Shown: positions 1 to 64,000 of the stretch, piece by piece | How positions within the stretch are numbered: position 1 is the stretch's first letter | Layout of the letters: each line of letters starts with the position of its first letter | Source: an uncultured Candidatus Saccharibacteria bacterium | Lineage (GTDB): Bacteria; Patescibacteriota; Minisyncoccia; Phycocordibacterales; XYD1-FULL-46-19 | DNA: 64,000 bases | Assembly (NCBI GenBank): GCA_964639285.1 | Contig: CAZXCI010000004.1 | Span: forward strand, 5,252 to 69,251 | Reading direction: 5' to 3' | Translations under genes and position numbers: made by a program | Notes under the pieces: model-generated | What the model was told of the DNA's origin: nothing | Database searches by the model: none | The model's input: the letters and a program-made list of their open reading frames with translations, nothing else

Positions 1-428
1 ATTCGGTCGATTTGCGAGCATAAAGACAATATTTGACCTTTTGGGTTGGTAAGGCCATTGGTTGGCTTATTTGGGCACTTATGGCTTGTATTTCCATATT
101 ATATTGATGACAGACCCCAAAACCTTGTAAAGCTATGCAGAATTGACCGTTTATTACATAATCGTGGGCTAGCTTTACAAATATTTTGATCAGCGATAGG
201 GTTGGACGGATACAATTTTTGGTTGTATTATTACATTAACAATTTAATAAGAGACCTAAACTTATTACTCCTAAGCATGGTCGTCAAATTCCCACCACGG
301 GTGCAAAAAACTCCTAGTCAGAGTTACCTGTGGTGGGTCATATTCCGAAAGGGATATGGGTGGTCCTCGGATCACCGGCTGGCTAGGAGCTTTTTGCAAC
401 TAGCCAGAACTCAAAACCCACCACGCAA

Positions 429-923
429 ATGAATATCGAAAAAGAACCTTCTGATTCTAGGGTTCAAAAATTTAATTGGAATCAACCGCTTATTAAGAAA
501 CTTATTATTATCTTTTCTATCGTAGTTTTAATTGCGGTCGGTGTTGTCATGAATGACGATTCAAACATCAAAAAAACTACGAAAGAGAATGTTAGCAGAC
601 AGAAAGTAGAGACAAAAGATTTTCTGACAATCGGCGATACTGGATATCTGCGATTGCCTAGCACCAAAAATCCAGAACAAATGATCTGTTTGGGTCCGAC
701 TAAAGAATCTTACAATCAAATAATGAAATCTATTTCAGCTAAAGATTTCCTCGGAGTCTTTGAAGCAGGAGGTTTCTGCACTGGAAACGGAACAAAAGTT
801 CAAGTCATAGACGTTAGTTTCTCAATGAAGAAAGTAAGGATCATGGAAGGTGTCCGAGAAATAGACCAAAATGTCTTATTGCGAACTGGTTGGGTCGCAA
901 CAGAATGGGTCGTTAAAGACTAA
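429..923 (+). CDS. hypothetical membrane-anchored protein
   Basis: 164-aa ORF; N-terminal hydrophobic segment (LIIIFSIVVLIAVGVV); no recognisable domain. Confidence 0.4.
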   Translation: MNIEKEPSDSRVQKFNWNQPLIKKLIIIFSIVVLIAVGVVMNDDSNIKKTTKENVSRQKVETKDFLTIGDTGYLRLPSTKNPEQMICLGPTKESYNQIMKSISAKDFLGVFEAGGFCTGNGTKVQVIDVSFSMKKVRIMEGVREIDQNVLLRTGWVATEWVVKD

Positions 924-933
924 ATCCACCGAT

Positions 934-1485
934 ATGTCGACTTTCGCCATTCAATTTCCTGAATACGATATCGCTAATAAACTTAAGGAGGAATTTCCTC
1001 AAAAGGATAATTTCTCGGTAGCAATACCACTTAGTCGCCAACAGAAATATTATGACTTACTATTGGTTAACGGAGCCAAAAATAAATTTGTGACGATTCA
1101 AGTTAAGAGTTCGCGAACATATCTAGGCAAAGAAAAAGATATTTTCGATTACTATTCTTGGTTTAATCGGTTCGATATTAAAGACAATTATAGTGATTTC
1201 TATTTCCTCTATATGACTTATCCTTTCTTCGACAAGAATGGAAAACCTCGGGCCAAATGGAACACGAAGATTCTTGTTTTTAATCAGAGAGAGATGAAGC
1301 AAATACTGGATCAAGTCAAAACTAAATCGGGAAAGCCAGACTTATTTTTTTCTTTCGGCTTTAATCAAGACAAAGATTCCAAGATTTATGGCCAACGAGG
1401 TTTTTCATCACAAAAGGAAAAAGATTATTCAGCTAATCTACTAGAAAATAGAATTACCGGATTAAGGGCGAAATTTAAAGATTAA
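934..1485 (+). CDS. hypothetical protein, possible PD-(D/E)xK-like nuclease fold
   Basis: ORF track 871..1485; an internal ATG at 934 follows the upstream stop by 10 nt. D..(Q)VK pattern (YDLLLVNG...VTIQVKSS) is weak. Confidence 0.35.
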   Translation: MSTFAIQFPEYDIANKLKEEFPQKDNFSVAIPLSRQQKYYDLLLVNGAKNKFVTIQVKSSRTYLGKEKDIFDYYSWFNRFDIKDNYSDFYFLYMTYPFFDKNGKPRAKWNTKILVFNQREMKQILDQVKTKSGKPDLFFSFGFNQDKDSKIYGQRGFSSQKEKDYSANLLENRITGLRAKFKD

Positions 1486-1871
1486 CTCCCTTGAGGGGCT
1501 TCTTCATTTGGTTTACGTCCCGGAACAATCTCGACCGTAATCTTTTCGACCCTTTCGCTTCCAGCATAGTTCTCCCAAAACATCTTCGGCCTTGGTCGGA
1601 CGTAATTCTTCTTGTTGTTATCTAACCAGTATCTGATCGCCCAAGGCTTACCTTCTTGAACAGCTTTGATCAGCCGACTTTCCGCAATATCATTACCTGA
1701 ATCAATACCCATCGCTAATGCTTTGTCCATTTCTTTTTTAAACTCGAGATCCTCTTCTCGCCAACGATAAATAGTATTTCTCGCTAGCCCCACCTTGGCA
1801 CAGACAGAACTAACAATCGGCACCAAGGCTAGTTCTTCTAAGAATCTATTTGATAATTTAGACTTCTTCAT
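1482..1871 (-). CDS. phage terminase small subunit-like HTH protein
   Basis: HTH segment (ARNTIYRWREEDLEFKKE) followed by the ...AIRYWLDNNKKNY... pattern, which resembles the ...aaIFwLKNR.p.W.dk signature of terS families. Confidence 0.45.
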   Translation of the reverse strand: MKKSKLSNRFLEELALVPIVSSVCAKVGLARNTIYRWREEDLEFKKEMDKALAMGIDSGNDIAESRLIKAVQEGKPWAIRYWLDNNKKNYVRPRPKMFWENYAGSERVEKITVEIVPGRKPNEEAPQGS

Positions 1872-3135
1872 TTTCTTTTAATACTTCGACCTTTAGACCT
1901 GTTAATGCTTCATAACGCTTGATGATCAAATCACAGAAGATGGGCTCAAGCTCGACAGAATAGACTCGGCGTTTTAATTGTTCGCCGGCGATTAAGGTAC
2001 TCCCCGAACCAGCAAAGCTGTCTAAGATGATGTCACCGGGCTTAGTACAACGAGTAATTGCTTTGTGGTGAAGTTCTGGTGGTTTAGTGGTAGCGTGTTC
2101 GTAATCGTTACTAGCCACCCTCTTCTCCATCCAAATATCACCGATTTGATCAAGAAGATCGTTACCTGTGCCTAACTCGTTATTCATCGCTTCGTTAAGG
2201 TCAGTTTTGTCGGTGGCGAGATACGGTTTGCCTTTGGTGCCATAGGTACAAGGCTCATAGCATTTGTTGAAAGCGACTCCCGGGGTTGGGTTCTGGCTAT
2301 TTTTAATCCAGAGACAGACTCGTTTGTTCTCGATCCCTAATTCTCGGTAGAGGGTCTGAATGAGCCAAATATATTTCTGATCAGACCAGTAGAAGACGTG
2401 GAGATTAGGTGAGGCGACCATCAGGGCATTCTCTAAGCTTCTCTTGAGAAAATCGTGGTACTCTGAATCAGTGCGGTCGTCTTTGACTTGGCCACCATAA
2501 TTATTCTTTCCGCCAATTCCACCGTTGTAGTCGATTTTGATGTTGTAGACAGGATCAGAGTAGATCATGTTAGCCTTATCGTCACCAAATAGCCGTTTAA
2601 GGACATTGGGATCAGTGGAATCACCACAGATGAGCTTGTGGCGACCTAAGAGGATTAAATCACCCTTTTGGGTTGTTGGAGTCTTGATATCTCGAAGGGC
2701 TTTCTTGAGATCAAACTTTTCCTTCTTCTCGACTTCCTCGCTATCCCAAATCTCAGCCAGTTCAGTCATATCGAAACCAATATTAGCAAGAAAGTCGACA
2801 TCGAAGTCCTTAAGAGCTTCGTAGTCCCAATCGCCAGTGACGGCGTTGCTGGTTAGGAGGTATCGTTCATATTCCTCATCGGTTAAGGGGCGGTTAGGAA
2901 CTCGAACATCTATCAACTCCTCACCACGGCCCAAGAGTTGCAAGGCCTTAATGCGTTGATGCCCAGCGATGATCTTGTTGTCAGTATCAATCGCGGGAAT
3001 TTCGACGAGATTGAATAATTTGAGACTCTTTTTCAGATCAGCCATTTGCTTGTCTGAAATTAGACGTGGGTTCTTCGAGGAGGGTAAGAGGTCGTTGACT
3101 TTGCGCTTCTCGGTGGACCAAATTAAGTTATCCAT
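1858..3135 (-). CDS. ParB-like nuclease domain fused to a beta-class DNA N6-adenine/N4-cytosine methyltransferase
   Basis: N-terminal ParB motif (NKIIAGHQRIKAL); motif IV variant LICGDS...SDPVYN; C-terminal SAM motif I LDSFAGSGST; overlaps the terS-like gene. Confidence 0.7.
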   Translation of the reverse strand: MDNLIWSTEKRKVNDLLPSSKNPRLISDKQMADLKKSLKLFNLVEIPAIDTDNKIIAGHQRIKALQLLGRGEELIDVRVPNRPLTDEEYERYLLTSNAVTGDWDYEALKDFDVDFLANIGFDMTELAEIWDSEEVEKKEKFDLKKALRDIKTPTTQKGDLILLGRHKLICGDSTDPNVLKRLFGDDKANMIYSDPVYNIKIDYNGGIGGKNNYGGQVKDDRTDSEYHDFLKRSLENALMVASPNLHVFYWSDQKYIWLIQTLYRELGIENKRVCLWIKNSQNPTPGVAFNKCYEPCTYGTKGKPYLATDKTDLNEAMNNELGTGNDLLDQIGDIWMEKRVASNDYEHATTKPPELHHKAITRCTKPGDIILDSFAGSGSTLIAGEQLKRRVYSVELEPIFCDLIIKRYEALTGLKVEVLKENEEV

Positions 3136-3211
3136 AATAAAAATGAAGCTAAATTAATAATAGCCTCATTAAATCAGAGGGCTAAAATTCAATTCGGAAA
3201 ATAACAGGTTG

Positions 3212-3982
3212 TTATTTTCCGAGACCAAATATTTTTTGTCGAGCTCTATCTAAGGCTCGTTTGCTATCATAAGTTTTTTTAACATCAGGATGGCCCTCTA
3301 ATTCTCTGGTCGCCTCATTAATTGTCATTTTGTATTCCTTATTTTCAACTTCATCAAGACGCTCAAGATCTCCCCTTGTTTCTTCATAAAGGATGTCCCG
3401 GTCGATATTTCTTAACTTAGGAGCCTTCTCTAACTTGCAGAGATTATTAACAAAATATTTAAGGTCGGTAAGGTCGTCATCGGTCAATTGGTGGTAAATA
3501 TTGACTCTCAACGATCTCGGCTTTTGGTCCATGTCTTTGGGAAAAGGATCTGTAACCGTAAAATTATTTGTTGGTGCAGTTATCTTGTTTAATAGTAGGT
3601 AATCTCTTATGTGGTTAATAAAGTTAGCGGGTAGATTAAACCTTAGAGCTATCTCCCTTGTTTTATGAGAAAAGTAAGTCCACGGGATATCAGTGACAGA
3701 ATATTGAGAATTGCCGTTTTTAATTTCGAGGATCATCTTATCTGAACTTTTAGACATCTCGTCAACCCATTTTTCACATTCTTCGTTTGTTTCCAAGCCG
3801 TCAACAGGGATACCCAGATATTCCCTTACTTCGTCAATTATGATCTGAAATTCTTCGGTAGAGACTAATAATTTCATTATTGAGAGATTTCTCTGGTGGG
3901 TCTTTGATTGTCTCTCTGTTTTTTCTCTCCTTTTTGCCATATTTAGATTATACGACAGTTTAGAAATAAAAAAGTTATCCAC
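3212..3982 (-). CDS. hypothetical protein
   Basis: 256-aa ORF with no recognisable motif; true start may be internal (MAKRREK.. or MKLLVS..). Confidence 0.35.
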   Translation of the reverse strand: MDNFFISKLSYNLNMAKRREKTERQSKTHQRNLSIMKLLVSTEEFQIIIDEVREYLGIPVDGLETNEECEKWVDEMSKSSDKMILEIKNGNSQYSVTDIPWTYFSHKTREIALRFNLPANFINHIRDYLLLNKITAPTNNFTVTDPFPKDMDQKPRSLRVNIYHQLTDDDLTDLKYFVNNLCKLEKAPKLRNIDRDILYEETRGDLERLDEVENKEYKMTINEATRELEGHPDVKKTYDSKRALDRARQKIFGLGK

Positions 3983-4078
3983 AGGTAGTTAAAAAAAGAG
4001 AAAAACCTTATATTTCAAGGTATTTTTGATTGCTTGAAAACGAAAAATATGGTATAATAGGGTCATTATTAGCTAATT

Positions 4079-4330
4079 TTGAAGAAAATGGCAAATTATC
4101 ATGTTACTAAGGACAAGGATTCTGGAGATTGGAGAGTAAAAAGAGAAGGGGCCAGCAGAGCGAGTGACTTCGCTGATACCCAAAAGGAAGCTATAAAAAT
4201 CGCCAAAGAATTATCTTCAAATTCTGGCGGTGGAGAAGTCCGGATTCATAGTCCCAAAGGTCCAATTATCGACAGTGACACCGTTGCCCCAGCAAAAGAT
4301 CCCTGTCCTCCGATTGATAAAAAACACTAA
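4079..4330 (+). CDS. DUF2188-family small protein
   Basis: MANYHVTKDKDSGDWRVKREGASRASDFADTQKEAIKIAKELS...EVRIHSPKG matches the DUF2188 pattern. Confidence 0.5.
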   Translation: MKKMANYHVTKDKDSGDWRVKREGASRASDFADTQKEAIKIAKELSSNSGGGEVRIHSPKGPIIDSDTVAPAKDPCPPIDKKH

Positions 4331-4343
4331 AACAAATTTATTG

Positions 4344-5402
4344 ATGAAAAAGAAGTTTGATTTAAAGAAAAAAATCACAGAGGATGCTATCAGTGAATTT
4401 TTAAAGCAAAAACCTGACTTAAGCCTTTTTCATCGTGAGCAGACAGATTTAGAATTTAAAGAATCATTTAATCTTGCCGGATTGGCAGAGTATTTTCGTG
4501 ACTTTGCGGGATTCTCCAATAATTCTGGAGGTTTTATTATTTTTGGAGTAACAAATAGACCAAGGCGCCCCAACGGTTTATCAAAAAAGAGTTTGGTTCA
4601 ATTTTCAAGTATCGATGAAGAGAGAATTTCTGGTTATATTAATGAACACTTTGCTCCTTATATAGAATGGGAAATGGATACATTAAAAATTAAAGGCAAA
4701 ACGTTTGGTGCTTTTTATGCCTACCAGTCTTCTAACAAACCTGTTATTTGCAAAAAGGGAGATGATAAACAGATCATAAAAAACGGTGAGGTATATTATC
4801 GCTATGCAGGAAGAACAGAAGTTATCCAATATTCTGAACTTTCCAACATTATCGAAAATAGGATTAAAGAAAACAATAAACAATGGATTCAGAAGGTTAA
4901 AAAAATAGGAGAAATTGGTCCCGGGAATGCTGGTATTCTTGATACCGCAAATGCGACAATCGAAAGTGGAAATGGAACACTTTTAATAGATCAAGATCTT
5001 ATAAAGAATATTAATTTTATAAAAGACGGAGAATTTGATGAGAAAAAAGGTTCAAAAACTTTAAAACTAATTGGATCTGTAAAACCTGTAAATAAGTTGG
5101 AGGTCGAAAAAGTAATCAAAGAGAGATTAATAGATGAATACCCTTATTCATACAAACAACTAGAGGGAGAGATCAGGAAAAAAGACCCTCGAGCAAAGAT
5201 CAGCCGAATACAAGGAATAATTAAAGAGAACAATTTAAAAAATGATAAAAAATATTCAGCTTACAATTTTAGAAACAGGAATCAAGAGGAAAAGTATAAA
5301 GAAAATAAAATTATACCAAGTTCGGTCCCTTCTATTTTTAACATGGCAGCGATACAGTTTGTTTTAAAAGTCCTCTCTCAAGAAGTTATAGACAAATCTT
5401 AA
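4344..5402 (+). CDS. AlbA_2 (Schlafen-like divergent AAA) domain protein
   Basis: REQTDLEFKESFNLAGLAEYFRDFAGFSNNSGGFIIFGV matches the AlbA_2 signature (E.LEFK...AFAN..GG.l.iGV). Start taken at the internal MKKKFDL of ORF 4230..5402. Confidence 0.55.
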   Translation: MKKKFDLKKKITEDAISEFLKQKPDLSLFHREQTDLEFKESFNLAGLAEYFRDFAGFSNNSGGFIIFGVTNRPRRPNGLSKKSLVQFSSIDEERISGYINEHFAPYIEWEMDTLKIKGKTFGAFYAYQSSNKPVICKKGDDKQIIKNGEVYYRYAGRTEVIQYSELSNIIENRIKENNKQWIQKVKKIGEIGPGNAGILDTANATIESGNGTLLIDQDLIKNINFIKDGEFDEKKGSKTLKLIGSVKPVNKLEVEKVIKERLIDEYPYSYKQLEGEIRKKDPRAKISRIQGIIKENNLKNDKKYSAYNFRNRNQEEKYKENKIIPSSVPSIFNMAAIQFVLKVLSQEVIDKS

Positions 5403-5403
5403 A

Positions 5404-6156
5404 ATGGATGTCAAATTTACTAATTCAGAAAATTGTCTAATCGGTGAAGAAGAATTTACTTATTTCAGAGATTTTGTCTCCCTCTTAAAACAAATTGAGG
5501 AAACTCTAAAAGAAATTGGGGCGAAAAAGTTTTTTTCAAGTCCTGATCAGAAAATTCAAAGAGCAAGAGAAAGCCTAGCAGAATTCTTTTTTATTTCCGG
5601 CCTAAAAAAAGATACTGGTAAGGACTGGTGGTTATTGCAACCTAAAGATGAATTTCCTGATTTTATTTTAATGACCGTCAACAATGACCCCCTAATGGTT
5701 ACTTTGGACCAATTTGAACTAGTTGAGATACAGGAAAGATGCCAAACATTCGATGAGATGCTCTCTATTGTTAATAAGAAAATTAAAAAGGGTTATCCAG
5801 AAAACTACAATCTTCTGATTTTCATTAACCACAAGGAGAGTATAAACTGGCTATCTCGTTTAGAAGAAAAAATTGAAAGCTTCCACCCTTTCAAATCGAT
5901 TTGGTCTATACATCTCCTTTTCCGTGATCCGAAGGATATTTTTAGTGCTGTCATAACACAAATAAGACCTTACCCCATTAAAAGAATAGAAGTTAAGTTT
6001 AGCGATGAAGAATTATATAAACAATCATCGATCTTGAATATTACCGAAAAAATAGAAACTAGCGAAGGAATTTTTCTCCAATTCAAATCTGGGGTGGTCT
6101 CTGAATTAAAAAAAGAATTGAGAAAAATTAAAAAAGAGAAAAAGGAACAACAATAG
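5404..6156 (+). CDS. hypothetical protein (operon partner of the AlbA_2 gene)
   Basis: 250-aa ORF; starts 1 nt after the upstream stop; no known domain recognised. Confidence 0.4.
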   Translation: MDVKFTNSENCLIGEEEFTYFRDFVSLLKQIEETLKEIGAKKFFSSPDQKIQRARESLAEFFFISGLKKDTGKDWWLLQPKDEFPDFILMTVNNDPLMVTLDQFELVEIQERCQTFDEMLSIVNKKIKKGYPENYNLLIFINHKESINWLSRLEEKIESFHPFKSIWSIHLLFRDPKDIFSAVITQIRPYPIKRIEVKFSDEELYKQSSILNITEKIETSEGIFLQFKSGVVSELKKELRKIKKEKKEQQ

Positions 6157-6166
6157 CAAATAAATA

Positions 6167-7273
6167 ATGGAAGAAAAATCTGGGAAAAACCTCAAATCAC
6201 ACCAATACTACTCAGACCTCTACGATCGCCACACTGTTGAAGAATGTCGGCGCTGGGTCAAAAAATCAGACGACAAAGAACAAATAAATAAAGGAGTTAA
6301 AGATCTCAAAATAACCCGAGCTAAGGCAAAAATCGTACTCAAGTGTGTTAACGAACTCTCGCTTTATTTCATTTCTGGTGAACGCTATGCCAATAAATCA
6401 ATGACAATTCGTGAATGGGAAGAAAGAGACAGAGCTCGAGATGAGTTACTAGAAAAGGCTAAAGCCCCCGATTCAATCGCTTGTTTATCTTGTGGTCGTC
6501 TAATGTTTGTTTCTTCTAAACACCTTGACCTTGGAGGTGTAAAAGGTCCCGAGCGTGTCCTCTTTATGTATGATTGCCCTCTTGGTCACTTACCTCGTCG
6601 AGCTTTCTATCACACAGGTGAAGAATGGCGTCGTCCTCCTCACGAATGTCCTAAATGTAAATCTGAATTTAAAAGAGAAACCGAGCGAGAAGAAGGAAAG
6701 AAAATTGTTATGAAATACGCCTGTCACAAATGTGGCTATGTCGAAAATGAAGAAATAGACCTAATTGATAAGCCTAAGGAAAAAGAGAAGATTGACCGAG
6801 ATTTTGCAAAAGATAGAGATCGTTTTTGTTTGTCTAAAGAGGAGGGTGAAAAATATCTTGAGGGAAAAGCGACATTAGAATCAATCGGACCCCTTCTTGA
6901 AGAATGGAAAGAAAGGGATGAGCACAAAGAAGAATACGAAGCTGTGTCTAAACTCAAGAAATTAAAAATAACCGAACTTGAGGAATTGTTAATTCCCACC
7001 TTAGAAAAAGCTGATTATACTAAGCTTCAATTCAAAGATCCTGAGATGAATAAAGATGTTTTTCTTCCTTTTACTGTTTACGACAAACAAGCCAATCGGA
7101 GTGATCGAGAAAGCGAGATCAAACTCAAAAAATTGCTCGATAAGACCCTTGAAGATACTAATTGGCGACTTATGAGTGACGGGGTAAATTATCGCTTAGG
7201 AATGCTTAGTGGACGGCTAAGGGGTTATGAAAGAGAAGAAGATATGCTGAAAATTGTATATCTTTCTAATTAA
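6167..7273 (+). CDS. hypothetical protein with two zinc-ribbon-like Cys pairs
   Basis: CLSCGRL...DCPLGH and ECPKCK...CHKCGY pairs; charged K/E-rich C-terminal half. Confidence 0.4.
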   Translation: MEEKSGKNLKSHQYYSDLYDRHTVEECRRWVKKSDDKEQINKGVKDLKITRAKAKIVLKCVNELSLYFISGERYANKSMTIREWEERDRARDELLEKAKAPDSIACLSCGRLMFVSSKHLDLGGVKGPERVLFMYDCPLGHLPRRAFYHTGEEWRRPPHECPKCKSEFKRETEREEGKKIVMKYACHKCGYVENEEIDLIDKPKEKEKIDRDFAKDRDRFCLSKEEGEKYLEGKATLESIGPLLEEWKERDEHKEEYEAVSKLKKLKITELEELLIPTLEKADYTKLQFKDPEMNKDVFLPFTVYDKQANRSDRESEIKLKKLLDKTLEDTNWRLMSDGVNYRLGMLSGRLRGYEREEDMLKIVYLSN

Positions 7274-7296
7274 AAATCATTATTTAAAAATAAAAT

Positions 7297-8001
7297 ATGG
7301 AAAATAAAAAAGAATTCCTCGGGACACTTAAACAGATTTCGCCAAGGCTTTTAGTTGACGAGAAAGACGAAAAAGAAATCCAAAACTTCTTTCTTATCCT
7401 TGGCCTTATCTTTAACGATTTAAAAGGTCTGGTGTTTTTTCAAAAATTTCTTGAAGAAAATTACCGGAAACCAAAGGAAGATGAGACGACCGAACATGCT
7501 GGGGAATACAATGGGCTAATGGCTCAAGCTGATAGACTACTAATCTCCACAGTTGGCGAATTTTACAAATTTATAGAAAAAAATAAATCTGTATTAAACA
7601 GCTACCCTTTTTTATTTATTATTAAAAAACTTAGCCCAAATATCAGAAATAAATGGAGTGACCTTGTTAATTTAGAGCATGGTTCAACCATTTTGTCGAA
7701 AATAGCAAAAATCAGATCAAATGTTGCCTTTCATTATGATCACCCGATGAAAGTATTAAGGAAAGGATTTATTGGTAGCTTCTTTTCAGAAAGAAAGAAT
7801 ATCGCTCAACATCTGAAAGCTTGCTATTCTCTTGGTGAAGATATGGAACATACTCGCTTTTATTTTTCAGATGCATCCGCTCAAGACTACGTCAATTCTT
7901 TAATCGGTGCTGAAGATAGGGCAAAAATTAAGGGATCTGTAGAAGACATGAACAACACGATTCAGGCTTTGCTAAGGGCATATTTGGAAAATCTAAAATA
8001 A
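7297..8001 (+). CDS. hypothetical all-alpha protein, possible HEPN-like Rx4-6H motif
   Basis: RSNVAFH matches Rx5H; last gene of the tight four-gene operon. Confidence 0.35.
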   Translation: MENKKEFLGTLKQISPRLLVDEKDEKEIQNFFLILGLIFNDLKGLVFFQKFLEENYRKPKEDETTEHAGEYNGLMAQADRLLISTVGEFYKFIEKNKSVLNSYPFLFIIKKLSPNIRNKWSDLVNLEHGSTILSKIAKIRSNVAFHYDHPMKVLRKGFIGSFFSERKNIAQHLKACYSLGEDMEHTRFYFSDASAQDYVNSLIGAEDRAKIKGSVEDMNNTIQALLRAYLENLK

Positions 8002-8014
8002 TCTTTAATTTGTT

Positions 8015-8049
8015 AAAAAGTGTCACTTTTGTCACTTTTTGCTAGAATG
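8015..8049. repeat. 35-bp direct repeat copy 1 (palindromic operator-like, AAAAGTGtCACTTTT plus GTCACTTTTT)
   Basis: Identical 35-mer aaaaagtgtcacttttgtcactttttgctagaatg at 8015-8049 and 19948-19982. Here it is followed by TATAAT. Confidence 0.85.
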
Positions 8050-8068
8050 TATAATATATTTAGCCATT

Positions 8069-8599
8069 ATGGTTTTAGATGACAATATAAAACATTATAA
8101 AAAGGAACTCGGGGATCTACCCTTGTGGTTAAAATATGCAGTCGCTATCGCCACTATTTTTGGAACCATATTTGGCGGTTGGGGTGTATATATAGTTATT
8201 AGTGATAAAAACAATAAAGATCGATTGTTAGACAGCACGACTGCAACATCCTCAATTCCAATAAACATAACGAGTATATTATCTATGGCTCTTCATAAAG
8301 ATACTGCAATGGAACAGAGAGATTTTTTAAATAAGTATGAGGATGTTAAAGTCTTTGTCGATGGATATTTCAAAGATATATTGAATTACGGCGAAAACTA
8401 CCAAGTGTTTATAGATTCTTCCCTTTTACCTTTCAGAAATATACCGATTGTGTGCTCCTTAGACAATTTAAGCGAAGATGAAAAAAGAGAGTTATTCCTA
8501 TTCAAAAAACGTGACAAAGTATTACTTAGAGGTGTATTCACAGGTGGTAATTACAATGGAATTGCATGGTACGTGAAAGAGTGTCGCGTAGAAAAATAG
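8069..8599 (+). CDS. small membrane protein (cassette between repeat A and repeat B)
   Basis: ORF track 8039..8599 begins at TTG inside the repeat; the first ATG is at 8069. Hydrophobic segment (YAVAIATIFGTIFGGWGVYIVI). Confidence 0.4.
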   Translation: MVLDDNIKHYKKELGDLPLWLKYAVAIATIFGTIFGGWGVYIVISDKNNKDRLLDSTTATSSIPINITSILSMALHKDTAMEQRDFLNKYEDVKVFVDGYFKDILNYGENYQVFIDSSLLPFRNIPIVCSLDNLSEDEKRELFLFKKRDKVLLRGVFTGGNYNGIAWYVKECRVEK

Positions 8600-8600
8600 A

Positions 8601-8614
8601 GGTGCTCGAGTTGC
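8601..8614. repeat. 14-bp direct repeat B copy 1 (ggtgctcgagttgc)
   Basis: Exact repeat of 19985-19998. Lies 2 nt after the cassette gene stop. Confidence 0.7.
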
Positions 8615-8801
8615 TTCACCAATGATTATAAATTACACTAAAAATAACCTTATGGGGCTTGACCGAGAAAGGTTCTAGCTCTAGTCGGCCAGCCAGCTTG
8701 AGCTAGCTCAAAGATAACTAGTTTGAAGACAAAAAACACTTTTTATTTCGAAGGTGTTTTTTGTTGTTTTATATTACAACAAACTATGCTATAATCTTTG
8801 T

Positions 8802-9008
8802 ATGAAAGATGATGCCAAAAAGTTGGGAGAAAATCTCAAAAAACTTAGGATCAAAAAAGATATTAGCCAAATAGAACTCGCTCGTATGTTGAGTGTTGAT
8901 CGATCTTTTGTGAGTAATATCGAGAATGGAAAAAATAATCCAACTCTTTCAACCATTACTAGCTTAGCCAAGGCGTTAGGTGTTTCAACTAACGAACTTT
9001 TAAAATAA
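8802..9008 (+). CDS. XRE-family HTH transcriptional regulator
   Basis: ISQIELARMLSVDRSFVSNIENGKNNPTLSTITSLAKALGVSTNEL is a classic Cro/C1 HTH; TATAAT lies 11 nt upstream. Confidence 0.75.
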   Translation: MKDDAKKLGENLKKLRIKKDISQIELARMLSVDRSFVSNIENGKNNPTLSTITSLAKALGVSTNELLK

Positions 9009-9009
9009 T

Positions 9010-10320
9010 ATGTCGTCATCAATAACAAACACCGGTGATAATACGCTTTCGTCAAACTTAAAGAGCATTTTGCCTAATTGCGATAAGGTAGATGCTTTGG
9101 TTGGATATTTTTACTTCTCTGGTTTTCGGGATTTACATAATGAACTAAAAGATAAACAAATTAGAATCTTGGTTGGAATGGATATTGATAAGAAAATTAT
9201 TGATAAAGTATCAACACTCAAAGATTTAAACCTAGACTCATATACAACAGATACAAAAACATCTTCTCGCTCTATTGCAAAGGATGATTACATTGAGAAC
9301 TTTTCAAGGATTTTTAACGACACAGATTTTTTTGATAATGACGAATCTCAGAAAGCTTTTGAGATATTTTTTTCGCAGGCAGACGAGACTAAAGAGTTAA
9401 ATATTTATAAAATCGAACACAAGATCTTAACACTAACGACTTGCGCGGTTATGGAAGATAAAAATAATTTAACCTCTTTTGAAATTGACGGTGTTAAATT
9501 TTCTCATTGGGAATTTAATTATCGAGACGGTTGGACAAATGACGCTTGGTTAGCGACGGCAGAAATTTCAGCTGAAAGTTTTTTGGATGCTTTAAATGAA
9601 TTAGCGAGAAAACTTTCAAAATTAATCTCTCGTATTTCTTTAATTTCCCAATCTTATATTGAATATATCAACGAACCATTTCTTATTCATAAAAAAGGGA
9701 GTGACGTATTTTTCTTCCGCTACGTAGCAGATGCTCATGTTGGAGGATTGATGTTTATGGAAAATGAACAAAAAGCTTTAAATCAACTTCTTAATAATAA
9801 AAACGTTCCAGAACCTTTTTATTATTATTGGAATGATGCAATCAACGCTTCTGGGTATTCAGCCAAATTACTTCTCATGTTTTCTGCGATTGAGTCACTT
9901 GTTAAAGATAATGGTAAAAAAAATTGGAATTTAACAAATGAAATATTAGGAAAAGATCTAGTTAAAGAATTGTTTGGGACGAAAGAAAATTCAAATACTG
10001 GACTTAGGCACAGACTTGTCCATGGAGAATATTTTGGAAATCTCGATCATGGGAAAAATTATCTGGAACTCGTTCACAATAAAGTAATATCTTACTTTAA
10101 TAAAAAAGTTTTAGACGAAAAATTAATACTAGAAAATATTGTTAATCCTCAGAGAAATTTGTTTGGAAATAAAGAACAAGAAAATTTCTTCTTGAAGGGT
10201 AAAGTCGAGCATAGAGATTTAAATCTGAAAGAAGTACTCAAAGATTTTGATGAAAACCGACCAATTTTACCCCAAAATTATGAAATTATTTATGACAAAA
10301 ATCTAGTGAATGTCTATTAA
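9010..10320 (+). CDS. hypothetical 436-aa protein with PLD-like N-terminal signature, co-operonic with the XRE regulator
   Basis: VDALVGYFYFSGFRDLHNELKDKQIRILVGMDID resembles the a.GYF..SGf..l...l....iRiLvG N-terminus of PLDc_2/NgoFVII-type nuclease domains; starts 1 nt after the XRE stop. Confidence 0.4.
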   Translation: MSSSITNTGDNTLSSNLKSILPNCDKVDALVGYFYFSGFRDLHNELKDKQIRILVGMDIDKKIIDKVSTLKDLNLDSYTTDTKTSSRSIAKDDYIENFSRIFNDTDFFDNDESQKAFEIFFSQADETKELNIYKIEHKILTLTTCAVMEDKNNLTSFEIDGVKFSHWEFNYRDGWTNDAWLATAEISAESFLDALNELARKLSKLISRISLISQSYIEYINEPFLIHKKGSDVFFFRYVADAHVGGLMFMENEQKALNQLLNNKNVPEPFYYYWNDAINASGYSAKLLLMFSAIESLVKDNGKKNWNLTNEILGKDLVKELFGTKENSNTGLRHRLVHGEYFGNLDHGKNYLELVHNKVISYFNKKVLDEKLILENIVNPQRNLFGNKEQENFFLKGKVEHRDLNLKEVLKDFDENRPILPQNYEIIYDKNLVNVY

Positions 10321-10361
10321 AAGCTTAGAAATTGCCATATTATTAAGCTACCAAAGCAAAA

Positions 10362-10392
10362 GGGCCTGCGCGGAATAAATCCTTGCAGGCCC
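10362..10392. terminator. bidirectional hairpin terminator between convergent genes
   Basis: GGGCCTGCgcggaataaatccttGCAGGCCC, 8-bp GC stem. Confidence 0.55.
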
Positions 10393-10396
10393 TGTG

Positions 10397-12073
10397 TTAG
10401 ATAGTTCTAAGCAACTTGCGTGCCTTCTGCTCGGCCATGGCGACATACTCGTGAAAGTCGTCGACTTTGTTTAATTTGTTGTCAGCGATGAGATAAGCGA
10501 AATCGATTCTTGCCTTCTCAAGGAAATCGCGGTCATGAGATACCAAGATCACGGTTCCCTTGTAACTCGATAGAACTTCTTCAAGTGCTTCGACAGCTTC
10601 GGCGTCAAGATGATTGGTTGGCTCATCAAGCACTAAAGCGTTAACCGACAACAGAGAGAATAGGCTGAGCAATAAGCGAGCACGGCCACCCGGACTAATC
10701 TCAGAGATTTTGCCTCGGATGTCTTTCTCTCCGAAGCCAAACCTCACTAGGGCGGCGAAAACTTCCTGATCGATTCGTCCCGTTCGCTCTTTGATAAAAG
10801 CGAGCAAAGTTTCTTCGCGAGAGAGTGTCTCGTGCTCTTGCATCATGTTGCCGATCTTGAGACCAGAACCAATTGAGACTTGACCAGAGATCGGGGCCAG
10901 TTTGCCCGTGATCGTCTTGAGGAGTGTTGACTTGCCACTGCCGTTAAGCCCAAGAAAACCGACTCGATTGCCGTAACTGATGGCCAAACTAATCGGTCCA
11001 ATTTCAAACCGACCAGGATAACCAGCAACTACTTGGTCAAGCGAGATATCCATCGGACTACCATTGCTGTAGGCTTCAAGCGAGATAGACAACGGTTCGT
11101 GATCAACGACTCTTTCCACTTTATCCATTCGTTCGATCCGCTTCTCAAGAACCTTGGCCACCTTACCGGACTTTGACGATTTGTCTTGCTTGAAACCGCG
11201 CAAGAACTTATCATTGTCGCTACCTTGCCAACGAGAACCGCGAGTTGCTGCCGCTTTTTTCTCTCTGGCTTGTTCGGTGAGTCGGCTTATTTCCTCCTGT
11301 TGTTGACGATACTGCTCTTTCTGTCGGCTACGATCTTTCGCTTTTCGTTCGAGATACTCACTATATGAGCCGTTGCTCACATTGAGCAATCGAGTTTGTC
11401 GATCAAGTTCGAAAACTCGATCGGTTACTCGATCTAAGAAGCGTCGATCGTGCGAGACGATGATGCAGGCCACATCAGACTTCAACAAAAAATCTTCCAA
11501 CCAAATCAAGGCTGGCAGATCCAAGTTGTTCGTCGGCTCGTCGAGCAGAAGCAGGTCGATGCCGGTTAGCAGGATGCCTATCAGAGCAACTTTGCTCTTT
11601 TGACCGCTAGACAGATCGGATAACGGCCGATCAAGTCCAACATTGTCCATACTGAAACCAGACATCATCACTTCGGCTCGATGTTTGAGTGAGTAGCCAT
11701 CGAGATGGTCATAACGCTCATGGACGTTGGCATAGTGATCGCTTATCGCTTTGTCACTCAAACCAGTTTCCAGTCGAACCAACTCTTCTTCCAGTGCGGC
11801 GATACCTGTCACCCGGTGCAGATACTGCCAAATCGTCTCGGTCCCAGCCATGCTGGTATCTTGGGGCATATAGCCAAGACAGGTGCCTCGACTAATTTCG
11901 ACTTGACCGCTCTCTGCTACATCCAAACCAGCGATAATCTTAAGCAGGGTTGTTTTACCAACCCCATTACTACCAACCAAAGCCACTCTTTGCCCACGTT
12001 CCAAGCTAAAGGAGACGTCGGAGAACACGACTTTAGTACCGTAGCTTTTGCTGATTTTCTTAACTTTTAGCAT
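10397..12073 (-). CDS. ABC-F family ATPase (EttA/ARE-like translation factor; two ABC domains, no TM)
   Basis: Two Walker A motifs (GSNGVGKTT, GLNGSGKST), two LSGGQ-type signatures, charged ~85-aa interdomain linker; GC richer than the host. Confidence 0.75.
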   Translation of the reverse strand: MLKVKKISKSYGTKVVFSDVSFSLERGQRVALVGSNGVGKTTLLKIIAGLDVAESGQVEISRGTCLGYMPQDTSMAGTETIWQYLHRVTGIAALEEELVRLETGLSDKAISDHYANVHERYDHLDGYSLKHRAEVMMSGFSMDNVGLDRPLSDLSSGQKSKVALIGILLTGIDLLLLDEPTNNLDLPALIWLEDFLLKSDVACIIVSHDRRFLDRVTDRVFELDRQTRLLNVSNGSYSEYLERKAKDRSRQKEQYRQQQEEISRLTEQAREKKAAATRGSRWQGSDNDKFLRGFKQDKSSKSGKVAKVLEKRIERMDKVERVVDHEPLSISLEAYSNGSPMDISLDQVVAGYPGRFEIGPISLAISYGNRVGFLGLNGSGKSTLLKTITGKLAPISGQVSIGSGLKIGNMMQEHETLSREETLLAFIKERTGRIDQEVFAALVRFGFGEKDIRGKISEISPGGRARLLLSLFSLLSVNALVLDEPTNHLDAEAVEALEEVLSSYKGTVILVSHDRDFLEKARIDFAYLIADNKLNKVDDFHEYVAMAEQKARKLLRTI

Positions 12074-12191
12074 AGTTCTTAGTCTCCTTTCCCTTGTTGT
12101 TAGGCCTAATTGCCTAGAATTATAGCATTTACGAAGAACACCCCAAAGTGATTCTACTCTAATTTACCATAATGTAAATACTATAAAACTA

Positions 12192-12218
12192 AATCCCCGA
12201 GTAGTCCAGAGCTACTCG
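12192..12218 (-). terminator. rho-independent terminator of the rSAM-MTAP operon
   Basis: CCCCGAGTAGtccagagCTACTCGGGG, a perfect 10-bp stem followed by a U-run on the minus strand. Confidence 0.6.
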
Positions 12219-12240
12219 GGGATGGGAACAAAGGGATAAT

Positions 12241-13137
12241 TCAGCTTTCATAGTAGGCTTTGATGGAGGTTTCGGCGCATCGACACTGCATCCGACTGGA
12301 CATCAGATCGATAAAACCGAGAAGTAACTGCTTGGTTCTGGCGATATCGTCTCGAAAGACGGTCAGCACTGCTTCCCGATTCGATGTATTAAAAAGGTCC
12401 ATGGTTAAGGCCTTACCAACACCGACATCATAGTCGGTGATCGCGGCAATCGCTCCGTAGCACAACCCCAATTCGCGGGCAAAGTAACATTCGGGATATT
12501 GAGTCATGTTGACCAGATCCCAACCATTCTTCGCCAGCCACTCGCTTTCTGCTCGTGTCGAGAAGCGAGGACCTTGGATCACCGCAACTGTCCCAGTCGG
12601 GGTGACAGCTAACGGAATTCTCCTTGCCAGCTCGATTAAAAGCATTCGCATTTCGGTACAATAGGGGTTAGCCATCGGTAGGTGCAGAAACGAGTGGTCC
12701 GTCTCGAAATGATCGTCTCGACCCCACGTCAGATTGACGAATTGATCAAGAACAACCAAACTTCCCGGGACTAACTCCTTTTGCAAACTACCGGCGATAC
12801 AAGTCGCAACAATGTGACGAACACCGATTTCCTTCAATGCCCACAAATTGGCTTTGTAGGGCACGCGATGCGGTGGCCAGTTGTGCTTTTCTCCGTGTCT
12901 TGGTAGAAAAGCGACAACTTTTCCGGCATATTCTCCGATCAAGATTTGATCAGACGTTGGACCGTAAGGGGTGACAACATCAACCTTCTCAATCGGATTT
13001 AACTCGGAAAAACTGCATAGGCCGGAACCGCCGATGATCGCTAGCTCGGGTCTTTGGCCCGAAGCCAGTTTAACACTTGAACTTGGACCAGATGAGCTCA
13101 TTGAACACCTCCTGCGTAAAAACGCGACTAGATTCAT
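12241..13137 (-). CDS. mtnP: 5'-methylthioadenosine/purine nucleoside phosphorylase (MtnP/MTAP family)
   Basis: ELAIIGGSGL N-terminal PNP motif and family-like length; likely start at the internal MSSSGP (13101). Overlaps the rSAM gene end. Confidence 0.6.
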   Translation of the reverse strand: MNLVAFLRRRCSMSSSGPSSSVKLASGQRPELAIIGGSGLCSFSELNPIEKVDVVTPYGPTSDQILIGEYAGKVVAFLPRHGEKHNWPPHRVPYKANLWALKEIGVRHIVATCIAGSLQKELVPGSLVVLDQFVNLTWGRDDHFETDHSFLHLPMANPYCTEMRMLLIELARRIPLAVTPTGTVAVIQGPRFSTRAESEWLAKNGWDLVNMTQYPECYFARELGLCYGAIAAITDYDVGVGKALTMDLFNTSNREAVLTVFRDDIARTKQLLLGFIDLMSSRMQCRCAETSIKAYYES

Positions 13138-14395
13138 CCATCGCCATAAGGTTGCCAGTTAACTCGCGACAACCCCAGGCGCAACCAGCTCCACACAAAC
13201 TCTTGAAATCATCCTCACGGAAACCGGGGTGATAGAGTGGCAGACGTTTCCGCCACTCAGTGACAACTGACGTGTTCCAGATTCGGAAATCCGAGGCCAA
13301 CACTTGAACAGCACCAAGCTCTTCTCTCGCGAATGGACAATTGGACACCTGGCCGTTGGCCAAGACAACCAATTGATTACCGTAGCAAGTACAATCAACA
13401 GGGAAGAAATCTTGACCATCAAAGGCCTCAATCTTTTTCTCCATCTGGTAATCGCCATGATGCTTAGCGTTGGCGATTACCGCTTGGGCCGCTTGGTGAT
13501 AATAACGATCCAGACCATCAACTCCGACAATCTCAAGCAGAGCTTTCCCTTTTAGGAAATTGAAGCCGAATTTCTCGACTCCGAGTCCTTCAAAGAACTG
13601 GCTGTAACTCTCGAGCTGATCGATGTTGTGTGGGGTGATCGTTACCGAAGCGAAGGTCTTAACCCTATGATTAACAAGGGCATTGATCGCTTCAACCGTT
13701 CGCTCATAGGTGCCTTTCCCACCAGCATCGGGACGATAGATATCATTGATCTCGGGTGGGCCATCAAGCCCCACCGCTACCAACAAATCATATTCTCGAC
13801 ATAGACGCAGGAAATTATCGTTTACCAACGAGCCGTTGGTTGTCACCATCAGGAAGATACGCGAAGTCGGCAAAGCACCATTCTCGCGCAAACCTTTCAA
13901 GTAGACAAGGACATCCTCCATCACTTCGCAGTTCAGGAGCGGTTCGCCTCCATAGAAAATGACATAGTAATCAATCTCCGGGTCAGCGACTTCCCTCAGA
14001 TGATCCAGCCAAAGATTAACTCCGGCGATCGCGTTGTCTCGACTTAAACATTTTTCCGCTTGGGACAAAGAGGCTTTAGCCGGACAGTAACGACAACCAA
14101 AATTGCATCTTTGAGAAAGCATGAGGTACAAGATTACAGGTTGATTCAGCTTCTTTAACAGTTTAGCCGAGACCAACCGATACTCCGCCTCATCCTCTTC
14201 CACTGAGTTGATAACCAATTTCTTGGCCAGCAACCCATCCAGTATCTCTTGAGGAATATCTCCTATCGAACCAGTTGTGAGCCCCACCCATTCGCCATCA
14301 GGCAAATATATAGGACTCGGGTGAAGGTCGTGAAAGAGGGCCACCAAGCCACTCTTCCGGCGAACTCTCAGATAACGCGACCATTGTAGTGACAT
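13070..14395 (-). CDS. radical SAM/SPASM-domain enzyme (anSME/peptide-maturase type)
   Basis: CNFGCRYC matches CxxxCxxC; C-terminal Cys cluster (CTCYGN...NCPF, CGAGCAWGC). Start set at MSLQWS (14395), preceded by AGGAGGG; the longer track ORF has an implausible Arg/Pro-rich extension. Confidence 0.7.
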   Translation of the reverse strand: MSLQWSRYLRVRRKSGLVALFHDLHPSPIYLPDGEWVGLTTGSIGDIPQEILDGLLAKKLVINSVEEDEAEYRLVSAKLLKKLNQPVILYLMLSQRCNFGCRYCPAKASLSQAEKCLSRDNAIAGVNLWLDHLREVADPEIDYYVIFYGGEPLLNCEVMEDVLVYLKGLRENGALPTSRIFLMVTTNGSLVNDNFLRLCREYDLLVAVGLDGPPEINDIYRPDAGGKGTYERTVEAINALVNHRVKTFASVTITPHNIDQLESYSQFFEGLGVEKFGFNFLKGKALLEIVGVDGLDRYYHQAAQAVIANAKHHGDYQMEKKIEAFDGQDFFPVDCTCYGNQLVVLANGQVSNCPFAREELGAVQVLASDFRIWNTSVVTEWRKRLPLYHPGFREDDFKSLCGAGCAWGCRELTGNLMAMDESSRVFTQEVFNELIWSKFKC

Positions 14396-14502
14396 AAGCC
14401 CTCCTTTCTGTTTTGTCGCATCTATATTAAAAGCCCCCGCCAACACAGACGTCATTGTCCGTATCAGCAAAGGGCTTTGTTTTCGCGGCGCGGTGCCCGC
14501 GC

Positions 14503-14679
14503 TTACTCGGCGGTCTGTTTCAGGGCCATCCACTGGTCGTGTGTCAGCTTGACGTGGCCACCGTGGTCGTCCTTGATGTGGACCTCGCCGGGCGTGTTGA
14601 AGTCGACGGTCGGGCAACAACCCTGAACACCGCACAGCGTAACAACGCCCTTTTTCACCATACTCGTGGGAGCATCCAT
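14503..14679 (-). CDS. 58-aa Cys-rich small protein, candidate precursor/substrate peptide of the adjacent rSAM
   Basis: MDAPTSMVKKGVVTLCGVQGCCPTVDFNTPGEVHIKDDHGGHVKLTHDQWMALKQTAE; GGAGG lies 9 nt upstream of the second ATG; same strand, 107 nt upstream of the rSAM gene. Confidence 0.45.
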   Translation of the reverse strand: MDAPTSMVKKGVVTLCGVQGCCPTVDFNTPGEVHIKDDHGGHVKLTHDQWMALKQTAE

Positions 14680-14801
14680 GATACTTCTTACCTCCATATT
14701 ATAGGGAACATTGCCATATACCTTTTCTCCACATAGAGAAAGGTAATGACTCTGGTTAAAGGATAGTATGAATAAAGAGAGGTGTCAAGCTCTCATAGAT
14801 A

Positions 14802-15185
14802 TTATCTCCGGTCAAAATAGTCTTGTACCTTAGCCGCTAAAGCCATCGGCATTAGTTCGGTTTTGCCCCAGAATTCAGTCGCTCCCAGTGCCATAAATTT
14901 TTCTTTAACCTCTTTCTTGTCAAGATTAGTAAAAACAATGACTGGGATATCTTTAGTTTCAGGATCGACTTTCAGTCTTTTTAATACTTCTTCACCATCG
15001 ACATCTTCCATGACAATATCGAGAACGATAACTTTGGGATGCCATCTTTTAGCTTGTTGGATACCAACTTCACCACCATTGGCCATAACACTAGGAATTT
15101 TCATTAAGTCAAAAGCTGATTTGTATAAAAACATCTGATCCGAATCATCCTCAATCATTAATACTTGTTTTATTTCTTCGGCCAT
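14802..15185 (-). CDS. stand-alone response regulator receiver (CheY-like REC) protein
   Basis: VLMIEDD...KVIVLDIVMEDVDG...IPVIVFTN receiver motifs; no output domain. Confidence 0.7.
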   Translation of the reverse strand: MAEEIKQVLMIEDDSDQMFLYKSAFDLMKIPSVMANGGEVGIQQAKRWHPKVIVLDIVMEDVDGEEVLKRLKVDPETKDIPVIVFTNLDKKEVKEKFMALGATEFWGKTELMPMALAAKVQDYFDRR

Positions 15186-15216
15186 AATATTTATTTATAG
15201 TGAGTTTATTGAACTG

Positions 15217-17376
15217 TTATTTAGTTTTTGGGATTGTAATTGTAAATTCAGTACCTTTACCTTCTTCACTAGTGAATGTAATTGTTCCACCAGAGTGAGC
15301 CTCGATGATTTCTTTAGTGATAAAAAGACCTAAGCCAGAACCATCAGTGTACATATCGACAGCATTTTTTGCCCGTTCAAATTTGCCAAACATCCTCGCT
15401 TGATCATCTTTCGGGATACCGACACCCGTATCTTTAACCTTAATGATAATACTTTGGGGATTTTCGTCCAGTAGCACTTCTACCTTACCCTCTTTGGTGT
15501 ACTTCAGCGCGTTATCAACCAGATTGAAGCAGGCCTGTTCCAAGTAATCGGGATCAGAATTGATTTGCGGATTGGCCAGATTAGGAGTAAAGATTAATTG
15601 TAGCTTCTTCTCATTGGCAAAGGTTTGATTGTCAGCAATGACATCAGTCAATATTTTGTTAAGCTCAACGGGTACGATCCTTTTCTCCACAAAACTAAAT
15701 TTCTCTGTATCAAATTCCGAAGCTTGAAGAATGTCGCGAATGATTTGGCTAATCTTAAGCGACTTTTGATAGATATTATCAATCAACTTATTCTGCGTCT
15801 CGACTGGCATTTTTTGGACCGAACCCTCTTTGAACATTGAGATAGTGCCAGAAATAACAGAGATTGGAGTTTTAAGTTGGTGAGAAGCGATGTCCAAAAA
15901 TTCTGACCTCATCGCTAACAATTTCTTTAAGTGTTCCGCTTGCTCTTCAAGCACCTTGGTCTTATCTTGCAAGCTCATTGTCTGCTCGTTGACTTTTTGT
16001 TTGAGTGTTTTGTTGAAATCCTTAACTTCCTTGTATAGTTCGGCGTTATCAATCGCGATCGCGGCTTGATTTGAGAGTGTCATTAGCAACTCAAGGTCTT
16101 CAACTGTAAATGGATCACCGATCACTTTTGGGCCTAAAATAATTAAGCCAATCAAACGCTCGTTACTAACCATGGGCAAACAAATTGTTGCCCCTAAACT
16201 CTTAACTTGCTCATAAACAGCACTAAAAATTTCTCGCTGTTCTTTTAATCTCTCGTCGTTAACTAAAATACTCAATTCTTCAAGTACCACCGGGCGTTGA
16301 TTAGTTTGCAGGTATTTTATAAGTGGGTCTTTTTTTACTGAACGGTCATTCTTCTGAAATAAATTAATCTCTACTCGGGTGATGCCAAGAGATTCTCTGA
16401 TTGTTGTCGAAACCAAATCATTAATTTTAGACAAGTCGGTATAGTGAGTTAATTGACCAGAGACCCGATTAATAGTTTCTTGGTAATTGTAGAGCGAAAA
16501 AAATAAATATTTATTGGCTAATTTTTCAATCCACTTGGAAGAATACTGGAAAAGTGTGACAAAAAGAACCGCAATGACAATTCCAAGGAGGAAAGATTTA
16601 TTAGAATAAGCTCCACCAAGTAGATTATTTTCAAACCAGAGAATAACGTAATAGGCGACATAAGCAATAACACTCGCTCCGGCAAAAATAAAAATCTTTC
16701 GAGCGACGATGCGAATGTCCATTAAGCGATAGCGGATAATTGAATAAGCCACGGTGGCAACATAAGCTGAAGTAAAGATATTAAAAATCGGCGGAATAGG
16801 GATATAATACCAGAGAAAATAATTAGTCGAACCGCCAGCAAAACCAAAAATCATACCTAGTAAAACATATTTAATTTGAAGTCGTTGCAAGCCTTCAGCA
16901 GAACGATAACGTTGATAAAGCAGATAGGAAGAATAGATGACGTAGGCTAACCAAATCGGCAAGAAGATATTAAAGATTGGACCAGCAATTGGCCAGAAAG
17001 CAAAGCCGAGAAGTGGTTCGACATGACTAATAAACAAAGGAGTAGCATTAAATAGAAGGAAGATAACAAAAAGAAAATAACTAAGAACCAGAAATATCTT
17101 TTGTTTTGGGATATTTAAAAAACGAAGGACAAAGTGTAAATAAGTAACCGGAATAAAAATTGCACCCGCCATTAATACTCGGCACCAAAATAGGGCTGAA
17201 TCAGGATTATTAGCAATCTGCCAGAGATAATAAAAGAAACTCCAAAAAGCGATAGTAAAAGCAAAGGCCGAAAAAGCCTGACTCGTTCGGTCTTTTTTAT
17301 TCTTAACTAAAACAAAAAGCCCAAGTCCCAAACTCGTTAAAAAATTAAATAGTGCCGAGAAAGCGTAAAAAGTCAT
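15217..17376 (-). CDS. sensor histidine kinase (multi-TM N-terminus, GAF, HisKA, HATPase_c)
   Basis: H-box SHQLKTPIS, G-boxes (DTGVGIP, GSGLGLFI), ~7 N-terminal hydrophobic helices. Confidence 0.75.
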   Translation of the reverse strand: MTFYAFSALFNFLTSLGLGLFVLVKNKKDRTSQAFSAFAFTIAFWSFFYYLWQIANNPDSALFWCRVLMAGAIFIPVTYLHFVLRFLNIPKQKIFLVLSYFLFVIFLLFNATPLFISHVEPLLGFAFWPIAGPIFNIFLPIWLAYVIYSSYLLYQRYRSAEGLQRLQIKYVLLGMIFGFAGGSTNYFLWYYIPIPPIFNIFTSAYVATVAYSIIRYRLMDIRIVARKIFIFAGASVIAYVAYYVILWFENNLLGGAYSNKSFLLGIVIAVLFVTLFQYSSKWIEKLANKYLFFSLYNYQETINRVSGQLTHYTDLSKINDLVSTTIRESLGITRVEINLFQKNDRSVKKDPLIKYLQTNQRPVVLEELSILVNDERLKEQREIFSAVYEQVKSLGATICLPMVSNERLIGLIILGPKVIGDPFTVEDLELLMTLSNQAAIAIDNAELYKEVKDFNKTLKQKVNEQTMSLQDKTKVLEEQAEHLKKLLAMRSEFLDIASHQLKTPISVISGTISMFKEGSVQKMPVETQNKLIDNIYQKSLKISQIIRDILQASEFDTEKFSFVEKRIVPVELNKILTDVIADNQTFANEKKLQLIFTPNLANPQINSDPDYLEQACFNLVDNALKYTKEGKVEVLLDENPQSIIIKVKDTGVGIPKDDQARMFGKFERAKNAVDMYTDGSGLGLFITKEIIEAHSGGTITFTSEEGKGTEFTITIPKTK

Positions 17377-17461
17377 TTGATATTTTTGAGAAAGAAAAAT
17401 CGCCCCGACTCAGTGTTTATTATAATACCAAGTCCGGGCGACGTCAGGCTCTTTCTGTTGA

Positions 17462-18508
17462 TTAAGCCTTCTTGTGAGCGACAACGATACCGTGGATCAT
17501 AAGGGGCTCGTAAATCAGGCGGAAATCATCGAAGTAGGACTGCTCGATGACGTCAGCGAGTTCTCGTGGCGACCGATAGATCATTGGCCAGTTGATAACC
17601 CACTTGAGGAAGTGCTGTTCGAAGTTCGGAGCAATGTTGCAGGTCAGATACAGACCGCCAGGCATTAGTGACTGCCTGATTTGCGACGACAGATGGATCG
17701 CCGTTTCTTGTGGTAGGTAGTCGAGCAGGCCCAACATCTCTACCACATGCGGTTTGAAGTCACGAGCAAAGTCCAAATTCTTGAGTGCGTTCGCTTGCAA
17801 GGTTTGGATTCGATCACGAACTCCATACTGTTCTGCTAATTGCTCAGCGTAAGCCAGTGCGGCCGGATTGATGTCGACCAGAAGCACTTTGACCGTGATG
17901 CCTTGTCGCTTGAGACGTGACACCACTTTAATCACGGCTTCGGCCGATCCGCAAGCCAAGGACATAATCCGCACTTCCGGCTCATTCGCGAACTGCACCA
18001 GCGCCCGACGGACCTCCATGGTCACAACTTTCAAACGGTTACGCACCGCTTGAGCGTTGACCATACCGATCCAGAAATCATCTAGTAATCCGCCAATTGT
18101 GCGTTTTCCACCAAATTGGTGGTTGTAGATGATGTCAAGAGCCTTCCAACCGGCCGCCGTTCCCTTGATCTGCATCAATTCCGATCCAAGACCATCAAAC
18201 CAGAGAGTATTGATGGACGGACCAGGCAGACCGAGGGCTTGGCGCAATTGTTTCTTGGCCATCACCCAGAGGGTGAGTAACCAAGAGATTGGCAGGGTTA
18301 GCACATACGGCCAGTAGCGCTTCTCGTACACAGAACGAGATGTCCCGACAGTATGCCCAACCGTTCCCGCTTCTTCGGCCAACCAATTGGCTTCCGAGGC
18401 AATTTCGATAGTCAAACCTTGTCCGTTCATTGCTATTCTCTCCTTTCTCAGGTTGTTTTTCACAAAGACCAAGTTATTGTTTGATTCCATTTTCCATGGA
18501 ACCACCAA
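17462..18508 (-). CDS. class I SAM-dependent methyltransferase-like protein
   Basis: IMSLACGSAEAV...VKVLLVDINPAAL is a Rossmann-type motif I / post I; GC-rich; start may be the internal MNGQ. Confidence 0.45.
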   Translation of the reverse strand: MVVPWKMESNNNLVFVKNNLRKERIAMNGQGLTIEIASEANWLAEEAGTVGHTVGTSRSVYEKRYWPYVLTLPISWLLTLWVMAKKQLRQALGLPGPSINTLWFDGLGSELMQIKGTAAGWKALDIIYNHQFGGKRTIGGLLDDFWIGMVNAQAVRNRLKVVTMEVRRALVQFANEPEVRIMSLACGSAEAVIKVVSRLKRQGITVKVLLVDINPAALAYAEQLAEQYGVRDRIQTLQANALKNLDFARDFKPHVVEMLGLLDYLPQETAIHLSSQIRQSLMPGGLYLTCNIAPNFEQHFLKWVINWPMIYRSPRELADVIEQSYFDDFRLIYEPLMIHGIVVAHKKA

Positions 18509-18591
18509 ATATAAGACTAGTCAAGTTTTTGTGCACAAAACTAAAGGGGGCCTGGATTTCTCCACACCCCCCGTTTCTCCTTTCTCTTGTT

Positions 18592-19806
18592 CTAGTTCAT
18601 TTTGCCACCGAAGTAATAGGTCACTCCGGCCGACACAATCCCCACATCAACTACGTTACGACCTGGCGCCAATATCCCGCAATCTGGTTCAGTCTCTCGA
18701 CTGATTTGACCGTAGAGCAGAGCGAGATCAATCCCCAAGTTGCCTTGGTGATTCTTCCAGCCAACGCCGACTGAACCGCAGTACCCCATACCATCAGGAA
18801 TGATCGGGACGGTCTTCGCTTTGGGCACTGATGGCCAGAGACCAGCCAGACCAAAACGCAGTTTCCAGTTCTCATTGATCGTCCTCTCAACACCAAGATG
18901 AAGGCTAGTATTGTTGCTCCAGTTCATCGTTTGCGTGATAGTGATCCAGTCAAAGTCAAACTTGATCTTGTCTAGCCCAGAGTAGTCATAGTGGTTGAAG
19001 TCGAGAGCAATGAGCCACTTGTCGGCTGGCTTGATAGCGACACCCAGACCCAGACGACCTGGAAAACCAATTGAGGTTTTTCCACGAAGTTCGCCCAGAC
19101 CTAAGCCAAGAACAGAGACATCGCTCTGGCAATCCATCTCCACCTTGCGTTTTGAGGCATAGCTGACGCCAAAGGCGAGCCAGTCATACGGTTCATAACG
19201 AAGGCCTAAGCGATACCCTAAACCCCAACCATCAGCTTTGTTTCTGAGAAAGACACCATCGATCGGAAAACCAAGTTGATCGAAGACGGCATTCTCAATC
19301 ATCTGACCGTAAACGACATCGAGGCCGATTCCGACAGACAGTTCGTCGCTAATCTGCCAGGCAATGGTTGGTGTGAAGTTAATCGAAGCGAGCAGGCTCT
19401 TTTGATACTTCAAGCCTTGGTACTCGACTCCGAGACCATCACTTGGGTACAGAGACAGACCCAGCGTCAGTTTGTCATCTAACTGATGAGTTAACGCAAA
19501 CATCGGCATCGGGAACAGTCCTAGCTCCGACTCGTGTTCAGTGTTGCTCCCAGATTCTCGAAAGTGAGCCTTGGTCACAATCGTGTCCAAGTCAAACTCC
19601 AAGAAGTCAGGAGCTTGGCTGATGTTGGCGACGTTGTGGTAAAAGGCGGCACCGTCACCAGAAACCGCGTTATGAGCACCACCCATACCGAGAGCCCGAG
19701 GACTCAGACTACCACCAGGACGGATGTTGCCACCCGCCCAAACGTTGTTAGACATAACCATGACCGACAGGGCCACGATTATGGCCAGTTTCCACCATTT
19801 TTTCAT
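18592..19806 (-). CDS. FadL/TodX-like outer-membrane beta-barrel transporter
   Basis: Signal peptide MKKWWKLAIIVALSVMVMSNNVWA; GMGGAHNAVSGDGAAFYHNVANIS matches the FadL N-terminal signature (G.GGA..A..D..A.f.NPA); alternating beta-strand pattern; GC-rich. Confidence 0.5.
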   Translation of the reverse strand: MKKWWKLAIIVALSVMVMSNNVWAGGNIRPGGSLSPRALGMGGAHNAVSGDGAAFYHNVANISQAPDFLEFDLDTIVTKAHFRESGSNTEHESELGLFPMPMFALTHQLDDKLTLGLSLYPSDGLGVEYQGLKYQKSLLASINFTPTIAWQISDELSVGIGLDVVYGQMIENAVFDQLGFPIDGVFLRNKADGWGLGYRLGLRYEPYDWLAFGVSYASKRKVEMDCQSDVSVLGLGLGELRGKTSIGFPGRLGLGVAIKPADKWLIALDFNHYDYSGLDKIKFDFDWITITQTMNWSNNTSLHLGVERTINENWKLRFGLAGLWPSVPKAKTVPIIPDGMGYCGSVGVGWKNHQGNLGIDLALLYGQISRETEPDCGILAPGRNVVDVGIVSAGVTYYFGGKMN

Positions 19807-19947
19807 GGCCGTTCTCCTTCTGCTAAGTTAATGTGAGTTTGTTGACAAAGGTTAGTATTCCTTTATCAGGATACCATTGATTGAGAGAATAGTCAAATTT
19901 TGTTTTTTTATAAAAAATTGAGAGGGTTGGATAGGGTCAGAAACATC

Positions 19948-19982
19948 AAAAAGTGTCACTTTTGTCACTTTTTGCTAGAATG
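19948..19982. repeat. 35-bp direct repeat copy 2
   Basis: Identical to 8015-8049. Followed after 2 bp by repeat B (19985-19998); lies between the divergent FadL-like and ECF sigma genes. Confidence 0.85.
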
Positions 19983-19984
19983 GG

Positions 19985-19998
19985 GGTGCTCGAGTTGC
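19985..19998. repeat. 14-bp direct repeat B copy 2
   Basis: ggtgctcgagttgc is identical to 8601-8614. The downstream ~30 bp is degenerately similar (TGATTAyAAAaATTA). Confidence 0.7.
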
Positions 19999-20110
19999 GT
20001 CGAGGTTGATTACAAAAATTAGCTTTGAAAAAAGTTCGAATTTCATCCAATAAACACAGCAAGAGTCAGCGCGTTATCGGCGCGACCAGAGAGCGTTATT
20101 TTTAGAATTT

Positions 20111-20695
20111 ATGAATAAGGAAGACACCATTCTTGTTCAGGAAGCCAAAGCTGATACAAGGCAATATGAGGCCTTGTATAAAAAATACGCAGACAAAGTG
20201 TTTAACTACTTCTGGTACCGTACTGGCCACGATAGAGATCTCTCAGAAGACTTGATGCAAGAGACATTTTTACGTGCTTTTCAAAATCTTTCTAAATTTA
20301 AAATCAGAGGGTATTCGTATCTCACTTATCTTCTCACCATTGCTCGCCATCTCCTCATTGATCATTATCGAAAACCAAACTCTCTTCCGATTGAAGATGC
20401 AGAAAATATTCCATATGAAATTACTGAGGATATTGATAGAAAATCTGATGCTGAAGCACTTTGGCATGCCATTCAAGACTTGCCATCTTCTAACAGGGAT
20501 GTTTTGCTCATGCGTTATCAGGACGAAAAATCAATCAAAGATATAGCAACAATTACTGAGTCAACAGAAAATGCTGTAAAACTCAACCTTTCTCGCACTC
20601 GTAAAAAACTAGCAGCCCACCCCCACCTCAAGGATATGGTTGGATTTGGTCAGAAGAAACGAACGTATACAAAACCACGATTTTTAAATAAATGA
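20111..20695 (+). CDS. RNA polymerase ECF-type sigma-70 factor
   Basis: Region 2 (LMQETFLRAFQNL...YLLTIARHLLIDHYRK) and region 4 HTH (IKDIATITESTENAVKLNLSRTRKKL). Confidence 0.7.
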   Translation: MNKEDTILVQEAKADTRQYEALYKKYADKVFNYFWYRTGHDRDLSEDLMQETFLRAFQNLSKFKIRGYSYLTYLLTIARHLLIDHYRKPNSLPIEDAENIPYEITEDIDRKSDAEALWHAIQDLPSSNRDVLLMRYQDEKSIKDIATITESTENAVKLNLSRTRKKLAAHPHLKDMVGFGQKKRTYTKPRFLNK

Positions 20696-20727
20696 CACCT
20701 TTTTGATGTCCTTTCGTTTATTAAAAC

Positions 20728-21069
20728 ATGAAAGACCGTCAAATTATCTACATAATCGGGGCTCTTTTGGTGGCAAGCCTCACTGCAAACATATACTTCT
20801 GGAATAAACCAAAAGAGTTTTCTGTTTCAGGATTAAATAAAGTTGCCACAACTTCTGAGGAGGTTTCTATTGACTCGCCCTACGGATTTCGAAGCGAGGC
20901 TGTAACTGTGTATGAGAATGGGAAAGCTAAGACGTATTCCACTACAACTCCTATTACAGAAAAAGATTTGGAGCAAATGCGAAAACAGACCGAAGCCCGG
21001 TTTAAGGCTATGGATGATTATTTCCGCGAACAAGAGAAATTCTTTAGGTCATTCTGGTACAGCTTCTGA
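20728..21069 (+). CDS. small membrane protein, possible anti-sigma factor
   Basis: Immediately downstream of the ECF sigma gene; single N-terminal TM; no zinc-binding anti-sigma motif seen. Confidence 0.3.
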   Translation: MKDRQIIYIIGALLVASLTANIYFWNKPKEFSVSGLNKVATTSEEVSIDSPYGFRSEAVTVYENGKAKTYSTTTPITEKDLEQMRKQTEARFKAMDDYFREQEKFFRSFWYSF

Positions 21070-21402
21070 TGACACCTTTTTCGGCAAGATACGTTAAATA
21101 GAGTGTAGACGGAGTGGTCGACCGTCGCTAAGCAGAAAATAATGCATGACTTTAGTGAAGCAAGTAATGAGAGGTGCTTGGCTAAAGAAATTCATTCGTT
21201 CGATTTCTGATGCCACTTAGCATCTCAAATACAATTGAATAGTGTTTAGATAAACTCGCAAAAGCGAGAATAAGAGAATTAAGATTCTCTAAAGCTAAGG
21301 GGAAACCTTGTAGGTATCTTTAGTTTGCGTGTAATGAAGTTCCAATTCCTTGTGTAAGGTCGAATGCAAGGGGACATTACTAGAAGTTAATCGCAAAGAA
21401 GT

Positions 21403-21903
21403 ATGAAAACAGAAATCCAAAAGAGAGATAACCAAAACCAAGCTCTATCAAGACGCGATGACTTCGCGAGCCCCTTCTCTCTCATTGATAGATTCTTCGA
21501 CGATTCGTGGGATCCGTTCAGCATCATGACGCCGAGTCTCTTCCGCAGTCGCGGGCTCGGTAATGTCTCCACGATGTTCCCACGGGTTGATGTTGAAGAA
21601 ACGGATAACGAGATCAAGGTCACGGCAAATGTACCGGGTATTGATCCAAAAGACATCAATGTAGAGGTTGGGGACGACTACATCTCTCTTTCCGGCAAGA
21701 TTGAGAAAGAAGATAAAGAAGAGAAAAAGGGTAAAGTGTATCGCTATGAGCGTGAGTACGGCGAATTCAGGCGAGAGTTTGCTCTCCCTGCTAGGGTAAA
21801 GAAGGACAACATTGTGGCGAAATCAAAAAATGGTGTCCTCACGATCACACTCCCGAAGTCGGAGGAAGAGATAAAGAAACGCGTCAAGATAGATGTTGAG
21901 TAA
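21403..21903 (+). CDS. Hsp20/alpha-crystallin small heat-shock protein
   Basis: ACD motifs (VDVEETDNEIKVTANVPGI...YGEFRREFALP...GVLTITLPK). Confidence 0.8.
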   Translation: MKTEIQKRDNQNQALSRRDDFASPFSLIDRFFDDSWDPFSIMTPSLFRSRGLGNVSTMFPRVDVEETDNEIKVTANVPGIDPKDINVEVGDDYISLSGKIEKEDKEEKKGKVYRYEREYGEFRREFALPARVKKDNIVAKSKNGVLTITLPKSEEEIKKRVKIDVE

Positions 21904-21907
21904 ACAT

Positions 21908-21932
21908 AAAACCGCCTCAAAGGCGGTTTTAT
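21908..21932 (+). terminator. rho-independent terminator
   Basis: AAACCGCCtcaaaGGCGGTTTTatgttt. Confidence 0.7.
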
Positions 21933-22331
21933 GTTTGTAATGAAATAATCTTATTTCTTAATATTATTTTGCTTTTAATTGATCCGAGGAATAACCTTTT
22001 CTCTTCAATTGACCCCTGAGTCAGAACATACACGACGGTGCAAGCCTGCCTCTGGCTGAAAAGGCACGTTGAGTTCAAACCCGAACACATCCCCGAACTG
22101 GAAGTAGCTCTAAGGGAACGCCTCAAGGAAAAACTTGTCGCCGTTGACGCCTAAGCCCCGCCCGCAAGGGACAGCAAGCACGCTGTCATTTTGCGAGGCG
22201 GGTTTGTTGTTTTCAATGAGTAAAAGATGGGCTAAAATAAAAGAAGTTGCTTTTTCCTTGCAACATTATGGTTCTAACTTCGTTTAAGAGACCCAGCCCA
22301 ATTTTTTAATTATCAATTAATTTTATATTTT

Positions 22332-22730
22332 ATGTTCATAAAACTTTATGCAATCGCACTTCCCGTATTCTTTGCTATCGACATGGTGTGGCTTGGGCTT
22401 GTTGCTAAAGGCTTCTACTCTAAGCAAATTGGCTCGCTTCTAAAGCCGGATGTGAATTGGCTGGCGGCGATACTTTTCTACCTTCTGTTTATCGTTGGTT
22501 TGGTCGTCTTTGTAATCACTCCAGCTATGGAGAAAGGTTCGTGGATCCACACCCTCTTATTCGGCGCATTGTTTGGTCTGGTTTGTTACGCGACCTATGA
22601 TCTTACCAACCTGGCTCTGGCTAAAGATTGGCCCCTTCTTGTGACGATTGTTGATTTGATTTGGGGTGCAGTGCTTGCGGCTTCGGTCTCTACCTTAACC
22701 TATCTTATCGCTAGTAAAATTGGCTTATAA
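22332..22730 (+). CDS. DUF2177-like small integral membrane protein
   Basis: Four predicted TM helices; N-terminal pattern resembles DUF2177. Confidence 0.4.
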   Translation: MFIKLYAIALPVFFAIDMVWLGLVAKGFYSKQIGSLLKPDVNWLAAILFYLLFIVGLVVFVITPAMEKGSWIHTLLFGALFGLVCYATYDLTNLALAKDWPLLVTIVDLIWGAVLAASVSTLTYLIASKIGL

Positions 22731-22739
22731 GAATAAAAT

Positions 22740-23084
22740 ATGCGCGTTTGGGACATACATCCAAAACATTTGTGTCGGAAACATTTGCTCGCTGAGCATC
22801 GTGAACTCCACGGACTTTGGAATATTTTGACTAAGCATAAGGGTAAAGGAGGGTACTCACGTCATCCAGAGACTCTACGCTGGGCTGGTAAACAAAAGGC
22901 GCTTTACTTACGTCACGAAGCCTTAGTTAAAGAATTTTTAAATAGGGGATACCGCCATCACACTCCCCTTGAGAAAAGGCTTGCTACCGGTTTGGGCAGT
23001 CAAAGAGTATTTATAAATACAGTAAGTGAGCAAAAAGTGATTTTGAAACAGAAGCCGTGCGAATGTCTTCTACATATGTCGTAA
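22740..23084 (+). CDS. pyrimidine dimer DNA glycosylase (T4 endonuclease V / Pyr_excise family)
   Basis: MRVWDIHPKHL...HLLAEHRELHGLW matches the MRLWSLHP...L.AEYREL N-terminus of the family. Confidence 0.6.
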   Translation: MRVWDIHPKHLCRKHLLAEHRELHGLWNILTKHKGKGGYSRHPETLRWAGKQKALYLRHEALVKEFLNRGYRHHTPLEKRLATGLGSQRVFINTVSEQKVILKQKPCECLLHMS

Positions 23085-23142
23085 ATCTTATATATTACTC
23101 ATGTTATTAAATGTGTTGAGAAGACTCTAAGAATAAAAATTT

Positions 23143-23469
23143 ATGCTAAAAGGGACAATCATTGAGAATAGTTTGGGGGACAAGGGGATTCTTGAACGAC
23201 TAAAAATTGAGAGAACTTATAACGATGAAGATTGGATTTTGCACGATGTTTTGGTTGCCGAAGAACAGGTTGCTGATTTAGCCAAGAGTTTGGCCAATGG
23301 CCCTTGGTATATCCATCTCTGGGAGCCAGGCAGAGATGAGGTCCGAATTATTTTCAAAGATAAAACTTTTCTTATTAATCATTCTGACAAGGCGACTTGG
23401 TCAGAGGCCATTGCTTATGGCGAATCTCTCGGGATTCCTAAAGAGCAATTAGATTTTGTGATAAAATGA
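23143..23469 (+). CDS. hypothetical protein
   Basis: 108-aa ORF; no motif recognised. Confidence 0.35.
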   Translation: MLKGTIIENSLGDKGILERLKIERTYNDEDWILHDVLVAEEQVADLAKSLANGPWYIHLWEPGRDEVRIIFKDKTFLINHSDKATWSEAIAYGESLGIPKEQLDFVIK

Positions 23470-23604
23470 TAAAGTATTAGGGAGTAGGAGGTCGGTCCTT
23501 CTTTAGGGGGTTGGATGTGTTGTAATTTTGTCATTATTATTAATGAATCTGGGTGCGTCTAATTTCTTGCTATTTGACCAAAAAGAGCATATAATTTGTA
23601 ATAT

Positions 23605-24129
23605 ATGAAAAACTTTAATCAGGGCAGGGGCCAGTTCGGGGGTAATCGTGGTGGCGGTTCGAGATTTGGTGGTGGTGACCGACGCTCTGGTGGTGATCGT
23701 GGCTCTGTGACCATGCACGACGCTATTTGTAGTAAGTGTGGTAAAGATTGCGAAGTTCCTTTTCGCCCAACTGGTGATAAACCCATTTATTGCAATGACT
23801 GCTTCAGTGAGAATCGTGATCGTGGTGGCGATCGGGGCCGTTCTTCGAGAAGGGATTTTGGTTCTCGTCTTCCGATGAGACCAAGTTTTGGTGACAGTCG
23901 TGGCGGGGGATCAAGCGATGAGGTTAAGAAACAACTAGAATTTCTAGGTCTTAAGATTGACCGTTTGACCAAGGTGATAGAAAGTTTTGCTTCGGCTCAT
24001 GTCCACGCGACGCCCGAGAAATCTGCTCAAGTGAAGAAGGCCATTAAGGAGGCAACCAAAGAAGTGGTGGAGAAGGTTGCCAAGAAGAAAGTTGTTAAGA
24101 AAAAAGTTGCTAAGAAATCTAAGGCTTAA
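23605..24129 (+). CDS. Gly/Arg-rich zinc-ribbon protein with Lys-rich histone H1-like tail
   Basis: CSKCGKDCEVPFRP...PIYCNDCF (CxxC...CxxC), flanked by RGG/GGDRG repeats; C-terminal KKKVVKKKVAKKSKA; TTGCTA-N17-TATAAT promoter upstream. Confidence 0.5.
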   Translation: MKNFNQGRGQFGGNRGGGSRFGGGDRRSGGDRGSVTMHDAICSKCGKDCEVPFRPTGDKPIYCNDCFSENRDRGGDRGRSSRRDFGSRLPMRPSFGDSRGGGSSDEVKKQLEFLGLKIDRLTKVIESFASAHVHATPEKSAQVKKAIKEATKEVVEKVAKKKVVKKKVAKKSKA

Positions 24130-24145
24130 TTAGCTAAAAATTAAA

Positions 24146-25273
24146 ATGCGACAAAAGCTTCGCCGGGTCAGTAAAACAAAAATTGTTGGGGGGATGGCGA
24201 TTCTTTTGGTTTTGGCTGTTGGTTATATTTATTTGGGCGAATTGTTTCCCGAACAATATACGCAAGCTGGACTTGTCGCTGTAGGTTTGGCTAACAGCAC
24301 AACGACGATTCCGGTTTATGCGGCCCCTGTCTTTGACTTCGTCGATTATGACCGGAGGATGAATCTTTTGGCTAATTATCCAATTACTCCTCTGGCCTCT
24401 AGCTCGGAGGGAATTTCGACGACAGACGCTACCTCTACTCCTGTTGAGAAGAATCCATGGCCGACTAAAGCTCCTTATCCTAGGGTTGGGGCAATCTTAC
24501 CGTTCAAACGGGTTGTTGCTTATTATGGCAATCTCTATTCTAAGGGTATGGGGATTCTTGGCGAGTATCCTCCCGAAGAGGTTCTCCGTCGGCTTGATGT
24601 GGAGGTGGAGAGGTGGGAGCTTGCTGACCCTGAGACGCCTGTTCAGCCGGCTTTACACTATATTGTGGCGACGGCTCAAGAGAGCAAGGGGGTTGACGGC
24701 AAATATCGCTTTCGTATGCCAGCAACAGAGATCGACAAAGTTCTGGCCATGGCTAAGAAGAGAGACGCCCTTGTCTTCTTGGATATTCAAGTTGGGTTGA
24801 GTAATTTGCAATCAGAGATTCCCGTTTTGGAAGAGTATCTTAAGTTGCCCAACGTTCACTTGGGAGTTGACCCTGAATTTTCGATGAAGGCTGGTGATCG
24901 GCCGGGGACAGTGATCGGCACCTTTGATGCGGTGGATATTAATTATGCGACAGATTATTTGGCTAATTTAGTTAAAGAAAATAACTTGCCACCCAAAATT
25001 TTGATAATTCATCGCTTCACTCGTCCAATGCTTACCAATTATCGATCGATCAAACTTTTACCCGAAGTTCAGGTTGTTGTCGACATGGACGGTTGGGGTG
25101 CGCCGGCCAAGAAAATCGACACCTATCAAGGTTTCGTTGCCGGGGAGCCGGTGCAGTTTACTGGTTTCAAATTGTTTTACAAAAATGATCTTAAGCAAAC
25201 ACCAAATCGTCTCATGACTCCAGCCGAATTGCTTGAACTTCAGCCTCGTCCGATCTATATTCAGTATCAATAG
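24146..25273 (+). CDS. hypothetical membrane-anchored secreted protein
   Basis: N-terminal TM (IVGGMAILLVLAVGYIYL); 375 aa. Confidence 0.4.
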   Translation: MRQKLRRVSKTKIVGGMAILLVLAVGYIYLGELFPEQYTQAGLVAVGLANSTTTIPVYAAPVFDFVDYDRRMNLLANYPITPLASSSEGISTTDATSTPVEKNPWPTKAPYPRVGAILPFKRVVAYYGNLYSKGMGILGEYPPEEVLRRLDVEVERWELADPETPVQPALHYIVATAQESKGVDGKYRFRMPATEIDKVLAMAKKRDALVFLDIQVGLSNLQSEIPVLEEYLKLPNVHLGVDPEFSMKAGDRPGTVIGTFDAVDINYATDYLANLVKENNLPPKILIIHRFTRPMLTNYRSIKLLPEVQVVVDMDGWGAPAKKIDTYQGFVAGEPVQFTGFKLFYKNDLKQTPNRLMTPAELLELQPRPIYIQYQ

Positions 25274-25312
25274 GAAAAAGGAATTCTTTTTAATTCGTGG
25301 TAAAATAACTAC

Positions 25313-26212
25313 ATGACAAGAATTACCATTATCGGGGCTGGGGAGCTAGGCCAAGCCTTAGGAAAGATCTTGACACGAGAGGATCGCCATCTTGTCTATT
25401 GGGATTGTGATGAGTCCAAACTAATTAACCTCAATCAAAACAGTATTTCTCTACCTGAGGCTCTGGACGAGCCTGAGTTTATTTTTCTTTGCATCCCATC
25501 TTGGCGGGTTAAAGAATTTCTTGCTTTTGCTCGACCTTATTGGCCGAGGCAAGCGATTATCGTTTTCTTGTCTAAAGGGCTCGATAGCCAGACGGGCAAA
25601 TTGTCTTTTGAGATTGGTAGTAAGTTATTACCGCTTGGAGTTGTTTGGGTCGTGGTGAGTGGGGCGATGATCGCCGAAGAGATTTGGGCTGGTCGAGCAG
25701 GGGCTTGCCTCGTGTCTGCCAAGACCGGGGTGGCGGCAGAAAAAGTGATAAATCTTTTCCACGGGACAAATATCCTTGCTCTATACTCAGCTGACTATAA
25801 GGGGGTTGTCTGGTCTGGTGTCTTAAAAAATATTTATGCACTTGGCCTTGGTATTGCCGAAGGAGCGGATTGGACTATGAATGAGCGAGGGATTCTCTTT
25901 GCCCAATCGACGGAAGAGATTCTCCGTTTGATTAAAATTCTTGGAGGCAAGAGAGAGACCTTCCTTGCCTCACCGACCTTAGCCGATTTTGTCTCCACCA
26001 GTTTTGACAAACATTCTCTTAATCACCAAGCTGGAGTTGAGATTGGCCGAACCGGTCAGACTGATAAGGAGAGCGAGGGCTTAATGTCTCTGGCTCCACT
26101 TCTTGATCGCTTGGGTCGCAAGGCTGAAGCTTTTCCACTTCTTAATAACTTGGCCAAAATAATTATCGGCCACGAAGCTCCTCAAAAAAGTTTTTGGGAA
26201 GTGGTTAAGTAA
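25313..26212 (+). CDS. gpsA: NAD(P)H-dependent glycerol-3-phosphate dehydrogenase-like protein
   Basis: ITIIGAGELGQALG; SKGLDSQTGKL; VSGAMIAEEI; SGVLKNIYALGLG; the layout parallels GpsA motifs. Confidence 0.55.
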   Translation: MTRITIIGAGELGQALGKILTREDRHLVYWDCDESKLINLNQNSISLPEALDEPEFIFLCIPSWRVKEFLAFARPYWPRQAIIVFLSKGLDSQTGKLSFEIGSKLLPLGVVWVVVSGAMIAEEIWAGRAGACLVSAKTGVAAEKVINLFHGTNILALYSADYKGVVWSGVLKNIYALGLGIAEGADWTMNERGILFAQSTEEILRLIKILGGKRETFLASPTLADFVSTSFDKHSLNHQAGVEIGRTGQTDKESEGLMSLAPLLDRLGRKAEAFPLLNNLAKIIIGHEAPQKSFWEVVK

Positions 26213-26657
26213 ACAAACTCTCCACCACCTCTTTGATCAGGTTGCCATCGGCAGAACCTTTGGTTTCGCGCGAGATAGCGCCGATAAGTATCCCCATTTT
26301 AGTTTTGTCGAAAACACCGAGCTCCGCTTTTTTGGTTTCAGCAATTTTCATAATATCTTCACGAGACATCTGAGCGGGAAGAAAACTCTCGACGATAGCC
26401 AGTTCACGCTTCTCGGCCTCGGCTTTTTCTGGTCGATTGCCGATAGTGAATTGTTCAATTGATTCTTTTCTTTGTTTGGCGAGACGCTTAAGAACAGTAA
26501 TGGCCCCATCATCATCAATGAGTTCATCGGGTTTCTTGCCCTTAGTCATGACTTCATTGGTGAAGGCGGTCACAATATTGCGGAGGGCACTTAAGCGTTC
26601 AGTTTCTTTAGCTAGCATCGCTTTTTTAATTTCATCTCTGATTTGTTGGTGTAACAT
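26205..26657 (-). CDS. GatB/YqeY domain protein
   Basis: MLHQQIRDEIKKAMLAKETERLSALRNI... is typical of YqeY. Confidence 0.65.
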   Translation of the reverse strand: MLHQQIRDEIKKAMLAKETERLSALRNIVTAFTNEVMTKGKKPDELIDDDGAITVLKRLAKQRKESIEQFTIGNRPEKAEAEKRELAIVESFLPAQMSREDIMKIAETKKAELGVFDKTKMGILIGAISRETKGSADGNLIKEVVESLFT

Positions 26658-26811
26658 TTTATTATTTAGAATTAAATTTTAGTAATTAATAAGATAATAA
26701 CATTTTTTATCGTTTTTAAAAGTAGATCTCACTTGACTAGAAAAGATTTGTAGGCCGATCCACCTTTAAATTGCAGGCCTAAAGGCAGAAAAGTCAAAAA
26801 GTGTTATACTT

Positions 26812-29784
26812 TTGTTGATGATTACTAAAGAGTTCGAACAAGCTTATAAACGCTTAAATAAGGCCCAGAAGGAGGCGGTGGACGCTATTGAGGGGCCTGT
26901 TTTAGTCGCGGCTGGGCCAGGGACGGGCAAAACTCAGATTTTGGCCCTACGAATCGCCAATATTCTATGGAAGACAGATACGAGGCCAGAGAATATTTTG
27001 GCTATTACCTTCACCGAATCGGGGGTGTTGTCGATGAGAAGACGCCTAGCTGAGATTATTGGTACGCCAGCCTACGCGGTCGCTATCAACACCTTCCATG
27101 GATTTTGTAACGATATTATTAAAGATGAGCCAGAGAGCTTTCCCCGTATTATCGGGGCGACGAATATTACTGAAGTTGATCAAATTAGAATTCTTGAAGA
27201 GATACTTTTAGCCGAGAAATTTACCGAACTCACAACTCGCAATGATCCTTTCTATTATTTGCGGGCCATTCTTTCCTCTATCAATGAACTCAAACGTGAA
27301 GGGATAAGTGTTCTGAGGTTCCATGACGAGGTCAAAAAAGGGTTCGAAAATTTTGCTCAAATTTCTGACCTCTATCATGACAAGGGGAGATATGAGGGCC
27401 AGATGAAAACTAAGTATGCTGATGAACAGAAGCGTTTGAAGAAGAATGAAGAGTTGGGGGTTATTTATGAAGCTTATCAAGCTAAGCTACAGGCAGAGAA
27501 GCACTATGATTATTCGGACATGATTAGTGAGGTTGCGACTGTTCTCACTCTTAACAAAGAGCTTCTCCTCAAACTGCAAGAACAATATCAATACCTTCTT
27601 GTTGACGAACATCAAGATACCAACAATGCTCAGAATAAGGTAATTGAATTGTTAGCGAGCTATTTTGATAACCCGAATCTCTTTGTGGTGGGAGATGACA
27701 AGCAGGCTATTTACCGCTTCCAAGGGGCTTCGCTTGAGAATTTTCTCTATTTTCAGGAGAAATATCCCGAGGCCAAACTCATTATTCTTGATGAAAATTA
27801 TCGCTCAAGCCAGGCGATTCTTGACACTGTTCACAGTCTGCTTCCTGGTGATTCGCCTTCGTCGGCTGGTAAGAAATTAAAAGCTAAGAGTGGTCACTCT
27901 AACGAGCCGGTAAAACTTTATGAGTTTAGTCAGAAGGCAGTTGAAGAATATTTCTTAGCTCAAGATATTGCTAATAAAATAAAGGCGGGGATTCCACCTG
28001 AGCAAATCGCTGTTTTTTATCGTGATAATCGCGATGTCTTTGCTATTGCCAAGAGTCTAGAGCAGATTGGTGTGCCGGTGGCAATTGAATCTGAACAGGA
28101 TATTTTGAGTGACGTTGATTTGCGCAAACTTATCACCATCTTTCGGGCCGTAGATAAGGTTGGCGATGAGAAATTATTTGCCGAGACTTTGCATTTAGAC
28201 TTCCTTCGTTTTCCGCCACTTGGGGTCTACAAACTTATTCAAGAAGGGTACAAAAAGAAAATTTCTATTCTAGATTTGGCCCAGGAAAATCCGATTTTTT
28301 CTGGTTGGTTTGCGAAGTATATGTCTCTGGTGCAGATTGCTAAGAACGAGAGCCTGGCGGAGTGTTTCGAGCAGATTGTGCGAGAAAGTGGTTTTCTTAA
28401 TTATCTTTTATCTCGACCGGAGACCGTGGAGAAGATTGAGAAATTGAACGGATTTTTTGCTGAAGCAAAAAGTTTGGTTGAACGTCATAAAGAAGGCAGG
28501 CTGACGGACTTTATCGCGTACCTTGATTTGTTGGTGACGCACAATATTTTATTGAAGAAAGGGCCTGAGACAGTCATTACCAAGAGAGTTCGGCTAATGA
28601 CCGCGCATAAGTCCAAGGGTCTAGAGTTCGACCATGTTTATATTGTCTACGCTCATGATGGTCATTGGGGCAATAAGAAGAAAAGGGAGTTAATTAAATT
28701 GCCCAGACAGCTCTTCTCTCTCGCTAGCGCGAATGGCAACTTCGAAGCCGTGGATAAATCTAATGACGACGAGCGCCGGTTGTTCTACGTAGCTCTTACC
28801 CGGGCCAGGAAGACGGTGACAATTACTTATTCACGCCAAGGTGAGAATAATCGCGAGCTCTTGCCGTCACAGTTTATTGGCGAGCTTAACCAAGCCCTGA
28901 TTGAGAAAATGGATAGTTCAAGTTATGAACAGGCTTTTGCTGATCACCGGGAGTTAGTTTTTGCCCCTCGGGTTTCTCACTCTGTCTCTGTCCAAGACAA
29001 AGAATTTGTTCGCACTCTTTTTCTCGAACGGGGCTTAGCGGTTACGCATCTTAATAATTACCTTAAGTGTCCGTGGAATTATTTTTACACCAACCTTCTT
29101 CGTCTGCCGAAGGCCCAAGAACCGCATTTAATGTATGGGACGGCTATCCATGGAGCGCTCCAAGATTTCTTCAATAAATTTGGAGCTGAGAAAGATCCTG
29201 ATAAAGCTTATCTTTTAGCTAGATTCGAAGATCATCTCAATCGCCAGTCACTTACGGCCCGTGATTATGGTTTGCTTCTCGAAAGAGGGGAGAAGTCTTT
29301 GGGGGGGTATTATGACTTCTGGGAGGGGCAGTGGCGAACGAGGGTTCTAACTGAATTTAATATTTCGGGAGTAGTTCTAACGCCAGAAATTAGATTAACT
29401 GGCAAAATTGATAAATTAGAATTCTTGGGAGACAAAGGGGAGGTGAATGTTGTTGATTACAAAACGGGCAAACCGAAGACTCGGGGTTACGTCGAAGGTT
29501 CGACCAAAAATTCTGAAGGAGACATTAAACGGCAGATTGTTTTCTATAAATTGTTGTTAAATGATAGCAAGTACAAAATGGTGAGTGCTACCGTTGATTT
29601 TGTCGAGCCGGACGAAAAGGAGAAATACAAACAAGAGCACTTCACCGTGATGAAAGAAGAAGAGCAGGAGTTGATTGGTTTGATCAAGAAAGTTTCGGGC
29701 GAGATCTTGAGCCTTGATTTCTGGGATAAAAAATGTGATGACCCCGCTTGTGAGTTTTGTTCTCTTCGCGAAATGATGAATTAA
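26812..29784 (+). CDS. UvrD/PcrA-like ATP-dependent helicase fused to a C-terminal RecB-family (PD-(D/E)xK, Fe-S) nuclease
   Basis: Walker A AGPGTGKT; helicase motifs; C-terminal VVDYKTGKP nuclease motif and CDDPACEFC Cys cluster. Confidence 0.7.
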   Translation: MLMITKEFEQAYKRLNKAQKEAVDAIEGPVLVAAGPGTGKTQILALRIANILWKTDTRPENILAITFTESGVLSMRRRLAEIIGTPAYAVAINTFHGFCNDIIKDEPESFPRIIGATNITEVDQIRILEEILLAEKFTELTTRNDPFYYLRAILSSINELKREGISVLRFHDEVKKGFENFAQISDLYHDKGRYEGQMKTKYADEQKRLKKNEELGVIYEAYQAKLQAEKHYDYSDMISEVATVLTLNKELLLKLQEQYQYLLVDEHQDTNNAQNKVIELLASYFDNPNLFVVGDDKQAIYRFQGASLENFLYFQEKYPEAKLIILDENYRSSQAILDTVHSLLPGDSPSSAGKKLKAKSGHSNEPVKLYEFSQKAVEEYFLAQDIANKIKAGIPPEQIAVFYRDNRDVFAIAKSLEQIGVPVAIESEQDILSDVDLRKLITIFRAVDKVGDEKLFAETLHLDFLRFPPLGVYKLIQEGYKKKISILDLAQENPIFSGWFAKYMSLVQIAKNESLAECFEQIVRESGFLNYLLSRPETVEKIEKLNGFFAEAKSLVERHKEGRLTDFIAYLDLLVTHNILLKKGPETVITKRVRLMTAHKSKGLEFDHVYIVYAHDGHWGNKKKRELIKLPRQLFSLASANGNFEAVDKSNDDERRLFYVALTRARKTVTITYSRQGENNRELLPSQFIGELNQALIEKMDSSSYEQAFADHRELVFAPRVSHSVSVQDKEFVRTLFLERGLAVTHLNNYLKCPWNYFYTNLLRLPKAQEPHLMYGTAIHGALQDFFNKFGAEKDPDKAYLLARFEDHLNRQSLTARDYGLLLERGEKSLGGYYDFWEGQWRTRVLTEFNISGVVLTPEIRLTGKIDKLEFLGDKGEVNVVDYKTGKPKTRGYVEGSTKNSEGDIKRQIVFYKLLLNDSKYKMVSATVDFVEPDEKEKYKQEHFTVMKEEEQELIGLIKKVSGEILSLDFWDKKCDDPACEFCSLREMMN

Positions 29785-29787
29785 GTT

Positions 29788-30912
29788 TTATTTTGTATCT
29801 CGAAGGTTCCAGACAAATTTGAGGCTGACGAGCATGACAAAGCCTAGGAGAAGGAAGATATATTTAAAATCGAGGAAAGAGATAACAATAGAAACAAAGA
29901 TTGGGCCCACTAAGTAAGAAAGGGGGACATTGACGCGAGAGAGGGAAATGATGCCGGTATCAACACCGTCAATTTTTTTGAACAAATAAGTTTCCTTCAT
30001 GATTTCGATAGTTGAAGCGCCGGTGCGAGTTAAGAAAAGAACGATTGCCCACAAGACCCAATTGGGAGAGAGGAGGAAGGATGTTGCTATTGTCGAGAGG
30101 GTGATGATAATTATCCCACCAATCATGATTTCTTTCTCACCTAGCCACTTATCGGCAATTTTGCCGAGGGGTAATTCGAAAAAGACAAAGGGTAAAAGCA
30201 TGATGCTAAAGACCAAGCCAATTGAAGCCCAAGAGAGGCCAATATGGTCGTGAAGATAGAGGGGCATATAGACGACCATGACAGCGTAGAAAAAATTGAG
30301 TAAAAAATCTATAGCTAATATATCCTTGATATTGCGAGCGGTCTGGGATTTGTTTTTCCAAAGATATCTTAATTCTTGTTCGACAGTTGAACTTTCGGAT
30401 TTAATATCAGGAATTTCTTTTAGTTCGAAAACGGCAAGGATTAAGAGAGGAATAAGGACAACCCCGGCGATACCATAAACCAAGCTATAACCCCCCTCGC
30501 TAATAAGATAGGCCGCCAGAAGGGGGGAGACAAGCCAGGCAAAATTATAAAAGGTTAAATATACACCACGGATGAAGCCTGTGCCCTTATCTTCGGAAAC
30601 GTTCTCGAGGTAGACGTCAAGGGTGTATCTTGTGAGATACCCCAATACAAGATAGATACCAAAAGCTGTCAAGCTGTGGATAACTTTGAGAGTAGGGAAG
30701 GCGAGGGGAATAACAGCCAGGAAACTTAAACAGACGAGGCTGATTAGAATATTTTTGTTTCCAAAACGTTTGATAAGTCTTGGCGCCGCCAGCATCAAAG
30801 AGATAGTAATAAGTGAGGTCATGGCATAGAAGGCCCCAATCCCCTCCTCGCCTAAGAAACCTTTTAAGAAAGAAGAGTTGATGTAGGCTGGGATAGAAGA
30901 ATTCGCCGCCAT
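29788..30912 (-). CDS. MFS-type transporter
   Basis: ~12 hydrophobic helices; 374 aa. Confidence 0.55.
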   Translation of the reverse strand: MAANSSIPAYINSSFLKGFLGEEGIGAFYAMTSLITISLMLAAPRLIKRFGNKNILISLVCLSFLAVIPLAFPTLKVIHSLTAFGIYLVLGYLTRYTLDVYLENVSEDKGTGFIRGVYLTFYNFAWLVSPLLAAYLISEGGYSLVYGIAGVVLIPLLILAVFELKEIPDIKSESSTVEQELRYLWKNKSQTARNIKDILAIDFLLNFFYAVMVVYMPLYLHDHIGLSWASIGLVFSIMLLPFVFFELPLGKIADKWLGEKEIMIGGIIIITLSTIATSFLLSPNWVLWAIVLFLTRTGASTIEIMKETYLFKKIDGVDTGIISLSRVNVPLSYLVGPIFVSIVISFLDFKYIFLLLGFVMLVSLKFVWNLRDTK

Positions 30913-30969
30913 AAAAATAGCCCCGGCATATGTGTAGATGCGTAATTTTTTTTGTTCATGACTTCCCTA

Positions 30970-32877
30970 TTATACCTCAATTAGAACCGGCAAGATAATT
31001 GGGCGTTTGTGAGTTTTTTGGAATAAATGTTTTCCTAGTTCTTCGCGGACATTATTTTTCACATAATCCATGTTGATGGGGTGCATTTTCGCTGTCGAGT
31101 CTTCAATCGTTTTCTTAACTAAGATCCGGACATAACGGAGTAAGTCTTGAGACTCTTTGAGATAGACAAAACCACGAGAAATAATATCTGGTGACTTGCG
31201 AACTTTACCTGTACCCATGTCGATAATGGCGATGACGACAAACATTCCATCTTGAGCGAGCAATTGTCGGTCGCGGATCACTAATTCTTGGACGTTACCA
31301 GTACCAAGGCCGTCAACCATGACAAGACGAGAAGAGGCCTTGGCCTTAAGCATCGTAATTTTTTGACCCTGGTCTTGGACCTCGATGATAGAACCGTTGT
31401 CGGGGACAACAATATTTCTCTCTGGTATTCCCATTCTCTCGGCTAGGTCAGAGTGGACTCTCAGCATGTAATGGTTCCCGTGGACAGGGATGAAGAACTT
31501 AGGTTTGATCATTTTTTGAATCCATTCTAATTCGCCTTGATAGGCGTGACCAGACGAGTGAACGTCAGCGATGCCATAGTGAATGATTTTTGCTCCTTGG
31601 CGCGTCAAGTTATCTTTTAGTTTTTGGACAGCCTTCTCGTTACCGGGGATGACAGAGGATGAGAGCAAAATGGTATCCCCCTTTTTTAGCTTGACGGTAC
31701 GGTGTTCTCTCTGAGAGATCCGCATTAGAGCGGCGTATTCGTCACCTTGGGCTCCGGTAGCAAGGATGACGATTTTGTTGTCAGGATGACTATCGATTTC
31801 TTCGGAACTGATAAAGGTTGATTTCCCGACCTTGAGGTAGCCGAGTTCTTTAGCAATCTCAATATTGGTCTTCATCGCTCGCCCCTCGATGGCCACTTTT
31901 TTGCCAAGAGCTTCGCAGGCTTCGATTATAGATATGACTCGCTCAAAGAGAGAGGCAAATGTCCCGACAATGATTCGGCCTTGAACTTTCTCGATGATAT
32001 CTTTAAGGTTTTTCTGCACTTCTTCTTCAGGAAAAGAGAAGCCAGGTTTCTCAACATTTGTTGATTCGGCGATCAAAAGTAAATTTTTCTCTTCGCCAAT
32101 TTTTTTGTAGACAGCGTTTTCTGTTTCTTTGATTTTGCCATTATCATGTTCAAGTTTTATGTCCCCCGTTACGATGACGTTGCCATAAGGGGTCTCGACG
32201 ATGATGCCAATTGAGTCTGGGATAGTATGATTGGTGGCAAAGAAGCGTATTGTCAGGTTTCCCAATTTTAATTTATCCTTGGCTTCAATAACTTGAATAT
32301 TTAACTTAGGAACATGGGGAAATTCCTCTTGGCGCTTTTTGATCATTACCGCCGTAAGGAGTGAGGTATAGATAGGTGGGTTGCCGATTTTCTCCATTAA
32401 ATAAGGAATGCCACCGATGTGGTCTAGGTGTCCGTGAGTGACGAGGAGTCCTCGAATTTTACTCTTTCTTTCTTCTAGATAAGTTGTATCGGCAATGACG
32501 TAATCGACGCCCGGGACTTCTTCGCCGGGAAGGAGAAAACCGGCATCGATCACGAGAATATCATTACCATATTCGACAACTGTCATATTCTTGCCAACTT
32601 CTTCAACTCCACCAAGGGGAATAATCCTAAGGTTGCCTTGAGCAAGCTCGGGAATTTTCTCTCTCGGCTTTGCCTCATCATTTTCGTTGGTTCCGTTTCT
32701 GTCTAGGGAAGGGAAACGTCGATGCTTGGGTCGTGGTCCTCGAGAAGGGCTACTTTTTGTCTGGCGAGGGGGAGTTGTCTTACGAGAGCTCGATTGGGCA
32801 ATGGGCTCTTTTTGTTGGTGTCCGATAAAGGTCTGAACGTGGCCGTTCTCGTCAACCCGGATGCGTCTAATAGCCAT
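30970..32877 (-). CDS. rnj: ribonuclease J (metallo-beta-lactamase/beta-CASP)
   Basis: LLVTHGHLDHIGGIPYL motif; beta-CASP region; N-terminal basic low-complexity extension. Confidence 0.8.
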   Translation of the reverse strand: MAIRRIRVDENGHVQTFIGHQQKEPIAQSSSRKTTPPRQTKSSPSRGPRPKHRRFPSLDRNGTNENDEAKPREKIPELAQGNLRIIPLGGVEEVGKNMTVVEYGNDILVIDAGFLLPGEEVPGVDYVIADTTYLEERKSKIRGLLVTHGHLDHIGGIPYLMEKIGNPPIYTSLLTAVMIKKRQEEFPHVPKLNIQVIEAKDKLKLGNLTIRFFATNHTIPDSIGIIVETPYGNVIVTGDIKLEHDNGKIKETENAVYKKIGEEKNLLLIAESTNVEKPGFSFPEEEVQKNLKDIIEKVQGRIIVGTFASLFERVISIIEACEALGKKVAIEGRAMKTNIEIAKELGYLKVGKSTFISSEEIDSHPDNKIVILATGAQGDEYAALMRISQREHRTVKLKKGDTILLSSSVIPGNEKAVQKLKDNLTRQGAKIIHYGIADVHSSGHAYQGELEWIQKMIKPKFFIPVHGNHYMLRVHSDLAERMGIPERNIVVPDNGSIIEVQDQGQKITMLKAKASSRLVMVDGLGTGNVQELVIRDRQLLAQDGMFVVIAIIDMGTGKVRKSPDIISRGFVYLKESQDLLRYVRILVKKTIEDSTAKMHPINMDYVKNNVREELGKHLFQKTHKRPIILPVLIEV

Positions 32878-32886
32878 GGTTAGTTT

Positions 32887-34620
32887 TTATAAGTAAGTGA
32901 ATATTTTCCAAACCCGATCAGTTTTGAAGTACCACTTGTGGATACGAGCAAAGCGATCGGCGGGGCTAGTAATAGTTGGGATTTTTATTCCCTTTAGATC
33001 ATTGGGTACTGCGTAGAGGAAATAAGGAGAGTAAAGGAAGATCGCAGGATGGTCATTGTTTATTTCTTTAGCGATATCGCGATATTTTTCGGCTAATTGT
33101 GGGGAATTAAGATTCCCTCCGTCAGCTGTTGCACGAATTTCTTCAAGTAATTTATCGACTGTCGAGTTGGTATACATTGAGATATTGAGCCCTGGGTCAA
33201 GTCTCTGAGAAGAATGCCAGAAGGGGTAGAGATCAGAACCTCGGCCGATTACTTCGCCAAAGAGGAGGGCCTCAAATTTACGCGGACGAATGAGGTCCTG
33301 ATTGAGGTTGCTCGGCTCGAAGAACTCAAGATTGACCTGAGCCCCTAATTTTGTCCAATTGCTAGCGACCATTGTGGCGACAGCCTTGAGTTCCGGGATA
33401 TTGGCGGTAGCCAGAGAAAAACTCAGAGTTTGGACGGAGCTAGCCTTAGTCCCTTTCTTAACTGAGGGTTTTTTCTCTAAGATACTACTTGACCCAGTTG
33501 TCCAGCCAGCTTTGCTAAGTATCCCTTTAGCTTTGTCTAGATCATAACTAAGGTTTGCCCCGCTATTAAGATTTTCAGGCAAGACGCCATTAAGTGGTTG
33601 GCCGTAGCCACCCAGGAGATTATTTACAATTGTTTGGCGATCAACAGCTTCGTCCAAGGCTTCGCGAACCTCCTTATTTAGAAGAACGGGAGATCTGTTT
33701 TGATTTAAGAAAATGGCAAAGGTCCTTGGAAGGTTTGATTTTATGATTCTTCTTCCTTCTTTCTCTAATTTTTGAGCAGAGCTTGGGCTGATTGAGCTGG
33801 CGCTTGTAATTTCTCCTTGGTTGTAAGCATCAATGAGAGCCTTTTCGTCGCCATAGAAACGGATGGTGAGACTGCTAATTTTAGCCTCGCCCAGAGCAAA
33901 TTTCTTAAAGGGGATGAGCTTGTAGCTTATTGGTATTCCTGAGGAATCTTTGTTGATATTTTTTATAACATAAGGACCAGAACCGATAGGGTCAACGTTG
34001 AGGCTAGAGAGGGCGAATTTTTCTGCTTTGATTTTACCCCAAAGATGTTTGGGCATAATACCAAGGGTGGCATTGTCAAGAAAAGAGAAAAAAGGTTTTT
34101 TAAGGATAAATTGAACAGTTTTTTCGTCTATTTTTTTAACAAGGACCCCGTTCCAACTGGCTCGACGAAAACTCTTTATCGATGGGTCTTGAGTGCTATT
34201 TATAGTGAAGACGATATCATCGGCGGTCAAAGCTTCACCATCAGACCAATGAAGATTAGGTTTTAGTTTAAAGGTATAAACAAGCCCGTCGGATGAAATC
34301 TCGTAACTTTCGGCCAGGTCTGGTTCTAATCCCCCATCAGCTTTTAAGCGCAGGAGTCCTGAGTAAACGAGAGAGACCAGGTCTCTATCCGCATCGGAGA
34401 CGGCGAGAAGGGGGTTGATAAAACGGGGTGACCCGAGAACCCCTTCCGTCAATTGTCCCCCAGATATGGGTTTGTCGACCATGAGCTTGCGGTTGAGGTG
34501 TTCGATAGTGATGAGACTACTAAGGGCAAAGATAATTACTAGAACAACGACAGCAACCTTTGTTCGGCGACCAAAAGTTTCGAAACTAAAAGCGAGCTCG
34601 GTTAAGAATTTGTTTTTCAC
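32887..34620 (-). CDS. ABC transporter substrate-binding protein (family 5, peptide/nickel type)
   Basis: N-terminal TM anchor; size and pattern fit SBP_bac_5. Confidence 0.55.
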   Translation of the reverse strand: MKNKFLTELAFSFETFGRRTKVAVVVLVIIFALSSLITIEHLNRKLMVDKPISGGQLTEGVLGSPRFINPLLAVSDADRDLVSLVYSGLLRLKADGGLEPDLAESYEISSDGLVYTFKLKPNLHWSDGEALTADDIVFTINSTQDPSIKSFRRASWNGVLVKKIDEKTVQFILKKPFFSFLDNATLGIMPKHLWGKIKAEKFALSSLNVDPIGSGPYVIKNINKDSSGIPISYKLIPFKKFALGEAKISSLTIRFYGDEKALIDAYNQGEITSASSISPSSAQKLEKEGRRIIKSNLPRTFAIFLNQNRSPVLLNKEVREALDEAVDRQTIVNNLLGGYGQPLNGVLPENLNSGANLSYDLDKAKGILSKAGWTTGSSSILEKKPSVKKGTKASSVQTLSFSLATANIPELKAVATMVASNWTKLGAQVNLEFFEPSNLNQDLIRPRKFEALLFGEVIGRGSDLYPFWHSSQRLDPGLNISMYTNSTVDKLLEEIRATADGGNLNSPQLAEKYRDIAKEINNDHPAIFLYSPYFLYAVPNDLKGIKIPTITSPADRFARIHKWYFKTDRVWKIFTYL

Positions 34621-34658
34621 GGTAATTTAAAATGGAGAGAGTTGTAAAAATTTAAAAT

Positions 34659-34904
34659 TTAGAGAAGAAAAAGGGCGGCCAGTGCCGAGAGGGCAAAAAG
34701 GAGAGCGAGGATTATGGTTGCTATAAAAAGTTGTTTCTCAAGACCTCGTTTGGTGTGCCAAGTTGAGGCGCCACTTTGTCCTCCGCCGAAAGCCGAACCA
34801 AGGCTTCCCTCACTTTGTTGCAACAAAATAGCTCCGACCAAAAGGGCGGATAAAATAATCTGGATGTACGGCAAAACAGTACCAAGGGCTAACATTAAAT
34901 ACAT
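34659..34904 (-). CDS. secG: preprotein translocase subunit SecG
   Basis: ILSALLVGAILLQQSEGSLGSAFGGG is a SecG signature. Confidence 0.7.
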   Translation of the reverse strand: MYLMLALGTVLPYIQIILSALLVGAILLQQSEGSLGSAFGGGQSGASTWHTKRGLEKQLFIATIILALLFALSALAALFLL

Positions 34905-35002
34905 TATAGCAAATCCTCAAAAAAAGGCAAACCCCCTTGCTTTAATTTGTGAAGTGACACTATAATAAGATATTAATAGACCATTTAATTTTTTTAGGTT
35001 TT

Positions 35003-35314
35003 ATGCCAAACAAAAAAGACAAAATTAGACCACTTGGTGACAAGATTCTGGTTAGAACCGAAAAAGAGTCCAACGAGAAAAAAACCAAAAGCGGGATTAT
35101 TATTCCCGAGACAATTAATAAAGAGCGTCCAGAGACAGGGGTGGTTGTTGCTGTTGGTCCCGGTCGAAGATCAGACGACGGCAAACTTGTTCCTCTTCAG
35201 GTGAGAAAAGGGGATCATGTTATTTTTTCTAAATATGGCCCAGATGAAGTTAAAATTGATGGGGAAGAATATCTTATTGTCAGCGAGTCGAATATTCTAG
35301 CAATAATTGATTAA
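35003..35314 (+). CDS. groES: co-chaperonin GroES
   Basis: IRPLGDKILVR...GIIIPE...GEEYLIV; TTGCTT-N18-TATAAT promoter upstream. Confidence 0.9.
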   Translation: MPNKKDKIRPLGDKILVRTEKESNEKKTKSGIIIPETINKERPETGVVVAVGPGRRSDDGKLVPLQVRKGDHVIFSKYGPDEVKIDGEEYLIVSESNILAIID

Positions 35315-37191
<1,877 letters not shown>

Positions 37192-37264
37192 TTCCCTATT
37201 CTAGTATGTTTGACTATTTTGTGCTATATTATAGACAGTAATTAACAATTTAATTTTTATTATT

Positions 37265-37828
37265 ATGATGATGTGGATTCTATTAATTATTGTTGCTATC
37301 GTCGTCTTGGCTCTAGCTTGGATTGCTCTTAGCTACAACGGTTTCGTTCGCCTTATTAATCAAACCAAGGAAGCTTGGGCCGATATCGATGTCCAGCTTA
37401 AGCGACGCTATGATCTTATCCCCAATCTTATCGAGACGGTGAAGGGTTATGCTGCTCATGAAGAGTCTGTTTTTGCCAAGGTTACCGAGGCGCGAGCCCA
37501 AGCTCTCTCGGCTCAAGGCCCGGCGGAGAAGGGCAAGGCCGAGAATATGTTAACCGAGAGTTTGAAGAGCGTTTTTGCTGTCGCTGAGGCTTATCCGCAA
37601 CTTCGAGCAGTAGAGAGTTTTACCAGTTTGCAAACGGAGCTTGCTGATACAGAGAATAAGATTCAGGCTGCTCGTCGTTTCTACAACGGTAATGTTCGGG
37701 ATTTAAACATTCGGGTTGAAACTTTCCCTTCTAATATCATTGCTGGCATTTTTCATTTTGCCAAGCAAGAATTCTTTCAGCTTGAGGAAGGGAGCGCCGC
37801 CAAAGAGCCAGTAGCCGTTAAGTTTTAG
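37265..37828 (+). CDS. LemA family membrane protein
   Basis: N-terminal TM; LKRRYDLIPNLIETVKGYAAHE is LemA-like. Confidence 0.7.
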   Translation: MMMWILLIIVAIVVLALAWIALSYNGFVRLINQTKEAWADIDVQLKRRYDLIPNLIETVKGYAAHEESVFAKVTEARAQALSAQGPAEKGKAENMLTESLKSVFAVAEAYPQLRAVESFTSLQTELADTENKIQAARRFYNGNVRDLNIRVETFPSNIIAGIFHFAKQEFFQLEEGSAAKEPVAVKF

Positions 37829-37915
37829 CCCCCACTAAAATTTATAGAAATTAAAGATCGCGAATTACATCGGATTGCGATTACTGCTATTATCTATAAT
37901 GATAAAGGGGAATAT

Positions 37916-38329
37916 TTGGTGACCAAGCGTAGTCCGACCAAAAAAGCTTTTCCCAATAAATGGACGGTCCCTGGTGGTGGTCTAGAAGTCGACGATTATA
38001 TTAATGATACTCCGAGCACTCTGGCTGGGCAATGGTATGGGGCCCTTGAGAAAACTTTGCGCCGTGAAGTTAAAGAAGAAGTTAGTGTTGAAATTGGTAA
38101 ACCGAAGTATCTGCTAGACTTAACCTTCATTACGCCACAAGGAATTCCGTCTGTTGTTCTTAGTTATTATGCCCCTTATGAATCTGGTGAAGTAGAATTA
38201 GACGAAGACGCGACTGAATACAAGTGGGTGACGCTGGCCGAGGCCAAAGATTTAGACATGATTGATGGCATTTGGGAGGAGATAGAATTAGTGGAGAAAA
38301 TTTTAAATCAGCAGGGGACAATTAAATAA
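37916..38329 (+). CDS. NUDIX hydrolase (N-terminus apparently lacks a canonical start)
   Basis: Nudix box GGGLE...REVKEEVSVEIG. The conserved strand RIAITAIIYNDKGEYL is encoded in-frame upstream (37862-37912) with no ATG/GTG/TTG. Confidence 0.6.
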   Translation: MVTKRSPTKKAFPNKWTVPGGGLEVDDYINDTPSTLAGQWYGALEKTLRREVKEEVSVEIGKPKYLLDLTFITPQGIPSVVLSYYAPYESGEVELDEDATEYKWVTLAEAKDLDMIDGIWEEIELVEKILNQQGTIK

Positions 38330-38432
38330 AAACTCCCTTATTTAACAACACCAATGGAGGTCTCGCCTCCATAATGTTTCTGTAAGATTAGAATTTTAGA
38401 AATATTATGTTAAAATTAAACGGCTCTCCCTT

Positions 38433-39323
38433 ATGGCGACTCTATATACTCAACGACGATCTAATACGCAGAAGACCTGGCTCTTGATGGCTGTGTTTTT
38501 GACGATCGTAGTGGCTCTTGGGTACTTGATTAGTTTTTATTATAACAATCAAGCTATTCTCTATGTAGCGATCATCTTCAGTCTGATCATGAATTTTGCG
38601 AGTTTCTGGTGGAGTGACAAAATTGTTCTCTCGCTTGCTGGGGCCAAACCGGCCAGCCATGACGAGAATATGGAGTTGTATCATCTGGTAGAAAATCTTT
38701 CTATTGCGGCTGGTCTGCCCATGCCCAAGATTTATATCATAGAAGATCAGGCTCCTAACGCCTTCGCGACTGGTCGTGATAAGAAACATGCTGTTGTCGC
38801 GGTGACGACGGGTTTGCTCGGGATACTAAATAAAAATGAATTAGAAGGGGTTATTGCTCACGAGCTCTCGCATATTGGTAATCGAGATATTCTTCTTCAA
38901 TCGGTCGTTGTCGTTTTGGTCGGCTTAATTGCTATTTTATCTGACATGTTTATTCGCTCCCGTTTCATTTTTGGCAGTAGAGATAACAATAAAGCGGGGG
39001 GAATTATGGCGGTTGTGGGGGTTGTCTTTATCATTATTTCTCCTATTATTGCCACGATTATTCAATTGGCCATTTCTCGTCAGCGGGAGTACCTAGCCGA
39101 TTCTTCTGGTGCTCTCCTTACTCGTTATCCTGAAGGTCTGGCTGGGGCTCTAGAAAAAATTGGTTCTTATGACCAACCGTTGAAAAGGGCAAGCAATGCC
39201 ATGGCTCACCTCTACATCTCTAACCCCTTTGGTCCCAAGAGAACAAAAGGGTTGGCTAAATTATTCATGACTCATCCTCCCATCGAAGAACGGGTGGCCA
39301 AATTGCGCGGATTGAGAATCTAG
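38433..39323 (+). CDS. htpX: zinc metalloprotease HtpX (M48)
   Basis: HELSHIGNRD HExxH motif; 4 TM segments. Confidence 0.8.
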   Translation: MATLYTQRRSNTQKTWLLMAVFLTIVVALGYLISFYYNNQAILYVAIIFSLIMNFASFWWSDKIVLSLAGAKPASHDENMELYHLVENLSIAAGLPMPKIYIIEDQAPNAFATGRDKKHAVVAVTTGLLGILNKNELEGVIAHELSHIGNRDILLQSVVVVLVGLIAILSDMFIRSRFIFGSRDNNKAGGIMAVVGVVFIIISPIIATIIQLAISRQREYLADSSGALLTRYPEGLAGALEKIGSYDQPLKRASNAMAHLYISNPFGPKRTKGLAKLFMTHPPIEERVAKLRGLRI

Positions 39324-39352
39324 GGTAATCTTGGTTAGATTAGAGAAATTAA

Positions 39353-39439
39353 GGAGGGTTCGCATAGTGGTCTAGTGCGCTCGCTTGGAAAGCGGGTAAG
39401 GCTTAACGGCCTTCAAGGGTTCAAATCCCTTACCCTCCG
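39353..39439 (+). tRNA. tRNA-Ser (GGA), type II long variable arm
   Basis: GGAGGGT acceptor stem pairs with ACCCTCC; anticodon loop tTGGAAa; T-loop GGTTCAAATCC; no encoded CCA. Confidence 0.75.
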
Positions 39440-39655
39440 CTGATTAGCAAGTAACTGTTTTTCGTTGGCCTGTCTTTTGTGAGGGCTTCCCGTTAATACT
39501 AATCTCAAAACAACAAATTTTGCTTGTGAATTATCTTTTTCTTCTTCTGATAGGGCCATTCTTTCAAATGAATTCCAGTGGTAAAAATGAAACCCCCTAG
39601 GCAAGATCCTTGTCTAGGGGGTGCGAATTGAACAAAAAACAAAAGAGTATGGTGG

Positions 39656-40672
39656 CTAACGGCCAAGATTCAGTGACAAACGCCATTTATAATACTCTCT
39701 GGTGACATCCACTCTTCCTTTCTTTTCCCCTCTCCAAGGGAAATAAGCAAATCTTGCTTTATAGGAATAGGTTTTGCCGACTTTCGGATTTCTAACGATA
39801 TACTGCCAATCCCAGGCTGGTCGGTGGGTGTTCCCGCTGAAATTGAATAATGCAAATCGTATTGGGAGGCATTGATTAAACATCATTAGGTAGCACATCG
39901 TGTCTCCTGTCGTTGAGAAATCTCCGTCGCCATCTACTAGGCCATAGTAGAATGGGGTATAGAATTTTCGTCCCTCATAATCATCTGAGAAGTTGTGAAC
40001 GGAGAAGTCAGGGTCCCATGGGTCGAACTCGAGTTCCTTTGTCCCAATTGAAGGTATTATCCCCTGATCGATCATTTCTTCTCCTCCTGGTGTTAGGCCG
40101 TTGCTATCTCCATAGCTACACCATCCCCATTGGTTATTGCTTGGGTCTCGACCCCAGAAGTAAATTCTTCGATCGATGGCAGCATCTACGTAACTTGCCC
40201 ACATGAAGCCAAGCCAGCCCTTAGTCCAAACATTCACCGTCGGTTTAGCTTGGAAGATCATGTCTAGGAAGTAGCTACTTAGGTGAAAACTCATCGAGCA
40301 CTCAACTCCCCAGGTTGATCCAATACTTGGCCAATAGAGTGTCCCTTTGTTTGGAGAAGAACTTGAGATAAAGCAGGGGTCTGTTTCCGGAGTAAATAGT
40401 TGACGCCAGCCATCATCTTTGTCTCCATTGAAGACATGCTCGAAGTAGCATCCCGCTTGCCAAAAAAGGTTTCTGTTCTCGAAAGACTTATCTTCCAGAT
40501 AACGAAACCCGTTGGTCCCTTCTCCCCCCACCAAAAAGGGGTTGTTACCAAATAGTTCTCCCAGGAAAATTGGTGTCTCCATAACAATACTTGGGTCTTC
40601 AAGCTCCTGACTTTGGCCTAGTGGAGAAACAATTGAGAGCACCACCACCAAGAACAATTTTGACAGCTTCAT
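39656..40672 (-). CDS. secreted Trp-rich hypothetical protein
   Basis: Signal peptide MKLSKLFLVVVLSIVSPLGQSQE; no known domain. Confidence 0.45.
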   Translation of the reverse strand: MKLSKLFLVVVLSIVSPLGQSQELEDPSIVMETPIFLGELFGNNPFLVGGEGTNGFRYLEDKSFENRNLFWQAGCYFEHVFNGDKDDGWRQLFTPETDPCFISSSSPNKGTLYWPSIGSTWGVECSMSFHLSSYFLDMIFQAKPTVNVWTKGWLGFMWASYVDAAIDRRIYFWGRDPSNNQWGWCSYGDSNGLTPGGEEMIDQGIIPSIGTKELEFDPWDPDFSVHNFSDDYEGRKFYTPFYYGLVDGDGDFSTTGDTMCYLMMFNQCLPIRFALFNFSGNTHRPAWDWQYIVRNPKVGKTYSYKARFAYFPWRGEKKGRVDVTREYYKWRLSLNLGR

Positions 40673-40841
40673 TTTTTCCTTCCTTTCTTAGTTGTTCAGT
40701 AGATTGAATTACAAATAACACTTCTAACTCTGTCTCTAGGGTAAAACTTTTACAGCATAATGTCAATTTATTTCACTATCCCCAGATTTCTTCAGTTTCT
40801 CCGACATTTTTTCTTTTTTCTTGGTATAATAAGGATGCCGT

Positions 40842-43800
40842 ATGTTGACCGTCCTGTCTAAGAAAGACATCAAGATCTTTGAGTGCCTTTTAGGTAGTCT
40901 GGTTTTTCTCGTTTTATTTTTCCCGCTAGTTTCCTCAGCTGTATTTACTAAACAAATCAATTACCAAGGCAAATTAACGGATGCCAGCGGGGTGGCTGTA
41001 GCTGATGGCAATTACAGTATCGAATTTAAGCTCTATGCCGCATCCTCTGGTGGTTCAGCTCTCTGGACAGAGACACAGACGGTGTCTGTCACCGGGGGGC
41101 TTTTCTCCACTATGCTGGGTTCGGTCACTTCGCTTGATGCTTTTGATTTTAATCAGGCCCTCTACTTAACTCTTAATGTCGAGGGCGATGGTGAGATGAC
41201 TCCGCGTAAGACCATTGGTTCAGTTCCCAATGCCTTTAACGCTGAAAAATTCGATGGTCTAGCCACCACATCGTTTGCTGTACTTAGTGCCGATAATATT
41301 TTCACGGGCCTGAATACTTTTTCGGCGACCACAACTTTGGCAACAACTACTTTAGCTTATGATACTTGGATTGGTAGTAACCTAACAAACAAGAGTATTC
41401 AGTTTTCGGACTACCTTTTTTCAAATGGAAGCTTTCTTGATGGCAGTAGTGTGAATCTTATAAAATCATTGAATGATTCTGGGTACTCATTGATTGCTGA
41501 GGATACCGTGGCGGCTTTGTCAATCGGTAATATTAATCCAGCTTTTTATTGGCTCAGTGATAGCTCTTCTGATTATGCCTATGCTCAGTTCGCCACCTCA
41601 ACAGGAATCTTGACTCTTGCCGGGGCCGACAGCTATTTGCTTGACGATAAAGTAGAGATTTCTGGGGGAGACCCTACTCTTGTCTCCGAGTTGACAACTT
41701 TACCCTATTCGGCAACAGGAGGGCATTCGGTTGAAATGAAAATTGTCGGTAATTATCTGTATATGAGTTTTGCTATTGATGGGGCCGGTAACCAATTTAG
41801 GATCTTAGACATCTCTGATCCGGCCAACCCGGAGATATTGGGGGGGGCAGACCTCTCTCTTCCCGGTCAGGCGAGAGGCTTGGATGTTGTCGGAAGATAC
41901 GCTTATGTCGGCTTTGAAGCCAGCGTCTTCCCCGGGGATGATGTCTTCAGAATAATAGACATCTCTGACCCAACTAACCCGGTTGTTGTTGGGGGAGAAG
42001 CTTTGACTTTTGATAACAGCGTAAGGTCTATCAAAGTCGTCGGAAAATACGCTTATCTAGGTATCTATCAATTTAATGGGACTCTCAATAAAAGCTTAGA
42101 CATTATCGATATCTCTGACCCCTATAATCCTCGGAAGGTTAGCCCGACGACAATCAGTGGCTTAACTGCAGAAGTTAGGTCTCTTGATGTCGTTGGCAAG
42201 TACGCTTATCTCGTGTCGTACTTTGATGACGACCTTCCAGGTTCAGAAAGCACAAACATTATGAGAATCGTAGATATCTCTAACCCAAGTAGTCCTGTTG
42301 TGGTTGGCGGATCATCTCTAACTTTACCTAATTACGCTAGGCAAATTGAAGTTGTCGGGCGCTATGCTTATGTAACTTTTGATGCTTTTGGCCCCCCCAT
42401 CGATAATGGTTTGCTTACTAGTCAATTTTTTAGAATAATAGATATCTCTGATCCAACCAGTCCAGTAGTAGTGGGAGGTGAGTCACTCCCCTTTGCAAAT
42501 GAATTTGAACCAAATGGGGGTATGAAGATGATGTTCATCGCGGATAACCTGGTCTATTCGGTGGGAAACAGTGAGACTAACAATGACACCTTTTATGTTA
42601 TTGATGTAGAAGAAGCTGATAATCCAAGTCTTTTGAAATCATTTAACACGGATTCAGGCGGTTCATCTGTTGGCATCTGGGGGATAGCTGTTTCTGGTAA
42701 TTATGTCTATCTCGGGCTTTCCGCGAATACTACCAATGTTGACACTCAGGTTGGCTTAAGGGTTATGGATCTAAGAGGGCTAGAAACAGGCTCAGCTAAT
42801 ATTAATTCTCTCAAAGTCGGTTCCTTAAATGTCTCTTCTGATCTAATTATTGGTGGAGATATCCAAGCCAATGGCTTAAGTACCGGTGTCGGGGGGATTG
42901 AGACAGATGGGATTCTGAGTATAAATGGTACCACTACCGCTAGTTATTTCGGTGGCTCTCTCGGTGTTGGTACCACTAGCCCAATATCTAAGTTATCGGT
43001 TGTAGGGACTACAACTTTATCCGTTGACAGCACCTATTGGCAGACATCCAAGTTCTTTATGAATGGCTATGGCGATATCCCTCTTCTTCTCGCACATGGT
43101 GCAAGCACTACTGACCCGACAACAACATATGATTTCGGGGCGATTAGCAATGGACTATATCTTGTCAACAATGACGGAGCCGACAACTTGCCTCTAACTT
43201 TTTTTCAAGTTGATGCGGCTGGCGATGCGGTCAGCGGGGGGTCATTAGTCTTTGATTTTGGTAGTAGTTACTTCACTTCCGATGCCAATTTTAACCCGAG
43301 CGACAACAATACTCTTGATTTGGGCTCTCCTGACTTGAGCTGGCGGGGTATTTATGCGAGCACAAGTATCAGTCTTGGCTCGCTTGATACCAATGGCCCT
43401 GTTTATTCTAATAATGGGTCTTTGACCAACGTCAATCCCTCTTCGCGGGATTATAAGGACAATATCACTGATGCCACCCTTAATATTGACGCTCTACTTG
43501 GCTTGCAGATAAAATCTTTTGTTTGGAAGACCAATGGTCAGAACGACTTCGGTTTGATCGCTGAAGAAATCAGAGATGTCTTGCCTGAACTCTATGTGGA
43601 TGATGGGGTAACCAAGGGTTATCGTTCTGGTCAATTACCATTCTATCTTCTTCAGATTGCTCAACGTCAAGAACAGAAGATTGCCGAGCTTGATACTCGA
43701 ATTGCTTCAGGCACAGTGGCGGTCGCCACCAGTAGTACCGAAACTCTCAATCTTCAGGCTATTCAATCGATTTCTGGCAATTGGAGTATCTCGGAAGACG

Positions 43801-44183
43801 GGACGCTTATTGCTAAGAATATCAAGGCCGAGAACGCTATTATCGAAAATGGCGTAACGGTCCGTGACCGAGCGACGGGAGATTATTCCTGCATCTTTGT
43901 TGAGGGTGGGACGGTTAAGACAAGTTCTGGCGAATGTCAGCCTGGAGTCTCGTCGATTCTTCCTTCGAGCGGAGGAGGAATCTCGTCTGGCGAAGAAGAG
44001 AGCGAGCCTGTTGCTACTAGCACAGAGGATGAAGTCGTCGCGACAACGACAGAACCTGTGGCAGCAGAACCAGATCCTGCCCCTGATGATTTGCCCTCTT
44101 CTGGCCCTGAAGAGGAGGCTCCTGCGCCCGATCCTGCTCCTCCAGTGGTAATTCCTGAAGAGACTTCTTCTCCAGCTGAGTAA
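40842..44183 (+). CDS. large surface protein: LVIVD beta-propeller repeats plus C-terminal phage tail-fibre intramolecular chaperone (peptidase S74) domain and Pro/acidic tail
   Basis: N-terminal TM/signal. Six repeats of R[IV]IDISDP.NP.VVGG with GxYAY motifs (LVIVD). The SSRDYKDNI...DALLGLQIKSF.WK...FGLIAEE...VLPELV....RSGQLPFYLLQIAQRQEQKIAELDTRIA block matches the S74 chaperone signature. TGnTATAAT promoter at ~40823. Confidence 0.6.
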   Translation: MLTVLSKKDIKIFECLLGSLVFLVLFFPLVSSAVFTKQINYQGKLTDASGVAVADGNYSIEFKLYAASSGGSALWTETQTVSVTGGLFSTMLGSVTSLDAFDFNQALYLTLNVEGDGEMTPRKTIGSVPNAFNAEKFDGLATTSFAVLSADNIFTGLNTFSATTTLATTTLAYDTWIGSNLTNKSIQFSDYLFSNGSFLDGSSVNLIKSLNDSGYSLIAEDTVAALSIGNINPAFYWLSDSSSDYAYAQFATSTGILTLAGADSYLLDDKVEISGGDPTLVSELTTLPYSATGGHSVEMKIVGNYLYMSFAIDGAGNQFRILDISDPANPEILGGADLSLPGQARGLDVVGRYAYVGFEASVFPGDDVFRIIDISDPTNPVVVGGEALTFDNSVRSIKVVGKYAYLGIYQFNGTLNKSLDIIDISDPYNPRKVSPTTISGLTAEVRSLDVVGKYAYLVSYFDDDLPGSESTNIMRIVDISNPSSPVVVGGSSLTLPNYARQIEVVGRYAYVTFDAFGPPIDNGLLTSQFFRIIDISDPTSPVVVGGESLPFANEFEPNGGMKMMFIADNLVYSVGNSETNNDTFYVIDVEEADNPSLLKSFNTDSGGSSVGIWGIAVSGNYVYLGLSANTTNVDTQVGLRVMDLRGLETGSANINSLKVGSLNVSSDLIIGGDIQANGLSTGVGGIETDGILSINGTTTASYFGGSLGVGTTSPISKLSVVGTTTLSVDSTYWQTSKFFMNGYGDIPLLLAHGASTTDPTTTYDFGAISNGLYLVNNDGADNLPLTFFQVDAAGDAVSGGSLVFDFGSSYFTSDANFNPSDNNTLDLGSPDLSWRGIYASTSISLGSLDTNGPVYSNNGSLTNVNPSSRDYKDNITDATLNIDALLGLQIKSFVWKTNGQNDFGLIAEEIRDVLPELYVDDGVTKGYRSGQLPFYLLQIAQRQEQKIAELDTRIASGTVAVATSSTETLNLQAIQSISGNWSISEDGTLIAKNIKAENAIIENGVTVRDRATGDYSCIFVEGGTVKTSSGECQPGVSSILPSSGGGISSGEEESEPVATSTEDEVVATTTEPVAAEPDPAPDDLPSSGPEEEAPAPDPAPPVVIPEETSSPAE

Positions 44184-44198
44184 AATTAAGTTATCAAC

Positions 44199-44224
44199 AG
44201 TTTATAAGAGTTCTTGTAGAACTC
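44199..44224 (+). terminator. rho-independent terminator
   Basis: AAGAGTTCTtgtAGAACTCTTTTT, a perfect 9-bp stem plus T-run. Confidence 0.7.
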
Positions 44225-44292
44225 TTTTTGGTTTAGAATAGGAATAGTTTTATCAGTTTTTATTATAAATTAGTAACTTTTTTGTAAAAAAA

Positions 44293-46650
44293 ATGGTCAA
44301 AAAACAGAAAATTGCGCGAAAAACAGTAAAAAAGGTCAAAAGCGAGAAGAAAAAAATTCTGGTGGTTAGAAATATTCAGAAACGCGATGGGGCGAAGGTC
44401 GCTTATGACGAACAGAAGATCGCGAACGCAATTTTCAAGGCCATGAGAGCGGCGGGTGAGGGAACTTTGGCTGACGCCATGAAAGTGGCTGGCTCTGTCC
44501 AGGCCGAGCTAGTTAAGATCTGTCTAGCTAAAGGAGCGAAGACTAGTGCCGATTGCGTCCCGGTCGTCGAGGATATCCAGGACGTGGTGGAGAGACAATT
44601 AATTTTCCATAAATTTGCAGTAACCGCGAAGAGTTATATTCTCTATCGTGAGAAGAGAACGGAATTGCGTCGCGAACGAGGAGAGGTCCCTGCTCGTGTT
44701 CGTGAGTTAGCGACTGAGAGTAAAAAATATTTTCAAAATGAACTTTCCGAATTTGTTTATTATCGTTCTTATTCGCGTTGGATTGACGAGGAGAATCGTC
44801 GTGAGACTTGGGTTGAGTCGGTCGACCGCTATCTTTCTTTTATGAAAGAAAATTTGGGTAATAAGCTCAAAGAGTCAGAATACGCTGAACTTCGTGAAGG
44901 AATGTTGGCTCAGAAGGCAATGCCTTCGATGCGTCTTATGTGGAGTGCCGGGCCAGCTGCTCGTCGGACCAATGCCACTGCTTATAATTGTTCTTATATT
45001 GCTCCGACCACCTTTCAGGATTTAGCGGAGATTATGTACCTCTCTATGTCTGGTTGTGGTGTTGGCTATTCCGTTGAGAGTCAGACAGCTCAGCAATTCC
45101 CCATAATTCAAAGGCAGACAGGCAAGACCAGAAGGACCCATATTGTTGTTGATAGTCGTGAGGGTTGGTGCGATGCCCTTGTGGTAGGGCTCAAAACTTG
45201 GTTCGCAGGGGAAGATATTGAATTTGATTATTCACAATTGCGTCCAGCTGGCGCTCGCCTTAAGACGATGGGAGGCCGTTCGTCTGGCCCTGAACCACTC
45301 GTTTCTCTTATGGTTTTCACTCGAGCGAAAGTTTTAACGAGACAAGGCAAGCGTTTGCGCAATATTGATGTCCATGACATTATTTGCAAAATCGGAGAAG
45401 TTGTTGTCTCCGGCGGAGTTCGACGGACAGCGATGATCTCTCTTTCTGATCTTGATGATACCGAGATTCGCCATTCGAAGGAAGGACAATTCTATATGAC
45501 CGAACCACAACGCAGTTTATCTAATAATTCAGCGGTCTACAACGAGAAGCCGACGAGTGCTGAATTCTTAGAAGAGTGGATTGCCTTAATGCGAAGTGGT
45601 TCAGGTGAACGGGGTATTTTCAATCGTGGATCACTTGAAAAACAATTACCGAAGCGTCGCTGGGAACGTTTTGAAAAAGATGCGGCAACTTGCGGAATGA
45701 ATCCTTGCGGAGAGATTGTCCTCAAGTCTAAACAATTTTGTAATCTGACAGAGGTTGTCGCCCGTGCTGGCGATACGATTGAGGATCTCTTGGCAAAGGC
45801 AAGAATCGCCGCTATCCTCGGTACCTATCAGGCTAGTCTAACCAATTTTACTTATCTTTCTGACGACTGGAAGGAGAATTGCGAAGAAGAGGCCCTCCTT
45901 GGTGTCTCGGTGACAGGTCAATGGGATTGCAAGACTGTCCGTGATCCAGAGGTCATGCAGAAGATTAGAGATGAGGTCGTCAAGACAAATCGAGAATATG
46001 CCAAGCGTTTCGGTATCAATCGAGCTTCGGCCGTAACTTGCGTGAAGCCATCAGGGACCGTCTCTCAACTCGTTGATTCCTCTTCAGGGATGCACCCAAG
46101 ACATGCCCGTTATTATATTCGTCGTATTCGTATCTCGGCTACCGATGCCCTCTTCAAGATGATGAAGGATCAGGGTTGTCCTTATTACCCAGAGGTCGGT
46201 CAGAACATGGACTCGGCCAACACCTATGTTTTTGAATTTCCGGTTAAAGCGCCAGAAAATTCTATTTACAAGGACGACCAGAGCGCAATTGAGCAACTTG
46301 ATTATTGGAAGATGGTTAAGGAAAATTACACTGAGCATAACCCATCTGTCACTATTTCTATTGGTCCCGATGAGTGGATTGAGGTAGCCAATTGGCTTTA
46401 TAAAAATTGGGATATTATTGGGGGGCTCTCTTTTCTTCCTCGCTCTGAACATGTCTATAAGTTGGCACCTTACGAGGAGATTAGCAAGGAGCGTTATGAT
46501 TCTCTGAAGAAAAACTTTCCTAATCTTGATTTTTCCAAAATTGTTTTATATGAGGAGAGTGACCAAACTCAAGGTTCTAAGGAGTTAGCTTGTTCGTCTG
46601 GAGTTTGTGAGATAGACATGGCGCCAACAAGTGAAGAAGAGAAGAAATAA
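44293..46650 (+). CDS. nrdJ: class II (adenosylcobalamin-dependent) ribonucleotide reductase with N-terminal ATP-cone
   Basis: N-terminal ATP-cone (VVRNIQKRDGAKVAYDEQKIANAI); NPCGEI active-site motif; 785 aa monomeric type. Confidence 0.75.
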   Translation: MVKKQKIARKTVKKVKSEKKKILVVRNIQKRDGAKVAYDEQKIANAIFKAMRAAGEGTLADAMKVAGSVQAELVKICLAKGAKTSADCVPVVEDIQDVVERQLIFHKFAVTAKSYILYREKRTELRRERGEVPARVRELATESKKYFQNELSEFVYYRSYSRWIDEENRRETWVESVDRYLSFMKENLGNKLKESEYAELREGMLAQKAMPSMRLMWSAGPAARRTNATAYNCSYIAPTTFQDLAEIMYLSMSGCGVGYSVESQTAQQFPIIQRQTGKTRRTHIVVDSREGWCDALVVGLKTWFAGEDIEFDYSQLRPAGARLKTMGGRSSGPEPLVSLMVFTRAKVLTRQGKRLRNIDVHDIICKIGEVVVSGGVRRTAMISLSDLDDTEIRHSKEGQFYMTEPQRSLSNNSAVYNEKPTSAEFLEEWIALMRSGSGERGIFNRGSLEKQLPKRRWERFEKDAATCGMNPCGEIVLKSKQFCNLTEVVARAGDTIEDLLAKARIAAILGTYQASLTNFTYLSDDWKENCEEEALLGVSVTGQWDCKTVRDPEVMQKIRDEVVKTNREYAKRFGINRASAVTCVKPSGTVSQLVDSSSGMHPRHARYYIRRIRISATDALFKMMKDQGCPYYPEVGQNMDSANTYVFEFPVKAPENSIYKDDQSAIEQLDYWKMVKENYTEHNPSVTISIGPDEWIEVANWLYKNWDIIGGLSFLPRSEHVYKLAPYEEISKERYDSLKKNFPNLDFSKIVLYEESDQTQGSKELACSSGVCEIDMAPTSEEEKK

Positions 46651-46661
46651 AGGATAAAAGC

Positions 46662-46688
46662 AAAAAATCCCCTTCTAGGGGATTTTTT
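46662..46688. terminator. bidirectional terminator shared by nrdJ (+) and rnpB (-)
   Basis: AAAAAATCCCCttctaGGGGATTTTTT. Confidence 0.7.
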
Positions 46689-46689
46689 G

Positions 46690-47100
46690 CTGATCTGCTG
46701 TCTATAAGCCGAATTCTGTTATCGACAATTATTTATCTGGGATCAACATTGCTGTTGGCCTCTAGCGGCACTTCCCTCGATTTCTCTCGGGACACGGCCT
46801 TGCACTCAGGTAAGGATTTAGCACGTTTCAACAAAACCTTCGGTTTTGTTGTCCCTCCGTAGCTCATTAGAGCGAAGGGGGACAACGGACCTTATAATTT
46901 TGACGCCCTGCTTCGCATAAAGCTTCGCAGGGCGGATGTTTCCTTTCGTCAACATCCGTTTCTGTTCGCACCTCGTGGCTTACGCCAGACGGGCGTTACC
47001 CGCTACCCTGCTACCCGCACCGAAGTGTGGGTGAGTGTTCGGACTTTCCTCCCTATACCGTACGGTACGGGGCAATTGCCCGACAGCAGATCAGGATGAT
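46690..47100 (-). ncRNA. rnpB: RNase P RNA (bacterial type A)
   Basis: Minus strand contains GGGAGGAAAGTCCGAAC (P4 consensus GAGGAAAGUCCGG), AGGGTAGCGGGTAACGCCCGTC (GGGUAACGCC) and ACAGAAACGGAT. P1 helix 46693-46703 (gatctgctgtc) pairs with 47086-47096 (gacagcagatc). GC-rich with no ORF. Confidence 0.8.
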
Positions 47101-47127
47101 TATAGCACAGAAATTGAGAAAAGGGAA

Positions 47128-47340
47128 TTAATCCGACAGCCTAGCCTTTTTTGTTTGAGAAGGCTTGGGTTTAGCCGTTTTTAGATGTTCTTGGATTTGA
47201 GAGATAGAGTAGAGGCGATAACCGTTTTGGGGGTCACGTTTTGATTTTAATTTGCCTTGTTTGTCCCAATTACGAAGGGTCTCAATTGACACTCCGGCAA
47301 TCTCAGCGGCTGATTTAATTGTGATGAAACCTTTTTCCAT
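47128..47340 (-). CDS. excisionase/MerR-family HTH DNA-binding protein
   Basis: ITIKSAAEIAGVSIETLRNWDKQGKL matches the excisionase-family HTH pattern; start at the internal MEKGF. Confidence 0.55.
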   Translation of the reverse strand: MEKGFITIKSAAEIAGVSIETLRNWDKQGKLKSKRDPQNGYRLYSISQIQEHLKTAKPKPSQTKKARLSD

Positions 47341-47403
47341 ATTAAAAATCCTGCTAGTATTATATAATACTAGCATTAATAGAAAAAATAAATACTAGGC
47401 TCT

Positions 47404-49830
47404 ATGGAAGAATCTTCTCACTCTAGGTCATTTTGGTCTTTTGACAATCTCGTGCTGTTTGTTTTGACGGCTGGTTTTCTTGCTTTACCAATTTTTACTC
47501 TACCTTTTTGGGGCACTTCTCTTGAAATTAGCAAGCATTTACTCATTGTTTTGACTGTTTTTGTGGCCTTTGTTCTTTGGTTGCTTGGTCGTCTACAGGC
47601 CGGGAAATTGGTTTTGCCAAAGAATTTAATTGTTGCCGGGGCCTTCCTTGTCTCTTTTTTCACTCTTTTGTCTGCCACCTTTTCGGGTTCTTTTTGGAAC
47701 TCTTTTTCTGGTCTTGGGTATGAAGTTGACACTTTTCTAACAATTTTTAGCTTATCTCTTCTCCTTTTCCTTTTTGGTATTTATTTTCAATCTAGGAAAC
47801 GCTTTCTCGCTGTTTATGTTGGGGTCTTTGTCGTAGCGGTTACCCTCTTTGCCCTAGAGCTTATTTCTCTTATTGTTCTTCGCACTAGTTGGTTTGGTTT
47901 TGCCCAACCATTCTTTTCTTTCTTGTCTAATAATCTCTTGACGAGTTTGGTGGGCAAATGGTATGACTTTGGGGTTTATTCTGGTTTTATCCTTCTTTCC
48001 TCCCTTGTGATGTTAGAATTCTTTTCTCTCAAGGAGATGCCAATTTTTAAGAGTTTTATCTCTGTTTGTTTTACCCTTTCCCTTTTTGTTTTAATTTTTA
48101 CTAATTATTTGCCTGTCTGGATAGTTTTAGGCATTGCTGCTTTGGTCCTCTTTGTATATAAGATTTCTTTTTGGGACAGAGGAAAAGATAAGGAAGAAGA
48201 TCGAGGATTAGGACAGGTCAATAAAGTCCTTCATCCGTCTTTTGTTGTTGTTTTGGTGGCCTTGTTTTTCATTACTCTTGGTGGGGCCGATAAATTGGGC
48301 CAGAATATTGGTCAAATTAGAGATCGTCTTGGTGTCCCGATCTTTGAGGTTCGGCCGTCTTGGCGAGGGACTTGGGGTCTTGCCTCAAAAACTTTGACCA
48401 AAGATCCTCTTTTGGGGGTTGGGCCGAATAACTTTGTAACCGAGTGGGTTAAGTCTAAGCCGTCTTCAGTTAACAACAGCTATTTTTGGAATATCGATTT
48501 TCGCTATGGAATAGGACTTATCCCTTCTCTTCTCGTGACCACTGGAATCCTTGGGGTCTTGGCTTGGCTCGCTTTCTTTGGGGCGATCCTCTGGTATGGT
48601 TTGCGTTTTATCTTTACCACCAAACAAGACAGGAGTACTCGGGCTTTACTCCTTCTCTCTTTTCTTGGCTCGGTTTATCTTTGGCTTTTCACTATTATCT
48701 ATGTCCCTGATACCGCGCTCTTGGCCTTAGCCTTTATGGTTACTGGTTTGTTCGTGGCGATTTTAACAGATACAAAGATTATTAAATATGGGGAGATTTC
48801 GCTTGTTGAGAACCCTCGTCATTCCTTCATCGCTACATTAATTTTTGTGGCTCTGATCATTGGAGCTATTACCGTCGGCTATCTATCTCTTCAGAAATAT
48901 GTTTCGGTTTACATCTTCCAACGAGGACTAGTTGCTCTACGCCAAGAGGGAGATCTCGATAAGGGTCGAATGTTGATAAATCAGGCGGCTAGTCTGAGTC
49001 GCCAAGATGTTTATTACCGAACTCTATCCGAGATTGATTTATCTCAAATTAGTCAATTATTATCCAACAAGAACTTATCGCAAGAGGAACTTCGAGCTCG
49101 TTTCTTAGCGCAAACCGATTCGGCAATTAAGAGTGCCATGAAAGCGACGACTATCAATGGTGATAATTACCTCAACTGGCTATCCCTTGGTCGAGTCTAT
49201 GAGACTCTTGTTCCTCTCGGCGTTGATAAGGCCTATGAGAGAGGCCAAGAAGCTTTTGGTAAGGCTAGAGCTCTGAAACCGGCCGATCCATCCATTCTCC
49301 TCAATTATTTTGCCCGTCTTGAGCTTAGTAATAAGAATCTGTCTAAGGCTCGTAGCTATGCGAACGAGTCTCTCATGGTAAAAAATGATTATGCTTCGGC
49401 AATTTCTCTCCTTTCTCAGCTTGATGTCCAAGAGGGGAATCTTGATGTCGCTGCCCGTCGATTAGAAGAGTTCTTGGCGAATTATCCCCAAACAAGAGAT
49501 GCTAATCCTTATTTCCAACTTGGTTTTTTGAAATATCAAAGGGAGAATTATTTGGGGGCTGTCCCGGCGCTAGAACGAGCTGTGGCTATTGTTCCTAATT
49601 TCTCTAATGCGAGATACTTCTTAGGTCTCAGTTATGATCGATTAGGGAGGAAAGCTGAAGCCCTAAAGCAGTTCCAAGAAATCGCCAAGTCTAATCCCGA
49701 CAATAAAGAAGTAGAGAAAATTATTGGTAATCTGTTGGCTGGCCGCCCGGCTCTCTCCGAAGGAGCGGGAGCGATGATTGGATCGAGCAAGGATTCTCTC
49801 AAGACCGAGATAAGCACTAAGGCTCAGTAG
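47404..49830 (+). CDS. O-antigen ligase/Wzy-like polytopic membrane protein with C-terminal TPR repeats
   Basis: ~12 TM helices over the N-terminal 480 aa, then TPR-like repeats (AYERGQEAFGKARALKP..., ARYFLGLSYDRLGRKAEALKQFQE). Confidence 0.55.
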   Translation: MEESSHSRSFWSFDNLVLFVLTAGFLALPIFTLPFWGTSLEISKHLLIVLTVFVAFVLWLLGRLQAGKLVLPKNLIVAGAFLVSFFTLLSATFSGSFWNSFSGLGYEVDTFLTIFSLSLLLFLFGIYFQSRKRFLAVYVGVFVVAVTLFALELISLIVLRTSWFGFAQPFFSFLSNNLLTSLVGKWYDFGVYSGFILLSSLVMLEFFSLKEMPIFKSFISVCFTLSLFVLIFTNYLPVWIVLGIAALVLFVYKISFWDRGKDKEEDRGLGQVNKVLHPSFVVVLVALFFITLGGADKLGQNIGQIRDRLGVPIFEVRPSWRGTWGLASKTLTKDPLLGVGPNNFVTEWVKSKPSSVNNSYFWNIDFRYGIGLIPSLLVTTGILGVLAWLAFFGAILWYGLRFIFTTKQDRSTRALLLLSFLGSVYLWLFTIIYVPDTALLALAFMVTGLFVAILTDTKIIKYGEISLVENPRHSFIATLIFVALIIGAITVGYLSLQKYVSVYIFQRGLVALRQEGDLDKGRMLINQAASLSRQDVYYRTLSEIDLSQISQLLSNKNLSQEELRARFLAQTDSAIKSAMKATTINGDNYLNWLSLGRVYETLVPLGVDKAYERGQEAFGKARALKPADPSILLNYFARLELSNKNLSKARSYANESLMVKNDYASAISLLSQLDVQEGNLDVAARRLEEFLANYPQTRDANPYFQLGFLKYQRENYLGAVPALERAVAIVPNFSNARYFLGLSYDRLGRKAEALKQFQEIAKSNPDNKEVEKIIGNLLAGRPALSEGAGAMIGSSKDSLKTEISTKAQ

Positions 49831-49836
49831 GAATAT

Positions 49837-51525
49837 ATGGTTAAGCGTTTTTTGAAGATTTTTAACAGAGAATTTGGCGGCCTACATGAGGCCGCCTTGC
49901 TCTTGGCCTTATCAATGTTTCTTTCTCAGCTTCTGGCGTTGGCTCGCGACCGCTTATTGGCGGGGACTTTTGGAGCCGGCTCAGTTCTTGATGTTTATTA
50001 TAGCGCTTTTCGTCTCCCGGATTTGCTCTATGCAACTATTGCCTCCTTCGTTTCGGTGGCCGTCTTGATACCTTTTTTAGTTGAGCGTTTAGAAAAAGGG
50101 GAGGAGGATTCAGCGCGCAATTTTCTCTCAGCGGTCTTCACTCTCTTCATGCTCATAATGGTTGTCGCTAGTACTGTCGCCTGGGTCTTCATGCCTAGAT
50201 TGGCCCCTTGGTTGGCTCCGGGTTTTGATTTGTCGGCTCAGACTTCAATGATCGAGATGAGTAGAATTCTTCTCTTATCTCCAATTTTGCTTGGCCTGTC
50301 TAACCTTCTTGGCAGTGTAACTCAGGTTTACCGAAGATTTTTTGTTTATTCTCTTAGTCCCATTTTCTATAACTTAGGGATTATCGTTGGGGTTGTCTTT
50401 CTTGTCCCTTTTCTGGGTTCAACTGGTTTGGTTTGGGGGGTGATTTTGGGGGCATTTCTTCATCTGGCTGTTCAATTGCCAGCCCTTAGTTCCGTTGGTT
50501 TTTGGCCTCGCTGGTCTTTGTTGCAAATAAAGATTAATGGCCGACAAATTTATCGGATGATAATGACTTCTTGGCCCAGAACCCTAACTCTTTCTACTAG
50601 CCAATTAGTTATTCTTATTTTTGTCGCGTTGGCCTCCTATTTTGGTCGAGGTTCGATTGCGATTTTTAATTTTGCTTATAACTTGCAATCAGTTCCGCTT
50701 TCTATTGTTGGGATAAGTTATTCAGTTGCGGCTTTTCCCACCTTGTCAAAATATTTTGCCCAGGGACACCTCGATAAGTTTATTGGACAAATAAGTTCGG
50801 CAACTCGACATGTCATTTTCTGGTCTATGCCCGCGATGGTAATGTTTGTTGTTCTTCGGGCCCAGATTATTCGTGTTGTTCTTGGTACGGGCCGTTTTGA
50901 TTGGACAGCAACACGACTCACCGCCGCTTGTCTGGCTCTCTTTGCTTTTTCTGTTTTGGCTCAAAGCTTAATTCTCCTTTTCCTTCGTGGCTATTATGCG
51001 AGCGGACAAACAACGAAGCCTCTTTTGTTAAACTTATTTTCTTCTGCTCTGATGGTTGGAGGGGCGATTGTCCTTAGTTCTTGGTGGCAAGCCGATTCAT
51101 TTTTCCGTCATTTTTGGGAAAATGTTTTACGAGTTGAAGATTTGCCCAATACTTCGGTTCTAGTCTTACCAATAGCTTATTCTCTCGGCACTATTATTAA
51201 TTGTCTCTTACTGGGTGTAGTTTTTGCTTATCAGCATCGTTTCTCGGTCTGGCCAATTATTCGAACTTTCAATGAGACTCTCTGGTCGGCGGTAGCGGGT
51301 GGTTTTGTCGCTCATTATCTCCTTAATATCTTAAGCTCTTTCCTTACTTTAGAATCCTCGGTTGGTATTTTCTTGCAGGGTCTTCTGGCTGGGCTGGGCG
51401 GTTTAGCGGTCAATTTCTTACTCTTGGGGATCCTGGGAAGTGGGGAATTGCGAGAATTGGTTAGTGCAGTGCAACACAAATTCTGGCAAGGCGAAACTAT
51501 TATCCCAGAGCAGTCTGAGCTATAA
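49837..51525 (+). CDS. murJ: lipid II flippase MurJ/MviN
   Basis: 14-TM profile; AALLLALSMFLSQLLALARDRLLA...FRLPDLLY is a MurJ N-terminal signature. Confidence 0.7.
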   Translation: MVKRFLKIFNREFGGLHEAALLLALSMFLSQLLALARDRLLAGTFGAGSVLDVYYSAFRLPDLLYATIASFVSVAVLIPFLVERLEKGEEDSARNFLSAVFTLFMLIMVVASTVAWVFMPRLAPWLAPGFDLSAQTSMIEMSRILLLSPILLGLSNLLGSVTQVYRRFFVYSLSPIFYNLGIIVGVVFLVPFLGSTGLVWGVILGAFLHLAVQLPALSSVGFWPRWSLLQIKINGRQIYRMIMTSWPRTLTLSTSQLVILIFVALASYFGRGSIAIFNFAYNLQSVPLSIVGISYSVAAFPTLSKYFAQGHLDKFIGQISSATRHVIFWSMPAMVMFVVLRAQIIRVVLGTGRFDWTATRLTAACLALFAFSVLAQSLILLFLRGYYASGQTTKPLLLNLFSSALMVGGAIVLSSWWQADSFFRHFWENVLRVEDLPNTSVLVLPIAYSLGTIINCLLLGVVFAYQHRFSVWPIIRTFNETLWSAVAGGFVAHYLLNILSSFLTLESSVGIFLQGLLAGLGGLAVNFLLLGILGSGELRELVSAVQHKFWQGETIIPEQSEL

Positions 51526-51566
51526 TTAGGTTGGTCGCCAGTTATTAGGTAATTATTTTAATAAAT

Positions 51567-52214
51567 ATGGAACAGGTAAACTTGGCTCAACCAGAAAAAA
51601 GAAGTCTTCGTGATAAATTAGAGAGAGCTCTTCGTTTGTCTGTTGTTCCGCTAGTTCTCTTGGCCGCTGGTTGTGGAAGGGATGTAACTTCATCTTCTTT
51701 GGATACTGTTTCCGAAAAACCAAAGATCGGTCTTTCGGAAAAAGAAATGGGGCAGGAAAAATCTGATTCAGAAATATTACTTGAATGTCTTATCAGAGTA
51801 TCGGGCGATTCGCAAAGTGTTGATACTTTAGACAATGGAGATTGGGCGATTTTGATAGGAGACGAGGTCTTTCGTCTCGATGATGAAGCAAAAGAGAAAA
51901 TCTTGTCTACTGCGAAAGAGTATCGCTCAGATAATGATTTGGATTTTAACTTTGAGAAGATTGATATTAAAATTCAGAACTCTAAAGTCAGGAAGGAAAT
52001 TATGGAACTTTGCCCTAAACTGAGTTCTGATGAACTAACCCCTGGGCTTCGGGAAATAATAAAGGTTAGAGAAGAGCTCCGCCAGCTCACTCGGCCTAAA
52101 TCTCAGGGTGGTATCTATGAGACAAAAGATGGGGAGCATTTTCTCCAAGAAGAAGGGGGTGATCATATTCATGCTGAGATTAAGACTAATCCAGACGCTA
52201 AAGACTTTTTGTAA
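51567..52214 (+). CDS. putative lipoprotein
   Basis: Signal plus lipobox LLAAGCG. Confidence 0.45.
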   Translation: MEQVNLAQPEKRSLRDKLERALRLSVVPLVLLAAGCGRDVTSSSLDTVSEKPKIGLSEKEMGQEKSDSEILLECLIRVSGDSQSVDTLDNGDWAILIGDEVFRLDDEAKEKILSTAKEYRSDNDLDFNFEKIDIKIQNSKVRKEIMELCPKLSSDELTPGLREIIKVREELRQLTRPKSQGGIYETKDGEHFLQEEGGDHIHAEIKTNPDAKDFL

Positions 52215-52219
52215 AGATT

Positions 52220-52534
52220 ATGGATCAGGCAATTGATGAAAATTTAAAAGCAGAAATCATCAGTGACTTAGGAATTAAGGAGCTGACTTCTTTTGAACAA
52301 GAAGCGATTATTGCTGAGCTCGAAGAGAAAATTATTGAACAAGTAAATTCGATTATTCTCGATCGTCTTACACAAGAAGAGAAAGAGGAATTAGAAAATT
52401 TAAGTGAAGATGAGGAGATCACTCTTTTCCTACAGAAAACGATCTCCGATCTCGATCAGGTCAAACAAGAGGCGGCTCTCTGGGTGGTCAAAAATTGGCG
52501 CCAAGAATTTGCTAAAAAGGCCCAAGAAATGTAA
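52220..52534 (+). CDS. acidic hypothetical protein
   Basis: 104 aa, Glu-rich, co-directional between the lipoprotein gene and lepA. Confidence 0.35.
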   Translation: MDQAIDENLKAEIISDLGIKELTSFEQEAIIAELEEKIIEQVNSIILDRLTQEEKEELENLSEDEEITLFLQKTISDLDQVKQEAALWVVKNWRQEFAKKAQEM

Positions 52535-52537
52535 GAT

Positions 52538-54334
52538 TTGTTTTCTATGGACCTAAAACATATCCGAAACTTTAGTATTATTGCCCACATTGATCACGGG
52601 AAGTCGACTCTGGCTGACCGTCTTTTAGAGATTACTGGAACAGTAGTCAAGCGCCAGATGAAAGAACAATTCCTCGATATGATGGAACTTGAGCGTGAAC
52701 GGGGGATTACAATCAAAATGCAGCCGGTGCGAATGACTTGGCAAGGTTATGAGATGAATTTGATTGATACACCTGGTCATATTGATTTCTCTTATGAGGT
52801 CTCACGAGCACTAAAGGCGGTGGAAGGAGTCTTGCTTTTGGTTGACGCTACCCAGGGAGTTCAGGCTCAAACCTTTACGGTCTTAGCGATGGCCCGGGAA
52901 TTGGGCCTTACCATTATCCCAGTTTTGAATAAAATTGACTTGCCCATGGCTCGAGTCGAAGAGGCAAAATTAGAAATTATTAAATTACTTAATTGTGAGG
53001 CAGATGACATTTTGGCAGTTTCTGGTAAAACTGGTGAGGGAGCAGAGCAACTCCTCGATGAAATAATAAGAAAGATTCCTCCGCCAATCTCTGAATATCC
53101 TGAGACCGATAGTCTTCGTTCTCTTGTTTTTGATTTTGAGTACTCAACACACAAAGGGATTATTGTTTATGTTCGAGTTCTTGACGGTCTGGTAAAAAAG
53201 GGTGACCAATTAGTTTTTAGTGCTGCTCGGGAAAAATTCACAGTTCAAGAAATCGGTATCTTTAGCCCAAACAAAGAGCCTACTAGCAAATTGTCGGCTG
53301 GCGAAATTGGTTATATTGTCACGGGGATAAAAGAAAGAGGGCAGGCCCGTGTTGGCGAGACAATTACTAAGAATATTCATTCCCTACCGGCGATTGCGGG
53401 CTATATGTTGCCACGGTCGGTGGTTTGGGCTTCTGTCTATCCTGAGAGCCAGGATGATTTTCCTCTTCTTAAGCAATCACTTGAACGTCTTAATCTTCAA
53501 GATGCGGCATTGTCTTTTGAGGAAGAATATTCTGGAGCTCTCGGTCGAGGCTTTCGTTGTGGTTTCTTAGGCATGCTTCACTTGGAGATCATCACTGAGC
53601 GTTTGCGGCGAGAATTTAATCTCGAACTTGTTGTCACTACCCCTACGATCAGTTACGAAATTATTGACAAGAAAACCGGGAAATCAGAGATTGCCTATTC
53701 CCCTCATCTTTTTCCTAAAGAGATTAAAGATAAATTGATAAAGGAGCCCTGGATCAAAGTCAAAATCATTACTCCTCAAATTTACATGGGTCCGATCATG
53801 ACTCTACTCTATGATCATGAGGCGACGATTTTGGAGACTCAGAACTTTGGTGATGATCGGATGGCTTTCGACCTTGATATGCCCTTACGGGAGTTAATGC
53901 GCAATTTTTTTGACGAAGTGAAGAGCGTTTCTTCAGGCTTTGCTTCGCTCTCATATGAAATTGGTGATAAAAAAGAAGCTGATGTTGTGCGTCTTGATGT
54001 CTTATTAAACGAGGAATTGATGGCTGCTTTTTCTCGTATTGTTCCGCGGCGTCGAGCTGAGAAGGAGGCGGAAGAGATGGCCGATAAGTTAAAAGAATTT
54101 TTACCTCGTCAGATGATTATTATCAAAATTCAGGTTGAGGGAATGGGGCGAATTATTGCTTCTCGTTCAATCTCAGCTATGAAAAAGGATGTTACAGGTT
54201 ATCTTTATGGCGGAGATATTACGAGGAAGATGAAATTACGAGAGAAACAAAAGAAGGGAAAGAAGAAAATGCAGTCGCATGGCACAGTAAATGTCCCACA
54301 TGAAGTTTTCCTCAAGATGATGAAGTCTAATTGA
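52538..54334 (+). CDS. lepA: elongation factor 4 (LepA)
   Basis: IRNFSIIAHIDHGKSTLADRLL; DTPGHIDF; NKID; C-terminal LepA domain. Confidence 0.9.
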   Translation: MFSMDLKHIRNFSIIAHIDHGKSTLADRLLEITGTVVKRQMKEQFLDMMELERERGITIKMQPVRMTWQGYEMNLIDTPGHIDFSYEVSRALKAVEGVLLLVDATQGVQAQTFTVLAMARELGLTIIPVLNKIDLPMARVEEAKLEIIKLLNCEADDILAVSGKTGEGAEQLLDEIIRKIPPPISEYPETDSLRSLVFDFEYSTHKGIIVYVRVLDGLVKKGDQLVFSAAREKFTVQEIGIFSPNKEPTSKLSAGEIGYIVTGIKERGQARVGETITKNIHSLPAIAGYMLPRSVVWASVYPESQDDFPLLKQSLERLNLQDAALSFEEEYSGALGRGFRCGFLGMLHLEIITERLRREFNLELVVTTPTISYEIIDKKTGKSEIAYSPHLFPKEIKDKLIKEPWIKVKIITPQIYMGPIMTLLYDHEATILETQNFGDDRMAFDLDMPLRELMRNFFDEVKSVSSGFASLSYEIGDKKEADVVRLDVLLNEELMAAFSRIVPRRRAEKEAEEMADKLKEFLPRQMIIIKIQVEGMGRIIASRSISAMKKDVTGYLYGGDITRKMKLREKQKKGKKKMQSHGTVNVPHEVFLKMMKSN

Positions 54335-54488
54335 GGGTTATTATCGCCAGAAGGCTGGCAAGTAGAGCAAAAGCATGCTCAGAATCACCAAAACGCCGAC
54401 GACGGAGGAAATTATCCTAAGATATTTTCTTTGTTTCTTACCGTAAAACATAATATAATTCACTCAGTAGTATATTATTTTTCTGATC

Positions 54489-54845
54489 ATGATACAAGGG
54501 AAAAAAGTAAACAAAAAAAACTGGTCCGAGATTCTAACTCTGTTGGGGTTAATCATCATTTTGTTGTTCGTCCTTCGAGCAACTTGGGGTTTGTATCGCA
54601 AGAGTCAGATGGCGAGGGAAAATCTGCAAGCTTCAGCCGAGAGGGTGGCCAAGTTAGAGGAACGGCAGGTTATTCTGCGGGAGAAAATTGAGAGACTGAA
54701 GACTCCTCGAGGAATAGAAGAGGAAATCCGTAATAATTACCCAGTAGTTAAAGAGGGAGAACAAGTTATCAATATTGTCGAGACCGAGGCTCAGCTTGGA
54801 ACGACAACGGCTCCTGTTGAGAAGCATTGGTGGCAAATATTTTAA
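54489..54845 (+). CDS. FtsB/DivIC-like septum formation initiator
   Basis: Single N-terminal TM followed by a coiled coil (ASAERVAKLEERQVILREKIERLK). Confidence 0.45.
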   Translation: MIQGKKVNKKNWSEILTLLGLIIILLFVLRATWGLYRKSQMARENLQASAERVAKLEERQVILREKIERLKTPRGIEEEIRNNYPVVKEGEQVINIVETEAQLGTTTAPVEKHWWQIF

Positions 54846-54867
54846 TTTTAGGTAGAATATAAGGCAA

Positions 54868-54940
54868 GCGGAATTGGTTCAGTGGTAGAACATGTGCTTC
54901 CCAAGCATAAGACGCGGGTCCGATTCCCGCATTCCGCACC
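54868..54940 (+). tRNA. tRNA-Gly (CCC)
   Basis: GCGGAAT pairs with ATTCCGC; anticodon loop TTCCCAA; T-loop GGGTCCGATTCCC. Confidence 0.75.
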
Positions 54941-54943
54941 CCT

Positions 54944-55237
54944 ATGACTCAAAATTTTAAACGTCGGATTGAGAACTTTGTTTGTGAGAATTGTGGCGAA
55001 AAGGTGGCGGGCAACGGCTTCACTAACCATTGTCCGTGCTGTCTCTTTAGCAAACATGTTGATATTATGCCTGGTGATCGGGCGGAGGAGTGCGGGGGCC
55101 TAATGGAGCCGATTGGGCTTGAGTTGGAGAAGGGAAAATATGTCATTACTCAAAAATGTCTCAAATGTGGTCGAATTTGGCGCAATGAGTCTCGACCCGA
55201 GGATGACATTAGCCAATTTTTGACAAGTTTGTTATAA
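54944..55237 (+). CDS. RNHCP-domain zinc-binding protein
   Basis: CENCGEK...FTNHCPCC...CLKCGRIW matches the RNHCP domain. Confidence 0.55.
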   Translation: MTQNFKRRIENFVCENCGEKVAGNGFTNHCPCCLFSKHVDIMPGDRAEECGGLMEPIGLELEKGKYVITQKCLKCGRIWRNESRPEDDISQFLTSLL

Positions 55238-55246
55238 TAGAAATCT

Positions 55247-55480
55247 ATGAAAAAAGTAGAAATTTACACTTCGCCAACTTGCCATTATTGTCATATGGCT
55301 AAGGATTTCTTTACTAGGAATTCTATTGCCTATGAGGAGTTTGATGTTATGGCCGATATTAATAAACGTCAGGAGATGATCGAGAAGAGTGGTCAGATGG
55401 GGGTGCCGGTTATTGTCATTGACGATCAGGTTATGGTCGGTTTTGATGAAGGGCATCTCAAGTCTGTTTTGGGCCTCTAG
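55247..55480 (+). CDS. glutaredoxin/NrdH-like redoxin
   Basis: CHYC (CxxC) active site; ...GVPVIVIDDQVMVGFD thioredoxin fold. Confidence 0.7.
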   Translation: MKKVEIYTSPTCHYCHMAKDFFTRNSIAYEEFDVMADINKRQEMIEKSGQMGVPVIVIDDQVMVGFDEGHLKSVLGL

Positions 55481-55547
55481 TTTGCTTCTGGGCGCTAATA
55501 TGTCAAAATAAGGGTGGCCAAACCGGCTACCCTTTAACGTTTTTATT

Positions 55548-55619
55548 GCCCCCGTAGTTCAATGGATAGAACAGCCCCGTCCTAAGGGGTAGATGTCAGT
55601 TCGATTCTGGCTGGGGGCA
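55548..55619 (+). tRNA. tRNA-Arg (CCT)
   Basis: GCCCCCG pairs with TGGGGGC; anticodon loop gTCCTAa; T-loop AGTTCGATTCT; an imperfect hairpin plus T-run upstream at ~55510-55546 is a probable terminator. Confidence 0.65.
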
Positions 55620-55620
55620 C

Positions 55621-56886
55621 ATGGTAAAAGACTTATTTGAGCAGAATATTGGCTACAAGGGGGCGCCACTGGCTGATAGGTTAAGACCGGGGGAATTGGC
55701 TGATTTTGTCGGCCAAGATGAGGTGATTAGTGAGGGGAAACTTCTCCGTCAATTGATTGAGAAGGATGAGGTGCCCTCTCTTGTCCTCTGGGGGCCACCA
55801 GGTTGCGGTAAGACCACGCTGGCCCGAATTATTGCTCAAATTACCGGGGCCGAGTTTATAGCTCTGCCAGCGGTCACTTCTGGCGTGGCTGAATTACGTG
55901 CCGTGATTAAGAAGGCTCAGGACAGAAGGAAATTTAATAATAAAAAGACAATTCTTTTTATTGATGAAGTTCACCGTTGGAATAAGGCTCAGCAAGATGC
56001 CCTTCTCCCTCACGTTGAGACTGGAACGGTGACCTTAATTGGCGCGACAACAGAAAATCCGAGCTTCGAAGTTAATTCGGCCCTCTTGTCTCGTTGCCGT
56101 GTCTTTGTCTTTGGCCAATTAGATGAGTCGGCAATTTTGAAGATTTTAAACAGAGCTCTAAAAGATAAGGAGAGAGGTTTGGGTTTGTTGAAAATTAAAG
56201 TTGACAAAAAGACTTTAGAATTTTTGGCTAAGGCCTCAGACGGTGACGCGCGGAATGCTCTCAATGCCCTTGAGCTGGCCTCAAAGATCGCTAAACCAAA
56301 CAAAGGGGGTCAATTAGAGATTGATAAGAATTTAGCAAAAGAGTCATTGCAAAAATCTCATCTGCTTTATGATAAAAAAGGGGATGAGCATTATAATATT
56401 ATCTCTGCTTTGCACAAATCGCTACGGGGGAGCAATGCTGATGCCGCTCTTTATTGGCTGGCTAGGATGATTGAAGGTGGAGAGGATCCACTTTATGTGG
56501 CTCGCCGTTTGGTGCGCTTTGCTAGTGAAGATGTTGGTTTGGCTAATTCGCAAGCGCTCACGCAAGCGGTGGCCGGCTATCAGGCTTGCCACTTTATTGG
56601 GCTACCGGAGTGCAATGTGATCTTGGCTCAAGTTGTTGTCTATCTTGCTAAATGTAAAAAAAGTAATGAACTCTATGAAGCTTATCTCGCTGTTCAAAAA
56701 GATGTGAAAGAGACAATGAATGAGCCGGTCCCTATCCATCTTCGAAATTCTCCGACCAAATTAATGAAAGATCTTGGCTTTGGTAAGGATTACAAATACA
56801 GTCCGGACTTCAATTATGAAGAAATCCAGGACTATTTACCGAAGAAGTTAAAGGGTAAAAAATATTTGAAAAACGGGCCCGAATAA
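55621..56886 (+). CDS. rarA: replication-associated recombination protein A (RarA/MgsA AAA+ ATPase)
   Basis: LVLWGPPGCGKTTLARIIA; FIDEVHRWNKAQQDALLP; C-terminal MgsA domain. Confidence 0.85.
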   Translation: MVKDLFEQNIGYKGAPLADRLRPGELADFVGQDEVISEGKLLRQLIEKDEVPSLVLWGPPGCGKTTLARIIAQITGAEFIALPAVTSGVAELRAVIKKAQDRRKFNNKKTILFIDEVHRWNKAQQDALLPHVETGTVTLIGATTENPSFEVNSALLSRCRVFVFGQLDESAILKILNRALKDKERGLGLLKIKVDKKTLEFLAKASDGDARNALNALELASKIAKPNKGGQLEIDKNLAKESLQKSHLLYDKKGDEHYNIISALHKSLRGSNADAALYWLARMIEGGEDPLYVARRLVRFASEDVGLANSQALTQAVAGYQACHFIGLPECNVILAQVVVYLAKCKKSNELYEAYLAVQKDVKETMNEPVPIHLRNSPTKLMKDLGFGKDYKYSPDFNYEEIQDYLPKKLKGKKYLKNGPE

Positions 56887-56903
56887 CCTATAATCTAAGT
56901 ATT

Positions 56904-56979
56904 GCCCAGGTAGCTCAGTTGGTAGAGCATTTCCCTGAAGAGGAAGGGGTCGCCAGTTCGAGCCTGGCCCTGGGCACCA
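56904..56979 (+). tRNA. tRNA-Phe (GAA), CCA encoded
   Basis: GCCCAGGTAGCTCAGTTGGTAGAGC...CTGAAGA...GGTCGCCAGTTCGAGCCTGGCCCTGGGCACCA. Confidence 0.85.
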
Positions 56980-56991
56980 GAAAAGAAAAAA

Positions 56992-57021
56992 ACCTCGCCA
57001 AGTCTGGCGGGTTTTTTTTCT
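56992..57021. terminator. bidirectional rho-independent terminator
   Basis: CGCCAagtcTGGCGGGTTTTTTTTC. Confidence 0.7.
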
Positions 57022-57028
57022 TATGTTT

Positions 57029-57283
57029 TTATTGTCCTGGTAAGACACTAATACTTGTATCGCTTAGGGTGCCAAGGAGTTCAGAATAGGTGCTAAAAAG
57101 GTCCTCAATTAGGGGCTGAATATAGTATAAGGCTCCAAGAGTTGTCCCGATGACAATAATCCATTTGATTATATTAAGCCAACGGGCCCATTTCTGGTAC
57201 CAGACAAGCTTATTGAGAAGCTTGTTATTTTCTTTGTTAACTTCTAAATCTTCTTTGATTAATTTTTTTGTCTCTTCGTCCAT
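57029..57283 (-). CDS. small membrane hypothetical protein
   Basis: 84 aa, one TM (WIIVIGTTLGALYYI). Confidence 0.35.
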   Translation of the reverse strand: MDEETKKLIKEDLEVNKENNKLLNKLVWYQKWARWLNIIKWIIVIGTTLGALYYIQPLIEDLFSTYSELLGTLSDTSISVLPGQ

Positions 57284-57289
57284 GCTGTC

Positions 57290-57787
57290 TTATAGTGATC
57301 GAACCTTGATCTTTTGTGTTCGTTCCTTATCAATCTTTGGCATGCGGAGAGTCAGGAGACCATTTTTTTCATAAGCTTCAGATTCTGATGGTTCGACTTC
57401 GCAAGGAAGAAGAATCTTCCGCGAGAAGGAGCCCCAATAAAGTTCTTTCATAAAATAACCATCACCTTCAACCTCGCTGGCTTTATGACGACGGCCTTCA
57501 ATATTGACCATTTCTCGGGTGATAGAGACATTAAGGTCTTCAGATTTCACTCCGGCGATCATGGCTTGAATGACGATGTCGCTGTCTGTTTGATAAACGT
57601 CTACCGAAAGTTCCCCCACTTCTTCAACAGCCGGCTCCTCTTCATCTAACCAGCCGTTCTTACCATTGACTTTAATTTTAGGAGAAAAGGCTTTTTCTAG
57701 GGGGCGAGTTTCAATCTCCTCCTCATCATTTACCGAAATACTGCCAGTAATTCTCTCAAAGAATGAACGCTTATCTTTGTTGAACAT
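57290..57787 (-). CDS. Hsp20/alpha-crystallin small heat-shock protein (second copy)
   Basis: ACD (LSVDVYQTDSDIVIQAMIAGV...GSFSRKILLP...GLLTLRMPK). Confidence 0.75.
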   Translation of the reverse strand: MFNKDKRSFFERITGSISVNDEEEIETRPLEKAFSPKIKVNGKNGWLDEEEPAVEEVGELSVDVYQTDSDIVIQAMIAGVKSEDLNVSITREMVNIEGRRHKASEVEGDGYFMKELYWGSFSRKILLPCEVEPSESEAYEKNGLLTLRMPKIDKERTQKIKVRSL

Positions 57788-57791
57788 ATTT

Positions 57792-58583
57792 TTAATTCGT
57801 TATGGACTTAGTAATAATTCTGGCCCGAGCCAGCTTTTTAACAATTTCAAAAAGGAAGACAACAAACATTGCAAATATCCAAAGAACGAGGAGAACACAA
57901 AAAACATTACCCCCTTCATTCACAATTATAAAGAAGTTGAAGAGGGTGTGCAAGATGGTGGCGACCAGTAAACCGAGAAAACCACTTAAGAATTTTATTT
58001 TTTTTGAGCGATAGAAACTAAAGCTTAAGAATGCCCCCATGGTGGCGGAGGTAACGGTGTGGAGGAGGGTCGCTCCTAAGAAGCGAAGGTTGCCAGTGAG
58101 GAGAAAGGAGTCCAAGGCAAAGTTGTCAGTATGCAAAACATTGAGAAGGAAAAGGAAGTTTTCAACCGCGGCAAAACCGAGGGCGGCGGTAATCATATAA
58201 ATCATGGCGTCGACCGGCTCATCAAAGTTTTTGTTCTTAAGGGCGGCAACGTGGGCGGCGGCATATTTTACAAATTCTTCGATCAGAGACCAGGCGATAA
58301 GGGGCCAACTAACAAAGAAGATTAAAGTCCAAGAAAAATTTTTTTGCCAGACGTCGAGGATTTGATCAACAAGGTTACTGTCTGGGGCGACCAACTTCTC
58401 AAGTAAAAAGGCGGCGAGAATGAAGAAACCCCCGATAATGAATGTTTTCATTATCAGACGTGCCGGTTCTGGCTTCTTTTTGTCCTCATGAAGCCAAAAC
58501 CACAGCCAAAAAATTGTTGGCAAAAAACCACCCAAAATTGCGAGTAATAAAAATAAACTTATCTGGCTAGCGCCACCAGTCAT
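57792..58583 (-). CDS. PrsW-family intramembrane metalloprotease
   Basis: Multi-TM; EEFVKYAAA and FAAVENFLF match the PrsW EExxK / FxxxENxxY motifs. Confidence 0.55.
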   Translation of the reverse strand: MTGGASQISLFLLLAILGGFLPTIFWLWFWLHEDKKKPEPARLIMKTFIIGGFFILAAFLLEKLVAPDSNLVDQILDVWQKNFSWTLIFFVSWPLIAWSLIEEFVKYAAAHVAALKNKNFDEPVDAMIYMITAALGFAAVENFLFLLNVLHTDNFALDSFLLTGNLRFLGATLLHTVTSATMGAFLSFSFYRSKKIKFLSGFLGLLVATILHTLFNFFIIVNEGGNVFCVLLVLWIFAMFVVFLFEIVKKLARARIITKSITN

Positions 58584-58607
58584 GCTTCCTAGATTATAGC
58601 ATGAAGA

Positions 58608-60803
58608 CTATTCAACAGGCCATGGGGTGATCATTAGAAGTGAGTTCTTGCCAAGTGATTGCCAAATTTCTTCGGTTATGAAAGGCATGAAAGGGTGCAG
58701 GGCGATTAAGATTTTTTCTAAAGTGTTTGCCAAGAATAGCTCGCGGGATTTTTTGGCTTTGTCATCATTGCCTGAGAAAATATTTTTGCTGTCCTCGAGA
58801 ATGTTTGAGGCGAACTCATCCCAGACGTAATGATAGAGTTTCTCTGCGGCAAGGTGGAAGCGATAATTGTTGAGATCTTTGGTGATGTCTTGGAGAAGTT
58901 CTTCGAATCTGGCCTCTAGATTTTGGTCATCTTTAGTGAGCGAACCTGACGACTCTTGGGCACCCCTAAGAGTCGTGGCGGTGTCCGTGTTAGATAGAAC
59001 GAAACGGGTGATATTCCAAAGTTTGTTGGCAAAGAGTTTGTAACCTTTAATCTTGTCTTCAGCCAGAGCCATGTCTATTCCCGGTGTATTGCCGACAATA
59101 AGGGCCATGCGCAAAGCGTCGGTTCCATATTTCTCACCGATTTCCACTGGGCTGATAACGTTACCTTTACTTTTGCTCATTTTTTGTCTGGCACCGTCAC
59201 GGACCATACCATGGAGGTATATGGTGTGGAAGGGGATTTTGCCGGTGCGGTAAATTCCCAGCATAATCATTTTGGCAACCCAGAAGAAGATAATGTCGGC
59301 AGCTGTCTCCATTACATCGGTAGGGTAAAAAGTTTTAAAATCAGGACTGTCTGGATAGCCCAAAGAGGCAAAAGGCCATTGGCTAGACGAGAACCAAGTA
59401 TCGAAGGTGTCGGGATCGGGAAGGAGTTCGCCAGATTTACACTTAGGACATTCCCCGCTTAACTTATTGTCGAGATCGACTATTCCATAATCACAATCAG
59501 GATTAGAGCAAATTTTGGCTGGGATAGGGATACCCCAGGCAATCTGACGTGAGATATTCCAGTCACGGATATTTTCGAGCCAGTGGAAATAAATTTTCTC
59601 TTGGAAGTTGGGAATGATTTTTATTTCACCAGACTTTACTGCCTGGATGGCTTCCTTGGCTAGGGGTTCCATTTTTACAAACCATTGGGGCATAATGCGC
59701 GGTTCAAGAATCCTATTACATTTGTAACAAGTGACAACATTGTGTTCGTAGACTTCTTCTTTAACAAGGAGTCCTAGTTCCTTCAACCTCTCGACAACTT
59801 TCTCTCGGGCAATTTCAATTTTGAGGCCTTTAAATTCTCCGGCGACGTCAGTTAATCTGCCATTTTTATCAATTACTTCAACACCGCTTAAGTTGTGTCG
59901 TTGAGCAATCTCGAAATCAGCCATATCGTGCCAAGGGGTAATTGTCATAACGCCGGTGCCAAACTGCATATCAATAGATTCGTCTTTTATTACCGTAGCG
60001 GTGATTTCACCCTCAAGCCACTTAACTGAGAGTTTGTCTCCATCTTTGTACTGGGCATAACGAGAATCATTAGGATGCATGACAACGTATTTGTCGCCAA
60101 ATTTTGTTTCTGGTCGGGAAGTAGCGATAACAAAGGGTCCATATTGCATATAGTAAAGTTTGTCAGTGCGAGTCTCGGCGAGAGCTTCAAGATCAGAGAG
60201 GGATGTTTGATGCTTGGTGCACCAATTCACAATCCGGTTGCCACGGTAGATAAGGTTATCTTTGAACATTTGCTCGAAGGTCTCATAAACCGTTTTGATG
60301 ATATTGGCATCGAGAGTAAATTTTTCTCGTGACCAATCGCAAGAGGCACCGAGGGCTCGCAAGTCGGCTTCGGTGTTGGCTTTGTTGTCGAGGGTGAATT
60401 TTAGAATTTCGGCATATAATTCTTCTCGGGTTAGGTTGAAGCGGGAGCGCCCCTCTTTCTCTAGCTTTTTCTCATAGACGACCTGAGTCTCGAAGCCAGC
60501 ATGGTCGGTACCAGGCAGCCAAAGGGTCTTATAGCCTTGTAAGCGCTTGTAGCGAGTCATCACATCCTCAAGGGTAACAAAGAGGGCATGGCCAGCGTGG
60601 AGACGCCCGTTGGCATTCGGTGGAGGCATAATGATAGTGAAGGGAGGGGATATCAAGGACGGTTCTTGGGGTCCTGTAAGGACCGTCCTTGAGGGCAAGT
60701 TGTCAGGGTTAAAATAGCCACTTTTTTCCCACAAGTCATAAATCCGCTTCTCGGTCTGAGACGGATTATAGGGCTCCATAAATTTTGAGTCTTCGCTTAG
60801 CAT
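58608..60803 (-). CDS. valS: valyl-tRNA synthetase (short form)
   Basis: PPPNANGRLHAGHA (ValRS-type HIGH), KMSKSKGN, LWLPGTDHAGFETQ; tRNA-Val gene nearby. Confidence 0.75.
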   Translation of the reverse strand: MLSEDSKFMEPYNPSQTEKRIYDLWEKSGYFNPDNLPSRTVLTGPQEPSLISPPFTIIMPPPNANGRLHAGHALFVTLEDVMTRYKRLQGYKTLWLPGTDHAGFETQVVYEKKLEKEGRSRFNLTREELYAEILKFTLDNKANTEADLRALGASCDWSREKFTLDANIIKTVYETFEQMFKDNLIYRGNRIVNWCTKHQTSLSDLEALAETRTDKLYYMQYGPFVIATSRPETKFGDKYVVMHPNDSRYAQYKDGDKLSVKWLEGEITATVIKDESIDMQFGTGVMTITPWHDMADFEIAQRHNLSGVEVIDKNGRLTDVAGEFKGLKIEIAREKVVERLKELGLLVKEEVYEHNVVTCYKCNRILEPRIMPQWFVKMEPLAKEAIQAVKSGEIKIIPNFQEKIYFHWLENIRDWNISRQIAWGIPIPAKICSNPDCDYGIVDLDNKLSGECPKCKSGELLPDPDTFDTWFSSSQWPFASLGYPDSPDFKTFYPTDVMETAADIIFFWVAKMIMLGIYRTGKIPFHTIYLHGMVRDGARQKMSKSKGNVISPVEIGEKYGTDALRMALIVGNTPGIDMALAEDKIKGYKLFANKLWNITRFVLSNTDTATTLRGAQESSGSLTKDDQNLEARFEELLQDITKDLNNYRFHLAAEKLYHYVWDEFASNILEDSKNIFSGNDDKAKKSRELFLANTLEKILIALHPFMPFITEEIWQSLGKNSLLMITPWPVE

Positions 60804-60973
60804 TTTACTCTACAGGGTTAATGATACCAAAAAGACCCCAATTTTCAAAGGGAATCAGGGGGAGGGCCAAAGTGTTCAACATCGGGAAGTGTTCAACACC
60901 GGGTGTTGGCCACTTTTCCCTTTAGGGAATTTAGTAAAACCTTAACGATCGTTAAATGTTTGCTAAATTTTAT

Positions 60974-62203
60974 TTATTTTAAATTTAAATTTCCTTCGGC
61001 TTTGAAAGTGCGGGAGGTTTTAGCTTTTTGAGCGAGGAGGCGGAAGCCGGCGGCGATGGCAATCATGGTGGCATTATCAGTGGAATAGGAGAGTTCAGGG
61101 ATGAGAAGATTTAGCTTGGAGTTGGTAGCTGTAAGCTTTAAAGAATTACGCAGAGCTGAGTTGGCAATGACGCCACCACCGGCAATGATTGTTTTGGCTT
61201 TGTATTTTTTTGTCGCTGTCAGAGTTTTGGCGATAATTACTTCGATCACGGCACTTTGGAAATCGTGGGCAATCTCAGCTTTTATTTCCTTGGTAAATTT
61301 GTTTTCGTTTTTTAATTTTTGCACTAGATAAAGTACGGCGGTTTTGATACCAGAGAAAGAGAAGTCTAGGTCGCCCGAGTGTAACATCGGGCGAGGGAGT
61401 TTGATTGTCCTCGAGGACAGCCCTTGAACTTCTCCTAAAGGACTGTTCTCGGGGGCGAACGTAGAGGCTAATTTTGAAATCTCTGGTCCACCGGGATAAG
61501 GTAAGCCTAAAATTCGAGCCACTTTATCGAAGGCTTCACCCACGGCATCATCACGGGTGCGTCCGACAATTTTATATTTGAGCCAATCCTTCGATAAGAC
61601 TAGCTCAGTGTGCCCACCAGATATTATTAAAGAAATTGCCGGGAAGGGGAAGTTTTGAGTTTTGAGTTTTGAGCTTTGAGGATTAGAACCAAGGCAGGCG
61701 AGTATATGTCCCTCTAAGTGATTAATTGGGTAGAGCGGTTTGCCCCAAATTTCGGCCAAGGCTTTAGCAAAATTAATTCCGACCCAGAGAGCAGGTTCTA
61801 AACCCGGCCCTTTAGTTACCGCGATAGCATCGATTTTGGGGATCTTGAGCGTCGGGATAGTTTGCCAGAATTGTTCTTTTAATTCGGGCTCTTTGTCTAA
61901 AATTTTATTTATCTTTTTTGTCGATTTTTTCTCTCTATCCTCTCGAAAAGCCTTTATTGTGCGATATCCAATCTCGCACAAATCAGCGTTTTTTAGAGAT
62001 TTTATCAACAAGGGGATAAGATTTTTGCCATGTTCGCGTTTAGCCAAAGATGGAACAACTCCACCCCATTGTTCGTGGATCTTAGTTTGGGAAGAAATAT
62101 TGTGAGCTAGCACTTTAAAAAGGGGGTTTTTTGCAGAGCTCTTTACTTCCACAACGCTTATAGCTGTATCATCACAGCTTGTCTCAATAGCGAGAATTTT
62201 CAT
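60974..62203 (-). CDS. tsaD: tRNA N6-adenosine threonylcarbamoyltransferase TsaD (Kae1/YgjD) with internal insertion
   Basis: MKILAIETSCDDTAISVV..., HLEGHI, GGVIANSALR motifs; 409 aa with a repeat-encoded insert. Confidence 0.8.
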   Translation of the reverse strand: MKILAIETSCDDTAISVVEVKSSAKNPLFKVLAHNISSQTKIHEQWGGVVPSLAKREHGKNLIPLLIKSLKNADLCEIGYRTIKAFREDREKKSTKKINKILDKEPELKEQFWQTIPTLKIPKIDAIAVTKGPGLEPALWVGINFAKALAEIWGKPLYPINHLEGHILACLGSNPQSSKLKTQNFPFPAISLIISGGHTELVLSKDWLKYKIVGRTRDDAVGEAFDKVARILGLPYPGGPEISKLASTFAPENSPLGEVQGLSSRTIKLPRPMLHSGDLDFSFSGIKTAVLYLVQKLKNENKFTKEIKAEIAHDFQSAVIEVIIAKTLTATKKYKAKTIIAGGGVIANSALRNSLKLTATNSKLNLLIPELSYSTDNATMIAIAAGFRLLAQKAKTSRTFKAEGNLNLK

Positions 62204-62241
62204 GGGCCAAATATAACAGAAAATTGATCAAGATGTAAACC

Positions 62242-62808
62242 TTACCTTTTTTTGTTCGCCACTAGATAATAGCGAGAGTTGACTTGCTTAAGTTTTGATT
62301 GGAAGTTATCTTTGGAAAGAAGAGTAACCAAAGAGTCTGGGGTGTGGAAGGTGCTTCCAAGACGAAAAGCTTTTTCCATTAATTCTATTAACCAACCAAT
62401 CGTGGTTGAAGGGTCGTACTCTTCTAAGATAATTTGGCCATTTGGCTTCAGAATACGGTCGATCTCCTCCAGAGCTTTGCCTTGATCGGGCAAATGGTGA
62501 AAAGCGTCAACCATAACTATCTTGTCGAAGCTTTTGTCAGGAAAAGGTAATTTCTCGGCTGTTCCTAAGATACAAATTAAACCACTTTTATCCTGGCATT
62601 CTTTTATCATCCCGGCTGAAGGGTCAATGATAGTAACTTGTCCCACTTGGGGAGCGATAAGTTTAGCAATTCTCCCGCTGCCGCCACCAATATCTAGGAC
62701 TTGGTCTGTTGGTAAAAAATTTGCCATAGAGACCAAATGATCAAGGGTTTTCTTTTTGCCAAAAGCAAAGAATTCGTAGACTGGAGCAATGAGATTAAAA
62801 ATGTTCAT
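62242..62808 (-). CDS. class I SAM-dependent methyltransferase (Methyltransf_11-like)
   Basis: VLDIGGGSGRIAKLIAP motif I; DKIVMVDAFHH. Confidence 0.65.
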   Translation of the reverse strand: MNIFNLIAPVYEFFAFGKKKTLDHLVSMANFLPTDQVLDIGGGSGRIAKLIAPQVGQVTIIDPSAGMIKECQDKSGLICILGTAEKLPFPDKSFDKIVMVDAFHHLPDQGKALEEIDRILKPNGQIILEEYDPSTTIGWLIELMEKAFRLGSTFHTPDSLVTLLSKDNFQSKLKQVNSRYYLVANKKR

Positions 62809-62814
62809 ATCGAG

Positions 62815-62887
62815 TGGGCGGTACAGGAGTCGAACCTGTGACCTTTTCTACGTCAAAGAAACGCTCTACCAACTGAGCTAACCGCCC
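62815..62887 (-). tRNA. tRNA-Val (GAC)
   Basis: Minus-strand GGGCGGTTAGCTCAGTTGGTAGAGC...tTGACgt...GGTTCGACTCC...; no CCA. Confidence 0.75.
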
Positions 62888-63143
62888 TTGTGATTTCAAA
62901 AGATCAACCCCTAAAATTTACCAAATTTTTGAAATTTAAGCAAACAAAAAAGGTGCCGACTTCTGGAGAAAGAGTCGGCACGGTTCGGCGAGCCATGGCG
63001 GGGGGACAGGAGATAAAATTCAAGGGCGAAGATCTGCTCCTTTTGTCCGGCTCGTCTGCGTTATGAGGGCGGATAATCTGCTCTCATCTTATCTTTTCTA
63101 AAAATAAAAGCAAGTTTTTGGATTTGGGTTGTCGAGTTTTTGG

Positions 63144-63611
63144 TTAACCTAACGCAATGGCGTAGTTTAGATAAATTGCAAAAGTGACCCAGAGTAAGTA
63201 AGGCAAGAGAAGCCAGCCAGCTCGACGGTCAATTTTCCTGAAGAGAGTCAAGTTCCAGAGGATAGCCAACCAAAGAATAATTATCTCGACAAGGGCCCAA
63301 GATGGTCTCTGTAGATAGAAGAAGAGAAATGACCACCAGACGTTGAGAATAAGTTGAGCAGCAAAGAGAAGATAGACCAGCTTCTTCTTAGGTTGTTTTT
63401 GTTTACTCCAAACAAGATAAAGGGAAAGCCCCATCAAGATGAAGAGGGTTGTCCAGACGACCGGGAAGATCCAACTTGGAGGAACGAGGGCTGGTTTGGT
63501 TAATGCCTCATACCAGCCGCCCTTGATACTTGGCGTGGTGAAGAGCGAGCCAATAAAGCCAGCGAACAGTGGAATAATTATTGAAATAAAAAGTTTGAGA
63601 TAATTTTCCAT
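63144..63611 (-). CDS. TspO/MBR tryptophan-rich sensory protein family membrane protein
   Basis: GGWYEALTKPALVPPSWIFPVVWTTLFILMGLSLYLVW matches the TspO signature. Confidence 0.6.
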   Translation of the reverse strand: MENYLKLFISIIIPLFAGFIGSLFTTPSIKGGWYEALTKPALVPPSWIFPVVWTTLFILMGLSLYLVWSKQKQPKKKLVYLLFAAQLILNVWWSFLFFYLQRPSWALVEIIILWLAILWNLTLFRKIDRRAGWLLLPYLLWVTFAIYLNYAIALG

Positions 63612-63612
63612 A

Positions 63613-63687
63613 TGGTGACCCTACCGGGAATCGAACCCGGATTAACGGCTTGAAAAGCCGGCGTCCTAACCGTTAGACGATAGGGCC
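63613..63687 (-). tRNA. tRNA-Glu (TTC), CCA encoded
   Basis: Minus-strand GGCCCTATCGTCTAACGGTTAGGACG...TTTTCAA...GGTTCGATTCCCGGTAGGGTCACCA. Confidence 0.7.
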
Positions 63688-63807
63688 AAGAACTCGTATT
63701 TAGGGGCTAGTATTTAGTATATAGGGTAAACCTAAAATCGAGCCATTAAAATGTAACATTTTTTTGAAAAATTGCCAAGAAAATGGTAGGATCTATGAGG
63801 TTACCAG

Positions 63808-63897
63808 GGAGGCGTGGCAGAGTGGTTGAACGCGCATGTTTCGAAAACATGTATGCCTGCAAGGGCATCGGAGGTTCGAATCCTCCCGCCTCCGCCA
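63808..63897 (+). tRNA. tRNA-Ser (CGA), type II, CCA encoded
   Basis: GGAGGCG...CATGTttcgaaaACATG (anticodon CGA)...GGAGGTTCGAATCCTCCCGCCTCCGCCA. Confidence 0.8.
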
Positions 63898-64000
63898 ATT
63901 TTCACTTTTTGTGAAATCGTAAGAAACAGCCTCGGCGCAAAGCGCCTCGGCATGGTATTTTTCCGCAATTTTGAAGGCATTTTTGAAATCCAAAACCAAA

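Follow-up and report, generated by a model that had tools for sequence, protein, structure and literature searches.

Phage satellites and integrative elements with a defence hotspot are the closest described counterparts of the locus analysed here. Such elements have an integrase and packaging genes without a full virion module, and a slot of constant position, bounded by conserved genes of the element, holds unrelated, mostly defence-related genes that vary between close relatives. In enterobacteria, the hotspots of P2/P4 and PICI gave a position-based harvest of candidate defence genes. Patescibacteria account for a large part of bacterial diversity. Most of them are uncultured and CRISPR is largely absent from them, and little has been charted of their mobile elements and immune repertoire. 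The window, which is the whole 64,000-nt stretch of DNA analysed, contains a tight gene array that the initial annotation had proposed to be a candidate novel defence module. The location in a defence-rich mobile hotspot held up, but the genes have no shared inheritance and probably do not form one system. The region is likely to be the principal cargo bay of an island that recurs in Patescibacteria, and not a four-component system. An integrase, packaging genes and a variable defence slot were found in these islands and no capsid module, and an S24 repressor-like gene often heads the bay, as in phage satellites. However, the host here belongs to Patescibacteria, a ParB-methyltransferase and a two-zinc-ribbon protein flank the slot, a large serine recombinase serves as the integrase, the structured LOOT RNA lies on the other side, and both TerS and TerL occur. 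Mobility and helper dependence are putative here. The features of the island in the window are listed in Table 1.

Table 1 Coordinates of the island features in the window
Feature	Position	Strand	Basis or remark
LOOT RNA (Rfam RF03000), left side of variable island	253..376	+	68.4 bits vs gathering score 46.4
Left cargo bay, two ORFs: 164 aa (429-923) and 204 aa (871-1485)	429..1485	+	Between LOOT and terS
terS, small terminase-like HTH protein	1482..1871	-	PHROG 4044, E=2.7e-8
ParB_N-N6/N4 DNA methyltransferase (ParB-MTase), conserved left flank of main bay	1858..3135	-	PHROG 498, E=6e-84
256-aa protein in leftward unit after ParB-MTase	3212..3982	-	Only in L006 (86%) and L017 (26%)
Promoter-like site TTGCTT-17 nt-TATAAT, heading the rightward array	4030..4058	+	Direct sequence reading
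DUF2188 protein, first gene of swappable cassette	4079/4088..4330	+	PF09954, E=2e-21
Gene 1, cargo: AlbA_2/Schlafen-type N-terminal domain and C-terminal region of ~190 aa	4344..5402	+	Pfam
Gene 2, cargo: rare family, PD-(D/E)xK-like signature	5404..6156	+	E56...P85-D86...E105...K126
Gene 3 (G3), two-zinc-ribbon protein, 3' anchor of cargo bay	6167..7273	+	Conserved position
Gene 4, independent cargo: HEPN-superfamily protein, predicted RNase toxin	7297..8001	+	Fold and Rx5H
35-nt element AAAAAGTGTCACTTTTGTCACTTTTTGCTAGAATG, promoter/operator-like	8015..8049	+	Exact repeat at 19948-19982
Low-GC cargo to right edge of island	8039..10320	+	186-aa membrane-like ORF; XRE HTH (8802-9008); 436-aa protein (9010-10320)

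Re-checking of the open reading frames reproduced the four genes of the initial annotation, all on the plus strand and separated by gaps of 1, 10 and 23 nt. The proposed operon is indeed co-directional and tight. However, a DUF2188 gene lies 13 nt 5' of gene 1 in the same orientation, and the array therefore comprises five genes (spacing 13/1/10/23 nt) and not four. These are real genes, the best homologues of genes 3, 2 and 4 being found at E=1e-215, 1e-152 and 1e-149, respectively. The site at 4030-4058 is the only good promoter of the array; its -35 hexamer matches at 3 of 6 positions, for which reason it was overlooked by the promoter scan, and it lies within a block conserved with the relative L006 (homology to 4097). 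Two weak terminator-like sites were located inside gene 1 (4474-4531). Since no terminator-like site was predicted between gene 1 and gene 4 and only weak promoter-like matches were found there, the five genes are probably transcribed together, and a functional interplay specific to this lineage may exist among them. The island, from about 4000 to 10350, has a GC content of 32-36%, whereas most of the remaining window has 42-46% and the contig about 44%; the climb at about 10350 marks the right edge of the low-GC island.

The composition of the array was compared with that of related loci. Gene 2 occurs in 0 of 83 non-redundant gene-3 loci, and so does gene 1, whose linkage was counted only from the loci fetched for the other genes; the four-gene set of the initial annotation thus does not recur in these loci. 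Among the same 83 loci, gene 4 was found only in L006-8, whose gene 3 is 91% identical, and in L012 (34% identity), where it lies upstream of gene 3, in the reverse of the order in the window. No AlbA_2 gene was present near homologues of gene 2 or gene 4 in the fetched loci. The sole gene-2/gene-4 locus with gene 3 (L096) is a fragment of 1.3 kb with the same sequence as the window. Looking up the exact product of gene 3 returned no contig, and that of gene 4 only one 1.3-kb contig. The DNA of L006 is homologous to the window over 1726-4097 and 6184-7943; between these blocks, positions 4098-6183 with the DUF2188 gene, gene 1 and gene 2 are exchanged for three unrelated genes, while genes 3 and 4 are kept. 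The breakpoints of this swap lie at the promoter and at codon 6 of gene 3. A more distant relative with a 70%-identical gene 3 (L009) has HTH, M78 and T5orf172 genes before gene 3 and a different gene after it. Across the loci, the neighbour just upstream of gene 3 falls into 66 clusters in 77 loci, and the downstream neighbour into 74 clusters in 79 loci. In 59 of the 77, the upstream neighbour shares the strand of gene 3, at a median distance of 11 nt. Empty sites also exist, in which the ParB-methyltransferase and gene 3 are direct divergent neighbours (L016, L047, L057 and L062).

These facts bear on the possibility of a lineage-specific multi-gene system, recently combined from older parts, in which the AlbA_2 protein would sense, genes 2 and 4 would be nuclease effectors and gene 3 a scaffold. 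Its appeal lies in the short co-directional spacing under a single good promoter, in the lack of a predicted terminator from gene 1 to gene 4, in the setting of a defence hotspot, and in the presence of two predicted nucleases and a nucleic-acid-binding domain, which are plausible system parts. However, no gene pair co-occurs conservedly except genes 3 and 4 in near-identical relatives, the 91%-identical relative has other genes in the place of genes 1 and 2, the 70% relative keeps gene 3 alone, and gene 3 is spaced equally tightly from 66 different upstream gene families. Of all the readings considered, we give this one the least credence. In the preferred reading, that of a cargo bay, unrelated genes replace one another between the promoter/ParB-methyltransferase side and the 5' end of gene 3, with homologous recombination in the conserved flanks as the probable mechanism, and transcription of the incoming genes would read through into gene 3. 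The bay of the window would then hold one cassette, made up of the DUF2188 gene, gene 1 (AlbA_2) and gene 2 (PD-(D/E)xK-like), with the HEPN gene 4 as a separate gene after gene 3.

The conserved frame around the bay runs in the order large serine integrase, LOOT RNA, small cargo bay, TerL, TerS, ParB-methyltransferase, divergent promoter, main bay and gene 3, with TerL, TerS and the ParB-methyltransferase all leftward and the main bay rightward. In the window, the integrase would lie just past the left end, and TerL is missing. With a survey model built on four copies, LOOT was detected in 33 of 85 sources (84 gene-3 loci and the window) compared with 2 of 88 other loci, and in the locus maps it stands at the left of the arrays and gene 3 at the right. 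A search of the accessible literature on LOOT gave no functional information. The terS cluster (c2) was found in 32 gene-3 loci, and the ParB-methyltransferase cluster (c1) in 34 loci, with 37 of 39 copies oriented away from gene 3. In the loci of relatives, TerL matches phrog_38 (E=7.7e-73) and is immediately followed by the serine integrase, which matches Resolvase, Recombinase and Zn_ribbon_recom. The only clusters common to at least 10 of the 83 loci are gene 3, ParB-methyltransferase, terS, integrase, TerL and HsdM. Since ParB-methyltransferase/terS were found in 23 of the 51 gene-3 loci having at least 8 kb of upstream sequence, and LOOT likewise in about half, the frame is recurrent and not universal.

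It could also be considered that the region is a decaying prophage, in which genes 1-4 would be ordinary early or moron genes and gene 3 a phage regulator. The terS-like gene and the ParB-methyltransferase are adjacent, relatives have TerL and an integrase, and in 9 loci the bay begins with an S24 repressor-like gene, all of which would fit. But no portal, capsid, tail or lysis family is recurrent within 10 kb on either side in the 83 loci, by which a full prophage was rejected; furthermore, the integrase directly follows TerL, and gene 3 is nearly absent from IMG/VR and unmatched in BFVD. A prophage origin is therefore judged very improbable. Integron arrays resemble the locus in that one upstream promoter precedes a row of single genes that are unrelated and move individually; gene 4 also resembles an integron-cassette protein. 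However, there are no attC-like repeats between the genes here and no IntI-type tyrosine integrase, and the breakpoints of the swap fall within the conserved flanks; as only short, low-identity repeats of AT-rich type were present in 1-12000, integron-like cassettes were rejected.

Beyond the frame, the two left-bay ORFs are lineage-specific, with no homologue in the 179 fetched loci and no family match; at the same position, other loci have SNase or other genes. On the right side, the family of the 436-aa protein (c47) also adjoins gene 3 in L051 and L055. Of 177 loci, 15 have the core GTCACTTTTGTCAC of the 35-nt element, which mostly follows gene 3 or gene 4 in the same orientation. The conserved sequence following this core was considered as a known RNA and rejected, with no Rfam match, tRNA, tmRNA or plus-strand consensus fold.

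Gene 3 belongs to a family of 793 homologues, about 50% identical and uniform in length even between distant CPR classes; its hosts are Patescibacteria, with at least 89 relatives among 185,579 species genomes. The two zinc ribbons noticed in the initial annotation are borne out by invariant cysteines (C106/C109/C137 and C161/C164/C186/C189). No known fold or family was found for gene 3 in family databases, fold comparison and PDB, the PDB sequences giving nothing beyond zinc-ribbon or L23-like noise, and its structure model has no enzyme-like domain. The gene was rejected as a phage protein on this PDB noise, on a single IMG/VR match among 2.9 million viral contigs and on the lack of any BFVD fold match below E=0.04. 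Since gene 3 itself gives no functional hint, its role as an anchor is positional. Instead of a structural gene of the mobile element, it might be a single-gene defence or abortive-infection protein that is widespread in Patescibacteria. Such a role would agree with a rare accessory gene of this kind, with surroundings that are always variable and defence-rich, with the missing fold and family, and with the single viral match. However, the conservation is high for a defence gene, the position at the 3' end of the arrays is constant and linked to ParB-methyltransferase/terS and LOOT, and the model is not enzyme-like, so that we regard this role as rather unlikely. Within the cargo-bay reading, gene 3 would bind nucleic acid and serve the maintenance or regulation of the island, and would not be an effector.

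The bay in other genomes is filled largely with immune genes. In total, 86 cargo ORFs from 28 other loci form 76 clusters, among which are HamA and HamB (E=5.7e-276), SAVED, TIR, ThsB_TIR, KAP NTPase, AAA_13, LmuA, Eco57I and a D12 methyltransferase. Type I restriction-modification genes with SduA_C occur in L010 and L012, and NotI with its methylase in L001. The same bay position is thus occupied in other genomes by Hachiman, TIR/SAVED, Lamassu-like and restriction-modification genes. In the window, the DUF2188 gene matches the PADLOC candidate PDC-S16 (E=1e-19). Searches of Pfam, NCBIfam, PHROGs and PADLOC agreed with the initial annotation that genes 2-4 have no family match; with PADLOC-DB v2, genes 1, 2 and 4 were without match, and gene 3 gave E=0.009, at the level of a zinc ribbon.

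The AlbA_2 domain assigned to gene 1 in the initial annotation was confirmed by Pfam PF04326 (SLFN_AlbA_2; residues 32-159, 59.3 bits vs a cutoff of 25.3, E=6.7e-16), and the match spans profile positions 1-115 of 118. The gene starts at ATG 4344, and a longer GTG ORF begins at 4230. Gene 1 thus resembles prokaryotic Schlafen/AlbA_2 proteins in having a full-length domain well over the Pfam threshold; but many bacterial members have an HTH or ATPase module and gene 1 has neither, nor does it have a PADLOC model match or relatives in the sampled loci. Its C-terminal 190 residues have no match, it forms a singleton cluster at 90% identity, and no homologue was found in 179 loci, phages or IMG/VR viral contigs. 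Against PDB, phmmer gave a weak hit to Schlafen 8 (E=0.48).

Gene 2 has 19 homologues in 5.8 billion clusters, and 123 representatives were collected by profile search. Across 82 distant relatives, E56, P85, D86, E105 and K126 show little or no variation; however, the signature lysine lies 21 residues past E105 instead of forming an ExK triplet. Pfam and PDB gave no match for gene 2, and no Pfam family is common to these 82 relatives. Elsewhere, its homologues are solitary or adjoin Mrr_cat or unannotated genes.

The predicted structure of gene 4 is an all-alpha helical bundle similar to solved HEPN domains, in line with the HEPN-like all-alpha protein with an Rx5H motif suggested by the initial annotation. 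R140-x5-H146 is invariant in 41 sequences, with S141, N142, F145, Y147 and D148 conserved at 90% or more. In the model, R140 is part of helix 131-144 and H146 of the following loop, which is the position expected for the HEPN Rx5H motif (PMC3710099). By modelled fold and invariant motif, gene 4 is thus a HEPN protein. However, compared with the integron-cassette HEPN family (PDB 3jrt) and MNT-HEPN toxins, it has no sequence-level match in Pfam or PDB and is larger (234 aa), and no MNT or antitoxin gene adjoins it. None of the 80 metagenome loci retrieved with the gene-4 profile has gene 3; two of the gene-4 loci (L106 and L120) adjoin ParB-methyltransferase/terS, so that gene 4 is cargo as well. 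We infer that genes 1, 2 and 4 are defence or abortive-infection genes acting singly, in which gene 1 would bind or cleave nucleic acid through its Schlafen-type domain, gene 2 would be a nuclease and gene 4 an RNase toxin. In practical terms, genes 1-2, gene 3 and gene 4 are separate test units and not one four-gene construct.

The frame of gene 3, ParB-methyltransferase and LOOT would offer a searchable, phylum-specific and position-based route to candidate defence genes. In the slot that it encloses, unknown genes alternate with Hachiman, TIR/SAVED, Lamassu-like and restriction systems. It is also the first genomic context for the orphan Rfam RNA LOOT, and it highlights the gene 3 family, which is abundant and without known fold. 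Tentatively, and as a possibility that we hold to be somewhat less than probable, the LOOT-to-gene-3 islands may constitute an undescribed satellite-like element family of Patescibacteria with a serine integrase, TerL/TerS and ParB-methyltransferase, with LOOT and gene 3 as its own machinery and with the slot as the main site for storage and exchange of CPR immune genes. If this is true, LOOT and gene 3 could be an RNA-protein pair for maintenance, packaging or recombination, and new defence genes would include genes 1, 2 and 4 as well as dozens of cargo families that have no annotation so far.

The array is tight and comprises five genes, since a DUF2188 gene lies 13 nt before gene 1, behind a promoter (TTGCTT-17-TATAAT). 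The initial annotation had counted four co-directional ORFs with gaps of 1, 10 and 23 nt, an AlbA_2 domain in the first and no recognisable family in the other three; apart from the count, this description held. The AlbA_2/Schlafen domain (PF04326) is complete in gene 1 (E=6.7e-16, 59.3 bits against a cutoff of 25.3), which matched no PADLOC model, and genes 2, 3 and 4 matched nothing in Pfam, NCBIfam, PHROGs or PADLOC. Because no terminator-like site was predicted between genes 1 and 4, co-transcription is plausible, and the whole array would be read from one promoter; two weak terminator-like sites lie inside gene 1 (4474-4531). The array falls in a low-GC island (about 4000-10350, GC 32-36%), the contig having about 42-46% GC. 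The source is a Patescibacteria MAG, and the flanking ABC-F protein clusters at at least 90% with Woesebacteria and Patescibacteria proteins. Elsewhere the window holds a bacterial RNase P RNA of class A (110.9 bits) and seven tRNA genes, all of them normal host genes, which confirms that the setting is chromosomal.

Features in the window and in fetched loci of other genomes (L numbers)
Feature	Position	Strand	Remark
LOOT RNA (RF03000)	253-376	+	Rfam scan
LOOT RNA copies	L037 217-342; L023 3901-4026; L084 1295-1423		plus 29 further loci
204-aa ORF	871-1485	+	between LOOT and terS; D...IQVKSS, PD-(D/E)xK-like motif
Promoter	4030-4058		precedes DUF2188 gene
DUF2188 gene	4079/4088-4330		PADLOC candidate PDC-S16
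Gene 1	4344-5402		co-directional with genes 2-4; AlbA_2/Schlafen domain
Gene 2	5404-6156		co-directional with genes 1, 3, 4; ORF, no family match
Gene 3	6167-7273		co-directional with genes 1, 2, 4; ORF, no family match
Gene 4	7297-8001		co-directional with genes 1-3; ORF, no family match
AAAAAGTGTCACTTTTGTCACTTTTTGCTAGAATG, first copy	8015-8049	+	just past gene 4
XRE-type HTH gene	8802-9008	+	1 nt from 436-aa gene
436-aa protein	9010-10320	+	N-terminus weakly matches phage family phrog_26785
AAAAAGTGTCACTTTTGTCACTTTTTGCTAGAATG, second copy	19948-19982	+	upstream of ORF 20111-20695
RNase P RNA	46689-47091	-	
GTCACTTTTGTCAC with GC-rich block	L023 12409-12530; L037 9671-9795; L071 14783-14905; L078 3202-3320; L084 8641-8760; L106 12838-12960; L095 6546-6665; L020 7404-7530		
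GTCACTTTTGTCAC with GC-rich block	L114 1262-1385	-	

Gene 3 has 793 homologues, nearly all full-length at about 50% identity and mostly from Patescibacteria MAGs, and the two zinc ribbons noticed initially are among the 44 columns invariant across 31 sequences. Partners were searched by tblastn, ORF clustering and phmmer against six-frame translations in 83 non-redundant gene 3 loci (80 from species-representative genomes and several obtained by exact look-up), with up to 10 kb of flank on each side. Homologues of gene 1 and of gene 2 were found in none of the 83. Homologues of gene 4 were present only in L006-8, where gene 3 is 91% identical, and in L012, where the copy is 34% identical and lies upstream of gene 3. 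The gene directly upstream of gene 3 belonged to 66 clusters in 77 loci and the one directly downstream to 74 clusters in 79. The upstream gene was co-directional in 59 of the 77 (median gap 11 nt). With so many different tightly spaced neighbours, close spacing to gene 3 is the rule for any neighbour and is uninformative on partnership. Some gene 3 loci (L022, L044, L054, L066, L085; L051) come from several MAGs labelled 'uncultured Gammaproteobacteria' and one labelled Woesearchaeota; as the gene content resembles that of Patescibacteria loci, the source records probably carry wrong taxon labels or suffer from faulty binning.

Gene 2 is rare (19 homologues in 5.8 billion clusters) and occurs in four different contexts, beside an Mrr_cat gene, beside unannotated genes or alone, in none of which it adjoins an AlbA_2 gene or gene 3. 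Among 82 distant relatives E56, P85, D86, E105 and K126 show complete or almost complete conservation, a putative PD-(D/E)xK-like signature with displaced lysine; gene 2 had no Pfam or PDB match. For gene 4, 42 homologues were found in databases and 153 relatives in metagenomes, and gene 3 was absent from all 80 metagenome loci fetched with the gene 4 profile; L096, a 1.3-kb contig with the window's own sequence, was alone among the fetched gene 4 loci in carrying both. No relative of gene 1 was found at E<1e-3 in 179 loci, 50,697 phage records or IMG/VR. The array, the AlbA_2 domain and the defence setting of the initial proposal, a novel four-gene defence module, stand, but a true four-gene system is very improbable: in the available sample, homologues of genes 2-4 in no case accompanied an AlbA_2 gene, an outcome initially named as refuting the module, genes 1 and 2 were missing around gene 3, and the neighbours of gene 3 vary freely.

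We consider it probable that the genes here were inherited independently and are stacked in the cargo bay, the variable slot between a ParB-methylase and gene 3, of a Patescibacteria island. At the DNA level the window can be aligned with L006 over 1726-4097 (82%) and 6184-7943 (89%); in place of the window's intervening 2.1 kb with DUF2188, gene 1 and gene 2, L006 has 1.5 kb that code for three unrelated proteins. On the left the break falls immediately past the promoter, on the right 17 nt into gene 3. This difference is direct evidence of cassette exchange; recombination within the conserved flanking DNA would have exchanged the three genes together as one block. In L009 (gene 3 70% identical), HTH, M78 peptidase and T5orf172 genes precede gene 3 and another gene follows it. 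The ParB-methylase and gene 3 are adjacent and divergent in four loci (L016, L047, L057, L062), where the bay is thus empty. In L106 and L120 a gene 4-like gene sits directly beside ParB-methylase/terS and so occupies the same bay; gene 4 would be a separate HEPN toxin-type cassette, and gene 3 a conserved frame gene of the island.

The frame around gene 3 includes a ParB_N-N6/N4 methyltransferase (34 loci), a terS-like HTH protein (32), a large serine integrase (25) and TerL (16; phrog_38, E=7.7e-73). A decaying prophage was rejected as improbable: no portal, capsid, tail or lysis family recurs within up to 10 kb on each side of gene 3 in the 83 loci, and the integrase comes directly after TerL. 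Judged from its genes, the island looks like a satellite-like or integrative element. The orphan Rfam sRNA LOOT is strongly linked to these gene 3/ParB-methylase/serine-integrase islands: a covariance model built from four copies detected it in 33 of 85 sources (84 gene 3 loci and the window) versus 2 of 88 other loci, and in 27 of the 51 gene 3 loci with at least 8 kb upstream. LOOT usually adjoins the integrase and heads a cargo array with gene 3 at its end. The maps agree on one order: integrase (left-pointing), LOOT, small cargo, TerL-terS-ParB-methylase (left-pointing), main cargo and gene 3. The frame is present in roughly half of those loci that have sufficient flank. Four loci showing no packaging genes (L069, L029, L077, L043) have LOOT, cargo and gene 3; in L054 this run directly follows the packaging block, and in L040 and L063 LOOT and gene 3 are near neighbours. 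The window matches the frame order, its start cutting the integrase side and TerL being absent. An unannotated ORF family of about 370 aa (cluster c8; L069, L029, L077, L054, L063, L052), which has a D...IIETK nuclease-like motif and matched neither Pfam nor PHROG, repeatedly supplies the first gene after LOOT.

Further cargo was noted in the window. The 204-aa ORF has no homologue in any fetched locus, and a staphylococcal-nuclease-type gene sits at its place in other islands. The C-terminal part of the 436-aa protein contains LRHRLVHGEY, an Rx4H-like motif, and its relatives lie directly beside gene 3 in L051 and L055; with the XRE gene it may form a second pair of HEPN-type cargo genes. A 35-nt perfect direct repeat, AAAAAGTGTCACTTTTGTCACTTTTTGCTAGAATG, reading GTGTCA-17-TAGAAT with two TGTCAC half-sites, has only two exact copies in the 64 kb (0.02 expected by chance), 11.9 kb apart; the ORF after the second appears sigma-70-family-like from its translation only. 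Other Patescibacteria loci carry the same GTCACTTTTGTCAC motif followed by a conserved GC-rich block of about 100 nt, GCACGAGACGCGTCG ... GGTTCTAACTCGAGACGGCCAGCC, in which two similar boxes vary in parallel between lineages. The block is often situated 0-4 kb downstream of gene 3. Searches for Rfam families, tRNAs and tmRNAs found nothing in it, and no consensus fold emerged on the + strand; possible identities are an unannotated RNA, an attachment site or an element bound by protein.

Between ParB-methylase and gene 3, 28 other loci together hold 86 ORFs; these form 76 clusters and include Hachiman HamA and HamB (HamB E=5.7e-276), SAVED, TIR and ThsB-type TIR domains, KAP NTPase, AAA_13, LmuA, Eco57I-type and D12 methylases, M78/HTH pairs and S24 repressor-like proteins. 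Elsewhere, type I restriction-modification genes with SduA_C, and NotI with its methylase, lie upstream of gene 3. The slot is a defence hotspot, in line with the defence-island setting first suggested, and DUF2188 (PDC-S16), gene 1 and gene 2 are therefore reasonable defence candidates by position. Gene 3 as a stand-alone defence gene is a less likely but serious alternative; the four-gene system and the decaying prophage are less likely still. All functions of the array proteins are predictions: from position and domain type we infer that genes 1, 2 and 4 act in defence, and for gene 3 we favour a nucleic-acid-binding maintenance or regulatory protein of the island, possibly acting with the LOOT RNA.

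Follow-up and report, generated by a model that had tools for sequence, protein, structure and literature searches.

Two exact direct repeats in a Candidatus Saccharibacteria contig are probably members of a dispersed, portable non-coding module family

Results and discussion

The two identical 35-nt sequences present in the window (the whole stretch of 64,000 nt of a Candidatus Saccharibacteria contig that was analysed) are probably not recombination scars: they would both belong to a family of portable non-coding modules that is dispersed among genomes. They are best read as parts of a portable promoter/leader module, in which the 35-mer is a predicted sigma-70-like promoter (GTGTCA-17-TGcTAGAAT). 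The module is made up of a box, represented in the window by the 35-mer, and of a longer body that begins with a 14-mer also repeated in the window (Table 1).

Table 1. Features of the two module copies and of their immediate surroundings (window coordinates)
Feature	Position	Strand	Details or basis
Box copy 1 (35-mer)	8015..8049	+	AAAAA + 23-nt core (8020-8042) + TAGAATG
Predicted promoter, box copy 1	8020-8025 (-35); 8040-8048 (extended -10)	+	GTGTCA, 17-nt spacer, TGcTAGAAT
Insert between box and body	8050..8600	+	551 bp; second -10-like TATAAT 8050-8055; ORF 8069-8599
Body copy 1, intact	8601..8712	+	Family-profile match and alignments
A-box of body copy 1 (14-mer)	8601-8614	+	GGTGCTCGAGTTGC
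-10-like element of body copy 1 and following motif	within 8601..8712	+	ATGATTATAA, then CCTTATGGGGC
Hairpin of body copy 1	8659-8678	+	TTGACC-GAGAAA-GGTTCTAG
B-box of body copy 1	within 8601..8712	+	CTCTAGTCGGCCAGCC
Core of body copy 1	8690-8706	+	CAGCCAGCTTGAGCTAG
Palindrome of body copy 1	8698-8711	+	TTGAGC-TA-GCTCAA
Intrinsic-terminator-like hairpin with T-run, closing the box-ORF-body unit	8728..8765	+	Terminator prediction
XRE / R-M-controller-like HTH gene with its own promoter	8768..9008	+	TTTATA-16-TGcTATAAT 8768-8795
Box copy 2 (35-mer)	19948..19982	+	Predicted promoter GTGTCA 19953-19958, TAGAAT 19976-19981
Body copy 2, decayed	19985..20056	+	Shortened by several deletions, 74 nt vs ~110 nt
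ECF sigma factor gene	20111..20695	+

A dispersed family of boxes and bodies

The initial annotation had described the exact repetition of the 35-mer (AAAAAGTGTCACTTTTGTCACTTTTTGCTAGAATG) and of the 14-mer, and both descriptions stand: the 35-mer has no other occurrence in the window at up to three mismatches (expected in shuffles, 0), and the second 14-mer lies exactly at 19985-19998. The degenerate similarity reported after the 14-mer was also recovered (76% identity between 8595-8632 and 19979-20016), as were the gap between the two repeats, 2 nt in copy 2 and 551 nt in copy 1, and the presence in the longer gap of a TATAAT and of a genuine 176-aa gene. Its view that both repeats form a single unit, parted in copy 1 by a gene cassette, is supported by the recurrence of this layout with unrelated ORFs, and the promoter/operator architecture ascribed to the 35-mer agrees with the -35 and -10 elements predicted in both copies (GTGTCA-17-TAGAAT with an upstream TG).

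Other genomes contain many relatives of the two repeats, which are thus members of a large family. The 23-nt core of the 35-mer (GTGTCACTTTTGTCACTTTTTGC) is found exactly in 34 loci from about 30 species-level genomes, mostly Patescibacteria (CPR); several of these genomes carry multiple copies (three in one Paceibacteria MAG and three in one Dysgonomonas MAG), the number of box-body copies per genome being very low (1-3). The box consists of two tandem, nearly invariant TGTCAC-TTTT half-sites, both TGTCAC being contained in the core of copy 1, and TAGAAT comes next in the subfamily of the window; some 20 nt of this sequence are essentially invariant in Saccharibacteria, Paceibacteria, Gracilibacteria and their relatives. 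The body, conserved over ~100-120 nt, starts within 1-11 nt downstream of the core in ~24 of the 34 loci, and the profile of its family matched positions 8603-8695 of the window in nhmmer (E = 6.7e-15). A search anchored on the body, independent of the box, retrieved 24 metagenome loci, in which approximately 12 bodies have a box directly upstream (its first ~20 nt conserved, its last few variable) and approximately 13 directly follow a stop codon; of the latter, some have a box at a distance of 673 or 1265 nt on the upstream side. The box-body module matches no Rfam family, and no matching description was found in the literature.

The exact 35/36-mer is kept in L063 and L064 though identity to the window falls to 93% and 89%, respectively, in the surrounding module and its flanking genes, a comparison that suggests purifying selection on the box. 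The identity of the two repeats would reflect strong, family-wide purifying selection together with a shared subfamily origin, and insertion of the intervening DNA would not have created them. A recent gene conversion between the two copies could also explain their 35/35 identity.

A gene slot between box and body

Copy 1 is a box followed by an ORF and an intact body. The insert is bordered by a micro-repeat (AATG at 8046-8049, AATAG at 8595-8599), and the 176-aa product of its ORF has a single hydrophobic helix, as judged by eye, and belongs to no Pfam, PADLOC or PHROG family. This ORF is taken as a real gene because it has homologues in other assemblies at 99, 88, 68 and 34% identity. At least six further loci have the same box-ORF-body layout, with ORFs that are unrelated (L007, L012, L015, L036, L037, L041/42, L044/61), and the box-to-body offsets are 249-809 nt in L007, L012, L015, L036, L037 and the window. 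As far as the compared sequences go, the space between box and body is a recurrent site of genes. Box copy 1 would drive the 176-aa ORF, and the body would be a 3' trailer reaching the terminator. Intrinsic terminators often close the module, and comparable ones follow the body in L008, L035, L038, L031 and L044. Beyond the terminator, the XRE gene probably starts at the ATG at 8793, in which case its mRNA would be leaderless. This region is identical in L067-L070 and belongs to the constant backbone; the box-ORF-body unit does not include it.

In copy 2, the box lies 129 nt upstream of the start codon of the ECF sigma gene. The first 21 nt of its decayed body match the unit of L017, and the first 56 nt of the 35-mer plus body are ~96% identical to L017 (counted from the alignment). 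This body ends at the junction with strains L002 and L003, where the 3' end of a tRNA-Gln is found in these strains. Transcription of the ECF sigma gene probably begins at box copy 2 and crosses the decayed body: the box would drive the ECF sigma operon and what remains of the body would be its leader.

The interval between the repeats

In the initial annotation, the repeats were thought to bound a ~12-kb island. The 35-mers would be attL and attR, or remnants of them, left by the site-specific integration into a promoter region of an element carrying the XRE, 436-aa and GC-richer genes. This scenario is contradicted by the spread of the family, by the strain breakpoints and by an interval free of recombinases, and must be considered most improbable. 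Although a chance origin is not expected for exact direct repeats 11.9 kb apart, their core is not specific to one element/target pair: the search for further copies that had been suggested found it to be common, with exact matches at the many unrelated loci described above. Likewise, GC content is heterogeneous within 8015-19998, but the shifts in composition lie at ~3.1 kb and ~10.35 kb and do not coincide with the repeats, and the low-GC segment between 3.1 and 10.3 kb straddles copy 1 rather than ending there. Some genes of mobile-element type do occur in the vicinity, at 1482-3135 (one for a ParB-methylase, one for a terminase-small-subunit-like HTH protein), yet a Pfam analysis of all ORFs of at least 100 aa detected no integrase or recombinase in the interval itself, where the families found were XRE, ABC-F, PNP, radical SAM, response regulator, histidine kinase, methyltransferase and FadL.

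The comparison with related strains is equally unfavourable to an island. Loci L067-L070, which come from the same sample series as the window, are 99.97-100% identical to it from 8690 rightwards (up to 20068 in L068, at 99.99%), whereas to the left of 8690 L067 and L068 carry unrelated DNA. Given this identity, most of the interval is shared backbone, and this includes the XRE and 436-aa genes as well as the GC-richer genes as far as FadL, none of which is cargo. Strain breakpoints fall at 8690, 16037/21346 and 20057 and never at the 35-mers, and none of the strain variants compared has an empty site or an alternative occupancy with breakpoints at the direct repeats. L063 and L064 have the module formed by a 234-aa gene, the box, the 176-aa gene and the body, but lack the remainder of the interval. 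Of the two interpretations initially offered, the duplicated regulatory module was near the truth, and the att-site remnants of an integrated element were not. A MITE or an IS-derived repeat was also considered and rejected: the unit is asymmetric, its box being unlike the end of the body, and the alignments contain neither terminal inverted repeats nor target-site duplications. No transposase was among the recurrent families encoded near box-body loci (top 25 of 119 families).

Promoter or RNA

The tandem half-sites of the box overlap the predicted -35 and the spacer, and are therefore likely to be bound by a regulator. A cognate regulator was not found, and the genes around the loci are heterogeneous. 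The -10 is absent after the box in many loci where the box lies directly on the body, and in these the box may mark where a transcript begins and not be its promoter. Most of these "empty" units, without an ORF between box and body, have a -10-like hexamer 6-9 nt upstream of the box, so that the first G of the box would be the initiating nucleotide and an action at the RNA level is possible, for instance through a 5' hairpin (GUG-U-CA/UG-U-CAC).

This raises the possibility, which we regard as tentative, that box and body together are a small regulatory RNA gene of ~130-190 nt carried by CPR mobile elements. The RNA would have the box as its conserved 5' end, serving as a hairpin or as a protein handle, the repeated CNCGAGA boxes would be seed or protein-binding motifs, and the bodies found after ORFs would be 3'-UTR-derived versions of the RNA. 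Besides the upstream hexamer, the terminators after many bodies and the orientation of the module, which always matches that of the neighbouring ORFs, are consistent with such a gene, but the box also directly precedes protein genes, with a -10 immediately behind it. One short hairpin of the body (TTGACC-N6-GGTTCTAA) has G-U pairs and some compensatory change, with 4-9 double changes. However, covariation is weak overall, RNAalifold found no fold in the body family beyond an invariant 5-bp mini-hairpin in the box, folding energies of the body are unexceptional (z-scores from -1.5 to +1.0), and an Rfam 15 scan of box and body returned no match at the gathering threshold or even at E <= 10. In L002, a concerted A-to-G change in both half-sites retains the mini-hairpin of the box as G-U pairs, yet a tandem protein-binding site explains this change equally well.

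Possible cassette exchange at the body

In the alignments, strain-to-strain differences begin in the 3' end of the body, within the core: the junctions in copy 1 are at 8690 and ~8706. The promoter-box reading may be complemented, without being excluded, by a role of the box-body unit as the expression and recombination site of an integron-like cassette system, although we consider this addition doubtful. ORFs would enter the slot that separates a box from its body, or one body from the next, and crossover would take place at the 3' core of the body (CAGCC + TTGAGC-TA-GCTCAA) through an adjacent large serine recombinase or a host enzyme. The three alleles of a single population represented by the window, L067 and L068 differ on the left in their ORF and in their diverged body, change over at body coordinate 89 and share one sequence to the right, starting with CAGCC (8690); the module common to the window, L063 and L064 stops at 8694-8706; and all the homology ends that were mapped fall at body coordinates 89-105. 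Homologous recombination between related elements would nevertheless also leave breakpoints where a conserved segment ends.

The organization of the loci is likewise suggestive of cassettes. A stop codon precedes the body by 0-25 nt in about half of the cases, often within a conserved ATAAGG just 5' of it, the A, B and C boxes are direct repeats that vary together inside each unit, and in L068 AGACCTAGACGGGT is found on both sides of a 247-aa ORF. Arrays of ORFs each followed by a body, all co-oriented, contain three bodies in L009 and L030 and two in L046 and L053, but most arrays have only 1-3 cassettes. Neither circular cassettes nor an empty/filled pair in an otherwise identical background were seen; copies 1 and 2 of the window are different loci and hence do not form such a pair.

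The genes around the loci are of the kinds usually carried as accessory cargo, such as methyltransferases, R-M systems and hydrolases. With regard to the enzyme, a large serine recombinase is divergent from and adjoins the box in L007 and L024, with a fragment in L005, and L016, L023 and L031 encode one at another place in the retrieved sequence. This linkage is inconsistent, serine recombinases being present in only 6 of 34 genome loci, and there was no tyrosine recombinase or Phage_integrase in the best 25 of 119 families (150 neighbouring ORFs). Moreover, no attC-like single-stranded hairpin was detected on either strand of two bodies (z = -0.57 to +0.27), the AAC/GTT core is absent or not conserved, and the outer inverted repeat (GCTCRAG/CTYGAGC) occurs in a subset of bodies only. 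It seems unlikely, if worth stating as a speculation, that box-body units constitute a novel capture-and-expression system for gene cassettes in Patescibacteria, analogous to integrons but not based on IntI, with the box as promoter and the ~17-bp core of CAGCC and TA-centred palindrome as crossover site. The large serine recombinases divergent from the box in L007 and L024 would, for example, be its candidate recombinases.

Implications

In the tiny genomes of CPR/Patescibacteria, regulators that can be recognised are few, and hardly any promoter, small RNA or mobile-element machinery has been characterised. The essentially invariant box offers an unusually clean handle on the control of their transcription, and it is coupled to a body where accessory and defence genes repeatedly insert and close strains differ. 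If cassette exchange were true, a large share of bacterial diversity would have a new, integron-independent way of shuffling genes, and a capture system would allow genome-reduced episymbionts to shuffle defence and accessory genes. For the annotation of the window, there is no 12-kb island and the true variable region ends at 8690.

Comparison with known systems

Operators of the OmpR/PhoB type are direct repeats that replace the -35, such as the Pho box CTGTCAT-N4-CTGTCAT. The two tandem TGTCA(C/T) half-sites of the box, separated by an A/T-rich tract and overlapping the -35, resemble them, a likeness that provides a lead only. The repeat period is 9 bp instead of 10-11 bp, and no cognate response regulator is linked to the box. 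REP/BIME, Correia and ERIC-type elements are intergenic repeats with regulatory content. Like them, box-body units are short and non-coding, occur in few copies and just after stop codons, contain promoter- or terminator-like signals and are associated with genome mosaicism. Unlike them, these units have neither terminal inverted repeats nor target-site duplications, are limited to 1-3 copies per genome, are asymmetric inside and much longer, and are found in several phylum-level lineages.

The integron platform is made up of Pc/attI and of cassettes ending in attC (PMC2727003, PMC5027507). Box-body loci share with it a promoter-proximal slot, short arrays of co-oriented ORFs each followed by a conserved site of ~100 nt behind a common promoter, stop codons often located in the start of the site, boundaries at its 3' end and heterogeneous accessory cargo. 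They differ from it in having no IntI-type tyrosine recombinase, no RYYYAAC/GTTRRRY core and no stable imperfect single-stranded DNA hairpin, in the strong conservation of the body interior across classes and in the -10 element that many cassettes appear to own. Reused or "mobile" promoters are highly similar promoters located upstream of non-homologous genes within or between genomes (PMC3575422). They have no counterpart to the pairing of the box with a body that ORFs can displace downstream and that marks strain recombination junctions, and no transposase or IS is attached to the box. Yet the box resembles them in being a near-identical predicted promoter upstream of non-homologous genes, within and between genomes: the 23-35-nt sequence of the window precedes the 176-aa ORF and the ECF sigma operon in the window, no fewer than eight unrelated ORFs elsewhere and also the body itself, and it does so across different phylum-level lineages.

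Two copies of a conserved box-body unit

The repeats are a new and widely distributed non-coding module associated with the candidate-phyla-radiation bacteria (CPR, Patescibacteria), and it is the box of this module that explains them. The 35-mer, here called the box, is exact at both of its positions (Table); no similar sequence is found elsewhere in the window and zero are expected by chance. The initial annotation was also correct about the second repeat: the 14-mer GGTGCTCGAGTTGC is exact in both copies, runs on into degenerate similarity (76% over 38 nt) and stands 551 nt from the 35-mer in copy 1 versus 2 nt in copy 2. This 14-mer is the A-box of a longer conserved element, the body, of which copy 1 is a full-length representative. 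Copy 2 is a box-body unit nearest to that of L017 (L numbers designate loci or contigs from other genomes or metagenomes), with about 96% identity over the first 56 nt, and the remainder of its body is shortened by deletions (74 nt versus ~110 nt). The ORF between the repeats of copy 1 is a real gene: other assemblies contain homologues at 99, 88, 68 and 34% identity. Since L063 and L064 retain an exact 35/36-mer amid modules that are respectively 93% and 89% identical, the sequences argue for selection on the box itself.

Table. Features of the box-body units and their surroundings
Feature	Position	Description
Box, copies 1 and 2	window 8015-8049; 19948-19982	35-mer
A-box, copies 1 and 2	window 8601; 19985	14-mer
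Body, copy 1	window 8601-8712	intact; profile match at 8603-8695, E = 6.7e-15
Body, copy 2	window 19985-20056	decayed
Slot ORF	window 8069-8599	176 aa
Shared core	window 8690-8706	CAGCCAGCTTGAGCTAG; overlaps perfect palindrome TTGAGC-TA-GCTCAA (8698-8711)
Body core pattern		CAGCC-N-TTGAGCTAGCTCAA
Body consensus, part 1		A-box GC(T/A)CGAGA.GCGTCGA
Body consensus, part 2		TG.TATAAT-like element, then A-rich stretch
Body consensus, part 3		CCTTAC.GGGC, then TTGACC-N6-GGTTCTA
Body consensus, part 4		B-box CTCGAGA.GGCC.GCC
Body consensus, part 5		palindrome and third box, in a subset of loci only
Box-to-body offset, genome loci		window 583 nt; L015 711 nt; L012 685 nt; L036 534 nt; L007 809 nt; L037 249 nt
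Box-to-body offset, metagenome loci		L041/42 673 nt; L044/61 1265 nt
Genes between the boxes		XRE/controller-like HTH protein; 436-aa orphan protein; ABC-F ATPase; PNP-family phosphorylase; radical-SAM protein; response regulator; 7TM-GAF histidine kinase; methyltransferase; FadL-type protein
LOOT RNA (Rfam RF03000)	window 253-376 (+)	68.4 bits; gathering threshold 46.4
Orphan-gene block	window 3212-8001	low GC (31-38%); Schlafen/AlbA_2 protein at 4230-5402
XRE and 436-aa genes	window 8754-10320	XRE protein matches R-M controller (C) proteins (PADLOC, E = 1e-14)
XRE gene start	window 8778-8786; 8793	TGcTATAAT; ATG
Non-coding segment	window 22040-22225	GC-rich, between HSP20 and DUF2177 gene; ends in hairpin and T-run (ccccgcccgcaaggg ... 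gcgaggcgggtttgttgtttt)
Deletion joint in L067	L067 17018-17028	~11 nt overlap
L002 unit	L002 4521-4650	directly after HSP20 terminator
tRNA-Gln(CTG)	L002 2533-2604; L003 503-574	3' end exactly abuts the junction matching window 20057
DGR-type reverse transcriptase	L009 1383-2378	LGNLTSQ and YADD motifs

Strain variation and the interval between the boxes

The stretch 8015-19998 had been read as a composite island with att sites. This reading is wrong: no recombinase is encoded among the genes of the interval between the 35-mers, and the strain breakpoints lie away from them. Against a window baseline of ~44% GC, the genes at 10.4-19.8 kb are just slightly GC-richer; the anomaly is instead a block of low GC at ~3.1-10.3 kb, which straddles copy 1. 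An allele without 8050-19947 is found in none of the strain variants compared.

That the interval is not an island is settled by L067-L070, contigs of the same sample series (SRR89257xx-58xx; the L067 strain comes from SRR8925803). From 8690 rightwards, L068, L069 and L070 match the window at 99.99-100% identity, L068 as far as 20068, and L067 matches it at 99.97% over 8690-16037 and 21346-25639. L067 is devoid of 16038-21345, where copy 2 and the ECF sigma gene lie, and neither end of this deletion is at a 35-mer. The 5.3-kb deletion strips the histidine kinase of its N-terminal part and removes the methyltransferase, FadL, box copy 2, the ECF sigma gene and the 113-aa gene; the truncated kinase gene of L067 adjoins the HSP20 gene.

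Left of 8690, L067 has different genes (N6 methylase, SNF2/ResIII helicase, DUF2779, Mrr and glyoxalase), L068 has yet another content with a 247-aa ORF, and L069 and L070 begin exactly at 8690, as expected of an assembly-graph branch. The window, L067 and L068 display three different left flanks, each closing in its own distinct body-like sequence, and the three turn identical at CAGCC (8690). A module made up of a 234-aa gene, the box, the 176-aa gene and the body is common to the window, L063 and L064, from ~7292 to 8694-8706, and is bounded on both sides by unrelated DNA. Every homology end that was mapped lies within body coordinates 89-105. In the decayed body of copy 2, the equivalent position is ~10 nt short of the junction at 20057; the segment 20057-21936 (ECF sigma gene, 113-aa gene and HSP20 gene) is 98-99% identical in L002 and L003, the other flanking DNA of which is unrelated. 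The 35-mer is absent left of the equivalent junction in L002 and L003, where a tRNA-Gln gene ends; there is no tRNA-Gln in the 64-kb window. A cassette-exchange function of the module is possible.

The backbone genes of the window, among them those of RNase J, an LVIVD repeat protein, MurJ and TsaD, would suit a CPR bacterium. The low-GC orphan-gene block looks like a strain-specific defence island, and at the corresponding position L067 carries a methylase, an SNF2 helicase, DUF2779 and an Mrr-type gene. The mRNA of the XRE gene is probably leaderless. The 436-aa protein co-transcribed with it belongs to no family except for a weak N-terminal match to one PHROG; its gene might encode a nuclease or serve in defence, under regulation by the controller.

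Distribution of the box and the body

The 23-nt core of the box, GTGTCACTTTTGTCACTTTTTGC, is exact in 34 loci from GTDB species representatives. Among these are Paceibacteria, Saccharibacteria, Nomurabacteria, Gracilibacteria and Parcubacteria, as well as one MAG each from Dysgonomonas and Flavobacteriales; in two MAGs the core is present three times. The body, a conserved sequence of ~100 nt, follows within 1-11 nt 3' of the core in ~24 of the 34. A second search, carried out in metagenomes and anchored on the body, hence independent of the box, recovered 24 more loci. Their bodies are ~60-75% alike among themselves, and approximately half of them have a box directly 5', in which the first ~20 nt are kept and the last few vary.

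The Bacteroidota copies of the exact 23-mer (L013, L019 and L022 in the Dysgonomonas MAG, L023 in Flavobacteriales) are always directly before protein genes and have no body; the promoter box could have spread horizontally, or the bins could be contaminated. The box variant of L002 (GTGTCGCTTTTGTCGC; GTGTCGCTTTTGTCGCTTTTGG) shows a concerted A-to-G change in both half-sites, which fits a tandem protein-binding site as well as a G-U-preserving mini-hairpin. In most 'empty' units, where the box lies directly on the body (e.g. L008, L011, L014, L025, L029, L047 and L060), a conserved inverted repeat, A(A)GT(G/T)ACA-N5-6-TGT(A/C)AC, is found ~20-25 nt upstream of the box. It has the same half-site as the box and is absent from both window copies; together, both elements make four TGTNAC sites in an operator-cluster or iteron-like layout.

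The gene slot

The proposed insertion of a gene cassette into the repeat unit proved right and is characteristic of the family, in which the box-ORF-body layout recurs with unrelated ORFs. Profile searches found an ORF separating the body from the box in six genome loci (Table), and clustering of the neighbouring ORFs showed the slot ORFs to be mutually unrelated. L009 and L030 have three bodies each, with one or two co-oriented ORFs between them, and L046 and L053 have two bodies. Bodies that come after an ORF begin 0-25 nt past its stop codon, which is often inside a conserved ATAAGG immediately 5' of the A-box.

The genes around the units are heterogeneous accessory genes. Neither neighbour-ORF clustering nor Pfam searches on 150 neighbouring ORFs revealed a conserved partner protein, and no recombinase is consistently linked. 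Large serine recombinases (6/34 loci) and a pair formed by a ParB-methylase and a terminase-small-subunit-like (TerS-like) HTH protein (6 loci and the window) are occasional neighbours only. The LOOT RNA match at the left end of the window adjoins genes of the latter kind. A phage origin was rejected, as the 30-mer, the 23-mer and the body pattern each had 0 matches in IMG/VR. In L009, from a single-cell CPR genome, a DGR-type reverse transcriptase gene lies immediately upstream of the box; a DGR link was discarded, given that the three bodies of this locus differ at all base types and not at adenines only. The non-coding segment between HSP20 and the DUF2177 gene resembles a structured RNA or a leader that lacks annotation; it has no Rfam match.

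Nature of the body

Inside each unit, the A, B and C boxes vary in concert as direct repeats, a pattern more in keeping with multiple protein-binding or recombination sites than with a simple helix. Several other identities were considered and rejected. Rfam 15 matched the body to no known RNA family at the gathering threshold (window and 10 loci) and only noise at E <= 10 (7950-8800). RNAalifold yielded no consensus fold, and together with column-pair and mutual-information scans (24, 34 and 57 sequences) and single-sequence folds it left one short hairpin, which shows some covariation; folding energies are ordinary both as RNA and as ssDNA. Short stretches that resemble GGTTCGA or GAAAGTCCG, and CAGCCAAG, evoke tRNA, tmRNA, 5S, RNase P or SRP RNAs, but ARAGORN and Rfam returned nothing and no cloverleaf could be drawn. 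An attC-like hairpin was ruled out by ssDNA folding. A small protein is contradicted by 1-nt indels, in-frame stops (L034, L021) and second-codon-position variation, although one frame looks open in some members.

Proposed working of the unit

In the subfamily to which the window belongs, the box was predicted to be a sigma-70-type promoter at both window copies (GTGTCA-17-TAGAAT, preceded by TG). Transcription from copy 1 would cover the 176-aa ORF and the body as far as a terminator at 8728-8765, and copy 2 would drive the ECF sigma operon. The spacings of the sigma-54, ECF-type and Bacteroidetes promoter consensus, compared by eye, do not match the box. Two TGTCAC half-sites in tandem lie across the -35 and the spacer, a layout that suggests an operator for a direct-repeat-binding protein; as a lead, these half-sites may resemble those of OmpR/PhoB type. 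Many units have no TAGAAT and present instead a -10-like hexamer 6-9 nt upstream of the box, which may in that case be the 5' end of the transcript.

Comparison with known systems

Neither a description of the box or body sequence nor a fitting CPR integron, cassette, promoter or ncRNA was found in the literature. The unit is neither a MITE nor a REP element. Its layout is similar to that of the integron platform (PMC2727003, PMC5027507), yet it differs from integrons in their defining features, having no IntI, no AAC/GTT core and no attC hairpin. In its behavior, the box-body unit is like a reused or mobile promoter (PMC3575422).

Follow-up and report, generated by a model that had tools for sequence, protein, structure and literature searches.

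A putative restriction-modification controller gene and a chimeric reading frame, probably left behind by a deletion in a mobile restriction-modification cassette

An XRE-type regulator followed by an effector is a common architecture. Among the described systems that come closest to the locus analysed here, the HKD/PLD and SNF2 systems have partner methyltransferases that resemble Type ISP/IIG enzymes. For the controller (C) proteins of restriction-modification (RM) systems, the distance between the C-box and the start codon is most often 17-18 nt (PMC2632904). HEPN domains are defined by an Rx4-6H motif with a polar residue following the arginine and by an upstream acidic residue in the form Ex3[KR] (PMC3710099). 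The window, i.e. the complete stretch of 64,000 nucleotides that was analysed, contains an XRE gene followed by a reading frame for 436 residues, which a sequence-only reading had taken for a possible toxin/abortive-infection pair with a PLD-like nuclease. Instead of a toxin-antitoxin (TA) pair of the PLD type, the locus probably arose by a recent deletion in a mobile RM cassette, and in it a C protein would control a chimera with a predicted HEPN-type RNase part.

The first gene (8802-9008, forward strand, with the start codon ATG at 8802 and the stop codon TAA at 9006-9008) encodes a protein of 68 residues. Its earlier assignment to the Cro/C1-type helix-turn-helix regulators is supported by the match to HTH_3 in Pfam (E=1.9e-18). 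In PADLOC the protein matches Control_protein (E=8.7e-15), and C.AhdI is the top PDB match (8.8e-9) among the nearest solved structures, which also include C.BclI and C.Esp1396I. The protein thus resembles known C proteins, and in the intact relatives it also has the position of a C protein 5' of a co-oriented restriction gene, of which the window retains just 121 codons. Because intact relatives with an identical XRE adjoin a restriction helicase and a methyltransferase, the comparison indicates that the XRE protein is the C protein of an ancestral RM cassette and not an antitoxin. The tight coupling of the two genes proposed before was confirmed, a single nucleotide (9009) separating the XRE stop codon from the ATG at 9010.

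In a promoter scan of positions 7900-10500 the top sigma-70-like score (10/12) was obtained for the promoter-like site at 8768-8795 on the forward strand, which is composed of TTTATA (8768-8773), a 16-nt spacer, and an extended -10 element TG-n-TATAAT (8790-8795). A -10-like hexamer 6-7 nt 5' of the ATG is found in the window and in the loci L065, L066, L067, and L092. The TATAAT had been placed 11 nt upstream of the XRE gene, which is approximately right: counted to the ATG, the distance is 12 nt from its first base and 6 nt from its last. Because a Shine-Dalgarno sequence is absent ahead of this ATG, a leaderless XRE mRNA is plausible, with the predicted transcription start at or adjoining the ATG; the earlier description of the promoter as leaderless-style therefore holds. 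The candidate operator, a C-box-like palindrome TTTGTTGT-N8-ACAACAAA read from the sequence at 8760-8783, overlaps the -35 region, with 18 nt between the end of its right arm and the XRE ATG. It has the form GTTGT-N8-ACAAC in the window, L065, L066, and L067, and GTTAT-N8-ATAAC in L073, L076, L078, and L092, both arms having changed symmetrically. The position of the palindrome, the symmetric covariation, and the -10 box fit control by a C protein, with binding and start site as predictions from the sequence.

Several CPR (Patescibacteria) genomes contain the intact cassette in the order tRNA-Gln, XRE, 1 nt, a helicase of 1097 aa, a Type IIG-like methyltransferase, and a serine recombinase on the opposite strand, with a hairpin and the palindromic operator/promoter between the tRNA-Gln and the C gene. 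Five loci (L147, L149, L151, L152, and L153) share the identical XRE protein, the 1-nt gap, the 1097-aa helicase, and the recombinase, and their methyltransferase of about 1040 aa (Eco57I/TaqI_C) is an N6-adenine, Type IIG-like enzyme. In 14 of 80 metagenomic loci the XRE gene is located directly 5' of a helicase ORF, ten of these being complete ORFs of about 1080-1100 aa, and in the 15 loci that allow a measurement the gap between the C and R genes ranges from -4 to +8 nt. Over positions 8670-9371 the window has a DNA identity of 96.0% to L147 and 92.9% to L065. The homology to the intact cassettes stops at 9371, and past this position L147 has no homology to the window. The features of the XRE gene and the helicase remnant are far beyond chance; the DNA from XRE to codon 121 is 96% identical to intact cassettes elsewhere.

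The left edge of the conserved cassette is a degenerate 3' end of tRNA-Gln (8671-8696, forward strand; a remnant of the T-arm and acceptor, ...GGTTCTAGCTCTAGTCGGCCAGCCA), which aligns with the 3' ends of intact tRNA-Gln genes. An intact tRNA-Gln is found 106 nt 5' of XRE in eight loci (L065, L066, L092, L147, L148, L149, L153, and L156), and the strain variants L006 and L007 part from the window exactly 5' of CAGCCA. A hairpin with a 16-bp stem and a T-run (8728-8765, forward strand), which is kept in L065, is the sole terminator-like site within 7900-10500 and may insulate the cassette from transcription upstream. The low-GC island ends at about 10,350. It had been regarded as repeat-bounded, but the sole long repeat nearby (8015-8049 = 19948-19982) does not delimit it. 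The gene pair keeps its place at the border of the island, whereas the cassettes around it are exchanged.

The second reading frame, located at 9010-10320 with its ATG at 9010, encodes 436 aa as had been read before. Its first 121 codons (9010-9372, forward strand) were identified by DNA homology and protein alignment as the start of a PLD(HKD)+SNF2 restriction helicase gene. Residues 1-121 correspond to the N-terminus of the helicase of about 1097 aa, with 99% protein identity to the 1097-aa protein of L065, and residues 3-125 match solely the N-termini of PLD-SNF2 proteins of about 1100 aa. The assignment of the N-terminus to PLDc_2/NgoFVII-type domains was well founded, VDALVGYFYFSGF...RILVGMDID truly starting such domains in SNF2 helicases of about 1100 aa. 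Intact relatives match PLDc_2 (1e-8), RE_NgoFVII, SNF2-rel_dom, and Helicase_C, as well as 'HKD+Snf2' of PADLOC at 2e-31. However, of the roughly 200 residues of a PLD domain the stump has kept only the first 121, and alignment with P0192, P0160, P0247, and P0266 places the break 17-20 residues before the catalytic HxK, which reads QHGKFYILH or NHSKFYILH in intact relatives. The canonical motif had already been noted as missing, which is explained by the truncation of the PLD domain ahead of it. Accordingly, the 436-aa ORF has neither an HxK(x)4D nor a whole-domain PLD profile match, and Pfam at E<=10 gave no PLDc_2 match for the ORF or for residues 1-128. The identification as a PLD-like nuclease thus fails, since the deletion took the HxK along with the C-terminal half of the PLD domain and the rest of the protein is unrelated. 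The remainder of the helicase gene and the methyltransferase gene were found nowhere in the window. In L148, L154, and L155 the XRE gene is followed by a 158-aa stump that was generated by a separate deletion, starting at codon 88 and reaching into the M gene, and by this comparison these relics are an independent, parallel decay of the same cassette. The break had also been considered as a point of site-specific recombination; this was rejected because in L148 and L155 the independent break lies at codon 88 and not at codon 121.

The stump is joined in frame and without a stop, via a linker of seven codons (SQADETK, 21 nt, 9373-9393, forward strand; defined by DNA alignment with the intact helicase and five stand-alone homologues), to the second or third codon of a gene for about 308 aa. 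The complete body of this gene, which belongs to an uncharacterised family, extends over 9394-10320 on the forward strand (ORF residues 129-436), and this core accounts for 70% of the ORF (308/436 residues). The position of its native start codon now reads ACT, and the first in-frame ATG, GTG, or TTG encodes the methionine at core residue 26. The alignments thus indicate that the ORF is a chimera of a helicase head and a complete but unrelated 308-aa gene. Its specific junction peptide is …AFEIFFSQADETKELNIYK…, also given as AFEIFFSQADETK. No other protein joining both parts was found in 5.8 billion sequences or 1.8 billion cluster representatives, and database and related-contig searches confined the fusion to this lineage. 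The pre-deletion haplotype was sought via the identical neighbouring ABC-F gene, and every such contig already has the fusion. The fusion is recent, the window differing from the intact cassette of L147 at only 9 of 571 nt. The window-specific changes are two synonymous ones and one at the junction codon, and this tiny divergence does not allow an informative selection test. Selection on the PLD stump, which had been suggested by 22 synonymous and 0-1 non-synonymous differences to L065, was withdrawn as the closer L147 leaves only the two window-specific synonymous changes.

The core is 63-69% identical to stand-alone proteins of 307-312 aa, from their residue 3 to the end. The family has hundreds of members, mostly in CPR bacteria. 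Its proteins begin with a beta domain, continue with a helical domain that carries a HEPN-type R-x4-H motif, and end in a small alpha/beta domain. At 42 of the 43 highly conserved columns the window copy agrees with the family. No family was found at threshold for the ORF, either half, or the core in Pfam, NCBIfam, PADLOC, and PHROGs; the family profile found nothing among the PDB sequences at E<=10 and no annotated distant relatives in 5.8 billion proteins, where unannotated members alone were listed. The search for related loci was built on 20 closer sequences. In roughly a quarter of 47 loci the core gene is located in or beside RM loci, with HsdM, HsdS, and Type IIG methyltransferases as recurrent neighbours, and in L003, L015, L033, L045, and L145 it is co-oriented inside hsdM-hsdS-hsdR. 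The homologue P0016 belongs to a Levybacteria operon of the order hsdM-core-211aa-hsdS-hsdR. GmrSD and DUF3644-HEPN proteins adjoin the core gene in single loci. That the core gene was part of the RM cassette itself was rejected as none of 83 cassette loci contains a core homologue and as the homology of L147 to the window ends at 9371. Conserved co-occurrence of both genes across genomes, as expected for a TA or Abi pair, was not observed. An XRE gene adjoins the core gene in none of the 47 loci, the closest one being 798 nt off in a single locus, and the pairing is therefore read as the accident of one deletion and not as a conserved TA or Abi architecture. It is hence very improbable that an XRE antitoxin or repressor and a PLD-family nuclease toxin form a TA, Abi, or prophage-immunity pair here, as the sequence-only reading had proposed from the truly PLD-type N-terminal signature and the frequency of XRE-plus-effector architectures, given the deleted HxK and PLD C-terminal half without PLDc_2 match, the absence of a PLD fold from the unrelated 308 residues (AlphaFold model with a pLDDT of 94.8; no significant Foldseek match), the lack of XRE-adjacent core homologues, and the full restriction helicase of the RM cassette as the conserved partner of the XRE.

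The candidate catalytic HEPN motif of the core is RHRLVH (10006-10023, forward strand; R333...H338 of the ORF, R207...H212 of the core). Both the arginine and the histidine are conserved in 75/75 members, and the residue following the arginine is histidine in 57, asparagine in 16, and glutamine in 2. An acidic residue (E/D) is present at core position 169 in 74/75 and a K/R at position 173 in 49/75 members. Residues 129-436 thus contain the sequence motif that defines HEPN domains. Sub-threshold Pfam matches were obtained for HEPN_Apea (0.0018), MAE_28990 (0.005), Swt1 (0.006), and RiboL-PSP (0.075). The weak HEPN matches are limited to 6/75 members, and among all sub-threshold matches of core members the four HEPN families include the best E-value and the most members. 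Foldseek at E<=0.001 found nothing for the full model against PDB and BFVD or for the helical domain alone against PDB, the best HEPN entry being 7ae6 with E=3.8 and a TM-score of 0.25. Comparison of the family profile by hhalign with a neighbouring DUF3644 (HEPN) protein and with the 234-aa ORF of the window gave no match, single-sequence targets having weak power in both cases. Motif and gene neighbourhood lead to the prediction that the 308-aa family consists of metal-independent RNases of the HEPN type that serve as effectors within RM operons; the family is probably RNA-cutting and defence-associated.

In the window the helicase gene from codon 122 on, the methyltransferase, and the recombinase are gone, according to the reading as a deletion derivative through a single recent event. 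The C protein would bind the palindrome overlapping its own promoter and autoregulate a leaderless bicistronic mRNA, and ribosomes ending the C gene would reinitiate 1 nt further on to produce the 436-aa chimera. In this protein the 121-residue PLD stump would be a passenger without an active site, and the intact 308-aa part might act as abortive-infection or back-up defence. The fusion itself would be an accident of RM decay, by which the 308-aa gene came under the C-protein circuit.

The extension of the first beta strand of the core by 128 residues of a partial domain could prevent folding. The locus might be an inert wreck, in which the fusion ORF is pseudogene-like, being misfolded or not made at all, and just an autoregulating orphan C gene is left. 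The restriction of the fusion to one lineage, the core's lack of an own start codon, the incomplete N-terminal domain, and the clearly non-functional 158-aa stumps that arose independently from the same cassette (L148, L155) would all agree with this, and for such a recent event an open frame needs no selection. However, the junction is in frame and free of stops, the conserved core positions are fully intact, and the XRE gene and the 436-aa ORF are 100% conserved in strain variants in which the upstream DNA has been replaced. All of this is also compatible with an inert locus, which on balance seems somewhat unlikely. It is less probable still, and rather doubtful, that the chimera has been adaptively kept as a de novo XRE-effector defence pair, with the delay circuit of the C protein controlling a HEPN-like toxin and the stump serving as a new regulatory or interaction domain. 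Promoter, operator, and coupling have been kept, the effector part is intact, the pair stays at the island edge despite the turnover of its neighbours, and C-protein homologues are known beside non-RM genes of mobile elements (PMC2632904). Yet the same architecture is found nowhere else, too little has changed since the fusion for selection to be seen, and no independent function is known for a truncated PLD domain.

For annotation, the decayed cassette implies that the label 'XRE + PLD nuclease toxin' would be plausible yet wrong, the ORF being a fusion artefact of RM decay whose diagnostic N-terminal motif belongs to the deleted enzyme. The comparison also provides two leads. The first is a mobile, C-protein-controlled PLD-SNF2/Type IIG-like RM cassette, which targets tRNA-Gln, is nearly unchanged among CPR bacteria, and decays repeatedly through internal deletion. 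The second is the widespread family of about 308 aa, which has a confidently predicted structure and no annotation in Pfam, NCBIfam, PADLOC, or PHROGs. Its invariant Rx4H and its recurrent embedding in Type I RM operons make it a reasonable candidate for a new abortive-infection RNase, mainly of lineages that escape culture-based defence screens. A more far-reaching proposal, which we regard as a long shot, is that the family is a new RM-embedded defence effector with a fold not present in PDB/BFVD and a HEPN-like RNase centre, and that in this lineage the C protein of a dead restriction cassette has gained control of it through a leaderless time-delay circuit. If true, this capture would be a natural re-use of the regulatory module of one immune system for another toxic effector.

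Compared to the C proteins of known RM systems (C.AhdI, C.BclI, C.Esp1396I, C.PvuII), the XRE protein is similarly small, belongs to HTH_3, and has its top matches among their solved structures. As in those systems, the gene directly precedes the restriction gene in the intact relatives and is tightly coupled to it, and in the window the predicted leaderless-type promoter has a palindrome 18 nt from the start codon. In contrast, the enzyme under control is no classical Type II endonuclease but a PLD+SNF2 helicase, accompanied by a Type IIG-like methyltransferase; GTTGT-N8-ACAAC matches none of the published operator motifs checked, and the restriction gene is destroyed in the window. Residues 1-121 resemble the HKD/PLD+SNF2 proteins (PADLOC 'HKD+Snf2' C3a139; DISARM DrmD-like), whose models are matched by the intact relatives, but in the window these residues are non-catalytic, lacking the HxK, the helicase, and a cognate methyltransferase. 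With respect to RM-embedded HEPN effectors (ApeA, MAE_28990/MAE_18760-like, Swt1/Abi2-like, PrrC/RloC), the core stays below every family threshold and has no significant structural match, and unlike PrrC it does not contain an ABC-ATPase domain. It shares with them the invariant R-[H/N]-x3-H, the upstream acidic residue, often within Ex3K, a domain made up entirely of helices, the location between hsdM and hsdS, and weak matches to four HEPN Pfam families, and its beta-rich N-terminal domain of about 115 aa resembles the one described for MAE_18760-NTD1. The family is absent from PADLOC-DB v2 and occurs mostly in uncultivated CPR lineages outside RefSeq-based screens, but its genomic logic is that of the genes embedded in Type I RM, BREX, and DISARM loci that are regarded as defence candidates (Payne et al., bioRxiv 10.1101/2024.01.29.577857).

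The 68-aa ORF at 8802-9008 encodes a protein with a clear HTH_3/XRE domain (E=1.9e-18) and is followed, after a gap of 1 nt, by the 436-aa ORF at 9010-10320, as the sequence-only reading had described. That reading regarded the two genes as an XRE regulator with a protein bearing a PLD-like nuclease signature at its N-terminus, and as a possible toxin/abortive-infection pair. Judged from sequence comparisons, however, the 436-aa ORF is a chimera of a helicase N-terminus and a complete protein of about 308 residues. A search of 5.8 billion proteins revealed 338 relatives, nearly all of 303-316 aa and covering about 70% of the query, and BLASTP aligned residue 3 to the last residue of these relatives to residues 129-436 of the ORF (the core; 63-69% identity). 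When 1.84 billion cluster representatives were searched exhaustively with HMMER, a separate second set of matches, to residues 3-125, emerged: the N-terminal ends of ~1100-aa proteins (e.g. the homologues P0192, with 69% identity, and P0266), which carry PLDc_2/RE_NgoFVII, SNF2-related, and Helicase_C domains. The PLD-like N-terminal signature thus stands in so far as these residues match the N-termini of PLD-SNF2 proteins, but neither the whole ORF nor its first 128 residues match a PLD model, even at E<=10. In the alignment the ORF tracks the helicase family through ...KAFEIF and then leaves it, 17-20 residues before the family's catalytic HxK (QHGKFYILH, NHSKFYILH), and a canonical HxK is indeed missing, as had been remarked. 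The toxin pair does not hold because the PLD part is the stump of a restriction (R) gene and the rest is a complete gene of an unrelated family. No other protein joining stump and core was found among the 5.8 billion proteins or the 1.84 billion cluster representatives.

The source of the stump is a restriction-modification (RM) cassette. Scanning metagenomes with the N-terminal alignment identified 80 loci, and in 14 of these an XRE homologue is located directly upstream of the helicase ORF, which is complete (about 1080-1100 aa) in ten cases. The exact XRE protein is present on at least 23 contigs, and is also on record from a Candidatus Nomurabacteria genome (MCC6198818.1). In five loci (L147 from GCA_964482735.1, L149, L151, L152, and L153) the identical XRE gene is followed, after a 1-nt gap, by a 1097-aa PLD-SNF2 protein and by a 1034-1111-aa Eco57I/TaqI_C (Type IIG-like) methyltransferase, which in L012, L065, and L066 is divided between a 592-aa and a 533-aa gene. 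PADLOC classifies the helicase as 'HKD+Snf2' (2e-31) or DrmD-like, and its partner as Type IIG REase-MTase. All of these five loci except L152 have a 439-aa large serine recombinase on the opposite strand, convergent, at the cassette end. In eight loci a tRNA-Gln gene ends upstream of the XRE gene, at 106 nt from the XRE start, and in the recombinase-bearing loci the cassette always follows tRNA-Gln. The convergent recombinase and the constant tRNA-Gln position suggest a small integrative element with the RM system as sole cargo.

The window retains only the head of this cassette, including the tRNA-Gln 3' end in degenerate form (8671-8696). Positions 8670-9371 are 96.0% identical to L147 and 92.9% to L065, and homology to both ends at 9371, which is base 2 of codon 121. 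No further piece of the helicase or methyltransferase was found within the window. The 22 nt following 9371 precede the homology to the core, whose alignment with the stand-alone homologues starts at GAG TTA AAT (9394). The stand-alone genes open with ATG-xxx-GAA-TTA-AAT, and the position of the native start is ACT in the window. Thus, a C-protein-controlled, tRNA-Gln-associated PLD-SNF2/Type IIG-like RM cassette has lost its enzymes by recent deletion, which left 121 codons from the start of the R gene fused in frame to a gene that is complete and belongs to an uncharacterised family. In frame, no start codon follows until the methionine at core residue 26, within the first beta sheet of the structural model; production of the 308-aa part is therefore possible only as a fusion from the C promoter. 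A site-specific break at codon 121 can be dismissed because the same cassette decayed independently elsewhere: L148 (7001-7685), L155 (164-848), and L154 encode the identical XRE protein and a 158-aa stump ORF, the product of a deletion between codon 88 of R and a point inside the methyltransferase gene.

The XRE protein itself is most probably the controller (C) protein of the cassette. Its best solved-structure matches are C.AhdI (8.8e-9) and C.BclI, with C.Esp1396I also listed, and the PADLOC Control_protein models match it at 8.7e-15. Where the distance from C stop to R start could be measured (15 relatives), it is -4 to +8 nt. The leaderless-style TATAAT noted before the XRE gene was confirmed at 8790-8795 (+ strand), 6 nt before the ATG, and a Shine-Dalgarno sequence is absent before this start. 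TTTATA, 16 nt, and a TG-extended TATAAT together form the top promoter-like site of a promoter scan within 7900-10500. A hairpin with a 16-bp stem and a T-run (8728-8765) is located directly upstream of the promoter region, and an 8+8 palindrome, TTTGTTGT-N8-ACAACAAA (8760-8783), overlaps the -35 region. Its GTTGT-N8-ACAAC is kept in the window, L065, L066, and L067, and is changed symmetrically in both arms to GTTAT-N8-ATAAC in L073, L076, L078, and L092. Between the right arm and the XRE ATG lie 18 nt, the modal distance from C-box to start codon, which is read as a mark of leaderless C mRNAs (PMC2632904). The C protein would bind at this candidate operator, and we infer that expression of the chimera is leaderless, autoregulated, and coupled.

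By sequence divergence, the fusion is recent. Between the window and L147 only 9 of 571 nt differ across XRE and the 121 codons, and the window-specific changes are restricted to two synonymous ones and the junction codon. The core is intact: it departs from the consensus at one of 43 highly conserved columns, placing it among the best-conserved members, and XRE and chimera are 99.97-100% identical in strain variants with replaced upstream DNA. With so few changes since the fusion, the open frame does not need selection to be explained. The comparison with L065 (22 synonymous changes, 1 non-synonymous) was rejected as a sign of selection on the stump; it shows how selection has acted on the intact helicase of other lineages. 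The pre-deletion haplotype was not found among contigs with an identical ABC-F neighbour. The locus is an evolutionary accident of modest interest, and its parts, the ~308-aa family and the mobile RM cassette, are worth further study.

XRE and chimera lie inside a low-GC stretch (about 0.29-0.39 GC) ending on the right at ~10,350, beyond which convergent ABC-F and housekeeping genes follow (0.44-0.51 GC). From 8690 rightwards the strain variants L006 and L007 carry the same sequence as the window; they part from it exactly upstream of CAGCCA, which corresponds to the tRNA 3' end. Upstream of this point (window 1-8690) the variants are wholly different: L006 has an N6_N4 methylase, a ResIII helicase, DUF2779, an Mrr-like nuclease, and a glyoxalase, and L007 a 247-aa ORF. 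The former tRNA-Gln 3' end behaves as a hypervariable insertion point of a defence island. In the window this region contains the LOOT RNA (253-376, Rfam RF03000, 68.4 bits; gathering score 46.4), an sRNA motif known from OD1, OP11, and TM7 lineages that points to a CPR (Patescibacteria) host. Mobile or defence-type genes occupy 1482-5402 at low GC: a small-terminase-like HTH protein (1482-1871, - strand), an N6_N4 DNA methylase (1858-3135, - strand), DUF2188 (4079-4330), and a Schlafen/AlbA_2 protein (4230-5402). An exact 35-nt repeat (8015-8049 and 19948-19982) and a 90% identical 20-nt repeat (8595-8614 and 19979-19998) are contiguous at 19948-19998, where they constitute TTGTCA-17-TAGAAT, which resembles a promoter, together with the leader of an ECF-sigma-like gene whose start is at 20112. 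The first copies flank a 186-aa membrane-like ORF (8039-8599), as if it had been inserted into a copy of promoter and leader. L006, otherwise 99.95-99.97% identical, lacks 16037-21346 (5.3 kb), which partly overlaps a second low-GC patch (~15000-17500). The 368-aa Zn-ribbon ORF at 6167-7273 is without family assignment; its homologue on a Woesearchaeota contig (L055:4195-5295) is found two genes downstream of a core-family gene and adjoins a 976-aa Type IIG-like methyltransferase. The 234-aa ORF at 7297-8001, without Pfam, NCBIfam, PADLOC, or PHROG family, contains RSNVAFH (an Rx5H pattern), which may mark a further HEPN-like gene or have arisen by chance.

A genome scan located the core family at 49 loci, mostly in Saccharibacteria, Paceibacterota, and other CPR groups, the remaining hosts being Nitrospirota, Nocardia, Gammaproteobacteria, Rickettsiales, Omnitrophota, and one Woesearchaeota archaeon. 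XRE-adjacent homologues, which the toxin-pair reading called for, do not exist among the loci examined. The neighbours that recur are restricted to HsdS (clustering places it at 7 loci), HsdM (at 5), and N6_Mtase/Eco57I methyltransferases, with 7 proteins encoded by one of the two closest genes upstream. GmrSD, HNH, and DUF3644 proteins (the last itself a HEPN family) appear singly, and other neighbours are variable. In L003 (6001-7578) and L145 (324-1889), the core gene and a ~210-aa partner without family match (73% identity between the two loci) are located between hsdM and hsdS and may represent an embedded two-gene system. In the core coding region of the window, a 17-nt inverted repeat (9792-9808/9811-9827) is 94% complementary with a 2-nt loop.

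The core family is HEPN-like, and is somewhat more probably than not an RNase. Foldseek, which had been proposed as a check, gave no significant match, whether the query was the complete core model or just the helical domain (pLDDT 94.6); the HEPN toxin 7ae6 ranked fifth (E=3.8), and profile comparisons with single HEPN-like neighbours were empty. Pfam at E<=10 gave only weak matches across all 75 diverse members; four HEPN families are among the top ones by E-value and by number of members (Apea 0.0018, MAE_28990 0.005 and Swt1 0.006 in two members each, RiboL-PSP 0.075). W54, R207, H212, N238, and R256 are invariant in these members, whose motif is R-[H57/N16/Q2]-[R/K]-L-x-H-G (n=75). An acidic residue precedes the motif by 38 positions in 74 of 75 members, with K or R four residues after it in 49. 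In the confident AlphaFold model (pLDDT 94.8), residues 1-115 form a beta-rich N-terminal domain and residues 122-245 a helical domain, followed by a small alpha/beta unit at the C-terminus; the motif is in a short helix preceding the last long helix of the helical domain. We infer that the family acts as a HEPN-type RNase in RM-linked defence. HEPN RNases are characterised by Rx4-6H with a polar residue (N/D/H) following the R, and by Ex3[KR], and some MAE_18760-like HEPN proteins have an N-terminal beta domain of ~120 aa (PMC3710099). The Rx4H of the core family, the residue following its R, and the upstream acidic residue match these published hallmarks.
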